In this document: in pieces, positions 1 through 64,000 of the stretch
Layout of the letters: every line of letters begins with the position of its first letter
Numbering within the stretch: the first letter of the stretch is position 1
Assembly (NCBI RefSeq): GCF_004010195.1
Contig: NC_057721.1
Coordinates: forward strand, 51,914,662-51,978,661
Direction of reading: 5' to 3'
DNA from: Chiloscyllium plagiosum
Taxonomy: Eukaryota
Length of the DNA stretch: 64,000 nucleotides
The notes under the pieces: generated by a model
The model's database searches: none
What the model was told of the DNA's origin: nothing
The model's input: the letters and a program-made list of their open reading frames with translations, nothing else
Position numbers and translations under genes: made by a program

Positions 1-272
1 TGGATGGTCTGGGAGATGATGGTTTGGTGGTGGGGGGTGGGGTCATGGTCAAGGGGGCAGTAGGAAGAGGTATCTGCGAGCTGGCGTTTGGCCTCAGCGG
101 TGTAGAGGTCGGTGCGCCAAACTACTACTGCGCCTCCCTTGTCTGCTGGTTTGATAGTGAGGTTGGGGTTGCAACGGAGGGAGTGGAGGGCTGCACGTTC
201 CGAGGGTGAGAGGTTGGAGTGGGTGAGAGGGGTGGGGGAGTTCAGGTGGCGGTTAATATCGCGGCGGAAGAA
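1..272 (-). mobile_element. Penelope-like retroelement ORF fragment (N-terminal to the RT)
   Basis: Minus frame reads SNLSPSERAALHSLRCNPNLTIKPADKGGAVVVWRTDLYTAEAKRQL, with the KPADKG motif of PLE polyproteins; runs off the window start. Confidence 0.8.
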
Positions 273-1640
273 AAAGACCCAGGTAAGTGGAACTTGGAGG
301 GTAACCAGAGATCAGGCACAGCCCAGACACAAGATAACCCAGGGGCTTTAGCAATCAGTACCCTTTTAGGCCCTCCCTCCGCATACAACATCTCTACTCC
401 TTCACAGCCTCTGTGTCCAAAAGAGCTGGAGTGAATGACTTGTTCAGTGATGCCTGTGATTGGGAGATGCAAAACACAGACGAGGGGCAATGCCATAAGG
501 TGGCTAGGGAAATGGGAACCCGCAGTACATGGGTCTGTGTGCAATTATCGTTCCTTTAAATGCACTCACATCAGTGGATACTACAGGCTAGTACTCTCAT
601 GGGTCAAGTTACTTACCCTGCACACTCTGAGTGTTATCATAGACATTTTCATCCGTAATACATACTTTTGTTTTCCAGCATGATGGAAAGTGGCAGTGAA
701 TGTTTCTCAGTCAGTAGCTTATAGACTCTGCCTCAAGATGTCGGTGAATCCCCAAACATCCAAACGCGTTTCCTGGCAGCCTTTTCTGTGAATCCTACAG
801 GCTTCACATTTCCCCAGATCCGCAGACAACCCTCCGATATGTGGCTCGACCTGGCCACCTTTCTGCCCAGCCCTTGACATATGAGGTGCCCATGCCAAGT
901 ATGATCATTTACTGCAATCCACCACCGCTCCACATGAAGCCAGGGTACTGTTGACTGAGGATAGCCCAAAACCCCACCCTCTCACCACCCCACCCAAACA
1001 CACACCCATCCAACACCCATCCCCCACCTCCACAGATACTCCTGACATTGAGCTAAGCCTTGACAGATTTCTCATTCGATTCTGCCACAACGCCACATAG
1101 CCCATCTCACATAACCCATATCGGGTTTCATCCAGTCTTTTCTCAGTCAGTGAAATTAAAAGAAGTCTTTCTTATATCTATGACAATTCAGGAAATTGTG
1201 TGCCTGTGGACATCAGACATGCACAGTATCAGGTTTGACAAAAATCATTAAATCAAACTGTATGGCTGTCATATGAACCTTCATATTAAATCATAGTCCA
1301 GCACTAAAGATCAAGTCACAGCATAACTTTAACTTTGTTACAGATTTTGTAATGTTTAGAACAAGCTTACTTACATTTTCCAGACTTCTTTCAGTCCACT
1401 TTGTCCTGTAGTTTCTTTTACATTTTAGTCCATTTCTATTACTCACTAAACTTTAACATTAAACCAACTTGAAGAGTAACTAGTTACAAAATAATTCACC
1501 TTTGGAACAATCCACGCCCATCACAACGCAAGTTGACGCAGCTGTTTTACTCACACTGGGAAGTATAACATACCTCTATAGCAACAAAGTTAAAAATCAC
1601 ACAACACCAGGTTATAGTCCAACAGGTTTAATTGGAAGCA

Positions 1641-1675
1641 CACTAGCTTTCGGAATGTCGCTCCTTCATCAGGTG
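1641..1675 (-). ncRNA. Minimal type I hammerhead ribozyme motif (Penelope-associated)
   Basis: CAC-CUGAUGA-AGGAG cgaca UUCC-GAAA-GC-UA-GUG: intact core, helix I CAC/GUG, palindromic AGCU helix III. Confidence 0.6.
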
Positions 1676-2731
1676 GTTGTGGAGGACACAATTTTAAAAC
1701 ACAGAATTTATAGCAAAAGTTTACAATGTGATGTAACTGAAATTATACATTGAAAAATACCTTGTTTGATGAGTTTTTCATCTGTTCGAATACCATGATA
1801 GTTTCACTTCTTCCATGTGTAAATCACAAAAGGTTTTTTAAAAAGTCTGTGCCATAATGTTTAGACTGATTCTAATCTAAGAAGTGAGATAACTGAGTCT
1901 TACACAAATTCATGCAGTTTTTGAGCAAAGTACAATGTAACTCTGCAAGTACAAGTTCACCCCATGAATACATATGTATATGTGTGCAAGTGGGTTTTTG
2001 TGTGTGTGTGTGTGTGTGTGTCTGGGTGGGGGGAGTGTGAGAGAGTGTGACAGAGTGTATATGTGTGTGTATGTGAGTGTAAAGTGTCTTAAGTCTGTGA
2101 GCGGGTGCATGTGTGTGTCTGGGGTGACACACACACTCACACTCCTACAGACACACACACTCCCACACTCACACATGCACCCCCTCACAGACTTGAGACA
2201 CTCTACACTCACACACATATATACACTCTCTCACACTCACAACCCCACAACCCAGACAGACAGTCAGACAGACACACATACGCGCACACACATACGTGCA
2301 CACATATACACGCACACGCACACGCACACACACAAAGACCCACATGCACACATATACATATACATTTGTGAGGTGAATTTGCAGAGTTACATTGTACTTT
2401 GCTCAAAAACTGCATGAATTCGTGTAAGACTCAGTTATCTCACTTTTCAGATTAGAATCAGTCCGAACATTATGACACAGACAGAGAACACGGGGGCTAA
2501 CACCTTCAACATATTGTCTAGCTAACACCAATTGTTACAGTTAACCTGAGAATGCAACTTTTAAAAATAAGTTTTGTCATTTACACATGAAAGAAGTGAA
2601 ACTATCATGGTATTCGAACAGATGAAAGACTCAACAAACAATCAAGATATTTTTCAATGTATAATTTCAGTTACATCACAGTGTAAACTTTTGTTATAAA
2701 TTCTATGTCTTAAAATTGTGTCCTTCACAAT

Positions 2732-2766
2732 CACCTGATGAAGGAGCAGCCTTCCGAAAGCTAGTG
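2732..2766 (+). ncRNA. Minimal type I hammerhead ribozyme motif (Penelope-associated)
   Basis: CAC-CUGAUGA-AGGAG cagc CUUCC-GAAA-GC-UA-GUG. Confidence 0.6.
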
Positions 2767-3213
2767 TGCTTCCAATTAAACCTGTTGGACTTTAACCTGG
2801 TGTTGTGTGATTTTTAATTTTGTACACCCCAGTCCAACACCGGCATCTCCAAATCATAGCAACAGTTTATTTGAGTGTGAAACACAAGAGAGGTGGTGAC
2901 GTGATCTTATTGTCACTAGCAACAATTTAGGTATTGCTCCAGGAGTTATAATCTTAAATCTGGCAGATATTGGAAACTGAATCTGAAACATCTACTGTTC
3001 AAAGTCTATTGTAATCATGAAAACATTGTTGATTGGCCAAGTGGGACATAACCAACAATACTTGAAAATGAAATTTATGGGAATTCAATTTTGAAACTTT
3101 GAAGAAGGCAAGTCGGATCAATAAGTGTCATTCAGAAGTTTTTTTTGTTGTTGTGACTGTTCTCCTGGCTAACTGATCTCATTTCAGGAAAGAAATCTTA
3201 CCTGATCTAGATG

Positions 3214-4195
3214 AACAAAGAACAAAGAGAACAAAAGAGAAGTACTGCAAAGGAACAGGCCCTTCGGCCCTTCAAGCCTGTGCCAATCATCATGCCCTAA
3301 CTAAACTGAAAAACAAACTTTCTGCCCTTATTTGGTCTGTATCCCTCTATTCCCTACCTATTCATGCAACCATCCAGATGTCTCTTAAATGTCACCACCA
3401 AAGTGCCTGCTTCCACCCCCGCCTCTGGCAGTGCGTTCTGGTCTCCTACTACTCTCTGCGTGAAAAACAGCCCTTTCACATCTCCCTTAAACTATTCCCC
3501 TCTCACCTTAAACCTGAGCCCCCTTATAATTAAAACTTCAGCCCTGGGTAAAAGCCTCTGACTATCCACCCCATCTATGCCCCTCATAATTTTGTAGACT
3601 TCTATCCTCTCAGCCACCATCACTCCAATGAAAACAACCCCAGGTTTTTTAACCTTTCGTCATAACAATGTCCTCAAGCCCAGACAACGCCCTGGTGAAC
3701 CTTCTCTGTACTCTCGCCAGAGCTTCCACATCCTTCTGATAGAGTAGTGACCAAAACTGCACACAATATTCCAAATGCGGCCTAACAAGGGTTTAATATA
3801 GCTGCAGCCTAGTTTGCTAACTCTTGTACTCCATGCCCCAGCCGACGAAACATGCCATATGCCATCTTAATCACCTTGACCACCTGTGTTGCCAGTATTA
3901 GGGAACTGTGGTGCATGTTAATGTTCTTAAGGGTTCTGCCATTTACAATATAATTCACACCTAAATTTTATCACTGCACATAGGTCTGAATTAAACTCCA
4001 TCTGCCATTTCTGTGCCCAAGTCGCCAATCTAGCCATATCCTGTTGTATCCTCTCACAATCCTCAGCATGATCAGCAACTCCACCAATCTTTGTGTCATC
4101 TGCAAACTTATTAATCAGACCACCCGCATTTTCCTTCATGTACTTTTTATACACTATAAACAACAGAGGACCTAAGAATGACTTCTGTGGAACAT
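3214..4195 (-). mobile_element. CR1 LINE 3' fragment (RT C-terminus and 3'UTR)
   Basis: ORF 3927..4280 contains LGPLLF...INKFADDTKIGG...WAQKWQMEFN; (aacaaag)n tail. Confidence 0.85.
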
Positions 4196-4199
4196 CAAC

Positions 4200-4625
4200 A
4201 GTCTCCATTCTGAAAAATACCTTTCCATCATGTTTCAGGGAACGTTTCAGGGAACACCTTTGGGACACCCACCCAACCAACCCAACCGCCCCATGCTGAA
4301 CACTTCAACTCCCCTTCCCACTCCGCCAAGGACATGCAGATCCTTGGCCTCATCCATCGCCAGACCTTGGCCACATGGCGCCTGGAGGAAGAGCACCTCA
4401 TCTTCCACCTAGGAACCCTCCATGGATGAATGTAGATTTCTCCAGCTTCCTCATTTCCCCTCCCCCCACCTTATCTCAGTCCCAACCCCGCCTCATTTCT
4501 GAAGAAGGACTTATGCCCGAAACATCGATTCTCCTGCTCCTCGGATGCTGCCTGGCCTGCTGCGCTTTTCCAGCACCACACTTTTCAACTCTGGTCTCCA
4601 GCATCTGCAGTCCTCACTTTCTCCT
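4200..4625 (+). mobile_element. Penelope-like 3' end (degenerate GIY-YIG region plus pLTR) inserted in a CR1
   Basis: RERFREHLWDT...HFNSPSH-like coding remnant followed by ctgaagaaggacttatgcccgaaac...cagcatctgcagtcctcactttctcc. Confidence 0.75.
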
Positions 4626-4849
4626 AGTTGATCTTCCACCACTACCCTCTGTTTCTGTGATCAGTGCAAAAGATAACCATCTAGCCAGCCCACCCTGAAT
4701 CCCATGTAACTTCTAATGCACAGCAATAAAGTTGACTCTTAACTGCCCTCTGAAATGGTTCATGAATTTAATTCAAACTATTACAAAAGCTAAAGAAAAG
4801 AGGAAGGACTGAAGGTAGCAAGGCTGTAAAATCTGTTCTGAGTGGAGAT

Positions 4850-6935
4850 CTTTTCATATCCATCCCCAAGTCTGGCATGACAGCACCTCTACTGACAGCT
4901 GGTCAAGTACTAAAAGACATAACTGCTCGACTGGATCTACAGCAGGTGGTGAGGGAACCAACAAGAGGAAAAAACATACTTCACCACATCCTCACCAACC
5001 TGCCTGATGTTGATGCAACTGTTCGTAACAGTATTGGTAAGAAGAACCACCACATGGCCCTTGTGGAGATAAAGTCTCATCTTTATATTGAGAATACACT
5101 CCACCATGTTGCCTGATTTAAATGGGATAGCTTTGGAACAGGTCCAGCAATCAAGACTGGGTATCCATGAGGTGCTCTGTGTGATCAGCAGCAACAGAAC
5201 TGTATTAAAACACAATCTGCACCTCACAAATTGACATTTCCCCCATTCTGTCATTACCCATTAAACAGGGGATTAAATCCATGTCAGTGGAGAGGGCAGA
5301 AGGGCATGTCAGGAGCAGCACCAGGCATATCTGAAAATGAACTGCCACCAAACAGGACTACTCGCATGCCAAACAGCAGAAGCAGCAAGTGATTGACAGT
5401 CCTAAATGATTCCAAACCAATAGATCAACCATAAGCTCTGCAGAGCTGCCACAACGTGTTGTGAATGGTGGTGAAAAATTAAACAACTCAGTGGTGGAGG
5501 AGGCATCACAAGTATCCTCATCGTTATCGATGGGTGAGCAGAGTACATCAGTGCAAAAGATAAGACTAAAACATTCACTCCTTAAGTCGAAGTGCCAAGT
5601 GAATGATCCACCTTGGCCTCCTCCAGAAGTGGCCAACATGACAGATACCAGTTTTCTGCTAATTTAATTCACTCCACGTGATATAAAGAAGTGGCTATAT
5701 GCACTGCATATTGGAAACCCTGTGGGCACCAACAATAATTCTTGTTATTCTTTTACAGAATATAGGCATCATAAAAAAGGCCAGCATTTTTTGTCTATTG
5801 TAAATTGCCCATGCTCAGATTGACTTCCTAGGCTACTTCAGAGGGATAGTTAGGAAATCACATTGCTGTGGTTTGGAGTCACATGTGGGTCAGACCAGAT
5901 AAGGATAGCAGATTTTCCACCTCTTAAAGTGAACCAAATGCTTTTAATGAAAATTGACAATCATTTTATAGTCATAATTTAAATTAATTTTAGTTCCAGA
6001 TGTGTTAATTGCACTCAAATTTCATTATCTTCCATGGTGGGATGTGAATGCATGTGCCCAGACTATTCAGATTAGTTCTTAGTTCATTGACAATACTGCA
6101 TCACCGACACTGCCATCAGCAGCAACAGCTCCCCCGTCCCCAAATATTCTGACAATGGTATTCTGTCTTCTGTTCCAGAACTTGCCAAGTCCCGAATCAA
6201 GCTGTTCCACTACATCATTGGCAGTTACCCAATAATATGCAAAATTGCCCAGTTATTTCTTGTACATAAAAAGTAGGTCAAATCCACGGTGGTCAATTAT
6301 TTCAATGTCAGTCTACTCTCGATCATCACTAAAATGATGGAAAGTGTTATCAGTAGTGCTATCAAGCAGTACTTGTTTAGCAATAGCCTGCTCACTGATG
6401 CTCAGTTGTGGTTCTGCTAAGGCCATTCAGTTCCTGTCCTCATTAAAGTGTTGGTTCAAATATGGACAAAAAAAAGCTGAATTCCAGAGTTGAGGTGAGA
6501 ATGACTTCCCTTGATACCAAGGCTGTATTTAATTAAGTATCAGAAGTCACATGACACTGGGTTATTGGCCAACAGATTTATTTGAAATCACCAAGTTTTC
6601 AGATGCTGCCCCTTCATCAGGTGAATGAAGGGGCAGCACTAGGAAAGCTTGTGATTTCAAATAAATCTGTTGGACTATAACCTGGTATCGTGTGACTTCT
6701 AACTTTGTTCACCCCGGTTCAATACTAGCACCTCCATATCTTAATTAACTGTGGCATCAAGGAGCCCTAGAAAAACTGGAATCAATGGGAATCAAAGAGA
6801 AACCCCTTCCGGTGATTGGAGTCATACCTGGCACAAAGGAAGATAGTTGTTGTTGACTATCTTCCTGAGATAGTGTGTCATCTCAGCTCCAGGACATCTC
6901 TGTATATCTTCTTCAAAGTAGTGTCCTGGGCACAA
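4850..6935 (+). mobile_element. Degenerate CR1/L2-group LINE ORF2 (endonuclease end to RT), interrupted by a SINE (about 5760-6110) and a Penelope palindrome (6542-6740)
   Basis: ORF 4877..5116 LQQVVREPTRGKNIL..ILTN; later RT-like segments with stops and frameshifts. Confidence 0.7.
6542..6740. mobile_element. Short inverted Penelope pLTR pair
   Basis: agaagtcacatgacac...ccccttcatcaggtg / aatgaaggggcagc...gtgtgacttct palindrome; ttaattaa on both flanks. Confidence 0.7.
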
Positions 6936-7999
6936 CCAAAGGGGCTACAATTTTAAGATGAAAGGCGCAGGAGGTTTAAAGGGTATTTGAGGAAAATGTT
7001 TTTTCACCCAGAGGGTGGTGGGGGTCTGAAATGCACTGTCTGGATAGGTAAAATTGGAAACCTTACAACCTTTGAAAAATACATGGTGAGCATTTGAAAT
7101 ATCATACCATTCAAAGCTATGAGCTTAGTGCTGAAAATTTGGACTAGTGTAGATTTAGTGTAGCTTTGGTGGTACAGACTTGATGGACCAATGGGCCTCT
7201 TCTATGCTCTATGATCCCATGAATGTAAAAGCACATGGGCTCTCACAACACTATGCATCCCTCTCACTAATCTGCCAACTCGTATTATGAAGGGTGGAAC
7301 CCGAAGGGCTGAACACCTCATTATGCATGAGGCAAAATGTCAGCTTCCTCACAATGGAGCAAAAGCTGGCAATCTGTTTGGTGATGGATTAAAGGATTAT
7401 GATTTCTGTTGATAAACATCAAGAACCTATTCTATTACATTTGCATTCTGACTGGAACACAAGACTATCAGTTTAAATTGTATCTTGTACCAGGTCTACA
7501 GAAAATGAGGAACTTGTGCCATCAGATTATGACTGTTTGAAGGTGGCACTCAGAAGGTGAAGTGCTCTTCTTAATGGACTTGGAGTCAGTAAGAGTTGCT
7601 TTTCTTGTAAGGAAACTTTGATTTACCAAGTGAGAGGAGACTGAGCTGTTGTAAGGAATGGTGGATATCCAGGGAGGTTGGAATATGACTGTTTGAGAAA
7701 AAGCGAGTGGATGTTGCCCAGTAAAGCTGGGGCATGACTATCCAAGGAAGGAGGGAAGTCAGGTCATAGCAGCCCTAAGAAGGGTAGTGAAGGACAGAGG
7801 AAATGAGCCAGACCATACAGGGGGAGTTCAGTCTCTAGTGAATGCAAATCAACGTTGACAGAGGGAGGGTCAATGGTGCCTGAGGGAAGGTTAATGGTGA
7901 GATTGGGGAAATCAAGGAGAAAAAGAGTCATGGAGAAATGAGGAGGTCAAAGGGCAGATGCAGGCTGATGACTCGCAGCTCCCAGTCCAAGTGTTTGTG

Positions 8000-9150
8000 G
8001 CCAGGGGTAAAGCTGCTACAGCAGGGAGGGGAGACCATGTCATAAAGTGGATTGGTGACAGTGTGGTGGGTGGAGACTAGCTGTGATTGACACACAACAG
8101 TGCCCTCCCTATTGGTCCATATTCACCAAGTCAAAAACGAAGGCCAAATGGAACATGTTGACCAGATCTTTACCAGCCTTCTGTTTGCAGTTCACTTCAG
8201 ATCTCATGCACCCTGTATGTTTTGATGCAGTGGCAGAGAAGAGGGCAACCAGAGAATGTCATAGGGCCTGCTGCAGCAATGGCTAGAAAGCCACTAACAG
8301 GCCATAATGGAAGGTCAGGCAGCTCAAAGTGCTGACAACCATGGTGCCAGTCCAGTCATACATCAGGTTGAAAGAACTATAATTAAAGTCACAGAACTAA
8401 CTTTAACAAAAATGGAAAAAAAAATGGAACCTGCTTCTTACTGTCCATTGTTTCTTATTCAAGAGTGAGGAGACAACCTGAAGGTGATGCAGGGTTATTG
8501 GTGTGAGAAGAAAGTGGGTAATGAGTGTGAATGAGAGAGGCTGTTCAATGTAATGGAACGGAATGTCAGCATGAGCCCTGGTGAGAGGGGGGTGCAGTCA
8601 CTGAGATGGAGTGACTGTGAGGGAGCAGAAAGCAGGATGCAGCACCTACCCTGAAGGAGCAGTGAAGATCAATTACACTCTTTGACATTGCAGTCCTGTT
8701 CTCTTCACCCTTGATATGGCACTGACCAGGCTGTGTTGGGTGGCATGGGCCTCTTCTGATGGTTCTCCAAGAAGAGGACAGCTCTTTGTAGCACCACCTC
8801 TTACAGGACCCTGTTAGAGAAACAAATTGGCACTTTCCCCTTCTCGGTGATCTCCCCCTGCAGTATCCACAAAGGAACAGTGCCACTGCCAATGTTAGCA
8901 CTTCTCCAGGTGTATTGTGGGCTTTCAAAGGTGGCACTGGCAAATGTTGGTCTTATGGTGGATGTCTGCTGAGTGCAGTGTTGATTGGGAGCAGCTTATG
9001 GTAAGCTGCGGTGAAAATTCGACACCATTGGGCAAGCATCAGCAAGTATTTCAGTAAGTTTGTTAAGATAATAGGAAGAAAACTTACTGGGTCTCATGGC
9101 AAGATTCTGTCCAAAAAAATTAACTCAACTCGTATTTAGCCAAAACATCA
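8000..9150 (-). mobile_element. Possible degenerate Harbinger/PIF transposon remnant (Myb/SANT-like ORF region)
   Basis: Decayed similarity to the element at 11500-12420 (ORF 8566..8943); weak. Confidence 0.35.
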
Positions 9151-10496
9151 TGAGATTTGACCCATTATAATGACCTTCAAATTTACACTTATTTAAATCT
9201 TTGTATTCAATTTGTTAATTGCATTTCAAACTTAATGTCACAAACAAATCTCTTTTAATTTGTCTTTAGTTTATTAAATGGGGCATGGTTGCTATTACTT
9301 TGGGTAATAACATAAAATGGGTGATTACAATTTGGAAACCAATTTATATCTCTGCTGAATGTTATTGTTTCACCTTCTGCTTACCAAACACTTTCTATGC
9401 TGAGTGCAAGAGTCTATCTATATAGTGATAGAACATGGACAGCTATAAGTCTTAACAAGAAGAGGCACTTGTTTGAGGTAACAAGGTATAGTTTATTGAA
9501 ATAACAAACAGTAAAATTAACATTTAAAATTTAAGCACAATTGCAACTATCACAAGCTAAGCGTGTTGTTTTTGGTATCCATCAGAATCTCATGGAAGAC
9601 TATCTGTTTTTCCACCCAAAGCCCGAGACATCAACAGGTGGGTTGGAACTCAATGCAACTCAATATTTACTCTTCCAGAACCATTACTTTATACAATAGT
9701 TGCTTCCATTGATTTTTGTTTAGCCAATACTACATTGGAGTCCCCAAACAATATTTTGCTCCTCATTCATAAATGCAAAAGCGTAAAATTAATATGAGAT
9801 GTAAGTAAAACCCAACAGTATTTTATCACTTCCCTTTACGGTGACAAGTGAACTATTGGTTGAAAATCTGTCTATGTTCCCTGACATCTATATTGGAGTT
9901 TAGCAGACCTGTTAGCACACAGACAGTGGGGCTTATATGGCTGAATTTCTAGATCAATGTGTCTTGAGACCTAAGGGAAATATATACAATTACAAACAGT
10001 CCTGGGTTGTGAATGGGTTCTGTTCTTGAGCGCACTCACAAGACCATTTTCTAGGCAAGTCAGAACACAATATATGACATGATAAAGGAGCCATTCAGAA
10101 ATACAGAAAATATTCAAATATCGGATCTTTATAATGACACTGTTATGCAGGGATTGCATTCGTAAGTACCAACGCTCATAAGTCAGATGTTCATAAATTG
10201 GGGACTTCCGGTGTACATCTTATTCCTTATATTTAAGTTTGGAGAAAATACGCTTATCTTTGACCTTTTAATGTGATTCCCTCCATTGTACAGAGACTGA
10301 CATTAACTCATTAATCTGGATATAAGACTTAAAATTAGTCGTCTGAATTGAAGATAGTATATTTCAAGGGGGATCGAAAACTGAAAAGCACAGAAGTTAT
10401 GCTGAACTGTATTGAAAGTGGGTTATATAATATTAGTATGCGTTGTATATGGCATTTAATGTAAAAAATAAGAAATGAACTGGAGGATGCAATAAA

Positions 10497-10841
10497 GATC
10501 ATAGAATTCCTACAGTGTGGAAACAGGCCATTTGGCCCAAAAGATCCACACCAACCCTCCAAAGACCATCCCACCCAGAACTATCCCCCTACCCTATATT
10601 TCCTATGGCTATTGCACCTCACCTGCACATCCCTGGACACTATGGTCAATTTAACATGGCCAATTCGTCCAACTTGCACATCATTGGGCTGTGGGAGGAA
10701 ACTGGAGCACCCAGTGTGAACCCACGCAGACACAGGAAGAATGTGCAAACTCTACACAGACAGTCACTTGAGGGTAGAATTGAACCTGGGTCCCTGGCAC
10801 TATGAGGCAGCAGTGCTAATCACTGAGTCACCGTGCCACCT
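10497..10841 (-). mobile_element. HE1/V-SINE-type tRNA-derived SINE
   Basis: Reverse complement of ggtggcacggtgactcagtgattagcactgctgcctca...tttccacactgtagg with tRNA A/B boxes and the V-domain core. Confidence 0.9.
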
Positions 10842-11499
10842 TTAATGATCTCACCAGCATTGCAAGATTTTAATTATTCAGAAAAGAGAAAGGCCAAGGG
10901 GTAAGCTAATAGATGTCTTGAAAATAATTAGTTAATTGCATAGTCATAAAATATTAGAAATTTACTTTGGCCACATTTTCAGCATGGAGATCACAATGCT
11001 TGAATCACAACCTGCCTACACCCTTGCAGATCAAGGCTGAGCTAATGCTATGTTTATTTTCCACCTCTTCTGCATGAATTTTATATTGGCTCATTCAAAT
11101 CCCGCATTGAATCCCTTTCTGTTAAACTATCTACAGCCTCTGAGCACAACGCAGCATCCTGCCAATATTGTGTGCAACTTGCATGATCCAGGCAGTTTGC
11201 TCTTTTCAAATGTTCACTGCCTATTAAATGGAGACTGCTCACATTGCACCATAAGAAGTGAGAGCAGGATTTGGCTATTTGGCCCCTTGAGGCTGCTCTG
11301 CCTTTCAGTGGAATCATGGCTGATCTTGACTTTAAAACAATTTTCCTGCACTATTCCTGTAAGTCTTGATGTTTTTAGCATGTAGGAATTTGTTGATCTC
11401 AGTCTAGAACATACTTAATAACAGAGGCTAAAAACTGACAGTGGCAGGGAATTTTAAATATCCACAGCCCTGTGAGTGATAAAGCTTGTTATAATTGTT

Positions 11500-12420
11500 A
11501 GCAGGCCTCTGTCAAGACAAGGTGGATAGCCTATGCTCAAGGGTTCCTGACACAGTAAGTCATGGGCAGCCTCTAAAATAAGTCATGGCCCTGTTCAGGT
11601 GGGTCAGAGTCAGGATCCTCTCCACATTAGGGGGATACGAAAGTGGGTGTTACAATTATTACTGTCGGTGCAGGTGGAGAAGTGCCCTGAGAGAGTAAGT
11701 AGACAGCAAAGAGGGCATACAGAGTTCATGCTGTCATGGGGTTAGTGTGATCAAGAACGAGCAAGGAAGATATTGCAGGCAATAGTGAAAGTGGTAGTGC
11801 ATGAGCTGTAGTGGAAGGTGGGAGCAGCAATAGAGTGAGTGTAGGATATTGCAGAGAAGGTGTTGTCATTTATGCTAATTGTGTGGTGAAGGACATCAAA
11901 CTTCTTCCTACAATGCTGGGAATTCCTCCACAAAGCTAGGATTGCTTTAACTTGGCTGGCAACCTCAGACATGACCTGCTGTTGTGGTCTCTACTGTTTA
12001 CCCTGGGGAGGAGGAAGGACCCCATCCAGCAGGACTTCCAAGATCCTGCCTGCAAAGCAGGGCATCAATGCCCCCTGTCTGTCATGTCTGAGGCAATTGT
12101 CAGCAATCATGCTTGGCAGATCACAATTGATAGTCCCTGTCCTGGTGCACAATGGGCTTTTAAAGATGGCGGCTGTGTAAGAGATGCCAGTGAATTCCGG
12201 GATATCCTCTGAGTGGCGAGTTGTTCTGGATATTGCATGTATTAATACAGGACAGAAACTGGACATGAGAGATGTTGTGTGTGTAAGGTAGGCAATTAAT
12301 TAGGAGGGTTTAGTAAAATACAGCAAATAAACTCATTAGATTTTACAGCAAGAAACGCTGCAGAAAATAGAATGGCAAATGAACATAACCAAGAAAAAAA
12401 AACCCATAAAATTCAGCCCA
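11500..12420 (-). mobile_element. Harbinger-type transposon remnant encoding a degenerate Myb/SANT-like DNA-binding protein
   Basis: Minus frames: PCFAGRILEVLLDGV and EVASQV...RNSQHCRKKFDVL (QCRKKFNDL-like trihelix motif). Confidence 0.55.
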
Positions 12421-12781
12421 TAGATACATTTTATGGGAGGCTACATAACTACATCAAGGAGAAGGATTTGTGGATAATGTTAAATAATGAAAGCTAAAAA
12501 GACGCTTGAGAGGAATATAAATGCTGATTGTCTCAATTAACCTCAATCTATGCATATGTTCTATTCACTTATATGAACTTCTATGATCAATAACTGTTCA
12601 CAACTTTGCATATCTGTTAACATTTGATTAAGATGAGCCAGATGAATCATCTCTTGGTTCATGTAGATGATCTCCTTTTTGTAGCTTATTAGATAGAGGT
12701 AGTTTTGACTTAACTCTGTTATTTCTACAGCACATTTACCTTTGATTTTTGTCTTGCACAACATACATTGAGCACAGAAAT

Positions 12782-12787
12782 TTTATT
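12782..12787 (-). promoter_or_regulatory. Candidate polyadenylation signal AATAAA for the IgSF gene
   Basis: First canonical AATAAA seen on the minus strand downstream of the stop (about 1.1 kb); a variant ATTAAA lies at 13659-13664. Confidence 0.3.
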
Positions 12788-13537
12788 CAGTTCTTGTAGG
12801 ACAAAGAGACAGTTTTTATCTTACAAAGATTGCACCAAGATTAAATAGGTGGAAGTAGTGGTGAATTGAGACTTAGTAAAGTGACATGAATTTGAGATGA
12901 TCTCTAGGGAAATCAATTTTGGCAGAGACGTCCAACTCGAAGAGGGTGGCCACATACAGTCCCTGAAAACTTGCAATTTGCTGCTTAAAGTACAATACAG
13001 AAGCTCCAATACCCTTTTGTTCAATTTGGGCATCTGCCCCACTTCTCTGGGCCTGCTACCACCTCCATTTCTCATCTTTTGGATGTGGCAATAGCAAAGC
13101 GCAAAGCAAAGCAATCCAATTAAATAGGCTATCCCAGTGAGCAGGAAGGAGCAGATAGCAGCAAATAAAAACCGAAAGAATCGTGGATACTGTAAATCAG
13201 AAACAAAAACAGCAGGTCTGGCAACATCTGTGGGGATAAATCAGAGTTAATGTTTTATATCTGGTGACACTTCCTCAGAACTCAGATAGCAGCCGTTCCA
13301 GTAGGGGAAGGGCTACTATAGTCAGGAAGGATAGCAGCAGCAGACAGCACTTCCCCAACAGTCACATTCGCAATTCAATATGGTCAAAACTATGGATGGC
13401 AATAAACTTTTTCAGGTAATAATTGTCCAGAGCTTAATGTAATTCCACATGGGATGTACATGGGATTCAATGACATGTATAGAATTATCAAGAGGAATGG
13501 ATGACAGTGGATTAACAGCTCCTCAATTTCTATAATT

Positions 13538-13751
13538 TTGAGACTCCACAAATATAACAGTGAGGAGGAGAGACAGAGCACAGACCTAAGTCTCCAATTG
13601 AGCTGCAATGTTTTAAATCAACATATTTTGTTTTACAAAACTGAAAGGTTTTGCCACTTTTAATTTGATGGTTTAAAGCATTGCAGCTCAATTGGAGACT
13701 TCGGTCTGTGCTCTGTCTCTCCTCCTCACTGTTATAGTTGTGGAGTCTCAA
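13538..13751. repeat. Long inverted repeat (about 80-bp arms, about 54-bp loop), MITE-like hairpin
   Basis: 13538-13617 (ttgagactccacaaatataacagtgaggaggagagacagagcacagacc...ctgcaatgttttaaa) is the reverse complement of 13672-13751 with about 3 mismatches. Confidence 0.9.
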
Positions 13752-13916
13752 TGCTATAGCCTATTAGTGAAGTTTTATAAGGTGACATCACCTTTAGGAA
13801 TTTGTAGAAATGCACAAAATGGTTGAACAGCTTTGTTAACACTCCTACAAAAAACCTATAGGAACCATGAAACCTGTTGACTAATGCCATAGACAACCTT
13901 TTAAAACATTGTAAGT

Positions 13917-14041
13917 TTATAAAGCACAAGGGTATTGGCCAAGCAGTGAATAAACAGCATTATCATCTTTGGGTGGCTGCTCTCTTGCATGTGGTTCACT
14001 TTCAGGCATATCTGCTTTCTTTGATGATGAAGCATTTTTTT
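13917..14041 (-). CDS. IgSF gene exon 5: cytoplasmic tail with ITIM-like tyrosine motif, stop TAA
   Basis: Strong acceptor cccgtttgttttactgcag|A; phase-1 frame open for 41 codons ending DDNAVYSLLGQYPCAL*; an additional small exon between 14041 and 16976 cannot be excluded. Confidence 0.75.
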
Positions 14042-17000
14042 CTGCAGTAAAACAAACGGGAAATCTTTTAGAGTAGTTTAATCATCAAAACAAATCGAAG
14101 ATTGCAACAGGAAAATAAAGTCAACTGCAGTATGTAAAGCTTGCTTCAAAACAGAAGGAGGACAAATTTAATATGTCGATGGTATTGTTTACTGAATAGC
14201 AAACATAGAAGAAGAAATATGCAGTTTCAGATATGCTGTAAACACACAATAAAATAACTGCTTTTCGAACATAACTTCACACCAACCTTTTACCCTTTGG
14301 GCACTAATGAGAAAGTGGAAAAAGGATTCCCAGGCTCACTGTTAACTTGTTGAACCAGGTCATAAAAGCTCCTTTCATGGCCAAGTCCTCGCATGAGACT
14401 GAAGGAGAAGGCCATTCGACCCCACAAGCTTGCTCCACTATTCAATATGATTGTGGTTGATCATTGAGACCAATACCCTAATCCTTCCTTTCCCCATATC
14501 CCTTGATCCCTTTAACCATAAGAGCTATAGTTACGTCCCTCTTGTAATCACAATGTTTTGGCCTCAACCAGTTTCCATGGTAGTGAATTCCACAGGCTTA
14601 CCACTCTCTAGGTGAAGAAATGTTTCTACCTTCTTCCACTTTCAGACACTACCACTACACCATAAGATCTCACAATTAAAGAAAAAGTTCTGCTAGGAGG
14701 CAACTAATGGCAACTAGATAATTCTGTGTTTTAATGATAATGGTCGAGGGATAGATGTTAGTCAAACCTCTAAAAGAAGCCCCGAGCTTTTCTTTACAAA
14801 AAGTATAAAGATTTTGAATAATTCATGAAGTTGTTCATTTAGAGAAGGATCCCTGATGGTCCTCTAAGCAGATTGCCTTTTGGGAAAAGGCCAGACCAGC
14901 AAGGCCTGTATCCTTGGGAGTTTAGAAGAGTCAGAGACAACTGAATTGATACAGATGAGATCCTGAGAGGACTTGACCAAGTGGATGTTGAAAGCATGTC
15001 TCCTCTTATAAAGTCATAGTCATGGAGTCAAAAAGCATGGAAACAGACCCTTCAATCCAACCGGTCCATGCCGATCATAATCCCAACCTAAACTATTCCC
15101 AACTGCCTGCACTTGGCCCATATCCCTCCAAACCTTTCTTATTTATGAACTTATCTAAATGTCTTTTAAACATTGTAACTGTACCCATATCCACCACTTC
15201 TTCTGGAAGTTCATTCCACACATAAACCATTCTCTGCGGTAAAGTGCTCCTCGTGTCTTTTTAAAATCTTTCTTCTCTCACCTTAAAATATGTCCCTTAT
15301 CTTGAAATCCCCCGCCCTTAGGAAAAGACACCGGCCATTCACCTTATCAATACCCTGCATGATCTATAAAGCTCCATCAGGTCACCTCCATGCTCCGATG
15401 AAAAAAGTCCCAACCTATCCAGCTACTCCTTATAACTCAAACTCTCCCTGTCTGACAGATTTCTGGTAAATCTTTTCTGACCCCACTTCAGCTTAACAAT
15501 ATCCTTCCTAAAAAATGGCGACCAGAACTAGACACAGTATTCCAAAACAACCATCATTAATGCCCTGTACAACCTGAACATGACATCCCAACTCCTATTA
15601 TCAAAGGTCTGAGCAACGAAGGCAAGTGTGCTAAATGTTTTCTTAACCACCCTGTCTAGATGTGATATGAATTTCAGAGAATTATGCACTTGAACCTCTA
15701 GGTCTCTCTGTTCTACAACACTTCTCAAGCTCTATTTTGAATTGTTTGTTTTACCAAAATGCAATACCTTATGTTTCTCCAAATTAAACTCTATTTGCTA
15801 CTCCTCAGTCCATTGATCCAACTGAGCACATGTGGGAGAACCTTAGAAATAGGGTCATAGTTTTAAAATGATGGAGTGCTCATTTAAAACAGAAATGAGG
15901 ACATTTATTTTTCTCTCAGATAGTTGTGAGTCTTTGGAATTCTCTTCCTAAAAAAAGTAATGGATGCAAAACCTTTAAACTCTTTAAAGGCAGAAATTGA
16001 TAGACTTTTGATTAACAAGCAGAGGGGAAAGCAGGGATACCCAAGAATGTACGGTTGAGGTTAAATTCAGATCAGCCACAATCTTATTGAATGGTGGAGG
16101 AGCCTCAAAGGGCTGAGTGACCTATTCTTGTTCCTTGTTCATATATAACTGCTGCCTCACCCACCTCAAAATGCATTGATTTAAACATGTCTGAAGCACA
16201 AAGCTGGGCCTTTTGGATAGTAGGAATAATTTATGCCCTTTGAAGCGGCTGAGTAAGTCATTCAAATGTCTTTAATATTGAAACAATGCTCTAAAATGTT
16301 ACAATGCCCCAAGATGTTTGCCAGAAATGTAAAAAGAAAGAATACTTGTTCAAACGAAATGGTATTAGAAGGGGCCATTAAATTTTATTCAAGGAAATGA
16401 GTAATAAAGAGGGCCTTAAAGGAGGACTTGTAAATTGGAAGGCTTTATCAAAGAAATTATAAACATTGGGGTTTAGCAGTAGAAGACAAAACTTTCAATT
16501 GTGAGAAAACGAAGGGAAAATGAAGAGGCTAGGATCAGAGGAAAGGTGAGATCAGTGATTGAAGAAGTTTGATTGAAGAAGGGACAGAGATAGGAAAGGG
16601 CAATGTCATAAGGGATTTAAAGGCAAGAGATTCTGTGGCTATGATCAGACAAATAAGAATAGAACTAAGTGAAGATAGTAATACTTTACAGGACCAAAAT
16701 ATGGCAGTTGTTGGAAATGTGAAATGAAAACAGGAAATGCTGGACACACTCAGGAGGTTTCAGCAGTCTCCATAGTGATAGAAACAGATTTAATGGACTG
16801 AATTTTGTACAAGTAGTAGAGGTCCCAGCAAGTGCCATGGGAATTGAGATCAAAAACAGAAGGTAACCCTACAGCAAGACCTAGACGATCAGATTACCAG
16901 CGACAGCACGTCATTCCAAAACAATTTAGGATTAAAATAAGGTTAGCTTTAAGTCTGAGAACCATGACCACTTACTTGAAATTGAACGTGTACAAAGTAC

Positions 17001-20000
17001 TGCAACAACCACACACGCAATCAATACAATTAAACCGCTAGCTATTAGTGATATCCACAATCGTCTGTTACTGGCAGAACCTGTTGAGAATTATGGAGGA
17101 CATGCATTACAAATTATGTTGAGTAACATACCGTAAAGCAGAACTTAAGAGTTTACCCATTTTGTTCTAATGTAACGAAATGGAGATATTAGAGTGGATG
17201 TGCAAAAGCTGAGTCAAAGAGATAACTTTTAAGGAAAATCTTTTTAAAAAGGCAGAGAAGCAGAAGTTGAGAGACGGAATTACAGATATTCAAGCATATG
17301 ATTAGGAGCAAAAGTAGGACACACAGACCCAAGAGGCTGCTCTGAAACTCAATAAGACAAGACTGATCTGACAAGACAAGACCCAAAGATCTTGCTTAAG
17401 AAGAATCTTTGCCTTAAAAATAATCAAGGACTCTTCGCCCACCACCTTTTCAGGATGAGAGTTCCGTGACCCTCTGTGAGCAAAAAAAATTTTTCTTACT
17501 CTGGCTTAAATGGATGAAACAGTGATCCCTTGTTTTACATTCTCCTGCAAGAGTAAACATCCTAACCACATGCAGTCAGGTAAAACCCACCATCTGTGGT
17601 TATCTAAAACATGGTTAAAGATAGTATCAAACTTCAAAAAAAGTTTATATAATTGCACACAAGTGGGTGGCAAGTCGGGGGTTTAAATAGCAACAAAGAC
17701 TGACTAAATGTATAATGGAAAGTCTAGTACGAGGGCAAGATAGCTGGAAACATAAAATGAGATAATAAAAGATAATAATATGTTAAAAAAAAGTTTCTGT
17801 AGAAAGCGCATCTGAGGAATTTATAATAGGAAATAAGCAGATAGAAGATTAATTGAACAGGTAATTTTCATTAGCATACAGATCTGGATCTTGCTGTGTG
17901 GAGGACAATAGCAAATATTGCAGAGGACACTCAGCTTGGAAGAATTATAAACTGTGAGGAGGACAGTGTGAAGGTCCAAAAGGACACTGACAAGTTGGTA
18001 TGGTGGGTGGATAGGGGCAGATGATGTTCAATGCAAAAAGTGTGAGGTATTGAACTTTGGTAAGACAAGCATTGAAAGACAACATAAAATGTGTGGACAA
18101 TTCTAAGGAGGGGCTGTAGGAGCACAGGGACATGGGTGTATATATGCACAGATCATAGAAAGTGGCAGAACAGGCAAGAGAGCAGTCAATAATGCATCCA
18201 GAATCCTCAGCTTTATTAAAAGGGATATAGAGTAGAATATAATGTTGAACTTGTATAAGACATTTGTTAGAGCTCAGCTGAAGTGTTGTGAACAATTGTG
18301 GGTGCCACAACATAGGAAGGATGGGGACACATTGGAAAGAATGCAGAAGTGGTTTACAATAATGTTTCCAGGAATGAGGAACTTCAGTATTGAGGATAGA
18401 TTGAAGAAGTTGGAATTTTTCTCCTTGGAGAGAAGGCTAAGAGGAGATATGGTGGAAATTTTCAACATCATGAGTGAACTAGGTAGATTTGATTTGGAGA
18501 AATTGTACCCTCTCATAAAAGGAACAAGAACAAGAAGCCATAGATCTAAACTGATCTGTAAAGCAAGCAAGAATGAAGTGAGGAAAAGCTTTAAACACAG
18601 TGAGAAATTAGGGTATGGAATACACTGCCTGGAAGTATGGTGGAGAAAGGTTAAATGTGGTCAGCCAAGGAGGTATCAGATGATTATTTGGACAAAAGTC
18701 ATATGCAAGAGTGTAGGGACAAAGCTGGAGATTTGCTGTAGGTAATTTTGCTAATTTAATGAGCCACTGCAGGAATGATGGGCTGCATGGTCTCCTCTTG
18801 TGCCATAATATTTCAGTGATTCTGTAAATTCCCCCATCAGTGAAATCCATGAGGCTCAAGGACCTTCAATTGAACAAGGAGAGAATCTAAGACAAGGGTC
18901 TTCAATGCAGCAAACTATCAATCTTTTAAATCCAAAAATGTGGCATTTTGGGAGAATAGTGCAACCTCCAGATACCAACATTTGCAAACTCAGAGCCTTG
19001 AGAGATAGCAATAGGGTAGTGGTAAATGTAATTATACACACACATGTATAAAAACTAATCATGAAAAGTAAAAAGCTTGAAGAGAAATATTCTACCTAAT
19101 CTGAAAGGGACTGAAAACGTTAATACTGAGGAGTGCAATGAGCACCTCCCACTACAGTGTTATTTGAACACAACGGATTGTGATCATGAAGGAGTGAGAT
19201 CTACACCAGCTCCTCCTCCAAATCTCTGTAACAATGTCTGTCATATCAACATAACCTACAATAAACTAATTTTGTTAACGAGAAGAGATGCTTGTGATGA
19301 GACCAGGAAGTGGTTTTCATCTACCATACTAGACCAAGTAGGCCCTGTTGTTTCCTACAGATAAAGAGAATATTGGCAACCTCCTTCAACATGAGCAGGA
19401 GCTCTTATAGCATGTTTAATTGGCATACCCAACAGCTAAAGTCACCACAGTCCCACTCTCCCATTAGAGAGAGAGCAGACTGGTGGTAGTTTAAACTTAG
19501 GGTCATCACTCCTCAGGTGAGGGGTGAGGTTGAAAAGGTGCAGCGAATGAACCTGCCCTGTTGGTGTAACTCTGCATCACAAATCAGTTGTCCAATCAAT
19601 GCCTATACCCATGCCACATAGTATTGACTGTCGACAAAGTTGTCTGATAACTTAGTGGTAGTCGAGGAGTCAAGCAAAGCGGGGGTAGAACAAAGCCAGG
19701 TGATATCAGCTTAATGAAAATGAACAGTTTGCCTAGTGGCATTGTCAGATAAATGATTATGGGTTTCAAACATAGCTTGCTGGGAATGGGCATGGATTCA
19801 GGAGGTTGACAACTTAACAGGTTTTCAGAGGAAAAGGCAGTTCACTGGAAATGGTGCAGCTCTGATTTGCAAGGTTAATGGTCTCAGGGCTTTCAGTTTG
19901 TGGAGAGAGACTTTCTGGAAAATGGGCCAGAACATTAAGAGGGCGAATCACAGAATCCATACAGTGTGGAAACAGGCTCTTCAGCCCAACAAGTCCACAC

Positions 20001-23000
20001 TGAACCGTCGAACAGTAACCCACCCAAACCCCTTCCCCCTACCCTATATTTACCCCTGACTAATGCACCTAACCTTCACAACCCTGAACACTATGGGCAA
20101 TTTAGCACAGGCAATTCGCCTTACCTGCACGTCTTTGGACTGTGGGAGGAAACCGGAGCATCTGGAGTAAATCCATGCAGAACAGGGAGAATATGCAAAC
20201 TCCACACAGGCAGTAGTCTGAGGCTGGAATCGAACCTGGGTCCCTGGCACTGTGACGCAGCAGTGCTAACCACTGAACCACTGAATTATTAACAATATTG
20301 GCTGAAGTGGGGTTCAGGAGAGGAAGCTTTGTATTCAGTACTTTATGAGGAATAGAGGACGATAGGAATCTTGTCTGCAAGATGAACGCAGAGGCAGTCA
20401 GAGGAAGGTTGGGTAGGAAACTCAAAAAAAGATGCAATTTCAAGACTCACACTGGGAATTACTTGGTGGAAGTTTGCCCCATTGGCTCGTAAAAGAGAGA
20501 GATGGGACAGAGCTGTTGATAGGTTTAGCTTGATTTTAGTGACCAGGTTCCAGATGAGGGGAAGTAATTGTTGGCGACTAGGATATTAAAGGTAGGAGCG
20601 AGGGTATAATTGAGTGAATCAGTAGCTGCAGACATATTGTTGCAAATCAAGTAGCAAAGACTAGATAAGTAGCATTTGGAAAGTACAGTTGGAAGTGAAT
20701 TGTCTAAGTGGACAGTGAGAATGGCAATCTTTAGACACGGAAGGCTGATATAGGTGGAGAACAATTCAAGGATTGATACCAGAACCACATTCACGTAATA
20801 ACTTTACTCAAGTCATAAAAGTCAAAAGAAAATTAGAATCACAATTCAAACTGCTGCCAGTTTGCAAAGTCCAGAGATTTTGCCAACAAATCAATGAGTG
20901 AAAATTTTTCTCACCTTGGTTACAAACAGAAATCTTTTCAGTGGTGGATACAGACAGTGTTCGGTGGTTCACCTGACAGGAATATGTTCCACTTTCATTC
21001 CGCTCAAATACAGAAAGATTCAGGAAACTTGTGGTGGAGAACGAGCCATCACTGTTAGTGTGGAGAGTCCCATTCTTAATGCCATTGGTGATTAGCTGTC
21101 CATCTTTAAACCAGGACACTTGAATGTCATCAGGATAGAATTCCTGTGATGTGCAGATTAACTCTCTCCCTTGATTAGGGTAAGGCTGAGCCCTTTCAAT
21201 TAACTGGACAGTTGGCCGAGCTGAAAGTCAATTGTAACATGTTATTAGACCTCTATACTTCAGTCTGCTTGTCAGTTTGCATTGAATAGTTTCAAGGGCT
21301 TATTGATGATCCACAGTGAGAAACTTTGAACTGTCAACTATGTGTATATATCAGATAAATAAAAGGCTAGCAACTGCAAATCAGAGGGGCTGGCATCATG
21401 GATCAGTTGATGCCTTAAGATCCACTAGGAAGAATTCTCAGGTGAGCTTGTAAATTTGGTAAGCAGTCTATCTGCCTGAAACGAGCAAGAGGTGGGAACG
21501 AAGGAGACCTTTCAGTGCATCAAACCATTCAAGTTTCCTGTAAAAACAATTCAACTTGTCCCATATCATCTTTTCGCATAGTTCTGCAGTTTTTTTTCCC
21601 TCCTGGCACTCATACAATGCCATTTTGAAAGCCAGAGGCAAACCTGCCTCCACCACACCACCATCCATACAATGGATGTGAAATATTGATGGAACACTGC
21701 CAAAAAGAACTCCTTTTGTGTCCTTTTGCTCAACATTTTAAATCTATATAATCTTGTTCCTGATCCATTTGCCAATGGAAACAATTTCTCTCTATCTATC
21801 ATATCTAGATTCCTCATGTTTTTGGCCACCTCCATCGAATCCCCATTCAATCTTCTTAATGATTGTTTGGTGATATATAAAATGCAAGCTGACCTATGAG
21901 TTCCATTGGCAAGGTGAGCATGTGATGCCCATCTCTAATTGTACTGGAGAAGCTGGCTTTGAGCAGTCCATGTGGTGTTGATGGTACACCCATAATGCTG
22001 TTAAGAAGGAAATCCAGGAATTTGACAATTAAGAAATGATGGTATAGCTCCAATCAGGATTGTCCTGGGCTCGGAAGGAAACTGACCTATGGCAGATGAA
22101 CCATAGAATCCCTACAGTGTGGAACAGGCCCTCTGCCCAACAAGTCCACAGCAACCCTCTGAAGACTAACCTACCCAGACCCATTCACCTACTACTCTAC
22201 ATTTACCCAGACTAAAACACCTAAACCTGAATACTGTGGGCAATTTAACATGGCCAATTCAATAACCTGCTCATCTTTGGATTGTGGGAGGAAACTGGAG
22301 TACTGGAAGAAAACCCACGCAGACACGGGGAGAATGTGCAAACTTCACACAGACAGTTGCCCGAGGTGGGAGTTGAACCCAGGTCCCTGGTGCAGTGCGA
22401 CAACAGTGCTAACTACTGAACCACGGTGCCACCCTAAGTAGCAAAAGTGTGGGAATGAAGGAGACCTTTCAGTCCACCTAGAACTGTTTCCATGCATTTT
22501 GGGACAGTAATAGCCTAGTGGCATTGTCACTAGACTATGAATCCAGAGATAATGTCTCAGAGAGATGGGTTCAAACCCAACCATAGCAGATGATGGGATT
22601 TGATTAGGATTAAGAGTCTAATGACCATGCCGCAACTACTGATTGTCAGGAAAACCCATTTGGTTCTTTAAGGAAAGAAAACTGCCATCCTGTCTTGGTT
22701 TGGCCCACATGCAACCCAATATGCTCTTGTCTCTTGTCACTGCATTCTTTATATGGCTGATCCAGTTCAGTTTCTGAGGAATGATAACCCCCAGGATGTT
22801 GATGGTCGGGGATTCAGTGATGGTAATATCATTGAATAATAAGGGAAGATGGTTAGATTCTCTCTTGTCGGAGATTTCCTGACACTTGTACAACTCAAAT
22901 CTTTCTTAGCAGCCCAATCTGAATGTTATGCATTAGGACATGGACTGCTTCAATATCTGAGGAGTTGAGGATGGTACACTTAGTTGCACAGTCTTACAGA

Positions 23001-26000
23001 AGTTGAATATTTCTGAAAATAGAGAAATCTCACCAAAACGTTTTATCTTGCTCTGATCAGGGAAAAAACAAGAATGACATACTTCAACCTTTATGACAAG
23101 AGAAAAGGGTGTAGATTGGTTGGCAAATCAACTCTTTTTGGTTAAGTCATAGCTACGGAGAAAGTAATGGGGAACTCTAGGCTCTTTGTGCTCCCAGATT
23201 ACTCATAAAATGCACAAGGCTTAATAGTATTCCTTTTGTTTGTGGAGTCTATTAGATGTAATTCTGTGAAAAAAAGTTGCTGAAACCCTCCTCTGAGCTT
23301 TTGTTACCTATGAGCTTAAATATTCCAATGTGCTAGGAGAATGTTTCCTGTCATGGGAGAATGAAGGACTAAAGGGTACAGTTTAAAAATAGGGAAGTCT
23401 CAAATTAAGGTGGAGGTGTAAAGGAATTTCTTCTCTCAGAAGGCTGTTAGTGTTTGGAACCAACACAATGAATGCTGAAGAAACTCAGCAGGTCTGGCAG
23501 CATCTTTGGAAAGAAACAGAGTTAACGTTTTAAGGTTGACATGACTCTTCTTCAGTGTTTGGAATTCTTTTCTCTGGAAAACAATGGAGACTGAATAATT
23601 GACTTTATTCGAGGCTGAATAATTGAAGTTATTATCAGATCAGGTATAATCTTATTGAATGTGGAGAAGAATCAATGTGCCAAATGGTTCCTATTTCTTA
23701 AGATTTTTTGAAATTTGTCTTGATTAGCCTCTTACCTTGTCCCCTGCGTAAATTTTGGCTTATCCCTTAGTCAGTTGTTCTAATATAGATCCTGTTGCTT
23801 TCACCCATTCCCCATGCCCTTTGAATTCTATTGGCTCCCAGTGCAGAATTTTCTTAATTTTGAAATTCTCAGCCCTGTTTTTAAATCCCTGTAAAACTTT
23901 ATCTTTCTATCCATGTAATCTCCACCACACTCAAGCTATCTGTGTTCCTCTAATTCTGGCCCTTTCTGCATTCCCAGATTTTAACTCTACAAACTTGTTT
24001 TCTGACCTTTTAGATAAGAAGGCCTGAAGTTCTGTAATTCCATACACCCCTTTCTTCCTTTAAGACTTTTCTTTACAGGTAAACTCTGGTCATGTTTTTG
24101 CTTATCTATCCTAATACCTACTATGTGTAAAATTTGCTTTCGAAGTTCTCTTTTGAAATGGCTCGAGCTGTTTAAGATGCTACATAAACACACATTATTA
24201 TTGGAGTTACTGCAATATATAGAGAATTGCTGTTGGTGATGTATAAACCTTACAATCAATCTCTACTTCTGAACCAGAAAATCTTAAGAAATAGGAGCCA
24301 TTTGGCACATTGATTCTTCTCCACATTCAATAAGATTATACCTGATCTGATAATAACCTCAATTATTCAGCCTCGAATAAAGTCAATTATTCAATTTCCA
24401 TTGTTTTCCAGAGAAAAGAATTCCAAATACTGAAGAAGGGTCATGTCGACCTTAAAACGTTAACTCTGTTTCTTTCTCTACTTCTGATTCCTGAAGAAGG
24501 GCTCATGCCCGAAACGTCGATTCTCCTGCTCCTTGGATGCTGCCTGACCTGCTGCGCTTTTCCAGCAACACATTTTCAGCTCTGATCTCCAGCATCTGCA
24601 GTCCTCACTTTCTCCTCCTTTCTGAACCAGGCAACCAGGATTAAAGCCTCACCCACTCAAGAGTTACACAGTAACATGTCTGAACAGGTTAATTAGAAAA
24701 CATTTGAAAACTGAGGAATGATAAAACAGCGGTGTTTTTTGAATTGTAGATATAAAACACACCTTGTACAATAATGCGTGTACCTTTGCCAGTTGCTGAT
24801 TTTGAAGGAGGTGGGATTTCAAAATCAACTTGACAGAAGTAAATGTCAGAATCATTTAAATGAAGATTGTAGATTATTAAAGATGAGGATTTTGTTGAAG
24901 CATTCATCGTAATGTTAGCACGTTCTGTGCAATGTATGATAGAAGAACAATTAAATGTATTTTCCACACGATGGCAGAATGATTGTGTACTGCTGTTTCT
25001 CTTCCACGTAATCCGGAATTGTTCTACTGTATCACTGTATGAACAATTTATTTGTATGTTGTCCCCCTTCAATGCTCTGATCTGTGATGGTTCTTGGAAG
25101 ACTGTTAGATTTCTGCTTCTCACTAAAGAAATTAAGAAACAAAAATGATTAACAATGTATAATTTCTGATCAGGAATGAACATTTCATATGTCCGGGTGT
25201 AGTTTATAGTTTAGTAAACTGAGTCAATACAAAGACATTATGAATCTTTTTTGCTGAAAAGAAGTAAATAGAATTGGACGTCTTGCTGACTTCATAGAAA
25301 GGTAATAGCAGGAGTAAGTCATTCAGCTTCTCAAGCCTGCTCTGGTATTCTAGATCATGGCTAATCATCTTCCTTCATATCACTTTCTCACAATCTACCC
25401 ATATCTTCGACATTGTTAGTAATTAGAAATCTATCAATGTCTCTTTTAAACTTACTTTAATGCCCTTCCAGGTAGCGAATACCAAAGTATCATTACCTTC
25501 CAAGTGAAGAAATTCCTCCTCATCTCAGTTCTAAATTGCTTACCCCCACAGCCAAGGGAACCATCCACTCGGTCTGTCCCTATAAGAAGTCCGTATGTTT
25601 CTATAATCATTCTTCTAGTCTCCAGTTTCTTCCCATCTTTCCTCATAGGACTGACCCACTATCCTAGCTATCAGGCTGGTGGACCTCTAAAACACTCCTT
25701 CTATATATCTTCCTTAAGCAAAGGTCCCAGAACTGTATACAACACTCCAAGTACAGTCTCACCAGAGACCTAGACAGTTCACCATAAAATCATTCGACAC
25801 AGGAGCAGAAGTAAGCCATTCAGCCCATCTGCTCAGCCATACAATGAGACCATGACTAATCTCATAATCATCAACTCCACTTTCCTGCTTTCTCCTTATA
25901 ACCCTCAATTACCTTTCTGATTAAAAATTTATCCATCGCACCTCAAAACTATTTAATGATCCAAACTTGACAGCTCTCTGTGGCAAAGAATTCCAAAGAT

Positions 26001-29000
26001 CCATTGAGGAGAAAGTGAGGACTGCAGATGCTTGAGATCAGAGCTGAAAATGTGTTGCTGGAAAAGCGCAGCAGGTCAGGCAGCATCCAAGGAACAGGGG
26101 AATCGACGTTTCGGGCATAAGCCTGAAGAAGGAAGAGCACTCTGCCTGTATTCCTGATGAAGGGCTTTTGCCTGAAATGTCGATTTTCCTGCTCCTCGGA
26201 TGCTGCCTGAACTGCTGTGCTTTTCCAGCATCATTCTATTCCATAAATTTAAAGACTCCCTTGCAGCTAATCTTCATGTTACTTCCAAGTTTACCCTTAT
26301 CCTTTCCAGTTTTTTTTGGCGTTTACAACTTTCCCAATTCTTTAGCTTACCACTAATCTTTGCCACTTTGCATGTTTGTTTCTGTGCTATACAACTCTAT
26401 GACTCGAAACAATAGGGTTACATGGGCAACCTTCTGACCTTTAGGCATCATTGCCTAATTATTAGAATTTTGAAAGATGATCACTAAGGCATCCAATATC
26501 TCTGAAGTCATCTCTTTCAATACTCTACAACGAAGGTCAGCAGGTCCCAGGGATTTGTCATCCCATTAATTTTCCAACCTGACTTTTTTACTAATACTAA
26601 TTTCTTTCAGTTCCACACTCTCACTAGACTCTTGATTTACTGACAAATGTATTCCTGTGTTTTTCATTGTGAAGAAAATATCTGTTCAGTTTTCCTGCCA
26701 TATCCATCTTTCCTATTTTTAATTCTCTTGTGTTTGCCTGTAATTGAACCACATTTGTCTTTGCTAATCATTTCCATTTCTCTTCTCTATAAAAGCTTTT
26801 AAAGTCTGTCTTTATGTATATTGCTGTTGTACGCTCATATGCTATTGGTTCTTAAATTCTACCAATTCTCAGGCATGCAATAGTTTTTGGCAACTCGATA
26901 AGCCTCCTCCCTGGCTCCTTTGCCTTTCCTATTGGGTATTTTTGCCTTATAATGTATATATTTTCAAAGTGAATTTTTTGATTCTTTAAATAATAGCCAT
27001 TGTTTTAGATTAGATTACTTACAGTGTGGAAACAGGCCCTTCGGCCCAACAAGTCCACACTGACTCGCCGAAGTGCAACCCACCCTGACCCATTGCCCTG
27101 CATTTATCCCTTCACCTAACAGTACGGGCAATTCACCTAACCTGCACGTTTTTGGACTGTGGGAGGAAACCGGAGCACCTGGAGGAAACCCACGCAGACA
27201 CGGGGAGAATGTGCAAACTCCACACAGTCAGTCGCCTGAGGCAGGAATTGAACCCAGGTCTCTGAGGCAGCAGTGCTAACCACTGTGCCTCCGTGCCGCC
27301 CAGTTTTATGTACTGTCAAACCGAATAATATATTTTCGATCCACTTACCAAAGCCAACCCTCTCCTTGTCATTTTATAATTGCCTTTGTTATGATTTAGA
27401 TCCTAGTTTCAGACTGAACTACAAATTTTTCTAACTTAATGGAAAATTCTGTAAAACTATGGTCAATATTAAAGTTTGTATTACACAGGATTACCAATTA
27501 GTCATTTCTCACCGCTTAATACTAAATATAAAATAGCCAGTACCTCAGTTGGTTCCTCAACATATTTCTTCAGAAATTTATCACGCACAAGCAATCTTCC
27601 TCCACAGCATTATAGAACATCAGATTTACCAAGACCTAATCTAGATCCGAATCATTCAATTACTGCAATTCCCTTGCTAAATGTATGTCTAATTTCCTGA
27701 ATTACATCCTGCCCTACATTATCGCCACCTGTTTTGTGACCTAAAAAAACATTCCTAGTGTTTGCTGCCTTTTGCTGTTTCTTACTTCACAGAAACTGCA
27801 TCATGTTCTTCCAATCAGTGATTCTCTCTTGATGATACACTGATCTTGTTCATTATTAATAGTATCTCCTTTCCCTTTTTGCCCTCTCTTCTGAATGTCA
27901 GGTATGCATTAATATTCAGTTCCCAATCTTTGTCACTCTGCAGCTACACCTCCATACTGGCAATAATATCACAACCTTTCACTTCACAGATGCCACCAAT
28001 TCACCTATTTTGTGAATGTTGTGTGTACGTGTGTACTCATATAGAGTAATGGTGTCTTTTTAGCACTATTCTATAATTTGATGCTAGTTAATTTTAGGAT
28101 TTGTTTCTCAATGCTTTTCACTTTCAATTACAGCTTTCCTACTTCAAATAACCAGTTTTGTTTTTATCTGAGTTTCCTCTTAGGTTCCCAGGCCCAGGCA
28201 AGTAGTCTTAACCGTCCACAACAGCATGAGCAAATTTCCCTGTGATGGTATTAGCCCAAATTTTGTTAAGGTGTAACCCATTCTCCTTTTAGAGACCTCC
28301 CCTGCGCCAAAAGCAGTCCCAATGTCTGAAAAATCTAAAGACCTCCCCCTGCGCCATATTTCCAACTGCATATTCTTTCAATCTTTTTGTCATTATGATC
28401 CCAGCTGATGGTAATTCTGGGCAAGTCAAATCATAGAGTGCCTTGATAGATCATAAATTATACTTTTATATTATAGTTAGTATTATGATTTGTTACTGAA
28501 TATATTCACATAAGGTTGTCAATTCTTTTAGATAAAGATAATGTGCTTATTATACAAAAGGCAAAGAAAAAAACAATACATATCAGACAATTTAGAAAGA
28601 TTTTAAGAGCAAAAAGGGTTAAGGCCTTCCTCTGCAATATCTTTTACAAACACTGAACCCTACTCAAGTGTCACCCCTATCTTAACCCTCTTTATTACTC
28701 TTTCTTAACTCTGAATGTTGCAGGCATTTCCTTTCCATTACTTTGTATATCAGATGTCAATCTCTCTATCTCTTTCCAGCTCTGAAACCAGGTTTCTCAG
28801 AATCTAAATTACTCTTCTTCTGGTATGAAATGGGTCAACTGAAACCTGATTGTGACCCTATAATATATAGTTCTGTCACTCTATATATTATAAAAGTACA
28901 ACTTTATAAACATTTCATCAATTAACTGCACAGATATCCAGTCATTTCCCTTTAGTCTCATGCTTTCTTGGAAATAATGTTTGAATTTGCTGTTCAAAAT

Positions 29001-30941
29001 TACTTTCTGAGAACAGAATTTAAAAACCAACACATTAACTTCTACTGCAAAATCCAAGTTCCCAAATGATAATAACGTATTCTAAACTATTGTCACACTT
29101 TTTGTATACGTACTAGTATGTGGTACTGGGAACTATTCTGAGATTACTGCCTTAGTGGTCCTGGTTTTCAGTCTTTTGCCCAGCTTCCTAAATTCTACTT
29201 TCAGGACCTCATCCCTTTTTCTACTGAGGCCATTGGTCCCACTTCGGACCATGACTTCTGACTGTTCACTCTCCTCAAAAGAATGCCCTGTAGCCACACT
29301 GTGGGAGCCTTGAACTTTCACCAGGCGACAGCATGCCATTCAGGTGTCACATATATAGCCTCAGAAATGCCTGTCTGCTCCATGAACTATTGAATCACCC
29401 ACCACTATTGCCAGTCCACCTTCCCCTCCCCACCCTCAGTGCAGCTGAATCACTTGCTGTGACAAAAACCTGGCTCTCATTACATTCCTCAGATGAACCA
29501 TTGGCATCATCAGTTTACAAAACAAATTTGTGAGTGAGATAGATCCAGGGGATTCTTGTACTACCTGCCTGCTATTTCTAGACAGCCCAGTAGTTAACTT
29601 TCCTTCTTTGGTCTTAATTAGCAGTGTGATCACATAGCTCTTAGCTTTACTGATACACCATCACTCCAGCTGCGGTTCAAATTTCAAAACCTGGAATTTG
29701 AGATCTTGCAGCTGAAGGTGCTTCCTGCATATGTGATCATCTAATCCTTGTGAAGCATCCACTGTTCCCAAAAATGATAGGCATTTGACATAATTGAACT
29801 ATCCTGCCATGCCTTAACTCATTCAGACCTTCCAGTGTCAATATAGAGTCTTAGAGTCATAGAGATGTACAGCACGGAAAGAGACACTTCAGTCCAACTC
29901 ATCCATGCCGACCAGATATCCTGACCTAATCTAGTCCCATCTGCCAGCACCTGGCCCATATCCCTCCAAACCCTTTCCATTCATATGCCCACCCAGATGC
30001 CTTTTAAATGTTGCAATTTTACCAGCCGCCACCACTTCCTCTGGCAGCTCATTCCATACACGCACCACACTCTGTGTGAAAAAGTTGCCCCTTAGGTCTC
30101 TTTTATATCTTTCCCTGCTCACTCTAAATCTATGCCCTCTACTTCTGGACTCCCCCACTCCAGGGAAAAGACCTTGTCTATTTACCCTATCCATGCCCTT
30201 CATAATTTCATAAACCTCGATAAGGTCACCCCTCAGCCTCCGACGCTCCAGGGAATACAGCCCCAGCCAATTCAACCTCTCCCTGTAGCTTAAATCCTCC
30301 AACCTTGGAAACATCCTTGTAAATCTTTTCTGAACCCTTTCAAGTTTCACACCATCATTCCGATAGGAAGGAGACCAGAACTGCACGCAGTATTCCTAAA
30401 ATGGCCCGAGCAATTTTGAATGACATCATTTATTTCCTTGTTCTGAGTTTGCAGTTTTCATTGTTTTATACTTTACTTTGCAATTTCTTCTGTCTGACCT
30501 CCCTTTGTCACTTTTACAATGTAATAAGAAATCCCAAAGTGCATGATTGAAATAAAAGACGAGCAGATATTTGAGCAGCAATTGGATGAGGATTAGGCTT
30601 TGTGACCGAGGCATGACCAAAGGGTTAGATTTTGAGAAGACTTTATGCACCCAGCATAAGAAGGAAAGAAACATTGACATGAATATCATGGAGGTTTTGG
30701 ATGTATTTTTGAAATGACTTTGCGACCAAAGCAGTGGTATTATGTCCAATGATTTGTAAAGTTAAAGTAAGGAATATTTCTGTTTGTCAGAAAATATATC
30801 TATCATTTCTTTCCTCCTCCTGAAATTCATCGTGACTGCAGTTACCCAGTAATAATGTTAGACTAAATAAATCGTACCTGCAAGTAGAAAAAAATGAAGC
30901 AAAACACAAAGTTTGAACACTTGCGTCCCCAGAGATGTCAT
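13917..30941 (-). CDS. Spliced gene: type I membrane IgSF receptor, leader-V(J-type)-C1-TM-cytoplasmic tail (non-rearranging antigen-receptor-like; PRARP/VJC1-, SIRP- or CD28/NKp30-related), 319 aa; join(30941..30878, 25122..24763, 21220..20915, 17080..16976, 14041..13917)
   Basis: Five exons of 64+360+306+105+125 = 960 nt splice in frame with GT-AG, all phase 1 as typical of IgSF genes. Translation: MTSLGTQVFKLCVLLHFFLLA / VRSRNLTVFQEP...INCSY...ITWKR...DSDIYFCQVDFEIPPPSKSATGKGTRIIVQ / ARPTVQL...LICTSQEFYPDDIQVSWFKDG...YSCQVNHRTL...ISVCNQ / GSASNRRLWISLIASGLIVLIACVVVAVLCTRSIS / KKNASSSKKADMPESEPHAREQPPKDDNAVYSLLGQYPCAL*. Confidence 0.85.
14890..16145. mobile_element. Nested CR1 LINE fragments: + strand 3' end interrupted by a minus-strand CR1 (about 15010-15830)
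   Basis: ORF 15528..15728 EQRDLEVQVHNSLK...VVKK...LEYCV; 3'UTR tails in both orientations. Confidence 0.75.
16976..17080 (-). CDS. IgSF gene exon 4: transmembrane segment
   Basis: Acceptor aattctcaacag|GT and donor CAA|GTAAGT; 105 nt, phase 1-1; encodes LWISLIASGLIVLIACVVVAVLC (23 uncharged residues). Confidence 0.85.
17600..18830 (+). mobile_element. CR1 LINE remnant
   Basis: ORF 18242..18745 LYKTFVRAQL..C.QLW...LERRLRGDMVEIF, a CR1 ORF2 C-terminus. Confidence 0.8.
19947..20283 (-). mobile_element. HE1/V-SINE-type SINE
   Basis: Same consensus as the 10497 copy. Confidence 0.9.
20915..21220 (-). CDS. IgSF gene exon 3: C1-set constant domain
   Basis: Acceptor tgactttcag|CT and donor CAAG|GTGAGA; 306 nt open; LIC..FYPDDIQVSW, NSDGSFSTTSFL and YSCQVNH are C1-set signatures. 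Confidence 0.93.
22100..22434 (-). mobile_element. HE1/V-SINE-type SINE
   Basis: Same consensus. Confidence 0.9.
22500..22720 (+). mobile_element. Older tRNA-derived SINE (SacSINE1/DeuSINE-like, tentative); related copies near 2895-3030 (+), 5760-6110 (-), 57670-57810 (-), 63060-63490 (-)
   Basis: tagtggcattgtcactagactatgaatccagag...gggttcaaacccaaccatagcag head and aaaacccatttggttc...ggaaagaaaactgccatcct core shared between copies. Confidence 0.55.
24278..24476. repeat. About 200-bp inverted duplicate of 23509-23707, inside the V-C1 intron
   Basis: Near-identical reverse complement; flanked by a duplicated ctctacttctga(accag). Confidence 0.9.
24486..24617 (+). mobile_element. Short Penelope pLTR fragment with an intact minimal hammerhead motif (24486-24523)
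   Basis: GAUUC-CUGAAGA-AGGGC ucau GCCC-GAAA-CG-UC-GAUUC; ttctga on both flanks; related copies at 26006-26231, 32757-32845, 33830-33918, 38949-39045, 53817-53940. Confidence 0.8.
24763..25122 (-). CDS. IgSF gene exon 2: V-set domain with in-exon J-like G strand
   Basis: Acceptor ttaatttctttag|TG and donor CAAG|GTGTGT; 360 nt open; canonical B-strand Cys (INCSY), C-strand Trp (ITW), DSDIYFC, GKGT di-glycine bulge; inside ORF 24689..25183. Confidence 0.93.
27006..27301 (-). mobile_element. HE1/V-SINE-type SINE (young subfamily, agattagattacttacagtgtgg tail)
   Basis: Same consensus. Confidence 0.9.
29845..30410 (-). mobile_element. Young 5'-truncated CR1 LINE
   Basis: Intact 151-aa ORF 29931..30386 QFWSPSYRND..KLERVQKRFTRM...LERRRLRGDLIEVY...VWNELPEEVV; (ctatgact)n tail. 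Confidence 0.9.
30878..30941 (-). CDS. IgSF gene coding exon 1: signal peptide MTSLGTQVFKLCVLLHFFLLA
   Basis: ATG in AAAATG context, hydrophobic 21-aa leader, phase-1 donor GCAG|GTACGA compatible with the phase-1 V exon acceptor. Confidence 0.75.
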
Positions 30942-31355
30942 TTTATCTGTTTCATCCTGAAGATATAAGAGAAACCATTAACTTTGATAAAAGAATGAAT
31001 ACTTGGTTTTATGTTATATATGCTATATGTTACAATTTATTGCAACATTTTACACTATTAACATCAAGAAATGTTCCAGATACTTCGCAAATAAGTATTG
31101 GTGACATTCAGATTGAGTTTTGCTTCATTTGTGCAAGGTGTGTAAATATTGCTGGCTGGCCCAGAATTTATTGCCCGTTTTTTTGTCCAGGGCCTGGGTC
31201 TTGGTCATTTGACTCTCAAATCTCAGTCATATCCAATCTTATTTGTGTTTTTTTTTATTTATACTGATTTCGATGTTATGGGATAGCCGTTTGAACGTCT
31301 TTGATTTTAATGTGTCTTAGTGAATAAGTGTTAAATCAGAACACTATGTTCTTAC

Positions 31356-31480
31356 CCAGAGCTTGAGAAATCGTAAAATTAATGGGAAATAGATTTAAAT
31401 TATTTCAACTAGGTCTTGCTTTTCAGCACCGGGACAGAAGTGTTTGTTAGAATATTCCACATAATTTTATCTGACACACC
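31356..31480 (-). promoter_or_regulatory. Putative non-coding first exon and core promoter of the IgSF gene
   Basis: An acceptor (tttctcttatatcttcag|G at 30956) lies 15 nt before the ATG; donor CTGG|GTAAGA at 31356; Inr-like CACTTCT near 31440 with GATAAAA about 30 nt upstream. Confidence 0.35.
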
Positions 31481-32893
31481 CAGTTTCAGGTGCATGAAGA
31501 GTAAGTTTTACTCTGTAGATTTTATAACCTGAGTGCAAGAGGTTATCTAAAATTCCCATGACCGCGGATATAAATTCTAATTCTGTAATTCCTGATGGAA
31601 ATCAATAGACATATTAGAAACAGTTCATCGCTCTGGTTCACTATTTTCCAGACAACCAAATTATTTATTTCATAGTGACAATATCAAACCTTTTCAAATT
31701 TCCTCTTTTGACAGATGAATTCCAAAGAATTGGACTGGAACCAGTTTACCTGGTTAAACAACATTTTGACTACATGCTTTTGTATTATTTACATTCCTTC
31801 ATTTAAGGTGGAGATTTTGAAAATATTTCTGTGATTTTTTTGGATCACGCCCCTGATGGGCACTCACAGCCAACTGCCAAGTTCCACAAAACTGAGCTAT
31901 CATACCACACTTTAGAGAGTTCCAACTTCCTTAACTGGATAGTTACTTATAAGGATTAAAACCAGTCATAATTCCTTGACAACCACACTTCTGACCATCT
32001 CCCCCACACTAAACTCCTCACTGACTCACCTTGTGTTCACCCCCCAACAATTACCATTCCCAATCCCCCTGAATCAACAAGGCTACTGCCCCCTTAGTCA
32101 ATGATACTAGCCCCATCAATCCTTTCCTTTAGTCTGACTTCACTGTGCCCCAGACCTGACCTACTCTAACACATGCTATCGTCCTCAGTCCTCACCCACC
32201 TGCCACTCTATTTTCTCATTCATCCATCTGCCGCTTTATCCCCTCACTAATCCACTTGCTAATCCATACCCTCACTCACCTACTGTATGCAAACTCACCC
32301 ACACACCTGCCAGCTAACCCTTCCCTTAATCACTGGCCCACTAACCTGCCATCCTAACCAGCACCCAGTGGACATTCTTCTCTTATCCACCGGCCACTCT
32401 GCTCCCTCACCAACTTACCTTCTTTCTATAACCTTTCCAAGAGGCTTTGCATGTTTTAACTGTATTTACTTACTGGAATACATGAGCTATTACTGTAAAT
32501 ACAAGTGTTGGGTTTAGATTCCACAAAGAATATCTATGATCTTCTATGTAAAGATGCTTGTGCGTTGAGACTCAGGCTGATAAATTACAGAGAAGTAATT
32601 GTGCAACCTACTGTCTAATCTTGGTCAGAAATAGGGATTCCAACAGTGATCAGAAGTTTCGTGCCCTGACCTGATCTCTAAGGCACTGTAATTGTATGCC
32701 AGTCATCAGGACCTAAAACAATTCAACCTAACTCTAGGGGCTGGTATTTCTTCCATTCCTAATGAAGGGCTTTTGCCTGAAACAACGATTTTTCCTGCTC
32801 CTCAGATGCTGCCTGACCTACTGTGCTTTTCCAGCACCACTCTAATCTTCAGTACTCACTTCTGCCGTTCTTTCATACAGTCTCAGATAATTT

Positions 32894-33149
32894 TAGATTA
32901 CTTACAGTGTGGAAACAGGCCCTTTGGCCTAACAAGTCCACACCAACCTGCTGAAGGGCAACCCACCCACACCCATTCCCCTAACACTACGGGCAATTTA
33001 GCATGGCCAATTCACCTAACCTGCACATTTTTGGACTGTGGGAGGAAACCCACACAGACACGGGGAGAATGTGCAAACTCTACACAGTCAGTCGCCTGAG
33101 GCGGGAACTGAACCCGGGTCTCTGGCGCTGTGCTAACCACTGTGCCACC
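32894..33149 (-). mobile_element. HE1/V-SINE-type SINE (internally deleted)
   Basis: Same consensus. Confidence 0.85.
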
Positions 33150-35607
33150 TTCTAGAAGGTGTATCCTAATGTGTCTGTGATTCCAGTTTATACAGGACAG
33201 AAGCGATTACAAGTTTCCCATCCAGGTAAATTGGACAATACCTGGTCATACTGGGAATCCCTTATCTTTGGATTTTCAGTTGTTCCTTTGTTTGTGATTT
33301 TTCCCTTGAGAGGACGCCTGCACTCCATAGCAACCTAATGAAAAACATCTGGTTTCACAGATTTCTCATAAATACTATTGTACTTGGGTAAGAGCTCTGA
33401 TCCTTGTAGAGCTAGGTGACTCATTTGCCATTAATCAGTTTGACTAGGACCAGACCTTCAAAATTAGCTCCACAAAATTTGAGAATTTTGACACAAGTTG
33501 GAAAATCACATTTTTTTTCCTTTCGAAGAACTTATCTGCTCAAGGGGTAACCACTTCCACCTGATGGCTGTTTGTTCATTCTGCGGCAATGTTATCTTGA
33601 ATGAAAAGACCATTAGTTTCTACAGTGCACCAAACATCACTAGTAGCTAAAGGGATAGAAGCAAGAAGGAAATAATGAAAGTAAGTGGATTTATTTGCAG
33701 GTCCTAATATTAACACATGACTTGCCAACTAGAAAAAAAAATTAGAAGGCAATAAAAATGGCCAGGGCTGACCATGCTCACAAGATGTCTCCAACTGAAT
33801 TTAAGAGTGGTCATTCCAAAGTTATTTGGTGATGAAGGGCTTATGCCTGAAATGTCAATTCTCCTCCTCCTTGGATGCTGCCTGACCTGCTGTGCTTTTC
33901 CAGCACCACACTCTCAACAAAGTTATTTGATGCCTATTTTCATCTGCTGAATGTTGTTCATGGACTTGTTCTTGGTAGAATTTAGAAGTGATGATCTATA
34001 TCATTAGGTTGTTTATACTGGATAATGCATTCCCTCGGGTATACAGGATGGTAGTTGATGTATCTCGCTGGTATGGAACTGTCATCCACAGGCTCCAACT
34101 CATGTGGAACTCTAATCATTGCAATCTTTCTTACATTAATGCTCATCCATTCAATAGAATGGTCAATTTTCATTGTCTTCCCATTCCTTCAAGCTCTTCA
34201 TCCTCATTTGCAAACCCTTTCACTGTTTTGCTCCTCCCAGTTTAAACGTCTCCAGTCCTACCCTTACCCTCTACCCTACAAGGACCTACAACAACTTTCC
34301 TCTCCCTTCAGTTCCAGGATTTTTTGGAAGTGTCCTGTTAACCCCCTTCTTCTTGTAATATCTGTCCAATTTCTAATGTCAACACGGAAAGCTGTAACAA
34401 TAACGTCTTTGGCCAAATCCCAGAACTCTCTGGTAATCCTGCTTACCTTTAAGCTACAAATATGATATGTTATGATCGCTTTGCAGTAACAAAAACAATA
34501 TACACATTCAATCTGGTGTTATTGGGTCTCAATTCCTTCTGTTATTATTTAAATGTTCTTCAATAAAGTATTTAATCTCATAAACATTAAAAATTTCTTG
34601 TTTCTTTCCATCTTTCCACAGGCAAGCCAACGGGTGAATCAAAATGTGGTGCCAAATACAAAATAATCTGTGAGCTGGATGAAAAAAAACTCTACTTCCT
34701 AGCAAACTGTATGTGAGATACCAAAACTACAGAGTTCTCCTGTTGACAAACAATACTCTGACAGACCACAGACCCATTTATTCCTACACTGTTTTCTGTC
34801 TGCCAGCCAGTTCTCTATTCATGTTAATACATGAGCCCCAGTCCCATTTGCTTTAATCCTACATACAAATCCCTTATGTGGGACCTTACTGAATGTCTGA
34901 AAGTTCAAGTATACCACATCCACTGGCTCCCTCTTATCAACTGTATTAGATGCATACTGGAAAAATTCCAGTTATTTTGTCAGATATGATTTCCCTTCAG
35001 AAATCCATGCTGACTCTGTTCGATCCTGTCACTGTTTTTCAAGTGCCCTGCTATTAATTCTTTCATATTAGATCCTGGCAATTTTTCCACTACTCATGTC
35101 AGGCGAAATAATTTAAAATACCTTGCTTTTTCTCTACTTCCATTTTTAAATAGTAGAATTATATCATTTACCTTCCAATCTAAGGGTGGAAAAGAGGGCG
35201 GGGGGGGGGGGAACATCTGTAAATTTAAGAAGTGGTGAGGTCATTACTCAAAGGACCATAAATTCCAAGGTTACAGGCCAAGTAGTGAAAAATGGGACAA
35301 GGTTTGATGACCGGCATGGATAGAATGGGCTAAAGATCCTCTTTCCGTTCTGTTAACCTCTGTGATTCTGTCACTCTGCAAAGTGGGAAACCAGCTCTGC
35401 ACATCAGGAAATTAAAGCAAACATGTTACCCACAATTTTCCATCTGTTGTGTTAATGTGGGTATTTTACCACAATTGTGTCAGGGTGCCATAACTGCAAT
35501 TTACCACTAAGACCAGCCAGTGATCGAGATTCTTTGGTGCACACATTTATAAAACTGACTCGAATTCATGAACTGGGGTAGTTATACAGACCCACTAGCT
35601 CCATCAG

Positions 35608-35945
35608 GGCAGCATGGTGGCTCAGTTGTTAGCACTTCTGCCTCAGCACCAGAGACCCACATTCGATACTATCCTTAGGTGATTGTCTATGTGGAGTTAG
35701 CATGTTCTCCCCGTGGCTGTGTGGGTTTCCTCTAGGTGCTCCAATTTCCTCCCATGGTTGAAACTTGTGCAGGTTAGGTGGATTAGCCATGCTAAATTGT
35801 CCATAGTACCTAAGGACGTGTAGTGGATTAGTAATGCAAGATGACAGGAATAAGTTTAGGAGGAGGGATGGGTCTGGGTGGCGGAGGATCAGTGTGGACT
35901 TGATGGACCAAATGGCTGCTTCCACACTGTAGGGATTCTATGATT
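35608..35945 (+). mobile_element. HE1/V-SINE-type SINE
   Basis: ggcagcatggtggctcagttgttagcacttctgcctcagc...ccacactgtagggattctatg. Confidence 0.9.
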
Positions 35946-37049
35946 TGTTCAACCTTCAGCAGAAACGTACTAAAGAAAGCTTACTGCAGGACATATATTC
36001 GGTTTTTACTTTGAAGCCCCAATCTAAGATAAAAGTATGAGTGAACACAATCGTTGATCATGAGCAAATTCAATGACAGGTTACCCAGATGAAAGGACTG
36101 GTATTTGAGAGGTGTTAACATATAGTAATATGTTCTTTATTTTGTTTTTTCCAACTGGTCAGGAAGCCTGTGGAAATTTTTAAAAAAGACTGCAGCACAA
36201 CTCTCCTCTAAACACAGACATTTTATGTCAGTCACAGGACCACGCCCCAAAGCTGCAGCCACAAGTCTCGATGTGCTTCTGGGGAAGGATCCTCAAAAGT
36301 GGGAATTGGCCAAGCAATGGGGAACCCTCTGATGTCCAAACAAACAAACACTGCAACATGATTCTGTTCCTTTGGGAAATTCTACAATTAGCAATTGCTA
36401 TTACCTACTAAGATGGTGTAGTATATTGTATTCCCTTGAGTATCACCCATATCATCAGGGGCAAAGTAAATGGGACACATATATTGATTACGAAGAAGTT
36501 TAACTAAAGCTGACATAAAACTGAAGTCCCCCATTTTCCTGCCCACACAGGATGTTTGTCATGTTTATCGAAATGAAAATCTTCACACCAGTTCGTTCCT
36601 ACACATTAAGTATTGCAACATCCATGTAATGGCTTTGGAAACACAAAGTGTAAAGTATTCAGAAATACATTTAGAAATATTTAATTTAAATCTGTGACTG
36701 TTGTGAATGCACTAGTTTATTCTTTAAAAAAAAATACATTCATGGCATGTGGGTATCACTTTCTAGGAGACACTTACTGTCTATTATTAGTATTGAGTAA
36801 GACTAAATTGTTGAGTATTAAAACAGAAAGTGCTGAGAAATTCAACAAGTCTCGTAGTATCTGTAGAGAGAGAAACAGAGTCAATGTTTCAAGTCTGATG
36901 ACTCTTTTACAGGAACTGTAAAATGTTGCTTAAAACTTTCCACACTGATATTTCATCTTTTTTAGATACAAATGATATGCACTGCTTATCAGATTGTTAC
37001 CTGAAATTATGGGCAAAATCTTCCTCGCCCCTGAATAATGTGAGCAATG

Positions 37050-37620
37050 GTAAGTCAGTTGTTAACATGTATAGTCTGTCATGTCCTGCACATGGGGGCT
37101 GCCAACTATGTTGCTAAGTCCAATGCCCAGGCTACAGCACTGACCTCCTCACAGGAGAATGAGATGAAGCATGTGATCCGGCAACAAGGTAACAGCCTTT
37201 ATTCATTTGTAGGTGGACAACTGAAAGGTCCCAATGGTTTCTTGGAGGGAACCAGTTGCATTGAGACTCATCGCAGCAGTCACCAGGATAGGATGGCCAC
37301 CTGCCCCTTCATGCCTCTGCCCAGCAACTGACACAGTTCAGCATTGACAGTATTCCAGAACATCCTCAGCCTGGGCTGGCACTGCATTTGGTCACCCAGC
37401 GGAAATGTATTGAGGACAGTAGACTCTGAACCTCCTGTACATCCTGTGCCTTCTAAGGGGACTTGCAGATGCAGCCTCGTCAGGCGGAGGCAGGTCAGCC
37501 TCCCCTGGAGGTTGCCTCTGCTCCTGAGCTTGTTGATACATCACATCTTCCATTTCGCCACATCTTACAGTGGCAATAATGCCTGCTGATCCATCAGTCA
37601 CATCTGAACTTTTGTGAGGA
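37050..37620 (-). mobile_element. Harbinger transposase 5' remnant
   Basis: RRHRMYRRFRVYCP...QC..RLR-like N-terminus in degenerate frames. Confidence 0.45.
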
Positions 37621-38948
37621 GGTCCTTAGTAATGTGAGCAGTCATCATTCATGTCAATCACAAACGATGGCTTTGTGTACTGCTCTGTTCAGTGGGACAT
37701 GGAGTACTCCAACAAGGATGGCCATGGAATAATTCAACGTGGAACTTTGACAAATGTCCATGCCTTCCACCACTGATGCTCTACAAGATGTACTGCAGAA
37801 ACTCACTAAGACTCCTTCAATAGCACCTTCCAAATTCATGACCAATACTATCTAGAAGGACAAGGGCAGCGAATACGTGGGAACACCACAAGTTTCCCTC
37901 CAAGCCACTCATCATCCTGATTTGGAAATATATTACTGTTCTTTCAGTGTCATCAGGTCAACATCATTCTCACTTTTTTTATGGTATTGTTCATCACTCC
38001 CTTTAAAAATTGCCAGTTATAGATCTGATTTTTATTTTTTAGTATATGGATCTGATTTTTGAAGGCACAGCCCGAAACAGCTTCAGGGGAGTTGGGTTGT
38101 CTAACCCCTCCTTAATTTTACTCACTGTCCCAGCATCCACTGCACTTTGAGATAGTGAATTCCACAAATTCACAACCCTTTGGGAGAAGTAAATTCTCCT
38201 CAGCGCTGTTTTAAATTTGTCACCCCTTATCCTAAGATTATGATCTCTTGTCCTAGAATGCCTCCTCAACATTCACTGTGAAACCCATCTATTCTCAAAG
38301 CATCATTTCAAACATGGGCAAGGAAGTCTCCTACTATTTACCACCTCCTGCACACCCCACTGGCCTGACTGAAGAGTTTGTAGTCTTGGTGTTGAACATC
38401 ATTTGGAGGAAGCACTGAGTGTGGCAAAGGTGCAGAATATACCCTGGGTAGAGGGTTTAAAGGTCCATCACCAAGAGTAACTCAACAGCACCACTACTGA
38501 CTGAGCTGGTCAAGACCTAAAGGTCAGAGCTGCCTGACTGGATCATTGTCAAGTCGTGAGGGAACCAACAAGAGTGACATAACGGTGAAGAGGGGTGAGT
38601 TAGAGTCTCTTGGTGTTTGACCAACTCCCTCTTTTAGTTGCAACAACATTTATTTAAAATGTTTCCCTTCGCTTGTGGTACCTCACTCCCAGACCCAAAT
38701 TAACTTGTGATTTAAAAGGAGCTGATTTAACCAGACTTGCTTGAATTGGAAACAAAGGTGAATTTATTAATTATTAAATGTGAAAAAAATAGTAATACAG
38801 CACAAACTCATATAAGTTAGATGTGAGCCGTGAGTTCAAGAAGATCAAAGTTAGAGTAACATATGGATCAGTTTCTGAATTATTTGTGAAGACCAGATTA
38901 TTGAATTCTGCTGCTGTTGTAGCCCATGTTACTGATGGTGACATTGAT

Positions 38949-38984
38949 AGTCCTGAAGAAGGGCTAATGCCCGAAACGTCGATT
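38949..38984 (+). ncRNA. Minimal type I hammerhead ribozyme motif (Penelope pLTR)
   Basis: AGUC-CUGAAGA-AGGGC uaau GCCC-GAAA-CG-UC-GAUU: intact core, ACGU palindromic helix III, GUC triplet. Confidence 0.6.
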
Positions 38985-39469
38985 CTCCTGTTCCCTAGAT
39001 GCTGCCTGACCTGCTGCGCTTTTCCAGCAACACATTTCCATCTTTGATAGTTAAACAGTCAGTTGAGACGTGTAGCCTTGTAGAATGACTGAAACTAATT
39101 TGACCTGATTGCTTTTTGCAGTTCTGGGCTTAGAGTAAGGGAGAGCCTTCATTTTTCTTTCTTTCATCTGCAGTGCAGACATGTTTAAACGACTGGTTTC
39201 AGAGCCATGAACCTCACTGCATACACTGAGACCTCAGACTACTGGACTCAGGTCAAATCTTATTTTTAACCTTTATCCTTGTGTATTCTTGAAAGTTAGG
39301 AAAATACGAACATGTCTCTATGTATCTACTTCTTTTAAAGCCCTCAGGTGTATTCTATCAGGTCTCAACAGCTTGTCAGCCTTTAGGCCACCTTTCCTGC
39401 CTTTAGCTCGGACGTTGCACCAGTAGTGTGACTGATTTACCAAGCAATACCAAGCCTATAAGGCCTGAG

Positions 39470-40562
39470 ACCCCAAAAGGGAAAAGAACAAAGAAAGAAA
39501 AGACTTTTAAAAATTATCATGTCATTGTCCGCACACATCTTTTCCTCTTTCCCTCTTGTTCAAAGTCTATTATTTCAGCAAGTTCAAAAATTCTTTTACT
39601 TTATCTGCTGAGTTGTAGACAGCTCCCCTATAATTGAAATGTAGCACTGCGAGGTACCTCAGAGAATATTGAATGTTTAAATCTCTTAATTTTTTCTTTA
39701 CATCATCAAAAGTCTTTCTTTTCTTAATTATGACCCCAGAAAAGTCATGAAAAAACATTATCATCGAACCTTTACAAACCAAAGCCTGTGGATCTCTTCC
39801 TAGTCTTCTGACTGTTCCTATTATTAACTGCTTTTTTTTATAGTGCTGGAGTCACACTAGGACCAGGCGGGGGTGCTGATCTGGCCCGGACCTGCGCATT
39901 GTGATCCAATGGGTCTGCTCCACACTCACCCGGGTCGACTCAATCTCCAGCCCCAGCATCTCCAGAACCCACCTCCTGAGAAATTCAAAAGAGTTTTCAC
40001 TCTCATCATGTTCCAGAAGTTTCTTTTCTCTGACCTCGGCTTTCGAGGTCATCTACTTGTTTCAGCAGGGCCCTTCCAAGGGTCAGACCCGCCTCTCAAA
40101 ATTCTCCGTCGTGGCCTCCGAGACTGCGGTCCTTTGTTCCCCCACTTCTACACACCAATCCAGAGCCCAGATCTCCTGCTCATGCTTTGTCAGTCTGACA
40201 GTAATCGGCTCCAGCACTCTTTCAATTTTTTTCACGAGGTTTTGCAAACTCCGTGAGTAAATACTGCTGCTCCACTGAACTTAAAGGCACCACCATGGGA
40301 GTTGAAGCAGTGGCTGCAGGCATGCCCAGCATAGTAGGGGAGTGCCTTGCCTGCTGCACTAGCTCCCTTTCCTTTAAATGTCTTCATTTCAACTCCAGAT
40401 CCTCCAAATCCTAATGTAAAGGAGGTCTAGGTGCTCTACCTACTTTAAACTACAAATTTCCCTCAGGAGTGACTACTATGGGGAGGTGTAGGAGCCCCCC
40501 TTGCCTGGAGTATGCCACAGAGCCCAACACAGCAGACTGTCAGATTGCCACCATCTTGAATC
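39470..40562 (-). mobile_element. L1-clade LINE 5' part: 5'UTR and degenerate ORF1
   Basis: ORFs 39852..40052 and 39570..39782 (IMFFHDFS..IKKRKTFDDVKKKLR..NIQYSLRY.A.L) match the L1 ORF1p RRM/CTD; caagatggtggc (YY1-like) at the 5' end. Confidence 0.75.
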
Positions 40563-40699
40563 TCCAGTAGTGTGACTGCAGAAACCTTTAGTAAGGTAGA
40601 TTCCTCTGAAGGTAGGTCCTTAGACTGAGATACCAATCAGACCCCTCAAAGCAAGTGATGACAAGTGATTCACATTTCACAGACAAAGGCTATCATGAA

Positions 40700-42340
40700 A
40701 TAACTTGCAACTTGCAGGGACTCAGATGGTTGTGGCCATGATTCCTTCAGAAGACATGTTCTGTCACCCACCCTCTCCCACTAAATTGTCAACACAAAGG
40801 GACAATAAAACTCATCTCCCTCATATGGGAGAGCATGCCAAGGGATCTCCAAGACAGCATCATTGTGGGCTTCTTCAGGAGAAAAGACATAACAATTTGC
40901 ACTAAATACAGTGTGCTGTCTGCTACAGAAAGGTTTAATGCAAAAAAAAATCCTCAAATGCTTCCTCTCAATGGCTGAAAAGCTCCACCAAAGACACAGT
41001 GTGAATCCCATTCATCAAGAAGCATAGTGGACATAATCTTCATGATTTGTCATTGAGACAAATCAAGGAAAACTGCGGAGAATAGCAGCAACTCCTATGC
41101 ATGGCTTTCACAAATCTCAAAAAGGCCTTTGACGCTATCAAGAAAGAGGAACTATGAAACATCCTTCTCAAAATTGGCTGTACAGAAATTTATCAATATC
41201 CCCTGCCTGCTGCGTAATGGCATGCAAACCATGATCGTCATCAATGGATCGCTCACAGACTGAGTCCCTGTGCAAACTGTGCTCAATGTCTCATTGCACC
41301 AACTCTCTTCTCAATCTTCCTGGCCAGAATAGTCTACCCCAAATTCATTAGTCTTCCTGCTGGTGTAGACTTAATTTACAGGACAAGCAGAAAACTGCTC
41401 AACCTGCATTACATCCATAACCAAGAATGCCCCACCTTGTGTTGCCAAGCTTCAATGCTTATGTATGCAAATGCAGAGGTCAAATCCAAACGATCATCAA
41501 TGCATGCACTGAATGACCTTAGGCTAAGTGTCCAAAAGACAAAGGTCCTCTACCACTCTGCTGTCACCACATAATACTGTCCCCTGACTATCAAGATCCA
41601 CTGCAAGCCATAGGACAATGTGAGTCAATTCCCAAACCTCGGGAGACTCTTATGAGAGATCTTTTCGATGATGAGTTTCAACATGCCTCCAGTGTGCCTT
41701 GGGCTATCTAAGGAAAAGTGTTTAAGAACAAGGACCTGATACCAAGCAGATGTTTGACAGGGCAGTGGTGTCACCTAACCTTCTTACATGCATAGGAGAT
41801 ATGCGCAATGTACAGTAGGCATTTCAAATCCCTTAAAAACTGAATACCTTTGTAAAATCCTGCAAATTCACTGGAAGGACAAGAGCTTCAAAATCAGTGC
41901 CCTCTCTAGGCCAACATCCCTCAGTATCAAGGCTGTGTTGAGTGGGCCTCAATGTCCATGGACCTGACACAAGACTACTCCATGTTTCATCATGGCAAGA
42001 AGTACAAGGAGGTGAAACAAAATGCTTCAAAGACATTCTGAAGGCCTCCCAGAAAACATGCGACATTCCCATTCACGAGTGGAAATCTGCAAAAAATTTG
42101 GAGAAGAACTATTTGCAAAGGAGACAACCATATTGGGCATCTCCAACAGTCCCTGATGGGAGCCATGTACAAACAGCAGAACAGGCAAGGGGAAACCCAA
42201 GCATCCGAAACACTTTGCACTTCAGCAAACACCACCTAGCCCATCGGTGACATTGCCTGTGGTTTCTGTTTAGTCACCTCAGGAACTGCAAAACCCAGAG
42301 TGGAAGAAAGTCATCCTTCATCCTGAGGGACTGCCTAAGG
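40700..42340 (+). mobile_element. Degenerate RTE-clade LINE (RT and 3' end)
   Basis: RQIKENC.E.QQLLCMAFTNLKKAFDAI RT motif; KCFKDILKAS C-terminus; 3' end agtcatccttcatcctgagggactgcctaag. Confidence 0.75.
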
Positions 42341-45300
42341 GGAGCAGCAAGAAGACTTGCCAACACAGTTGTTCCTCTTATTTGGACAACACTTAATCAC
42401 AGTATAAAGCTAAGGAAGATTGAAAGTGGAAAAAAAATCTATCAAAGGTAGCTCAAGAGTTAGCTTGGATACCAAGAGCATAAATCTGAAAGTTCCTCAG
42501 GACATGATCCCAGAAGTTGTACCATAATACTGAGTTGTTCATTTACTGACTCCTGTTAAGGACTCAGGGGGACTGCCACTCAACAGCAAAGACCAGACGA
42601 GTGCAACTCTCACTTTGCATGTGTCTTTGACATATACCAGATGTCGCAGAGGCAATTGGTCAGCTTGTTCCCTTTCCCTGAGCCCAGGCATAGTTCTCCC
42701 TTCAGACCTTAAACAAGACTTTGCTTACAGGGGAAGGTTAATAAATTAATCAGGGTCTAGACAACTTACTGGCACTTATGAAACTGTATCTGCAAAAATT
42801 GTCACTTATTTTAGCAAAAGATCAGCAGAAGCATCTGGAGGTCAATTAAAACAGGATACACATGATGCATTATGGTGGCAAGAATGTGGAGAATATAGTT
42901 ATGAATATTCATAAAATATTGTTATAATTTCAGAGTTTGGAAGAAAAATGGATTCTGATTTTCAGTTCTGTGAATGTCTCATTTTTTATAAAGATCAGAA
43001 AGTCATTTTGAACATTGAACATTACACAGAATTTAAAAAAGTTATTTGACTTCAGCTAAATTACCAGCAAGCTATCTGGTAGATAATTGCTAAGGTATTT
43101 GCTGATTTGAGTTTTATGACCAATAAATAGAGGAGCTGAAAGCAGTTTTGTTCTGGGAGAAGAGGTCCATAACGGCAGAGGTTATGTCAAGAGCAGTCTC
43201 CTAGCAATCGGGACAAGAGGAACAAAATCCTGAGTTGCTTAGAGGTAAGAGGGAAGAAACCTTTAGAATTATAAAGCAGTTTGTGTTGGGGGGAGGGGGC
43301 AGGTATTGGTGTCAGAGAGGAAGGCTTCCTATAGGATTGTTGATGACATGAGTTTAGGGAACTTATATTAAGCAATAGTGAGCTGAATTAGCTCAGGACA
43401 GGCATTAATTGAAGAAAATAGCATCTCCTGAATGCACAAGATTTGCTTTTAGGAAACCCATTACAGCTATGCCAGCTGAGCAAGATGTTTTAACGTTAAG
43501 AGAAAGGATGACTTTTCATTAAGGTTTCAATGCCTATAAGGTTATTTGCTGGAATAAAATAAATGAAACCACTTTTGATATTTGTAATGAAATCATTCCA
43601 ATAATTCTTGCCAGTTTGTGTATTACCTTTCTGTATAAACTGGTAAATTATTTTGTGAAAGGTATATTGGTGATCTCTCATGAATATGTTCAGTGACTGA
43701 CTTCTAAGGTATATAAAACAAAAATTAAATTTGTGGTCTATCAAACAAGGTTTCATTCTGGAATCTAAACTGTCCATTAATGCCATCAGTTGAGACCACA
43801 GCAATATGAAATAGCAAAAAATGCTGATTTAAAAAAGCATGTGTATTAAAAGTCATGGCAGACATAGAATAATTTGATATATGATGAATAAAACAGCAAA
43901 ATTAAATGTATCAGTTTTGAAAAAATATCAATAATCAGGAAGGCTGTGATTTGAAAATATTTAAAACTTTGTGTATGACCTTTAAGAACAGTAAATGTGA
44001 ATTAGAAGTAAAAATATTTGGGTGCAGATGTTTCCGGCATTATCAGCAGTGGTCAGAAAAACACATCTAGATGTTAACCAAACTGGTGGTGACCTTTCAG
44101 ATTATCCACAATTCTAATTGAAGTAATTTGTCTTTGAAAATGTTCATAAACAAATAAAACATCATGCCAAACTGCCTGTTTCAAGAAGTCACGCCATCCT
44201 TAACCAAAAAGGTCATGAGTTTATTTATGCATGAAATTTTAAAAATATTAAATTGCAAGCAACCAAACATGATAAACTGTGTTTATTTTATCAAGAACTG
44301 CATCAAGACCTCTGCCTCCAGAAGGTAGCTTAATTAAATCATCAAACGTGAAGTTTCTGTTGTGCTGGAGGACTTGTCACACTGCAATAGTGTTTGCTGC
44401 ACAAGGATAGTTTAGACAATGCCATTAAAGATGAACTGTACTGAGAAAGAGAGGTGATAAAAGAGTGATACAACATTCTTTTTCTCATTAGTTCCTGTCT
44501 TTAGTTTACAACATGCTAGGGTTTGATTTGTGCCACAACTCCGAGAGATAGCGCTTGTTCACGACATTGTTAAAGTGTATGGGGTCCCATCAGGCAGCTG
44601 GAAATAAGTTTTTTCCAGGAAGGACCACTGAACTACATGCCAATCAGGCAGTGGCAATGCCACCAGCTGGCTTTCCCTGGAATCGAGTCCCCCAGGCGTA
44701 GGTTCAACATAGCGAGTGCTGCTGGTCAATCGGAAGCCAGCAACTCTCACACTGAGTGATGTCACAGTAAAGTCTGTAGCTGATGGTGGAAGAGTGCCCC
44801 TGGACTCCCAGAACTGCAAAGGATCAGAACAGAGATTTTTTTTCTTGGATGGATGAATGAATAGCGTCCTCAGGTTGGGGTCTGTGTAAATAGGTCAATG
44901 GTAGAATTAGAAGCACGGACAGGGTGTGGTTCCCAATGGTCGTCCTCACACACAATGCCCAACCTCTCCATTAGACACTGGCTGCATTTGATTCTGCTAT
45001 AGGGAACACCATATAGTGACAGGTCTGTCTGTAGCTGGCTGAATCCCAGTAGCACAGGGCTGAGGCCCTTAAGTGGACCTTAATTTGTCACTTAAGAGTT
45101 TCAATTGGCAGCAGGTCAAAGGGTCTTCCTGCCCAGTATCCAGTTCTTGTGGAACTGAGACAGTGGCAAGGTTTGAGTAGACCACCAACATGGGTAATAT
45201 TAAGTGCCGTCTTTACCTCCAAGCTCACCACCTCTGGGAGCAGAGGATTCCTCCTTGAGCATTTGCAAGCGACATGACTATATTAAACATCAAAGGAATC

Positions 45301-45614
45301 AAATTGTTTCTCACTAGCACTACCTTGCACATTTTTACCAGAAATGACTGGATGATTATCAGGGTCAGAGCTTTGGTTAATTTTCCTCTTCTTTTCTTTG
45401 AGTTATTGAAGCTAATGGTAATGCTGTTCTGACTATAGGTCATCTAGTACAGGATGGGGATCGGACTTGGTAATGTCTTGCTTCATAGTTCAGTTGACAG
45501 TCTCACTGAGCTTTCACAGGAAGGTGCCATATTGTGAAAACACTGTAAAATTGTTATGCTTCCTACATAACAGGGTCTATTGATTGTAAAGTACTTTCTG
45601 ACGCTCTGAGGGCA

Positions 45615-47310
45615 TAAGAACATAGGAATTAGATGCCCTTCAAGCTCACATAATCATGGCTAATCTTATTCTGGTCTCAACTCACTTTTCAGCCTGGTCC
45701 CCATAATTTTTATCCACTTTTAAATCAGCAACATATCAATTTCTTTCCTGAATCAATCGATTGATTCCACCTCCACTGCACTCTGAGGCAGTGGGTTCCA
45801 CAGATTCACAACCCTCTGGGAGAAGTAATTTCTCCTCACCACAGTTTTTGACCTATCTCCTTTCACTCTATATCTATCACATATTGTTTGAGGCTATCTC
45901 ACAAGCGGCAGCATCGAATCAACTTCCACCTTAACATGCCACCATATCCTTCCTCAAGTAAGGAGATCAAACCTGGGCACAATACTCCAGGTGTGGTCTC
46001 ACCAATGTTTATATAATTGCAACAACACATCTTTACTTTTATAATTCAGTCCTTTTGCAATATATGCCAGAATTCTAAAACCCTTTCTTAATATTTGCAG
46101 TACCTGCATACCCACTCTCTGCGATTCATGCACAAAGATGCCCAGATCCCTCTGCACTGACACACTTTGAATTTGCTTCCTATTTAAATAATAATTTTTC
46201 CTTGTATTTTTCTGGCTGAAATGGACAGCATAACACTTATCCACATTAAACTCCATCTGCCAGATTCTGGACCATTCTCATAACCTATCAGTATCCATCT
46301 GTAAGCTCTTTATCTCCTCATTGCTGCTTGCTTTCCCACCTGTTTTGGTATCGTCCATGAATTTTGCTATGCCACACTCTTTCCCTGCTTGCAGATCATT
46401 TATATAGATTGTAAATAGTTGGATCCTGAGAACTGAACCCTGGAGCACTCTGTTTGTCTAGACAGCACCATCCAGAAAAGGTCTCATTTATCCCGACCCT
46501 GTGCTTGCTGCCAGTTAGCCAATCCTCTATCTAAGCTAAGAGACTACCCTTAACCCCCTTCCGCCCCGGCAATCTAGTCTTCTGGATCAGTCTTATACCT
46601 TGTTAAATGCTTTCTGGAAGTTTAGATATACTACATCCACTGGATCCCCATTATCCAAGATCTCCAGCAAACTTGTCAAGAGTGACAGTCCCTTTATGAA
46701 ACCAAGCTGACACAGGTGAAGTGAGGCTTGTTTTGCCAAGTGTTCAGTTATCTCCTCCTTTTTGGTTGACTCAATAATAAGGGTATACAATTAGCTTGTT
46801 TCCAATCCATTGCTATCTTTTCAGAATTCAGGGAATTTTAGAAAGCCATAAGTACATCCACTATCTTTGCTGCCACCTCCTCTAATACCCTAGAGTGCAA
46901 GCGGTTAGATAGCAGGAATTTATCTGCCCTTAATCCCATCAATTTACTTATATACTTTTTCCTAGTTTTAGTAATTGCACCAAGTTCCTCTGTAGTAATT
47001 GCAGTTTTTGGGGAAAAAAAACTATCTTCCAGTGTGAAACCAGAGGCAGGATATTGGTTTAGTGCCTCTGCTATTTTTGAGTTTCCCACTAGCACCTCAC
47101 CGGTTTTGTCCTCTAAAGAGCCAATGTTTACTTTCATTATTCTCTTCCTTTTGATGTACTTATAGAAGCTTTTGATATCAGTACTGCTAGTTTCCTTTTG
47201 TAGCTCATCTTAGCTCTTTTGATGTTTTTAGTTACCCTTTGCTGACATTTAAAGTTCTCCCAATCCTCCAGACTGCTTCTAACTTTTGCAGTATGATATA
47301 CCATGGTTTT
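45615..47310 (-). mobile_element. CR1 LINE remnant
   Basis: ORFs 45999..46256, 46593..46790 (VDVVYLNFQKAFNKV) and 46838..47137. Confidence 0.8.
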
Positions 47311-48449
47311 TGCTTATAAGACATTATGTAAATGCAAGTCATTTCTTTCTTCTTAACAATGTTCATTGTAAAGATATTGCAACATATTTTCATGGTTACT
47401 GATGTCCATTCATTTTGGCATTTGTCGTGCTGTGACCCAGTTGAATTAGACAGAAACTAGTACTGCACTTGCCTCATTGGAAACATACCAGAAATAACTA
47501 ACGTATGAGAATGAAACATGTTATTGAATATGAATTACTTAAAAACAATTCTTTCTCCCTAAAATCCTACGAGCAACTACAACTTGAAGACTTTTAATGT
47601 AGACCATATGTCCCAAGGCACATCATAGGAGCAATTGCATGGAATAGTGGGCATTGAGCCATAGAAGCAGAAACTGGGATTGGTGAACCAAAGCTTAAAT
47701 ATGGAACTAGGCTTTACGGAGCAGCTTACAGGAGGAAAGAGAGGTAGAGAGTCAAAGGGGTTTTATCAGCAAATTTCTGAACTTTGAGACAGCTGAAGAT
47801 ATGGCTACCGATGATGGAATGAGAAAATGTCAGGCGTGAACAAGTGACCAAAATTGAATGAAAGCAGAGATTTCAAGAATTGGAAGACTGGACAAGGTTA
47901 CAAAGAGCGGGAAAGAAAACGTTATGAAGAAATTTAAAAACAAGGGTGTTGATTCTAAAATGAAGGTGTTGCCAGATCAGGTCAGTTGGCATGCCCCCAT
48001 TCTTATTCTATAGTCTCAGTTTCCTGACCATAGTTTCACTTATTTGTTTGTACAATTTGAACCAAAGATGTGGATGACCCTGGTAAATCCACACTTATTA
48101 ATTATCTCAAGCTAACTAGAGAAGGTGGCAGTGAGTGTTCTCTGTGAAGTGTTGTATTTGTTGAGGAGTGTTAGTTAGGAACTTTCAGGACATTAACCTA
48201 AGAACAATGAAGGATTGGCAGTACATATCCAAATCAGGATGGTGTATGTCTTAAAGAGAAACCTGAGGCGCATGACTTTCTTTAAGGATAAGAGAACATT
48301 TTACAGACCTTTCCCTCAGTAATTATAAAATTGAGACAGATTTATTGGGGAGAATTGAAATACCTGATTGTCTGACTTTTTATATTAAGTGGAAGTCTGG
48401 CCCTCGGAACGTCTGGACTCAGTACAGATGTGATCAGGCAGTGACTTGG

Positions 48450-49245
48450 CCCAGCATGGCATCCTCTTGGCCCGGTATGGCAATTTCCCAGTGGCCCAGC
48501 ATGGTGGTCTTTAGCCAGTACATGGTGGCCTCTCAGCCCGGTGTGGCGATCTCCCAGTCACCCAGCATGGTGGTCTTCAGGCAGCATGTGGTGTCCTCTT
48601 GACCCGGTGTGGCGATCTCCCAATGCCCAGCATGGTGGTCTTACCCAGTACATGGTGTCCTCTCGGCCCGGTGTGGTGATGTCCCAGTGCTCATCATGGT
48701 GGTCTTACCAAGTACATGGTGTCCTCTCGGCCTGGTGTGGTGATGTCCCAGTGCTCATCATGGTGGTCTTACCAAGTACATGGTGTCCTCGTGGCCCGGT
48801 GTGGCAATCTACTGATGATCAAGCATGGTGATCTTTGGGCAGTATGTGGTGTTCCTTAGCCTGGTGTGGCAATCTCCCGGTGGTCAAGCTTGGCGATTTT
48901 GGGCAGTATACGGTGTCCCTTAGCCTGGTGTGGTGATCTCCCAGCAGTCAAGCGTGGTGATCCTTGGGCAGTACGAGGTATCCTCTCGGCCCGGCGTGGT
49001 GATCTCCTAGCAGCCCAGTACGGTGGTCTTCGGGCAGTGCGTGGTGTTCTCTTGGCCTAGTGTGACAATCTCCCAGTGGCCAAGCGCAGTGATCTTTGGG
49101 CAGTACGTGGTGTCCTCTTGGCTCAGTGCAGCGATCTCCCGGTGGTCAAACATAGTGAGCTTTGGGCAGTAATTGCTGTCCTCTCGGCTCAGTGTGGTGA
49201 TCCACCGGTGGTCAAGCGTGGTGATCTTCGGGCAATGTGTGGGTG
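48450..49245 (+). repeat. GC-rich minisatellite, about 12 copies of a 64-66-bp unit made of three ~21-22-bp subrepeats
   Basis: Recurring cagtacgtggtgtcctctcggcccggtgtggcgatctcccagtggcccagcatggtggtctt; for example gggcagt at 48837, 48901, 48966, 49032. Confidence 0.9.
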
Positions 49246-50015
49246 GTCTTGGGGAGGCTAGATGTCAACATGGACTGGATTGGAAGACAGTTTCTCCTTA
49301 CTTTTTTTCTCCATTTTATAATTTATTCCTAAATCTGCAATGCTGGGCCTATTTTTAACTTCTCTATTTTTTCCATGAATTGTAACTGAAAAGCTGTACT
49401 CAGGGACTTTTGTATCTAAGGTGGCACTATAAGCAATAACTTGCACACCTTACACTCTACTCATTTGAGTACATGTGACAATAACACTAATTCTAATTCT
49501 ACTAAATATCAAAAATTCAGTCCATGATGTGTATGCACTCTTCTAAGAGATGTAATGGCTGCCATCTTGCTGTGAATATCTGTTCATTCACACATGACAG
49601 TTATTCGTGCCACAGAAGGAGGCCACTCAGCCTATCGAGTCCTTGCTGGCTTCCTGCACAGAAGTTCAGTCCATTGTACTCTCCTCTTGATCCCCATAAC
49701 TTTGGAAGTTTATGGCCTTCAAATGTCAATCCAATTTCCTTTGAACTAGTTGATTGGATATTTCTCTGTCCACCTCATAGGCAACAGGGTGGTCACCACC
49801 ATTCACTATGTGAAAATATCCTTCCTGATGTTCCCCATGAAACCTTTACCCTTGTTCCTTTGTCTTTGCCACTTCAGCTAACAGGAAAACGTTTCTCTTG
49901 TCTACCTTATTTAAGCCTGCCATAATCGTGCACACCTCTCCAAAATCTCTCATTAATCTTCTTTGCTTTTAGAAGAACAAGGAAAGTCTTTCCAACCTAA
50001 ATTTGCATTTCATGT

Positions 50016-50655
50016 TGTCGCAAAGTTGGTCCTTTTTTCTAAAAGCTGTTCCTTTTCTCAAGGATACTGTGTCCTTGGTTTTTTCCCAGAGGGATCGTAA
50101 AACCCTCCAGGCTCCAAGGTGACTAGTTTGGTACAGAGATGAAAAAAGATGTTGAGAGGCCTTTTGTTTCTATGTAAACAAATGACACTTCAGGCCAAAG
50201 TTGTCATGTGTTAGAAGTGATCTGTATAATGAAAGGGGAGTGGTCAGCTCTGTAGCTGGCAATTCAGTCCAGAGCAAGTTCGGAGTTCAGCTGTGTGGAA
50301 ACAAGCTGCTAAACTCTCTTTCTCCTTCTGCTCTTCTAACTTCAACCTGTAAGCATTCGTTCCATTTTCACTGTATTTAAGGGGTTTTGCTTATTGGGAC
50401 TGTTGCATATATTCAGAACAGGATAATTAAGTCTAATTTGGATAGACTGAGTTCTGTAGGGGTTCGTTATTCTGTTCTTTGTGTTTCATTGTGTAATTTT
50501 GTGAATTAATTTTTGTCTGTTTTAAAACCTGGTAGTCAACCTCGCTAACTTACTCCAGGTAATTGTCACTGTCCACTTACCAAAACAAATTGCAAAGATA
50601 TGGTCTGGGCTGCCTGATTAAGAATGTTTTGAGTGGTCTGGCTTAGTCCATAACA
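50016..50655. mobile_element. Solo LTR (Gypsy-like), 640 bp, TGT...ACA termini, 4-bp TSD ATGT
   Basis: atgt|TGTCGC...CCATAACA|atgt; a second copy in the opposite orientation begins at about 63821. Confidence 0.8.
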
Positions 50656-50893
50656 ATGTGCCTATCCAGAGAACTATTTCAGTAAATCTTCTCTGCATGT
50701 TCTCAAGGCTCACATATCTATCTTTAGGTGCGGTGTTCGGAAATAAACCCAATACTCTAGTTTGGGCCTTTCCTAAGATTTACAAAAGTTCAACATAACC
50801 TCACTGATTTTGAACTTCATATCTCTGTACATGAAGCTGGGATTTAAATCTTCTTCTTTTCTCCCTTGAATTTTTAAAAATTCAGTTGGATTT

Positions 50894-51180
50894 TTAGATT
50901 AGACTCCCTACAGTGTGCAAACAGGCCCTTCAGCCCAACCAGTCCACACCGACCCTCCGAAGAGTGACCCACCCAGACCCATTTCCCTCTGACTAATTGA
51001 CCTAACACTATGGGGCAATTTAGCATTGCCAATTCATCTGACGTGCACATCTTTGGACTGTGGGAGGAAACCCACGCAGACACAGGGAGAATGTGCAAAC
51101 TCCACACAGACAGTCACCTGAGGCTGGAATCAAACTTGGTAACCTGGTGCTGTGAGGCAGCAGTGCTAACCACTGAGCTG
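50894..51180 (-). mobile_element. HE1/V-SINE-type SINE
   Basis: Same consensus. Confidence 0.9.
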
Positions 51181-51375
51181 TCACTGAGTGGCAGTTTAGG
51201 TAACAAGCCTTTTATGTGGCACTTTGTGAAATGTTTTCTTAAAACCCATGTAGACAACTGCAATCACATTGCCTTCATCAACCTCTGTACTATTCACAAA
51301 AAGAAATTCAATTAGTTTATTAAAGCATAATTGGTCTTTTCCAATTTGCTACTGGTTCTCCTCAAATTTGCAAAT

Positions 51376-51575
51376 GTTTTCTCTTGTTTACCTTATTTAA
51401 GCCTGCCATAATCTTTCACACCTCTCCAAAATCTCTTATCAATCTTCTTTGCTTCTAGAAGAACAAAAAAAGTCTTTCCAACCTAAATTTGTATTTCATG
51501 TTGTCACAAAGCTGGTCCCTTTTTTCTAAAAGTTGTTCCTTTTCTCAAGGATTCTGTGTTCTTGGTTTTTTTCTC
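51376..51575 (+). repeat. About 195-bp direct duplicate of 49891-50087, spanning a LINE/LTR junction
   Basis: Both read tttctcttgt.taccttatttaagcctgccataatc...ccaacctaaatttg.atttcatgttgtc.caaag.tggtcc...tctcaagga. Confidence 0.85.
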
Positions 51576-51621
51576 TCCCTGATTACAGATTCTAAAACCT
51601 TACTACCAGACTGTGGTTTCC

Positions 51622-51738
51622 ATAATTTGGAGATGAGGGTATTGGACTGGGGTGTACAAAGTTAAAAATCACACAACACCAGGTTATAGTCCAACAGCTT
51701 TAATTGGAAGCACAGCAGCTTTCGGAGCGACACTCCTT
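51622..51738 (-). mobile_element. Penelope pLTR fragment (same family as 1585-2856)
   Basis: ttggactggggtgtacaaagttaaaaatcacacaacaccaggttatagtccaacag. Confidence 0.8.
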
Positions 51739-52747
51739 ATAACTCACCTTACACCCTTCCTTGAATAGTGGTGTCACATTTACACTCTCCATCATTTGGC
51801 ACCTCCTCCAAATGTAGGTAAGATTGCAAGATTAAGGAAAACACTCACATTATCTCTACCCCTATTTCTTTTAGCAAGCTGGGAGGCAAGATACTTGGAT
51901 CAGGTGCATGTCCTAGACATAGCCAACATTTTCTGGATCTCAAACTATTGCTTCCACTATGCTTGTACCATCTCTACTCCTGGCAGGCTCAAAGGGCCAA
52001 ATGGCTTACTCCTATGCCTAAGTCCTATTTTTTGACAGATATGTTGTCTGAATTATCTTAAGTACTAAATGCTGATACAAAGAATGTTTCAAGTTCAAGC
52101 ATAATCCTGTGGCACTAAGCTTTCTTTTTGCCTGATAGGATCCAATCCACCTCATCCTGTATGCTTCATTTTTATATGCTGATGGAAGATTTTGGATTTC
52201 CTTTTACATTGATTGCTATTTCTGTTCTTAATTTTTTGTTTGCCCATCCTCAGTCTTTAACTAATGTATCACTTCCTTTAAGGTCACCTACTGTTCCACC
52301 AGAGATTTCCTTATCATCTAATTCAATTTTATCCTGGTTCAATCCTTGCTCAGCACATTGAAATTAATACTCTTCCATTTTAGGAGTAATGTACATATTG
52401 GTCCTAGCTATTATCCAATACTAATCTAAACCTTATAATATGATGAACATTCTTAACCAATGTTCCCCCACAGACACATGGTTCACTTAGTCCTCCTCAT
52501 TTTCCAACACCAGATGCCACAATGCCTCATTTCTAGTTAGACCAAGAAAAATTATCAAGAAATTTCTCTTGAACATATTTCAGAAATGTGGTCTGTTAGT
52601 CTTTTTTTTAACACTTTCCAAATCAAAATTTGGATAATTGAAGTACCAAAGTATCATCACACCACGCTTCTTGCATGTTTCTGATATTTCCTTGAATATT
52701 ATTCTTCTATCTCTCTTACTATTTGGAGGCTTATAGAATACTCCAAG

Positions 52748-54155
52748 TAGAACATAGAACATTACAGAGCAGTTCAGGCCCTTTGGCCCGCGATGTTGCG
52801 TCGACCTGTGGAACCAATCTGAAGCCTATCTATCCTACACTATTCCATTTTCATCCATATGTTTATCCAATGACCATTTAAATGCCCTTAAAGTTGGTGA
52901 GTCTACTACTGTTACATGCAACGCATTCCACCCTCTGCTACTCTCTGAGTAAAGAAATTACTTCTGACATCTGTCCTCTATCTATCACCCCTCATTTTAA
53001 AGCTAACTCTCCTCGTGGTAAGTCATCAACATCCGAGGAAAAAAGTTCTCACTGTCCACCCTATCTAACCCTCTGATTATCTTATATGCCTCAATTAAGT
53101 CACCTCTCAACCTTCTTCTCTCTAATGAAGACAGCTCAGGTCCCTCAGCCTTTCCTCATAAGGTCTTCCCTTCATAGCAAACAACATCCTGGTAAACCTC
53201 CTGTGAACCCTTTTCCAAAACTTCCACATCCTTCCTATAATGCGGTGACCAGAACTGTATGCAATACTCCAACTGTAGCCGCATCAGAGTTTTGTACAGC
53301 TGCAACATGACCTGGTGACTCCAAAACTCAATTCCTCTACCAATAAAAGCTAACACAATGTATGCCTTCTTAACAACCCTATCAACCTGAGTGGCAACTT
53401 TCATGGATCTATACATGTGGACACTGGGATCTCTTTGCTCATCTACACTGCCAAAAATCTTACCATTAGCCTAGTACTCTTTATTCCCGTTGTTCCTTCC
53501 AAAGTGAATCACCTCACATGTTTCCACATTAAACTTCATTTGCCACCTCTCAGCCCAGCTCTGCAGCTTATCTATGGCTCTCTGTAACCTTCAACATCCT
53601 TTGACACTATCCACAACTCCATCAACCTTAGTGCCTTTCACAAATTTACCAACCCATCCAAGCAGTGGACCCAAAACAGATCCTTGTGGTACACCACTAG
53701 TAACTGAACTCCAGGATGAACATTTCCTAACAACCACCACCCTCTGACTTCTTTCAGCTAGCCAATTTCTGATGCAAACCGCTAAATCGCCCTCAATCCC
53801 ATGCCTCTGTATTTTGTGAGAAAGTGAGGGCTGCAGATGCTGGAGATCAGAGCTGAAAATGTGTTGCTGGAAAAGCGCAGCAGGTCAGGCAACATCCAAG
53901 GAACAGGAGAATCGATGTTTCAGGCATAAGCCCTTCTTCAGCCTACCGTGTGGAACCTTATCAAACACCTTAGTGAAATCCATATACACCACATCAATTG
54001 CTTTACCCTCATCCACCTGTATGGTCACCATCTCAAAGAACTCAACAAGGTTTGCGAGGCACGACCTACCCTTCACAAAACCGTGTTGACTATCCCTAAT
54101 CAAATTATTCCTTTCCAGATGATTATAAATCCTTTCTCTTATAACCTTTTTCAAC
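52748..54155 (-). mobile_element. CR1 LINE (RT to 3' tail), with an internal Penelope pLTR insertion at 53817-53940
   Basis: ORFs 53885..54157 (SQHGFVKGRSCLANLVEFFE...VVYMDFTKVFDKVPH) and 53156..53416; (ttctatg)n tail. Confidence 0.9.
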
Positions 54156-54899
54156 ACTTATTTCTTATTTCTTAAGCTAATCTTCCAGCCACATATTTGT
54201 CTTTCCCATTTCCTATTTATAATGAAATGCAGCAATTATTATCTTTGCGATCTTATTTCTTTTGGTTTTTACGTCTTAGCATATGGACTCCATCCTTGCC
54301 TCCTCAAGGATATCCAGTTTTCCAATACTGCCATAATTACCCTAATCATTTTCCCCTTCTTACCTTTTCTGAACCATCAATGTCATTGTACATTAACACA
54401 CAATCCTCATAGTCCTTCAGCTACAGTGCCACTACATTATACTTCCACACTGCCATTGGTGCTTTTAGCTCAGTAATCTCATTCATCACACTTTGAACAT
54501 TTATATACATGCTTTGTAATCTTGTCTTTGTATTCCTTGTAGACCCTTTTAGTCTGCTCCTGTTTAATACTATGACCACCCTCTCTAATCCTGTCCAGCA
54601 TTCTACTTTTATTTACTGGTGTCTACCTCTCTGACACATTTGTTTAAACCTTTTCCAACCATATTAGTGAACCTCTGCAAAGATATTGATCCCAGGCTTG
54701 TTGTGTGAAATCCATCCCTTTTGCCCAAGAATCTGAAACTAATCTTCCAGTCACATATTTGTCTTTCCCATCTCCTATTTCTAATGAAATGCAGCAATTA
54801 TTATCTTTGGGATCTTATTTTAAAGTTTCATATTAGCTCCAGAAAATCTGACCATACCAATAGCATGCAGAGTAGAACAATCATAATGTCAAGCTTTAT

Positions 54900-57108
54900 G
54901 CAATACTGACTTGTCAAAATGATTAGTGAAGACAAAGGTAGGTCCCTTACAGAGGAACAAAGAAATGGCAGACCAATTAAATACATATTTTGGTTCTGTC
55001 TTCATAAAGGGGAACAAAAATAATATCCCAAAAATGTCAGGGGACACATGGTCTGATGAGATAGAGGAACTGAAGAAGATGGTGTTGAGGTAACTGATGG
55101 GATAAAAGGCAAACAAATGTCCAGAATCCAATATTCTGGGGTTCAGGTACTTAAGGAAGTGGTATTAGAAAGAGTGAATGCATTAGTGGTCATCTTTTAC
55201 AATTCTACAGGCTCTGGAACTGTTCCTTTAGATTGGAGGGTAGCTAATACATCATCACTATTTAAAAAAGGAGATAAGGAGAAAAAGGGGAATTAAAGAC
55301 TGACTAGTCTGACATTGGTGACAGGTAAATGGCTAGATTCCATTATAAGCAATTTAATAGGACCGCATTTGGAAAGCAGTGACAGGATCATACAAAGTCA
55401 TCATGGATTTATAAAAGATAAATCATGCTTGACAAACCTATTTGATTTTTTTTTGGAAAAGGTGAAATAGGGGAACCAGTGGATATAGTTTATTTGGATA
55501 TTCAGAAAGTACTCAGTAAGGTCACAGAGAAGATTAATATGGAAAATTAAAGCACGTTGGTTTAGGGGTTGTAATTTTAATATTTTTCACTGCTTGGCCC
55601 ATTGCCTTGGAATCTACGGTGCTTCAAGTAATGACCTAACCACTTCTTAAATATGCAAATGGCTTCCTCCTCTTCCACTCTTAGATTGGATGGTAGGTAA
55701 TCTAACTCTACTTTTTAAAAAAATGAGGTAGAGAGAAAACAGGGAATTATAGACTGGTTAGTCTGACATTAGTAGTGAGGAAAATACTAGAGTCCATTGT
55801 AAAAGATTTAATAGCAAGGCACTTGAAAAACAGTGACAGGATCAGAGTCAGCATGGATTTCGAAAGGGAAATTATGATTGACAAATCTACTGGAATTGTT
55901 CGAGAATATAAGTAGTAGAGTTGAGGGAGCCAGTGGATTTGGTCTACTTGGACTTTTAGAAGGCCTTCAATAAGGTTCCATATAATAGATTAGCATGTAA
56001 AATTAAACACATGAGATTGAGGGTAGTGCACTGACATGGATAAAGAACTGTTTGGCAGACAGGAATAAAAGAGTAGGAATAAATGGGTTATTCTATGAGT
56101 GTCGGTCATTTACCAGTAGAGTGAGTAACTGATCAGTAGGGTATTGTAGGGATCTGTTCTTGCGCCCCAGCTATTCACAATATATATTAATGATTAAATG
56201 AGGAACTAGATGTAATAGCTCTATGTTTGCAGATGACACAAAGCTGGGTGGGAGGATGATCTGTGCAGAGGATGTAGAGATACTTCAGTTCTGATTTGGA
56301 TACATCAAGTGAATGAGAAAATGAAGTATAATATTGGTTTTGTGAGTTGTCCACTTTGGTAGCAAAAACAGTAAAGCAGGTTACTATCAGAATGATGATA
56401 GATGAGGAAATGGGGTGGTGCAACAAGATCTAGGTGACCTTGTACACCAGCCACTAAAAGTAAGCATACAAGTGCAACAGGTAATGAAGAAGGCAAAAGA
56501 TAGGTTAGTCCTCATAGCAAGAGGATTTCAGCATGGGAATAGGGTCTTGGTGAGGCCTCACCAGAGTATTGTGTGCAATTTTGGTCTACTTATCCAAAGA
56601 AGAATGTTCTGATTGTGGAAGGAGTGCAACAAAAGTTTATCAGACTGATTCCTGGGATAGCGGGATGTATGAAGACAGAATGGATCAGTTAGGACTATAT
56701 TGACTGGAGTTCAGAACAATGAGAGGGTACCTCAATGAAACATATAAAATTCAAACAGGACTAGACAGGACAACCATGAAAAGGATGTTCCCATGACTGT
56801 GAAAGCCCAGAGCCTGAGGTCACAGTCTAAGGAAATGGGGAAGGCCATTTCGGACGGAAATGAGGAGAAATATCTTTGTGGAATTCCCTGCCACAGAAAG
56901 TGATTGAAGCCAAAACTTTGAGTGTTTTCGTTCAGGAGATAGATATGTTTCTTAGTGCTAAAGGACCAAAGAGTTTTGGGCAAAAGTGGGAACAGGGTAC
57001 TGAGTAGGATGTGCAACATTATCATATTGAATGTCAGAACAGGATTGAAGGGCCAAATGGCCGACTCCTGTTCCTATTTTCTATATTTCTATGTTTCTGT
57101 TTCTATGT
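54900..57108 (+). mobile_element. Degenerate CR1 LINE(s) with the RT start region present twice (about 55225-55570 and 55680-56030)
   Basis: DW..AN...FKKG....GNYR.VSLT segment occurs twice; MFADDTKLGG at about 56223; ttctatg tail. Confidence 0.75.
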
Positions 57109-59372
57109 TTTTAAGATGTCAACAAATGCTCATCAACATAAACGGTCCCACACTAGGGCTATATAAAGGGAGGAACCATGAACTATCTGAAATTTGTTTA
57201 GAACGTAAGTATTTAAACCCATGAAGTTTGATGAATAAGCTTGGTGAGCTATAGACAAAAATAGCAGTATGAGAATAAATGTATGCTGACAATAATGGAA
57301 ATATAGCTGAGGGCGATGAGAACTAGATAGAGTCATAGAGTCATGCAGCATGGAAACAGGTCTTCAGTGCAATTAGTCCACACTGACCATGTCTCCAAAG
57401 TAAGCTAGTCCCAACTGCCTGTGCTTGGCCCATATCCCTCCAAGACCTATTCATGTACTTATCCAAATGTCTTTTAACATTGTAACTGTACCTGCATCCA
57501 CCAATTCCTTTGGCAATTCATTCCATACATTCTATGTAAAATGTTCCCCCCATGTCCTTTTTAAATCTTTCTCCTCTCACATTAAAAAAAATGCTCATGT
57601 TTCATCTTCAATGCTATAAAGTATTGAAAGAAAGAGACAATCAAAAATGGCTGTACAGATATAATCCAACTAATTTTTAATTCCACGGAACATCGAATTT
57701 AAATTTCACCATCTGTCAGAGTGGGATTCAACTCTATGTCACAGAACATTAGACTGGGGGTTCCGGATTACTAGTCCAGTGATATTACCGCTGTGCCATC
57801 CTCTCCCCTAATTTAGCACTTCCAGATAATAAATTTGCTGGGATAAGTGGTTAGAAAGGGGGGATCAGGTGGAATGGATTGTTCTGTAAAGAACTTGGAT
57901 GAATTCAACACTTCTACTTGTACCCCATTGACAAACAATGTTGCAATATCTACACTTCAGTTAGAAAGTCCTAATTGAAATCTGCTACCTAACTGAGACT
58001 TCAAGGACACATTATCAGTGTCTATGAAGATTTCTAGGGTCCCACCAGGGCCACTCAACTCCAGACCTGTTTTTTTAACAGCCTTGGTCCAATATGACCA
58101 AACTGCCGAAATTAAGAGTTGTGATGAGAGTAGGTGCCCTGATACCAGGACTCCAATTGTTCAAGTAGGGCACTGAGAAGCCAAGGCAAAACTGAAGACA
58201 ATAGGACTCAGGTGAATAATCACTACCAGTGGTCACTAATCTTTTTAAGCACACAGCTACTTTTTAGAATTTAACTACAACCCAGGATCTTTCCCTTACG
58301 CATTTTTAGTACCTCATAAATCTAAAACCAAGAATATGTAATTATTATTTTGTCTTTGACTCACCAAATCTCAGCCTGATGATTGCTTATCTTCTGTGAG
58401 AAGTCTGGTTTGTATTTTCTTCAAATGGGCATCTGTGAGGTGGGTACAAAATTTGAACATGATTGTCTTCATTTGGGACGATTCAGTCTCACAGAGATAT
58501 GGGGACTCAAGGTAAGATTTCAGGATGACAGAAGCAGGTGTTTTTCTCTGTTTACAACTTCCCAATCTGACCCTTGATCTGACTTCCAGCTCAATAGTGT
58601 TTTAATTATAATTAATCTCTGTAAAAACTCTGCTGCTTTGTAAATCAAACATTTGGATAAATTTGGTAACGCACCCATTAGTGCCTATTTGAAGGAATGG
58701 ATTTGAGAATAACAGGATGATTTGTTTCATGACAATAATTCCTGAAATCACCTGCTGAATTCCTGTTCTTATTTCAACATCTTCTTAAGGACATTTAGGG
58801 ATGGGCAGTAAATGTTGACAGAGATGCCAATATTCTCTGAGCGAATGAAGCATTTTAAAATTTTCTCTGCTTGGCTCATTCTGTTCTTGGTTTGACATGT
58901 TGGCTCTAATACTGGAATAGTGGTCCGTTGCAGAACTGAGATTAAATTAATGACAGACTATCGGATTTTGACCTGCATACATTGCTGTCTATGGTCACAT
59001 ACCAGTTTGACATTGATGGTGGACTGGCTTTGTGGAGTCAGGAGGTATGGTACTCACGACAGAATTCACTGTTCTTGCAGCTACAGTATTTATGTGCTTG
59101 GTCCAGTACAGTTTCTGGTTAATGATGGCACTAAGGGTATTGATGATAGGCCGTTCCATTGAAAATCAAGGGCATGTATTTTGATTGTCTTCTATTACTG
59201 ATAGTAATTTCCTAACACTTGAAGGCATAAATGTTACTCTGTACTCCATACACATTGCTGTAGTCTGCACAAAATACTCTGCAAGCAATGATTTTGGGTG
59301 AGTGAGGCAGTGTGGTGTACTGAGCAACAAAAGAGGTGGAGGGTTGCTGGGTCAGAGATGTCTTTTGAAGAT

Positions 59373-59673
59373 GTGGCGGCATGGTGGCTCAGTGGTTAGC
59401 AGTGACCCTCACAGTGCCAGGGTCCCAGGTTTGATTCCAGCCTTGGGCAACTACCTGTGTGGAGTGTGCACATTCTCCCTGTGTCTGCGTGGTTTTCCTC
59501 CGGGTACTCTGGTTTCCTCCAGTAATCCAAAGAAGTGCAGGTCAGGTGAATTGGTTATGCTAAATTGTCCATAGTGTTAGATGCATTGATCAGAGGGGGG
59601 TGGGTTACTCTTCGGAGGGTCGGTGTGGACTTGTGGGCCGAAGAGCCTGTTTCCACACTGTAGGGAATCTAAT
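59373..59673 (+). mobile_element. HE1/V-SINE-type SINE
   Basis: Same consensus. Confidence 0.9.
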
Positions 59674-61845
59674 CATGTAGGCACTGACACTGACCACTTG
59701 TGTTTTGTCATTTGACCTATTTGTGGCACTGCTGGCTGGTTCTTATGTCCAGAATCCAAGTATGATCTCCCTGGTTTCATCCATGGAGCAATAGTATCGC
59801 TCCTCATACCCACCTCCAGTGTCATATCTGTCACTCTGAAACTCTCACTCTCCTGTAATAAACTCTTACATGAAGAAATTTGTTGAGCCAATTTTGTATA
59901 CAGCAAAATAAAGCAAAAATAAAAGAAAGGGATAAAATATTTCTGGTATTGATCAAGAAAATAATTTTGTCCAATTTGGAAGTCTCTGAAGAACTTTATT
60001 GTCATCTTATCTCCTGTCACATTTTAATTCTCCACCTTTCTCCCTCTCTCTGTTTTCTGTTGTCTGCAATGAGGCTTAACACAACCAGAAGAAATAGCAT
60101 CACATCATTCAATTAAGCATGAGACAGCTTTCTGGTGTTTTGATGAGTTCAATTGCAATCTCTGTCCCCTTTTTTCCTTTTCTCTTTAGTGGTGTTCTTG
60201 TTTTTTATTATTTGATTCAGTCAGTGACACAAACACCTCGTCTAGAAATATAACACCAACGTGAATACTTTAGTTGCTGGAAATCTGAAAGAAAGGCAGA
60301 AAATTCTGGAAATATGCAACAAGTTTGGCAGCATCTGTGGAGAAAGAAATAAAATTCAGATATCAAGTTAGTGACCTTGCAGAGCATCATGAGATCAGAA
60401 TATCCAGACACATTCCTTGCTTTTTTTTTACTTTATTCCAATTGCCACTTCATTTGGCTTTACAACATCAACGCTTTCATCATTTAACCCATCCTGCCTT
60501 CTAGTCTGTAACAATCCTTCCTTTATGTTCTTTTTCCAACCCTTAACCTGTTCATTCACTTAAAACCTAATTCATCTCAGACATTTCCAACTTCTGATGG
60601 ATCTCATCAATATGAAACATTAAATCTATAATGATTTGCCAGCTTTCTTAAATATTTCCAGTGTTTTCTAATCTTAGCCCAGAAGAATTTGTTACTTTTA
60701 GAACCATAGAACCAATTTTTTTTAGCCAATCATTCGTCATTGCTGTTGTAACTTCTTTGTTCTCATCGTTTAGCACCAGAAAGACATGCTGCTGTGTTTT
60801 GAATTGAATCTATTCCTTGCTGTAGATGCCCTTGTGGCCCAGCCTCTTTAGCAGGGTGATGTCCCTTTCCTGCAGGATTGATTCAGATGGGACTGTTCTT
60901 TGCTAAGGTTGCTTTGAATAATGTTTATAGAGCTTCTTGGACTTCAGGACAAGCAACCATTGAAGGCAGTCCATTGTTTAGCTGCAGCTTTGCACATCAA
61001 CCAACACAGTCCTGAAGCACAATCCAGGAAGTTGTGACCCTGTCCACCGTGTATTTAGTCTACATTTTGGTTAAGTTCCCAATCATGACCACTTTTTATT
61101 GTTGACATCTCCCTATAATTTCTTTGATCCACTACATCCTTCCTGCATGTTAATGGTCTGTCGATGTAACTGCAATGTGAGTGCACTCATTTCATTCCTC
61201 AGCTCTAACCAGATTGATTCTGTACTTGAACCCTCTGAAATATCCTCTTTCTCCAGCATTGCAAAACTCTCTTTAGCCAATCCCACTGCCCCTTCTCCTT
61301 TCTTCTTTTATTATCTTTTCTGAAGATCTTGGACCCATCAATATTGAACACCCAGTCTTCCCCTTGCTCATTTTATAGCCTCCCACTCAGATCTACACCC
61401 TTACAAGTTTGCTGTCTCTCCAGCTTCCCAGTTAAGTAGTGCATGTCTCGAGACTTGGCTGTGACTTATAAACCCCACTCTGAGATGCTTCCTTGCAGAT
61501 CAGATACCTCCTTGATTCCAGGTAAATGTTTTGGGCCTTGAGAATCATCTACAATTTATAGCCTTCACTCTGAGCAGATCACAGGTTGGATGTCTCTCCA
61601 AATTCTAAGTAGTTGGACACACTGGAGTTTCAGGTTATTTGATTTTAACGCAACACAATGTCACTACAAGTTCTAACATGGCTGCCACAGATATGACTGT
61701 ACATGTGCTTTGTATTACCCTTTTCCAAGATTTTGTTTGATTTGGATCAATATATAAATAACAGAAATGTCTGTCAATCTTGCAAATTGTTCCCCAGAAA
61801 CATGACACAAATACAATTAATTAAATATTAAAATGAGACACATTA

Positions 61846-62150
61846 AGATTAGATTACTTACAGCATGGAAACAGGCCCTTCGGCTCAACAAGTCCACACC
61901 GGCCCTCCGAAGAGCAACCCACCCAGACCCATTCCCCTACACCTAATACTATGGGCAATCTAACATGGCCAATTCACCTAACCTGCACATTTTTGGATTG
62001 TGGGAGGAAACCAGAGCACCCAAAGGAAACCTGCTCAGACAGGGGGAGAATGTGCAAACTCCACACAGACAGTTGCCTAAGGCGGGAATTGAACCCAGGT
62101 CTCTGGCACTGTGAGGCAGCAGTGCTTTCTACTGTGCCACCATGCCGCCC
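61846..62150 (-). mobile_element. HE1/V-SINE-type SINE
   Basis: Same consensus. Confidence 0.9.
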
Positions 62151-63820
62151 ACTAAGCAGTCAAAGTTGGCAAACCCATAACATATATGGTAATGAATAAA
62201 ATGAATGTATTATTGGAAGGATGTGATTACAGTGGAAGGAGTGCAGTGGAGATTCACCAGGATTTTGCCTGAAGAGAGGCTTATAGGCCTGGGTTTGTTT
62301 TCTTTAGAGCAGGGAATGCTGAGGGAGACCTGATTGAGGTGGTGAAGGTTATGAGGGGCTTGGACATGGTGGATAGGAAGCAGTCATTCCCCTCAGCTGA
62401 AGGGTCAATAACAACAGATTACAATTTAAAAGGGAAGGCAGGAGGTTTGAAGGGGATTTGAGGAAACATTTCTTTCACCCAGAGGATGGTGGGAATCTGG
62501 TATACACTGCATTGGTGGGGTATTCAATGGGAAATGTCACAACCTTTAAAAAGAACAGGATGGGCACTTGAAATGTTATAACATTCAAAGCTGGGAACCA
62601 AGTGCTGGAAAGTGGGAGTAGACAAGTTGACACAAGCTCAATAGGATGAAGGGCTTCTTCTGTTCTATATGACTGTATAGCTCTATTATTTCCATTAAAA
62701 TCCTGACCAAAGAAATAATTAATCTCCTGATATAATCGACTGTAATTTCTCATCTCACGTTTTATCTGGTAGAAATCTGCCTACATTCTTTTTCTTAATT
62801 TACAGTAAACTCTTACTGTTCAAAGGGACTGCGTTGTCAGAGAAAATCAGAGTCAATGATTTTTGGGAATGGCCAACATATGCAGTGCATGAAGCATGCA
62901 TAGTGCACACTTTCGCTCTCAACAAACCATGAACAAACATTGGAGGTGCATGGGCTACAAGGTACACTTTAGATTTTGTGGATAAGGAAATTCATGAAGA
63001 GTGGATGAGGGAATGGCAGGACTTTGATGTGTTATTTCATGGGATATGGATATCACAGGCAAGGTCAGCACTTGCTGCTCATCCTGAATTATCCTTGGGA
63101 TTGTATCAAAGACCCACATTCCTCAATTGCAGCAGTCCACCCAATATGACTTTTTCTGTAGTGTTTCAATATAATTGAGTGGCATACAAGGAGATTTTAG
63201 GGGACAGATCAAAGGAAGCCACATTGCTATGGATCTGGAATTCCATATAAGCCTGAACAAGTAAGGATGCCATTTCTCTTTCTTCATTAGTGAACCAGAT
63301 AAGATTTTTAGAGCAATATAAGATTGTTTCATGGTCACCATGACTAATGCTAGCTTTCCAATCCAGATTTATTTATTAATTGAATTTAAGTTCTACTAGC
63401 TGCCATGGTGAGACTGGAATCCATGTCCCCAGATCATTAGCCTGGTCCTCTTGAATACTAGTCCAGTAACATTGCCAATATGCCACTACATCTCTGTAAA
63501 TTGTGTACAAATTTAAGTCATAATATCAAACATACTATCTCGTAAACTCCAGCATCTTACTCCAAAATCATTCTTCTTGACATTGATCTTTTTGATCATG
63601 GTTCCCTATTTGTGCATCCACTTGGTAACTTGACCATGTAAGTTTTAAAGTTTTATTTAGACATATCAATATTTTCATTTGTGCGCTAGAATGTTAAGAG
63701 CTGTACAAAAGACATGTGGAGTTATGCACTGCAAATAGTAAAACATCTTATTGTCAATTGCTTGATTTGTTTGCTGTACAGATGATTCATTGGTTTTAAA
63801 TTATGGGTTAATTAGAGTTG

Positions 63821-64000
63821 TTGTTATGGACTAGGTCAGACCACTCAAAACATTCTTAAGCAGGCAGCCCAGACCATAACTTTGCAATTTGTTCCAGTAA
63901 GTGTACAGTGAAAATTACCTGAAGTAAGAGAGCTAGGTTGACGACTAGATTTTTAAACAGACAAAAATTATTCACAAAACTATACAATAAAACATAAAGA
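63821..64000. mobile_element. LTR of the same family as 50016-50655, opposite orientation, truncated by the window end
   Basis: tgttatggactaggtcagaccactcaaaacattctt... is the reverse complement of 50480-50655. Confidence 0.8.

What the first reader, a model, noticed from the sequence alone, without database searches (positions are those of the whole stretch)
13917..30941. Non-rearranging VJ-C1 antigen-receptor-like gene in a shark: candidate relative of the pre-RAG Ig/TCR precursor
Seen: an intact 319-aa L-V-C1-TM-CYT gene spread over 17 kb of repeats. The V domain and its J-like G strand (ATGKGTRIIVQ) lie in one exon with no RSS, and splice in phase 1 to a true C1 exon. No second V or C exon was found in the window. 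Established: C1-set domains are largely confined to jawed-vertebrate Ig/TCR, MHC/B2M, tapasin/TAPBPR, SIRPs and B7-H6-like proteins. A germline VJ plus single C1 chain is the topology of a TCR chain without rearrangement, as described for PRARP/VJC1-type genes. Inference: this is an elasmobranch member of such a family, or a new one, but with its own inhibitory-type tail rather than a CD3-docking TM.
Basis: partly seen in the sequence, partly recalled or inferred. Interest (0 to 1): 0.85.

Follow-up and report, generated by a model that had tools for sequence, protein, structure and literature searches.

The report
CD28H-like V plus C1 receptor gene
An intact shark gene encodes a cell-surface immune receptor whose outer domain resembles the co-stimulator CD28H but sits on an antibody-type constant domain, and it belongs to an old, unnamed gene family found from sharks to reptiles.

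Summary
A five-exon minus-strand gene (30941-13917) has GT-AG, phase-1 introns. It encodes a leader, a one-exon V domain with a GxG G strand and no RSS, one C1-set domain, an uncharged TM and a 41-residue tail. That is 319 aa by count; the exons were never joined.

It is not a lone shark relic. Orthologues occur in 16 cartilaginous-fish species, sturgeons, gar, bowfin, salmon, lungfish, turtles, tuatara and alligator. All carry machine names only.

The V domain carries the CD28H signature YxCQxxxEIPPP. Its nearest outside kin are CD28/CTLA4/TMIGD2-type V domains, but deep branching is unresolved.

The window gene is the long-tailed "type A" form. YxxL is invariant in the tails; 15 of 26 are ITIM/ITSM-conform, but this one is not. 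"Type B" relatives have a TM arginine. V domains sort by type and C1 domains by species (AU p&lt;1e-4).

My reading is a germline co-signalling receptor pair, not a specially close pre-RAG precursor.

Untested:
- identity with chicken PRARP (paper not held)

The scan had already noted the polyproline loop on this window and a TM-Arg paralogue 115 kb away.

The parts
30878..30941 (-). Exon 1: start codon and leader (MTSLGTQVFKLCVLLHFFLLA plus 1 nt). Donor is GT.
   Evidence: The leader is 100 % identical over 26 aa to C. punctatum P0007 and 95 % to whale shark P0171.
24763..25122 (-). Exon 2: complete V domain, including the J-like G strand. Both flanking introns are phase 1.
   Evidence: (V-set E 4.8e-13; ICOS V-set_2 E 3.3e-9). 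It is 81 % identical to the whale shark type A V domain.
24764..24841 (-). F strand, FG loop and G strand: YFCQVDFEIPPPSKSATGKGTRIIVQ. This holds the CD28H-type EIPPP motif plus GxG.
   Evidence: The motif definition comes from PMC11599192 sections 15-16. IPPP is invariant in 29 of 29 aligned family members.
20915..21220 (-). Exon 3: C1-set domain (…ELICTSQEFYPDDIQVSWFKDG…YSCQVNH…).
   Evidence: (C1-set E 7.4e-19). In the C1 tree it sits with three other orectolobiform rows at 100/98*.
20922..20924 (-). Membrane-proximal cysteine codon (ISVCNQ), a possible interchain disulfide.
   Evidence: The cysteine is present in whale shark P0171 and bamboo shark P0007 but absent in most other family members. 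Its role is inferred only.
16976..17080 (-). Exon 4: connecting peptide and transmembrane segment. The TM core is about 17060-16992 (LWISLIASGLIVLIACVVVAVLC) and has no charged residue.
   Evidence: It is 84.6 % identical to P0007.
13917..14041 (-). Exon 5: cytoplasmic tail and stop codon.
   Evidence: It is 87.8 % identical to P0007.
13941..13958 (-). Conserved tail tyrosine motif AVYSLL. The family consensus is (I/V/T)Yxx(L/V).
   Evidence: Yxx[LIV] is present in 26 of 26 long-tailed members.
13659..13664 (-). ATTAAA, a candidate poly(A) signal 253 nt after the stop. A second one, AATAAA, lies at 12787-12782.
   Evidence: This is a pattern match only, with no read evidence.

Best explanation
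The locus is an intact, germline-encoded (never rearranged) gene for a type I membrane glycoprotein. It has a V domain of the CD28H/CD28 kind, with an EIPPP FG loop and a GxG bulge, set on a single C1-set domain. An uncharged TM follows, then a short tail ending in a conserved tyrosine motif.

It is the 'type A' (long-tailed) member of an old, unnamed family of V-C1 receptors present in cartilaginous fishes, basal ray-finned fishes, lungfish and reptiles. In other elasmobranchs, on the same chromosome-scale record where recorded, 'type B' genes encode a different V lineage on a nearly identical C1. Type B has a TM arginine and no such tail.

Shown here:
- the gene structure
- the domain identities
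- the family and its range
- the A/B dichotomy
- the discordant V and C1 histories

Inferred:
- The FG loop binds a B7-family-like ligand, as the polyproline loop does in CD28, CTLA-4 and ICOS.
- After tyrosine phosphorylation, type A recruits SH2-domain phosphatases or related effectors and damps signalling.
- Type B signals through an ITAM adaptor docked on its TM arginine.
- The C1 exon is kept alike in A and B by gene conversion.
For: Structure.

Domains.

No RSS.

Family:
- The HMMER scan of 1.84 billion proteins with the V exon gave 211 hits at E of 1e-3 or below and 27 at 1e-10 or below. The best are V-C1-TM proteins of sharks, rays and chimaera (named).
- Profile searches added more elasmobranchs, sturgeons, turtles, tuatara and alligator.
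- Gar, bowfin, salmon and lungfish members were named.
- Alignment runs through the TM and tail from shark to turtle.

Exon joins: the L-V, C1-TM and TM-tail joins are reproduced in bamboo shark P0007. The whole architecture is reproduced in P0161 and P0164.

CD28H kinship:
- The motif YxC[EKQN]xxxEIP(P)(P) is defined in PMC11599192 sections 15-16.
- Among the 150 best V hits, 32 have PxP after YxC and 69 have GxG[TS], while only 9 have [FW]GxG.
- Named non-family hits are CTLA4-like, CD28-like and TMIGD2.

A/B types:
- Tails and TMs are listed. 7 of 7 complete elasmobranch type B TMs hold an Arg.
- 26 of 26 long tails hold Yxx[LIV].

Trees:
- The window V lies inside an elasmobranch type A clade at 98/95*. 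Type B forms a clade at 88/80.
- Same-species A+B V clades are rejected at p-AU 6e-5 and 3e-53.
- C1 domains sort by species, and a type-A-only C1 clade is rejected at p-AU 3e-53.
- Within species, V domains of A and B are 41-63 % identical in 5 elasmobranch pairs (V not available for Hemitrygon), against 84-99 % for C1 in 6 pairs.
Against: - No transcript evidence for this locus.
- The window's own tail (AVYSLL) fails the ITIM rule at -2, so an inhibitory sign is not established.
- The best solved-structure matches of the V exon are human TCR alpha V domains (39.5 bits), ahead of ICOS (30) and CD28 (27.7).
- In the careful tree the one TCR-alpha-like row falls, on a long branch, on the same side as the V-C1 proteins. 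Deep kinship with CD28 rather than with antigen receptors therefore rests on motifs and HMM scores, not on a resolved tree.
- The type B partner in this genome is known only from an unchecked first-stage note. I saw type B only in other species.
- Ordinary paired receptors keep V alike and differ in TM and tail. Here it is the reverse, which the paired-receptor model does not predict.
- Ligand, adaptor and phosphatase steps are all inferred.
Confidence: 0.7

Rival explanations
1. One reading: the gene is a specially close surviving relative of the non-rearranging VJ-C1 gene that the RAG transposon invaded. In effect it would be a TCR or Ig chain that never acquired an RSS.
For: - The topology is VJ exon + C1 exon + TM with phase-1 introns.
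- GxGT is in the G strand.
- The best solved-structure matches of the V exon are TCR alpha V domains, at E 5.9e-9.
- The C1 scores as well against Ig lambda C (35.8 bits) and UrIg2 C1 (32.8 bits) as against anything else.
- Published models place VJC1-type precursors before 2R (PMC10751288, passages).
Against: - The F/W of the J consensus is missing.
- GxG is lost in 11 of 12 bony-vertebrate members.
- The FG loop is the CD28H EIPPP motif.
- Only 9 of the 150 nearest V domains have [FW]GxG.
- UrIg2 V is not among the 60 best solved-structure hits of the V exon.
- The TM has no basic residue.
- Deep nodes of the V tree are unresolved.
Confidence: 0.12
2. The family is the one already published as PRARP (Fu et al. 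2019, chicken), or as one of the 'non-rearranging AgR-like genes' of Ohta et al. 2019. The window gene would then be an elasmobranch member of a described family.
For: As far as I recall, PRARP was reported as a closely linked gene pair in non-mammalian vertebrates. I did not see this in any call. The family here also occurs as A and B genes on the same chromosome-scale record in several species (equal longest-contig lengths). It is present in reptiles, and no mammal appeared in the hit lists. PMC11599192 lists PRARP among joined-VJ IgSF members (passage).
Against: - PMC10751288 calls NKp30 and PRARP 'VJ genes in the MHC' and presents UrIg as the novel VJ-C1 gene (passage). This suggests PRARP lacks a C1 and is MHC-linked.
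- The turtle members lie on records of about 350 Mb, the size of a very large chromosome.
- No bird protein and no protein named PRARP appeared among the 34 hits of the profile search. That search is limited to shared 5-residue words.
Confidence: 0.25
3. Type A and type B chains are obligate partners of one heterodimeric, germline-encoded receptor, rather than an inhibitory/activating pair of separate receptors. Two different V domains would sit side by side on paired C1 domains, with the TM arginine docking an adaptor as in the TCR.
For: V_A and V_B are old, distinct lineages (41-63 % identical within a species), while the C1 is kept 84-99 % identical. The discordance is significant. This pattern is odd for paired receptors but is expected if C1 pairs with C1. 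A membrane-proximal Cys is present in the orectolobiform A and B chains.
Against: - Residues that pack V against V in antigen receptors are not kept. There is no F/W before GxG, and WKRN replaces WYRQ (the consensus is recalled).
- The stalk Cys is not conserved across the family.
- In sturgeons A and B have 90 % identical V domains, as ordinary paired receptors do.
- No structure prediction was possible.
Confidence: 0.12
4. The locus is an unexpressed or decaying copy (a young pseudogene) of the family.
For: There is no read evidence for this locus. Another first-stage note reports a disabled VJ-C1 gene elsewhere in this genome (unchecked). The -2 residue of the tail motif is Ala here but Val in bamboo shark.
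Against: - All five exons are open and 4 of 4 introns are canonical.
- Every family-invariant residue of alignment A4 that I checked in the window exons is present: the Cys pairs, IPPP, the W of SWF and CxVNH.
- No repeat has entered an exon.
Confidence: 0.05

Closest known systems
CD28H (TMIGD2) and the CD28H-like members CD28HL1/2 of the CD28 family (Quiniou et al. 2024, PMC11599192; abstract, sections 14-16 and passages seen)
   Same: The FG-loop signature YxC[E/K/Q/N]xxxEIP is shared. The paper considers the EIPPP form primordial and found it in chondrichthyans and reptiles. Also shared are GxG in the G strand, a type I TM protein and a tyrosine-based tail. Named TMIGD2, CD28-like and CTLA4-like proteins are the nearest non-family V hits. 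A neighbouring bamboo shark V-C1 paralogue (P0055/P0178) even has the CD28H tail consensus YVNV.
   Different: Every one of the nine published members has a single V domain and no C domain. Here a C1-set exon follows the V. The window tail has YSLL, not YxNx. There is an extra conserved Cys pair (window V residues 49 and 64) that the CD28-like rows lack. Synteny with fsd1/stap2 could not be tested.
UrIg and UrIg2, non-rearranging VJ-C1 genes of elasmobranchs (Flajnik et al. 2025, PMC12227049; Introduction, section 7 and passages seen)
   Same: A single-exon VJ domain without RSS, followed by C1-type domains. They are also found in sharks. The UrIg2 C1 domain is among the best solved-structure matches of the window C1 (32.8 bits).
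   Different: UrIg has three C domains and is secreted. UrIg2 has 9-11 C domains. The window gene has one C1, and its V is of the CD28H type. UrIg2 V is not among the 60 best solved-structure hits of the window V. The family here extends to bony fishes and reptiles.
SIRP alpha/beta and other paired inhibitory/activating IgSF receptors (architecture recalled, not from a call)
   Same: The V has a J-like strand and is followed by C1-set domain(s). A long-tailed tyrosine-motif form is paired with a form carrying a basic TM residue. Many orthologues are machine-named 'SIRP-like'.
   Different: There is one C1, not two. The V is not SIRP-like: no SIRP chain is among the 60 best solved-structure hits. 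V differs and C1 is homogenised between the paired genes, the reverse of the usual pattern.
PRARP genes of chicken (Fu et al. 2019, pmid 30770416; paper not held, only citations seen)
   Same: Non-rearranging, joined-VJ IgSF genes of non-mammalian vertebrates. I recall them being reported as a linked pair.
   Different: Unknown. Neither the sequences nor the text could be seen. One citing passage groups PRARP with NKp30 as MHC-linked 'VJ genes', in contrast to VJ-C1.
TCR and Ig light chains
   Same: L-V(J)-C1(-TM) layout, phase-1 introns and a GxGT G strand. TCR alpha V domains are the best solved-structure matches.
   Different: There is no RSS, no separate J, no F/W in the J motif, no basic TM residue and a signalling tail of its own. 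It has a polyproline FG loop.

Membership tests
CD28 family (as defined in PMC11599192) | [quoted passage not shown] | tested here: not met
   A C1-set exon (E 7.4e-19) follows the V exon in phase.
CD28 family (CD28H/CD28HL type) | CDR3/FG motif YxC[E/K/Q/N]xxxEIP(P)(P) | tested here: met
   YFCQVDFEIPPP.
CD28 family (CD28H) | Cytoplasmic Y-[E/G/V/T/A]-N-[V/I/M/T] motif | tested here: not met
   The tail has YSLL and no YxNx. The motif is met by the paralogue type P0055/P0178 (YVNV).
CD28 family (CD28H) | [quoted passage not shown] | not testable with these tools
No other gene was recognised in the window.
Rearranging Ig/TCR | V and J as separate segments flanked by RSS | tested here: not met
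   The V and G strand are in one exon. No heptamer with at most 1 mismatch lies in 24600-25300.
Rearranging Ig/TCR | J consensus FGxGTx(L/V)xV | tested here: not met
   TGKGTRIIV: GxGT is kept, but F/W is replaced by T.
Rearranging Ig/TCR | C1-set constant domain after the V | tested here: met
   The closest hits of the full HMMER scan (nine with a single matched stretch, E from 1.1e-34 to 6.9e-12) are V-C1 proteins of this family or truncated models of them. Several long multi-Ig proteins scored by summed stretches are interleaved. Only 9 of the 150 best hits have [FW]GxG. The family forms its own clades. No named shark IgL row was in the trees.
UrIg/UrIg2 | VJ followed by three or more C1-type domains | tested here: not met
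   The window holds a single C1 exon.
SIRP | V-C1-C1 ectodomain and a SIRP-type V | tested here: not met
   There is one C1. No SIRP chain is among the 60 best solved-structure V hits. The architecture is recalled.
PRARP | Sequence orthology to chicken PRARP genes | not testable with these tools
   The paper and sequences are not held. No protein so named appeared.
Unnamed V(EIPPP)-C1 receptor family, type A | Orthology of V and C1, uncharged TM, and a C-terminal (I/V/T)Yxx(L/V) motif | tested here: met
   The V is 81 % and the C1 81 % identical to whale shark P0171. The V lies in the type A clade at 98/95*.
Paired inhibitory/activating receptors | Canonical ITIM (S/I/V/L)xYxx(I/V/L) in the long-tailed form | tested here: not met
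   The window has A at -2. 7 of 26 relatives are ITIM-conform, and 8 of 26 have T at -2. The consensus is recalled.
Paired inhibitory/activating receptors | Linked partner with a basic TM residue | tested here: inconclusive
   This is seen in 7 of 7 complete elasmobranch type B proteins of other species. For this genome there is only an unchecked note of a TM-Arg paralogue 115 kb away.

The most novel reading that the evidence does not exclude
The family is a surviving germline-encoded two-chain receptor. An A chain and a B chain carry anciently different CD28H-like V domains. They pair through a C1 domain that concerted evolution keeps self-complementary. The B chain docks an ITAM adaptor by its TM arginine, and the A chain brings its own tyrosine switch. 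On this reading the single-V CD28 family arose from such a V-C1 ancestor by loss of the C1 exon. Co-stimulatory receptors and antigen-receptor chains would then share one VJ-C1 stem.
Probability: 0.12. Interest if true: 0.85.

Novelty: new variant of a known kind. Interest (0 to 1): 0.55.

Why it matters
The published survey of the CD28 family (PMC11599192) defines all nine members by a single V domain and states that the origin of the family was not revealed.

A conserved set of receptors that carry the 'primordial' EIPPP loop on a true C1 domain, kept from chimaera to alligator, is therefore significant. It is either the missing V-C1 relative of that family or a very old exon shuffle between a co-stimulator V and an antigen-receptor/MHC-type C1.

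It also gives comparative immunologists a tractable system:
- three linked genes in bamboo sharks with three kinds of signalling end (YxxL tail, TM arginine, YVNV tail)
- an unusual pattern of concerted evolution that spares the V and homogenises the C1

It does not by itself make the pre-RAG precursor question testable.

Tried and rejected
**Germline-joined IgL, SIRP orthologue, NKp30 and UrIg/UrIg2.** I rejected membership of each for the reasons in the membership table.

**A CD28/CTLA-4-type second disulfide.** I recalled one and looked for it. The conserved extra Cys pair of this family (window V residues 49 and 64) is not shared by the shark CD28/CTLA4-like or TMIGD2 rows in my alignment, so I dropped that argument.

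**NxxY and hemITAM readings of the tail.** I dropped both because the upstream residues are not conserved.

**Word-index search with the V exon alone.** It found only P0007, because of its length window.

**ESM Atlas look-up of the alligator member.** It gave only generic V/C1 clusters.

**LINE-like ORFs and RNA families.** Pfam on four LINE-like ORFs gave nothing. Rfam at gathering score found nothing on either side of the part I had to leave out.

**Literature.** Ten searches found no paper in the held library that describes a CD28H-like V on a C1 domain, or that cites six accessions of the family. Several sources could not be seen and may bear on novelty:
- the supplementary sheets of PMC11599192
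- Fu et al. 2019
- Ohta et al. 2019
- Flajnik et al. 2023

**Synteny and MHC-paralogon position.** These were not tested. The findings look-ups gave only one lead, an NKp30-like gene beside TRIM45 7.15 Mb away, and I did not check it.

**Rows dropped in the V tree.** 143 stored proteins had a V match over at least 95 of 119 query positions. I left out every one that was among 27 listed redundant isoforms or cluster members, or that was longer than 460 aa (this removed Scyliorhinus type B, P0160). That left 92 rows plus the window.

**Rows dropped in the careful trees.** I kept only the 47 rows with a known name and left out P0050 for its very long branch.

**Rows in the C1 trees.** They hold 36 rows and 32 rows, chosen by score and name.

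**AU tests.** The AU-test groups were named after the trees had been seen.

Full report
**The gene.** It lies on the minus strand in five exons:

| Exon | Coordinates |
|---|---|
| leader | 30941-30878 |
| V | 25122-24763 |
| C1 | 21220-20915 |
| connecting peptide + TM | 17080-16976 |
| tail + stop | 14041-13917 |

A script confirmed the exon lengths of 64, 360, 306, 105 and 125 nt. It also confirmed that all 4 of 4 introns begin with GT, end with AG and lie in phase 1. Each exon translates without a stop.

Pfam places the second exon in V-set (E 4.8e-13) and also in the ICOS V-set family (37.5 bits against a cut-off of 28). It places the third exon in C1-set (E 7.4e-19). The TM exon has no charged residue in its hydrophobic core. 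The tail ends …KDDNAVYSLLGQYPCAL.

The region 24600-25300 holds no RSS heptamer with at most 1 mismatch. The window holds no other V or C1 exon. Candidate poly(A) signals lie 253 and 1130 nt after the stop. At least 15.5 % of the examined gene span (2598 of 16776 bases) is repeated elsewhere in the window, and no exon base is.

**Relatives.** I scanned 1.84 billion representative proteins with the V exon using HMMER. This gave 211 proteins at E of 1e-3 or below, 27 at 1e-10 or below and 1 at 1e-30 or below. The best single-domain hits have the same V-C1-TM-tail layout. They come from sawfish, white shark, sawshark, zebra shark, thorny skate, red stingray, bamboo shark, elephant shark and sturgeon. 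Their names are machine-given, such as 'immunoglobulin kappa light chain-like', 'uncharacterized' and 'SIRP-like'.

Two profile searches followed:
- One found 27 proteins at E of 1e-5 or below among 3214 candidates.
- The other found 34 proteins at E of 1e-8 or below among 6244 candidates.

They added devil ray, sevengill shark, catshark, horn shark, smooth-hound, whale shark, further skates, sterlet, beluga, many turtles, tuatara and alligator. Gar, lungfish, bowfin and pink salmon members were named. In all I count 16 cartilaginous-fish species. No mammal or bird appeared, but the word-index searches cannot show absence.

An alignment from shark to turtle is colinear through the TM and tail.

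The elephant shark member exists as NP_001279395/AFK11223. By the usual meaning of those accession types this points to a cDNA. That is my inference, not a tool result.

The nearest relatives of the window gene are:
- Whale shark P0171: V 81 % and C1 81 % identical.
- Bamboo shark P0007: leader 26 of 26 residues, TM 84.6 %, tail 87.8 %. The first 44 % of the V exon is 94 % identical.

P0007 is a faulty model that skips from mid-V to the end of C1. It still reproduces the leader-V, C1-TM and TM-tail joins of my model. The window therefore comes from an orectolobiform shark.

**What kind of V domain.** The F strand and FG loop read YFCQVDFEIPPP, followed by GKGT. Quiniou et al. 2024 (PMC11599192) give YxC[E/K/Q/N]xxxEIP as the signature of CD28H and its paralogues. 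They report EIPPP only in chondrichthyans and reptiles and suggest it is primordial (sections 15 and 16).

Further evidence points the same way:
- Among the 150 best V hits, 32 have PxP after YxC and 69 have GxG[TS]. Only 9 have the antigen-receptor [FW]GxG.
- The named non-family hits are white shark 'CTLA-4-like', paddlefish 'CD28-like', alligator and tailed-frog TMIGD2, and V-only proteins of rays and elephant shark.

Evidence against this reading:
- The best solved-structure matches are human TCR alpha V domains (39.5 bits), ahead of ICOS (30.0) and CD28 (27.7).
- A coelacanth TCR-alpha-like protein scores 42.6 bits, against 51.6 for a ray CD28-like protein.
- In the careful tree the V-C1 proteins are separated from the CD28/CTLA4/TMIGD2 rows by a branch of 90/96. 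The single TCR-like row and the paddlefish CD28-like row fall on the V-C1 side, both on long branches.

The deep position is therefore unresolved. The CD28H reading rests on the motif, the Pfam family and the HMMER ranking.

The family has its own conserved extra Cys pair, which the CD28-like rows lack. The GxG bulge is kept in 17 of 20 chondrichthyan rows but in only 1 of 12 bony-vertebrate rows. The 'J' is thus not a fixed feature of the family.

**The C1 domain.** It is a regular C1-set domain. Its best single-domain scores are to an Ig lambda constant domain (35.8 bits) and to UrIg2 C1 (32.8 bits). I could not place it among Ig, TCR, MHC, SIRP and tapasin C1 domains, because no reference sequences of those were available as stored proteins.

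**Two types of gene.** Sequences after the C1 domain fall into two kinds.
- Type A includes the window gene. It has an uncharged TM and a 40-60-residue tail ending in (I/V/T)Yxx(L/V). All 26 of 26 long tails have Yxx[LIV]. Of these, 7 meet the ITIM rule, 8 have T at -2 (ITSM-like), and 11 have A, G, C or P there. The window (AVYSLL) is among the 11. The bamboo shark orthologue has VVYSLL.
- Type B has an arginine in the outer third of the TM, in 7 of 7 complete elasmobranch sequences and in beluga. Its tail is different.

A and B of one species lie on the same chromosome-scale record in white shark, catshark, stingray and smooth-hound (equal contig lengths). In brownbanded bamboo shark three locus tags lie on one 6.3-Mb scaffold:
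- chiPu_0002799, type B
- chiPu_0002801, a more distant V-C1 gene whose tail has YVNV, the CD28H consensus
- chiPu_0002802, the orthologue of the window gene

For the window's own genome, a first-stage note places a V(J)-C1-TM(Arg) gene with a CD28H-like V 115 kb beyond the window. I could not check it.

**Discordant histories.** In the careful V tree of 47 rows, the window groups as follows:
- with whale shark type A at 99/97*
- inside a five-row shark set at 100/98*
- inside an 11-row type A clade of sharks and rays at 98/95*

Type B forms an 8-row clade at 88/80. Forcing A and B of smooth-hound, or of white shark, together is rejected at p-AU 6e-5 and 3e-53.

The C1 domains do the opposite. 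A and B of one species pair up (catshark 98*, smooth-hound 99*, sawshark 96*, white shark 91). The window C1 sits with whale shark A, zebra shark B and bamboo shark B at 100/98*. A clade of the 12 elasmobranch type A C1 domains is rejected at p-AU 3e-53.

Within species, V domains of A and B are 41-63 % identical in five elasmobranch pairs. Their C1 domains are 84-99 % identical in six. In sturgeons both domains are alike, at 90 % and 99 %. The test groups were named after the trees had been seen.

The plain reading has two parts. The A/B split predates the shark-ray divergence. The C1 exon is homogenised between the linked genes.

**How it most likely works.** The following is shown: a germline, non-rearranging type I receptor with a CD28H-like V, a C1 stalk domain, nine N-glycosylation sequons and a conserved tail tyrosine.

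The following is inferred:
- The polyproline FG loop contacts a B7-family-like ligand, as in CD28, CTLA-4 and ICOS. I recall this mechanism. PMC11599192's discussion states that CD28-family members primarily bind B7-family proteins (passage).
- The phosphorylated tail recruits SH2 effectors.
- Type B signals through an ITAM adaptor.

I put about 0.4 on the inhibitory sign for type A, because this gene's own motif is not canonical. The homogenised C1 with divergent V domains is not what paired receptors usually show. It leaves room for an A:B heterodimer, which I rate at 0.12.

**Comparison with the literature.** UrIg and UrIg2 are the published elasmobranch VJ-C1 genes. They have 3 and 9-11 C domains (PMC12227049, Introduction and section 7). 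The CD28 family is published as nine single-V members (PMC11599192, abstract). Its main text has no passage on a member with a C domain: the only matches to 'C1-set', 'constant', 'C domain', 'IgC' and 'two IgSF' are the list of Pfam models used, a sentence on B7-family ligands and a reference.

PRARP is only cited in the papers I could read. The original paper and Ohta et al. 2019 are not held. Ten library searches found no description of this architecture. I therefore rate it a new variant of a known kind, with about one chance in four that it is already described under another name.

**What could not be done.**

**Verdict.** The gene is real and intact, and it belongs to an old, apparently undescribed V-C1 receptor family. 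Its V domain points to the CD28H lineage, and nothing marks it as a privileged relic of the pre-RAG antigen receptor.

Noticed in passing
window 23509-23710 and 24275-24476: A 202-bp inverted pair, 96 % identical and about 560 bp apart, lies in the V-C1 intron just downstream of the V exon. It could be the ends of a small DNA transposon or a fold-back element.
   Followed up: no
window 19946-20281, 27003-27302, 10498-10840, 32893-33149, 35607-35945, 50892-51178, 59375-59674, 61843-62151: An interspersed element of about 300 bp has at least eight copies in the window, on both strands, at 70-82 % identity. Two copies lie in introns of the gene. No Rfam family reached gathering score.
   Followed up: partly
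window 15007-15547, 29842-30400, 57328-57587; ORF 18242-18745: Copies of a LINE-tail-like coding remnant occur here (ORFs with …LERVQKRFTRM…SLERRRLRGDLIEVY…). Two of the matched copies, and the similar ORF at 18242-18745, lie inside introns of the gene. The first two are 69 % identical over 559 bp. There is no Pfam match.
   Followed up: partly
window 30955-30938, minus strand: A five-codon upstream ORF has a stop (TGA) that overlaps the start codon of the gene (ATGA). The bamboo shark model P0007 starts six residues earlier (MDETDK-M…). The window has CAG where that model needs ATG, preceded by a possible acceptor (ttcag). An upstream non-coding exon is therefore possible.
   Followed up: no
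proteins P0172, P0178, P0007 (Chiloscyllium punctatum, one 6.3-Mb scaffold): Three neighbouring locus tags encode V-C1 receptors with three kinds of signalling end: a TM arginine, a YVNV tail (the CD28H consensus) and a YxxL tail. The YVNV type (also P0055 of C. plagiosum) is only 32 % identical to the window gene in V and 37 % in C1.
   Followed up: partly
proteins P0162, P0172, P0004, P0003 (type B tails): Shark type B tails share a conserved acidic motif, DDEFExP, soon after the TM. Its function is unknown.
   Followed up: no
window 1974-2417: A long ORF made of CVCVCV/THTHTH runs reflects a (TG)n/(CA)n-rich simple-repeat tract.
   Followed up: no
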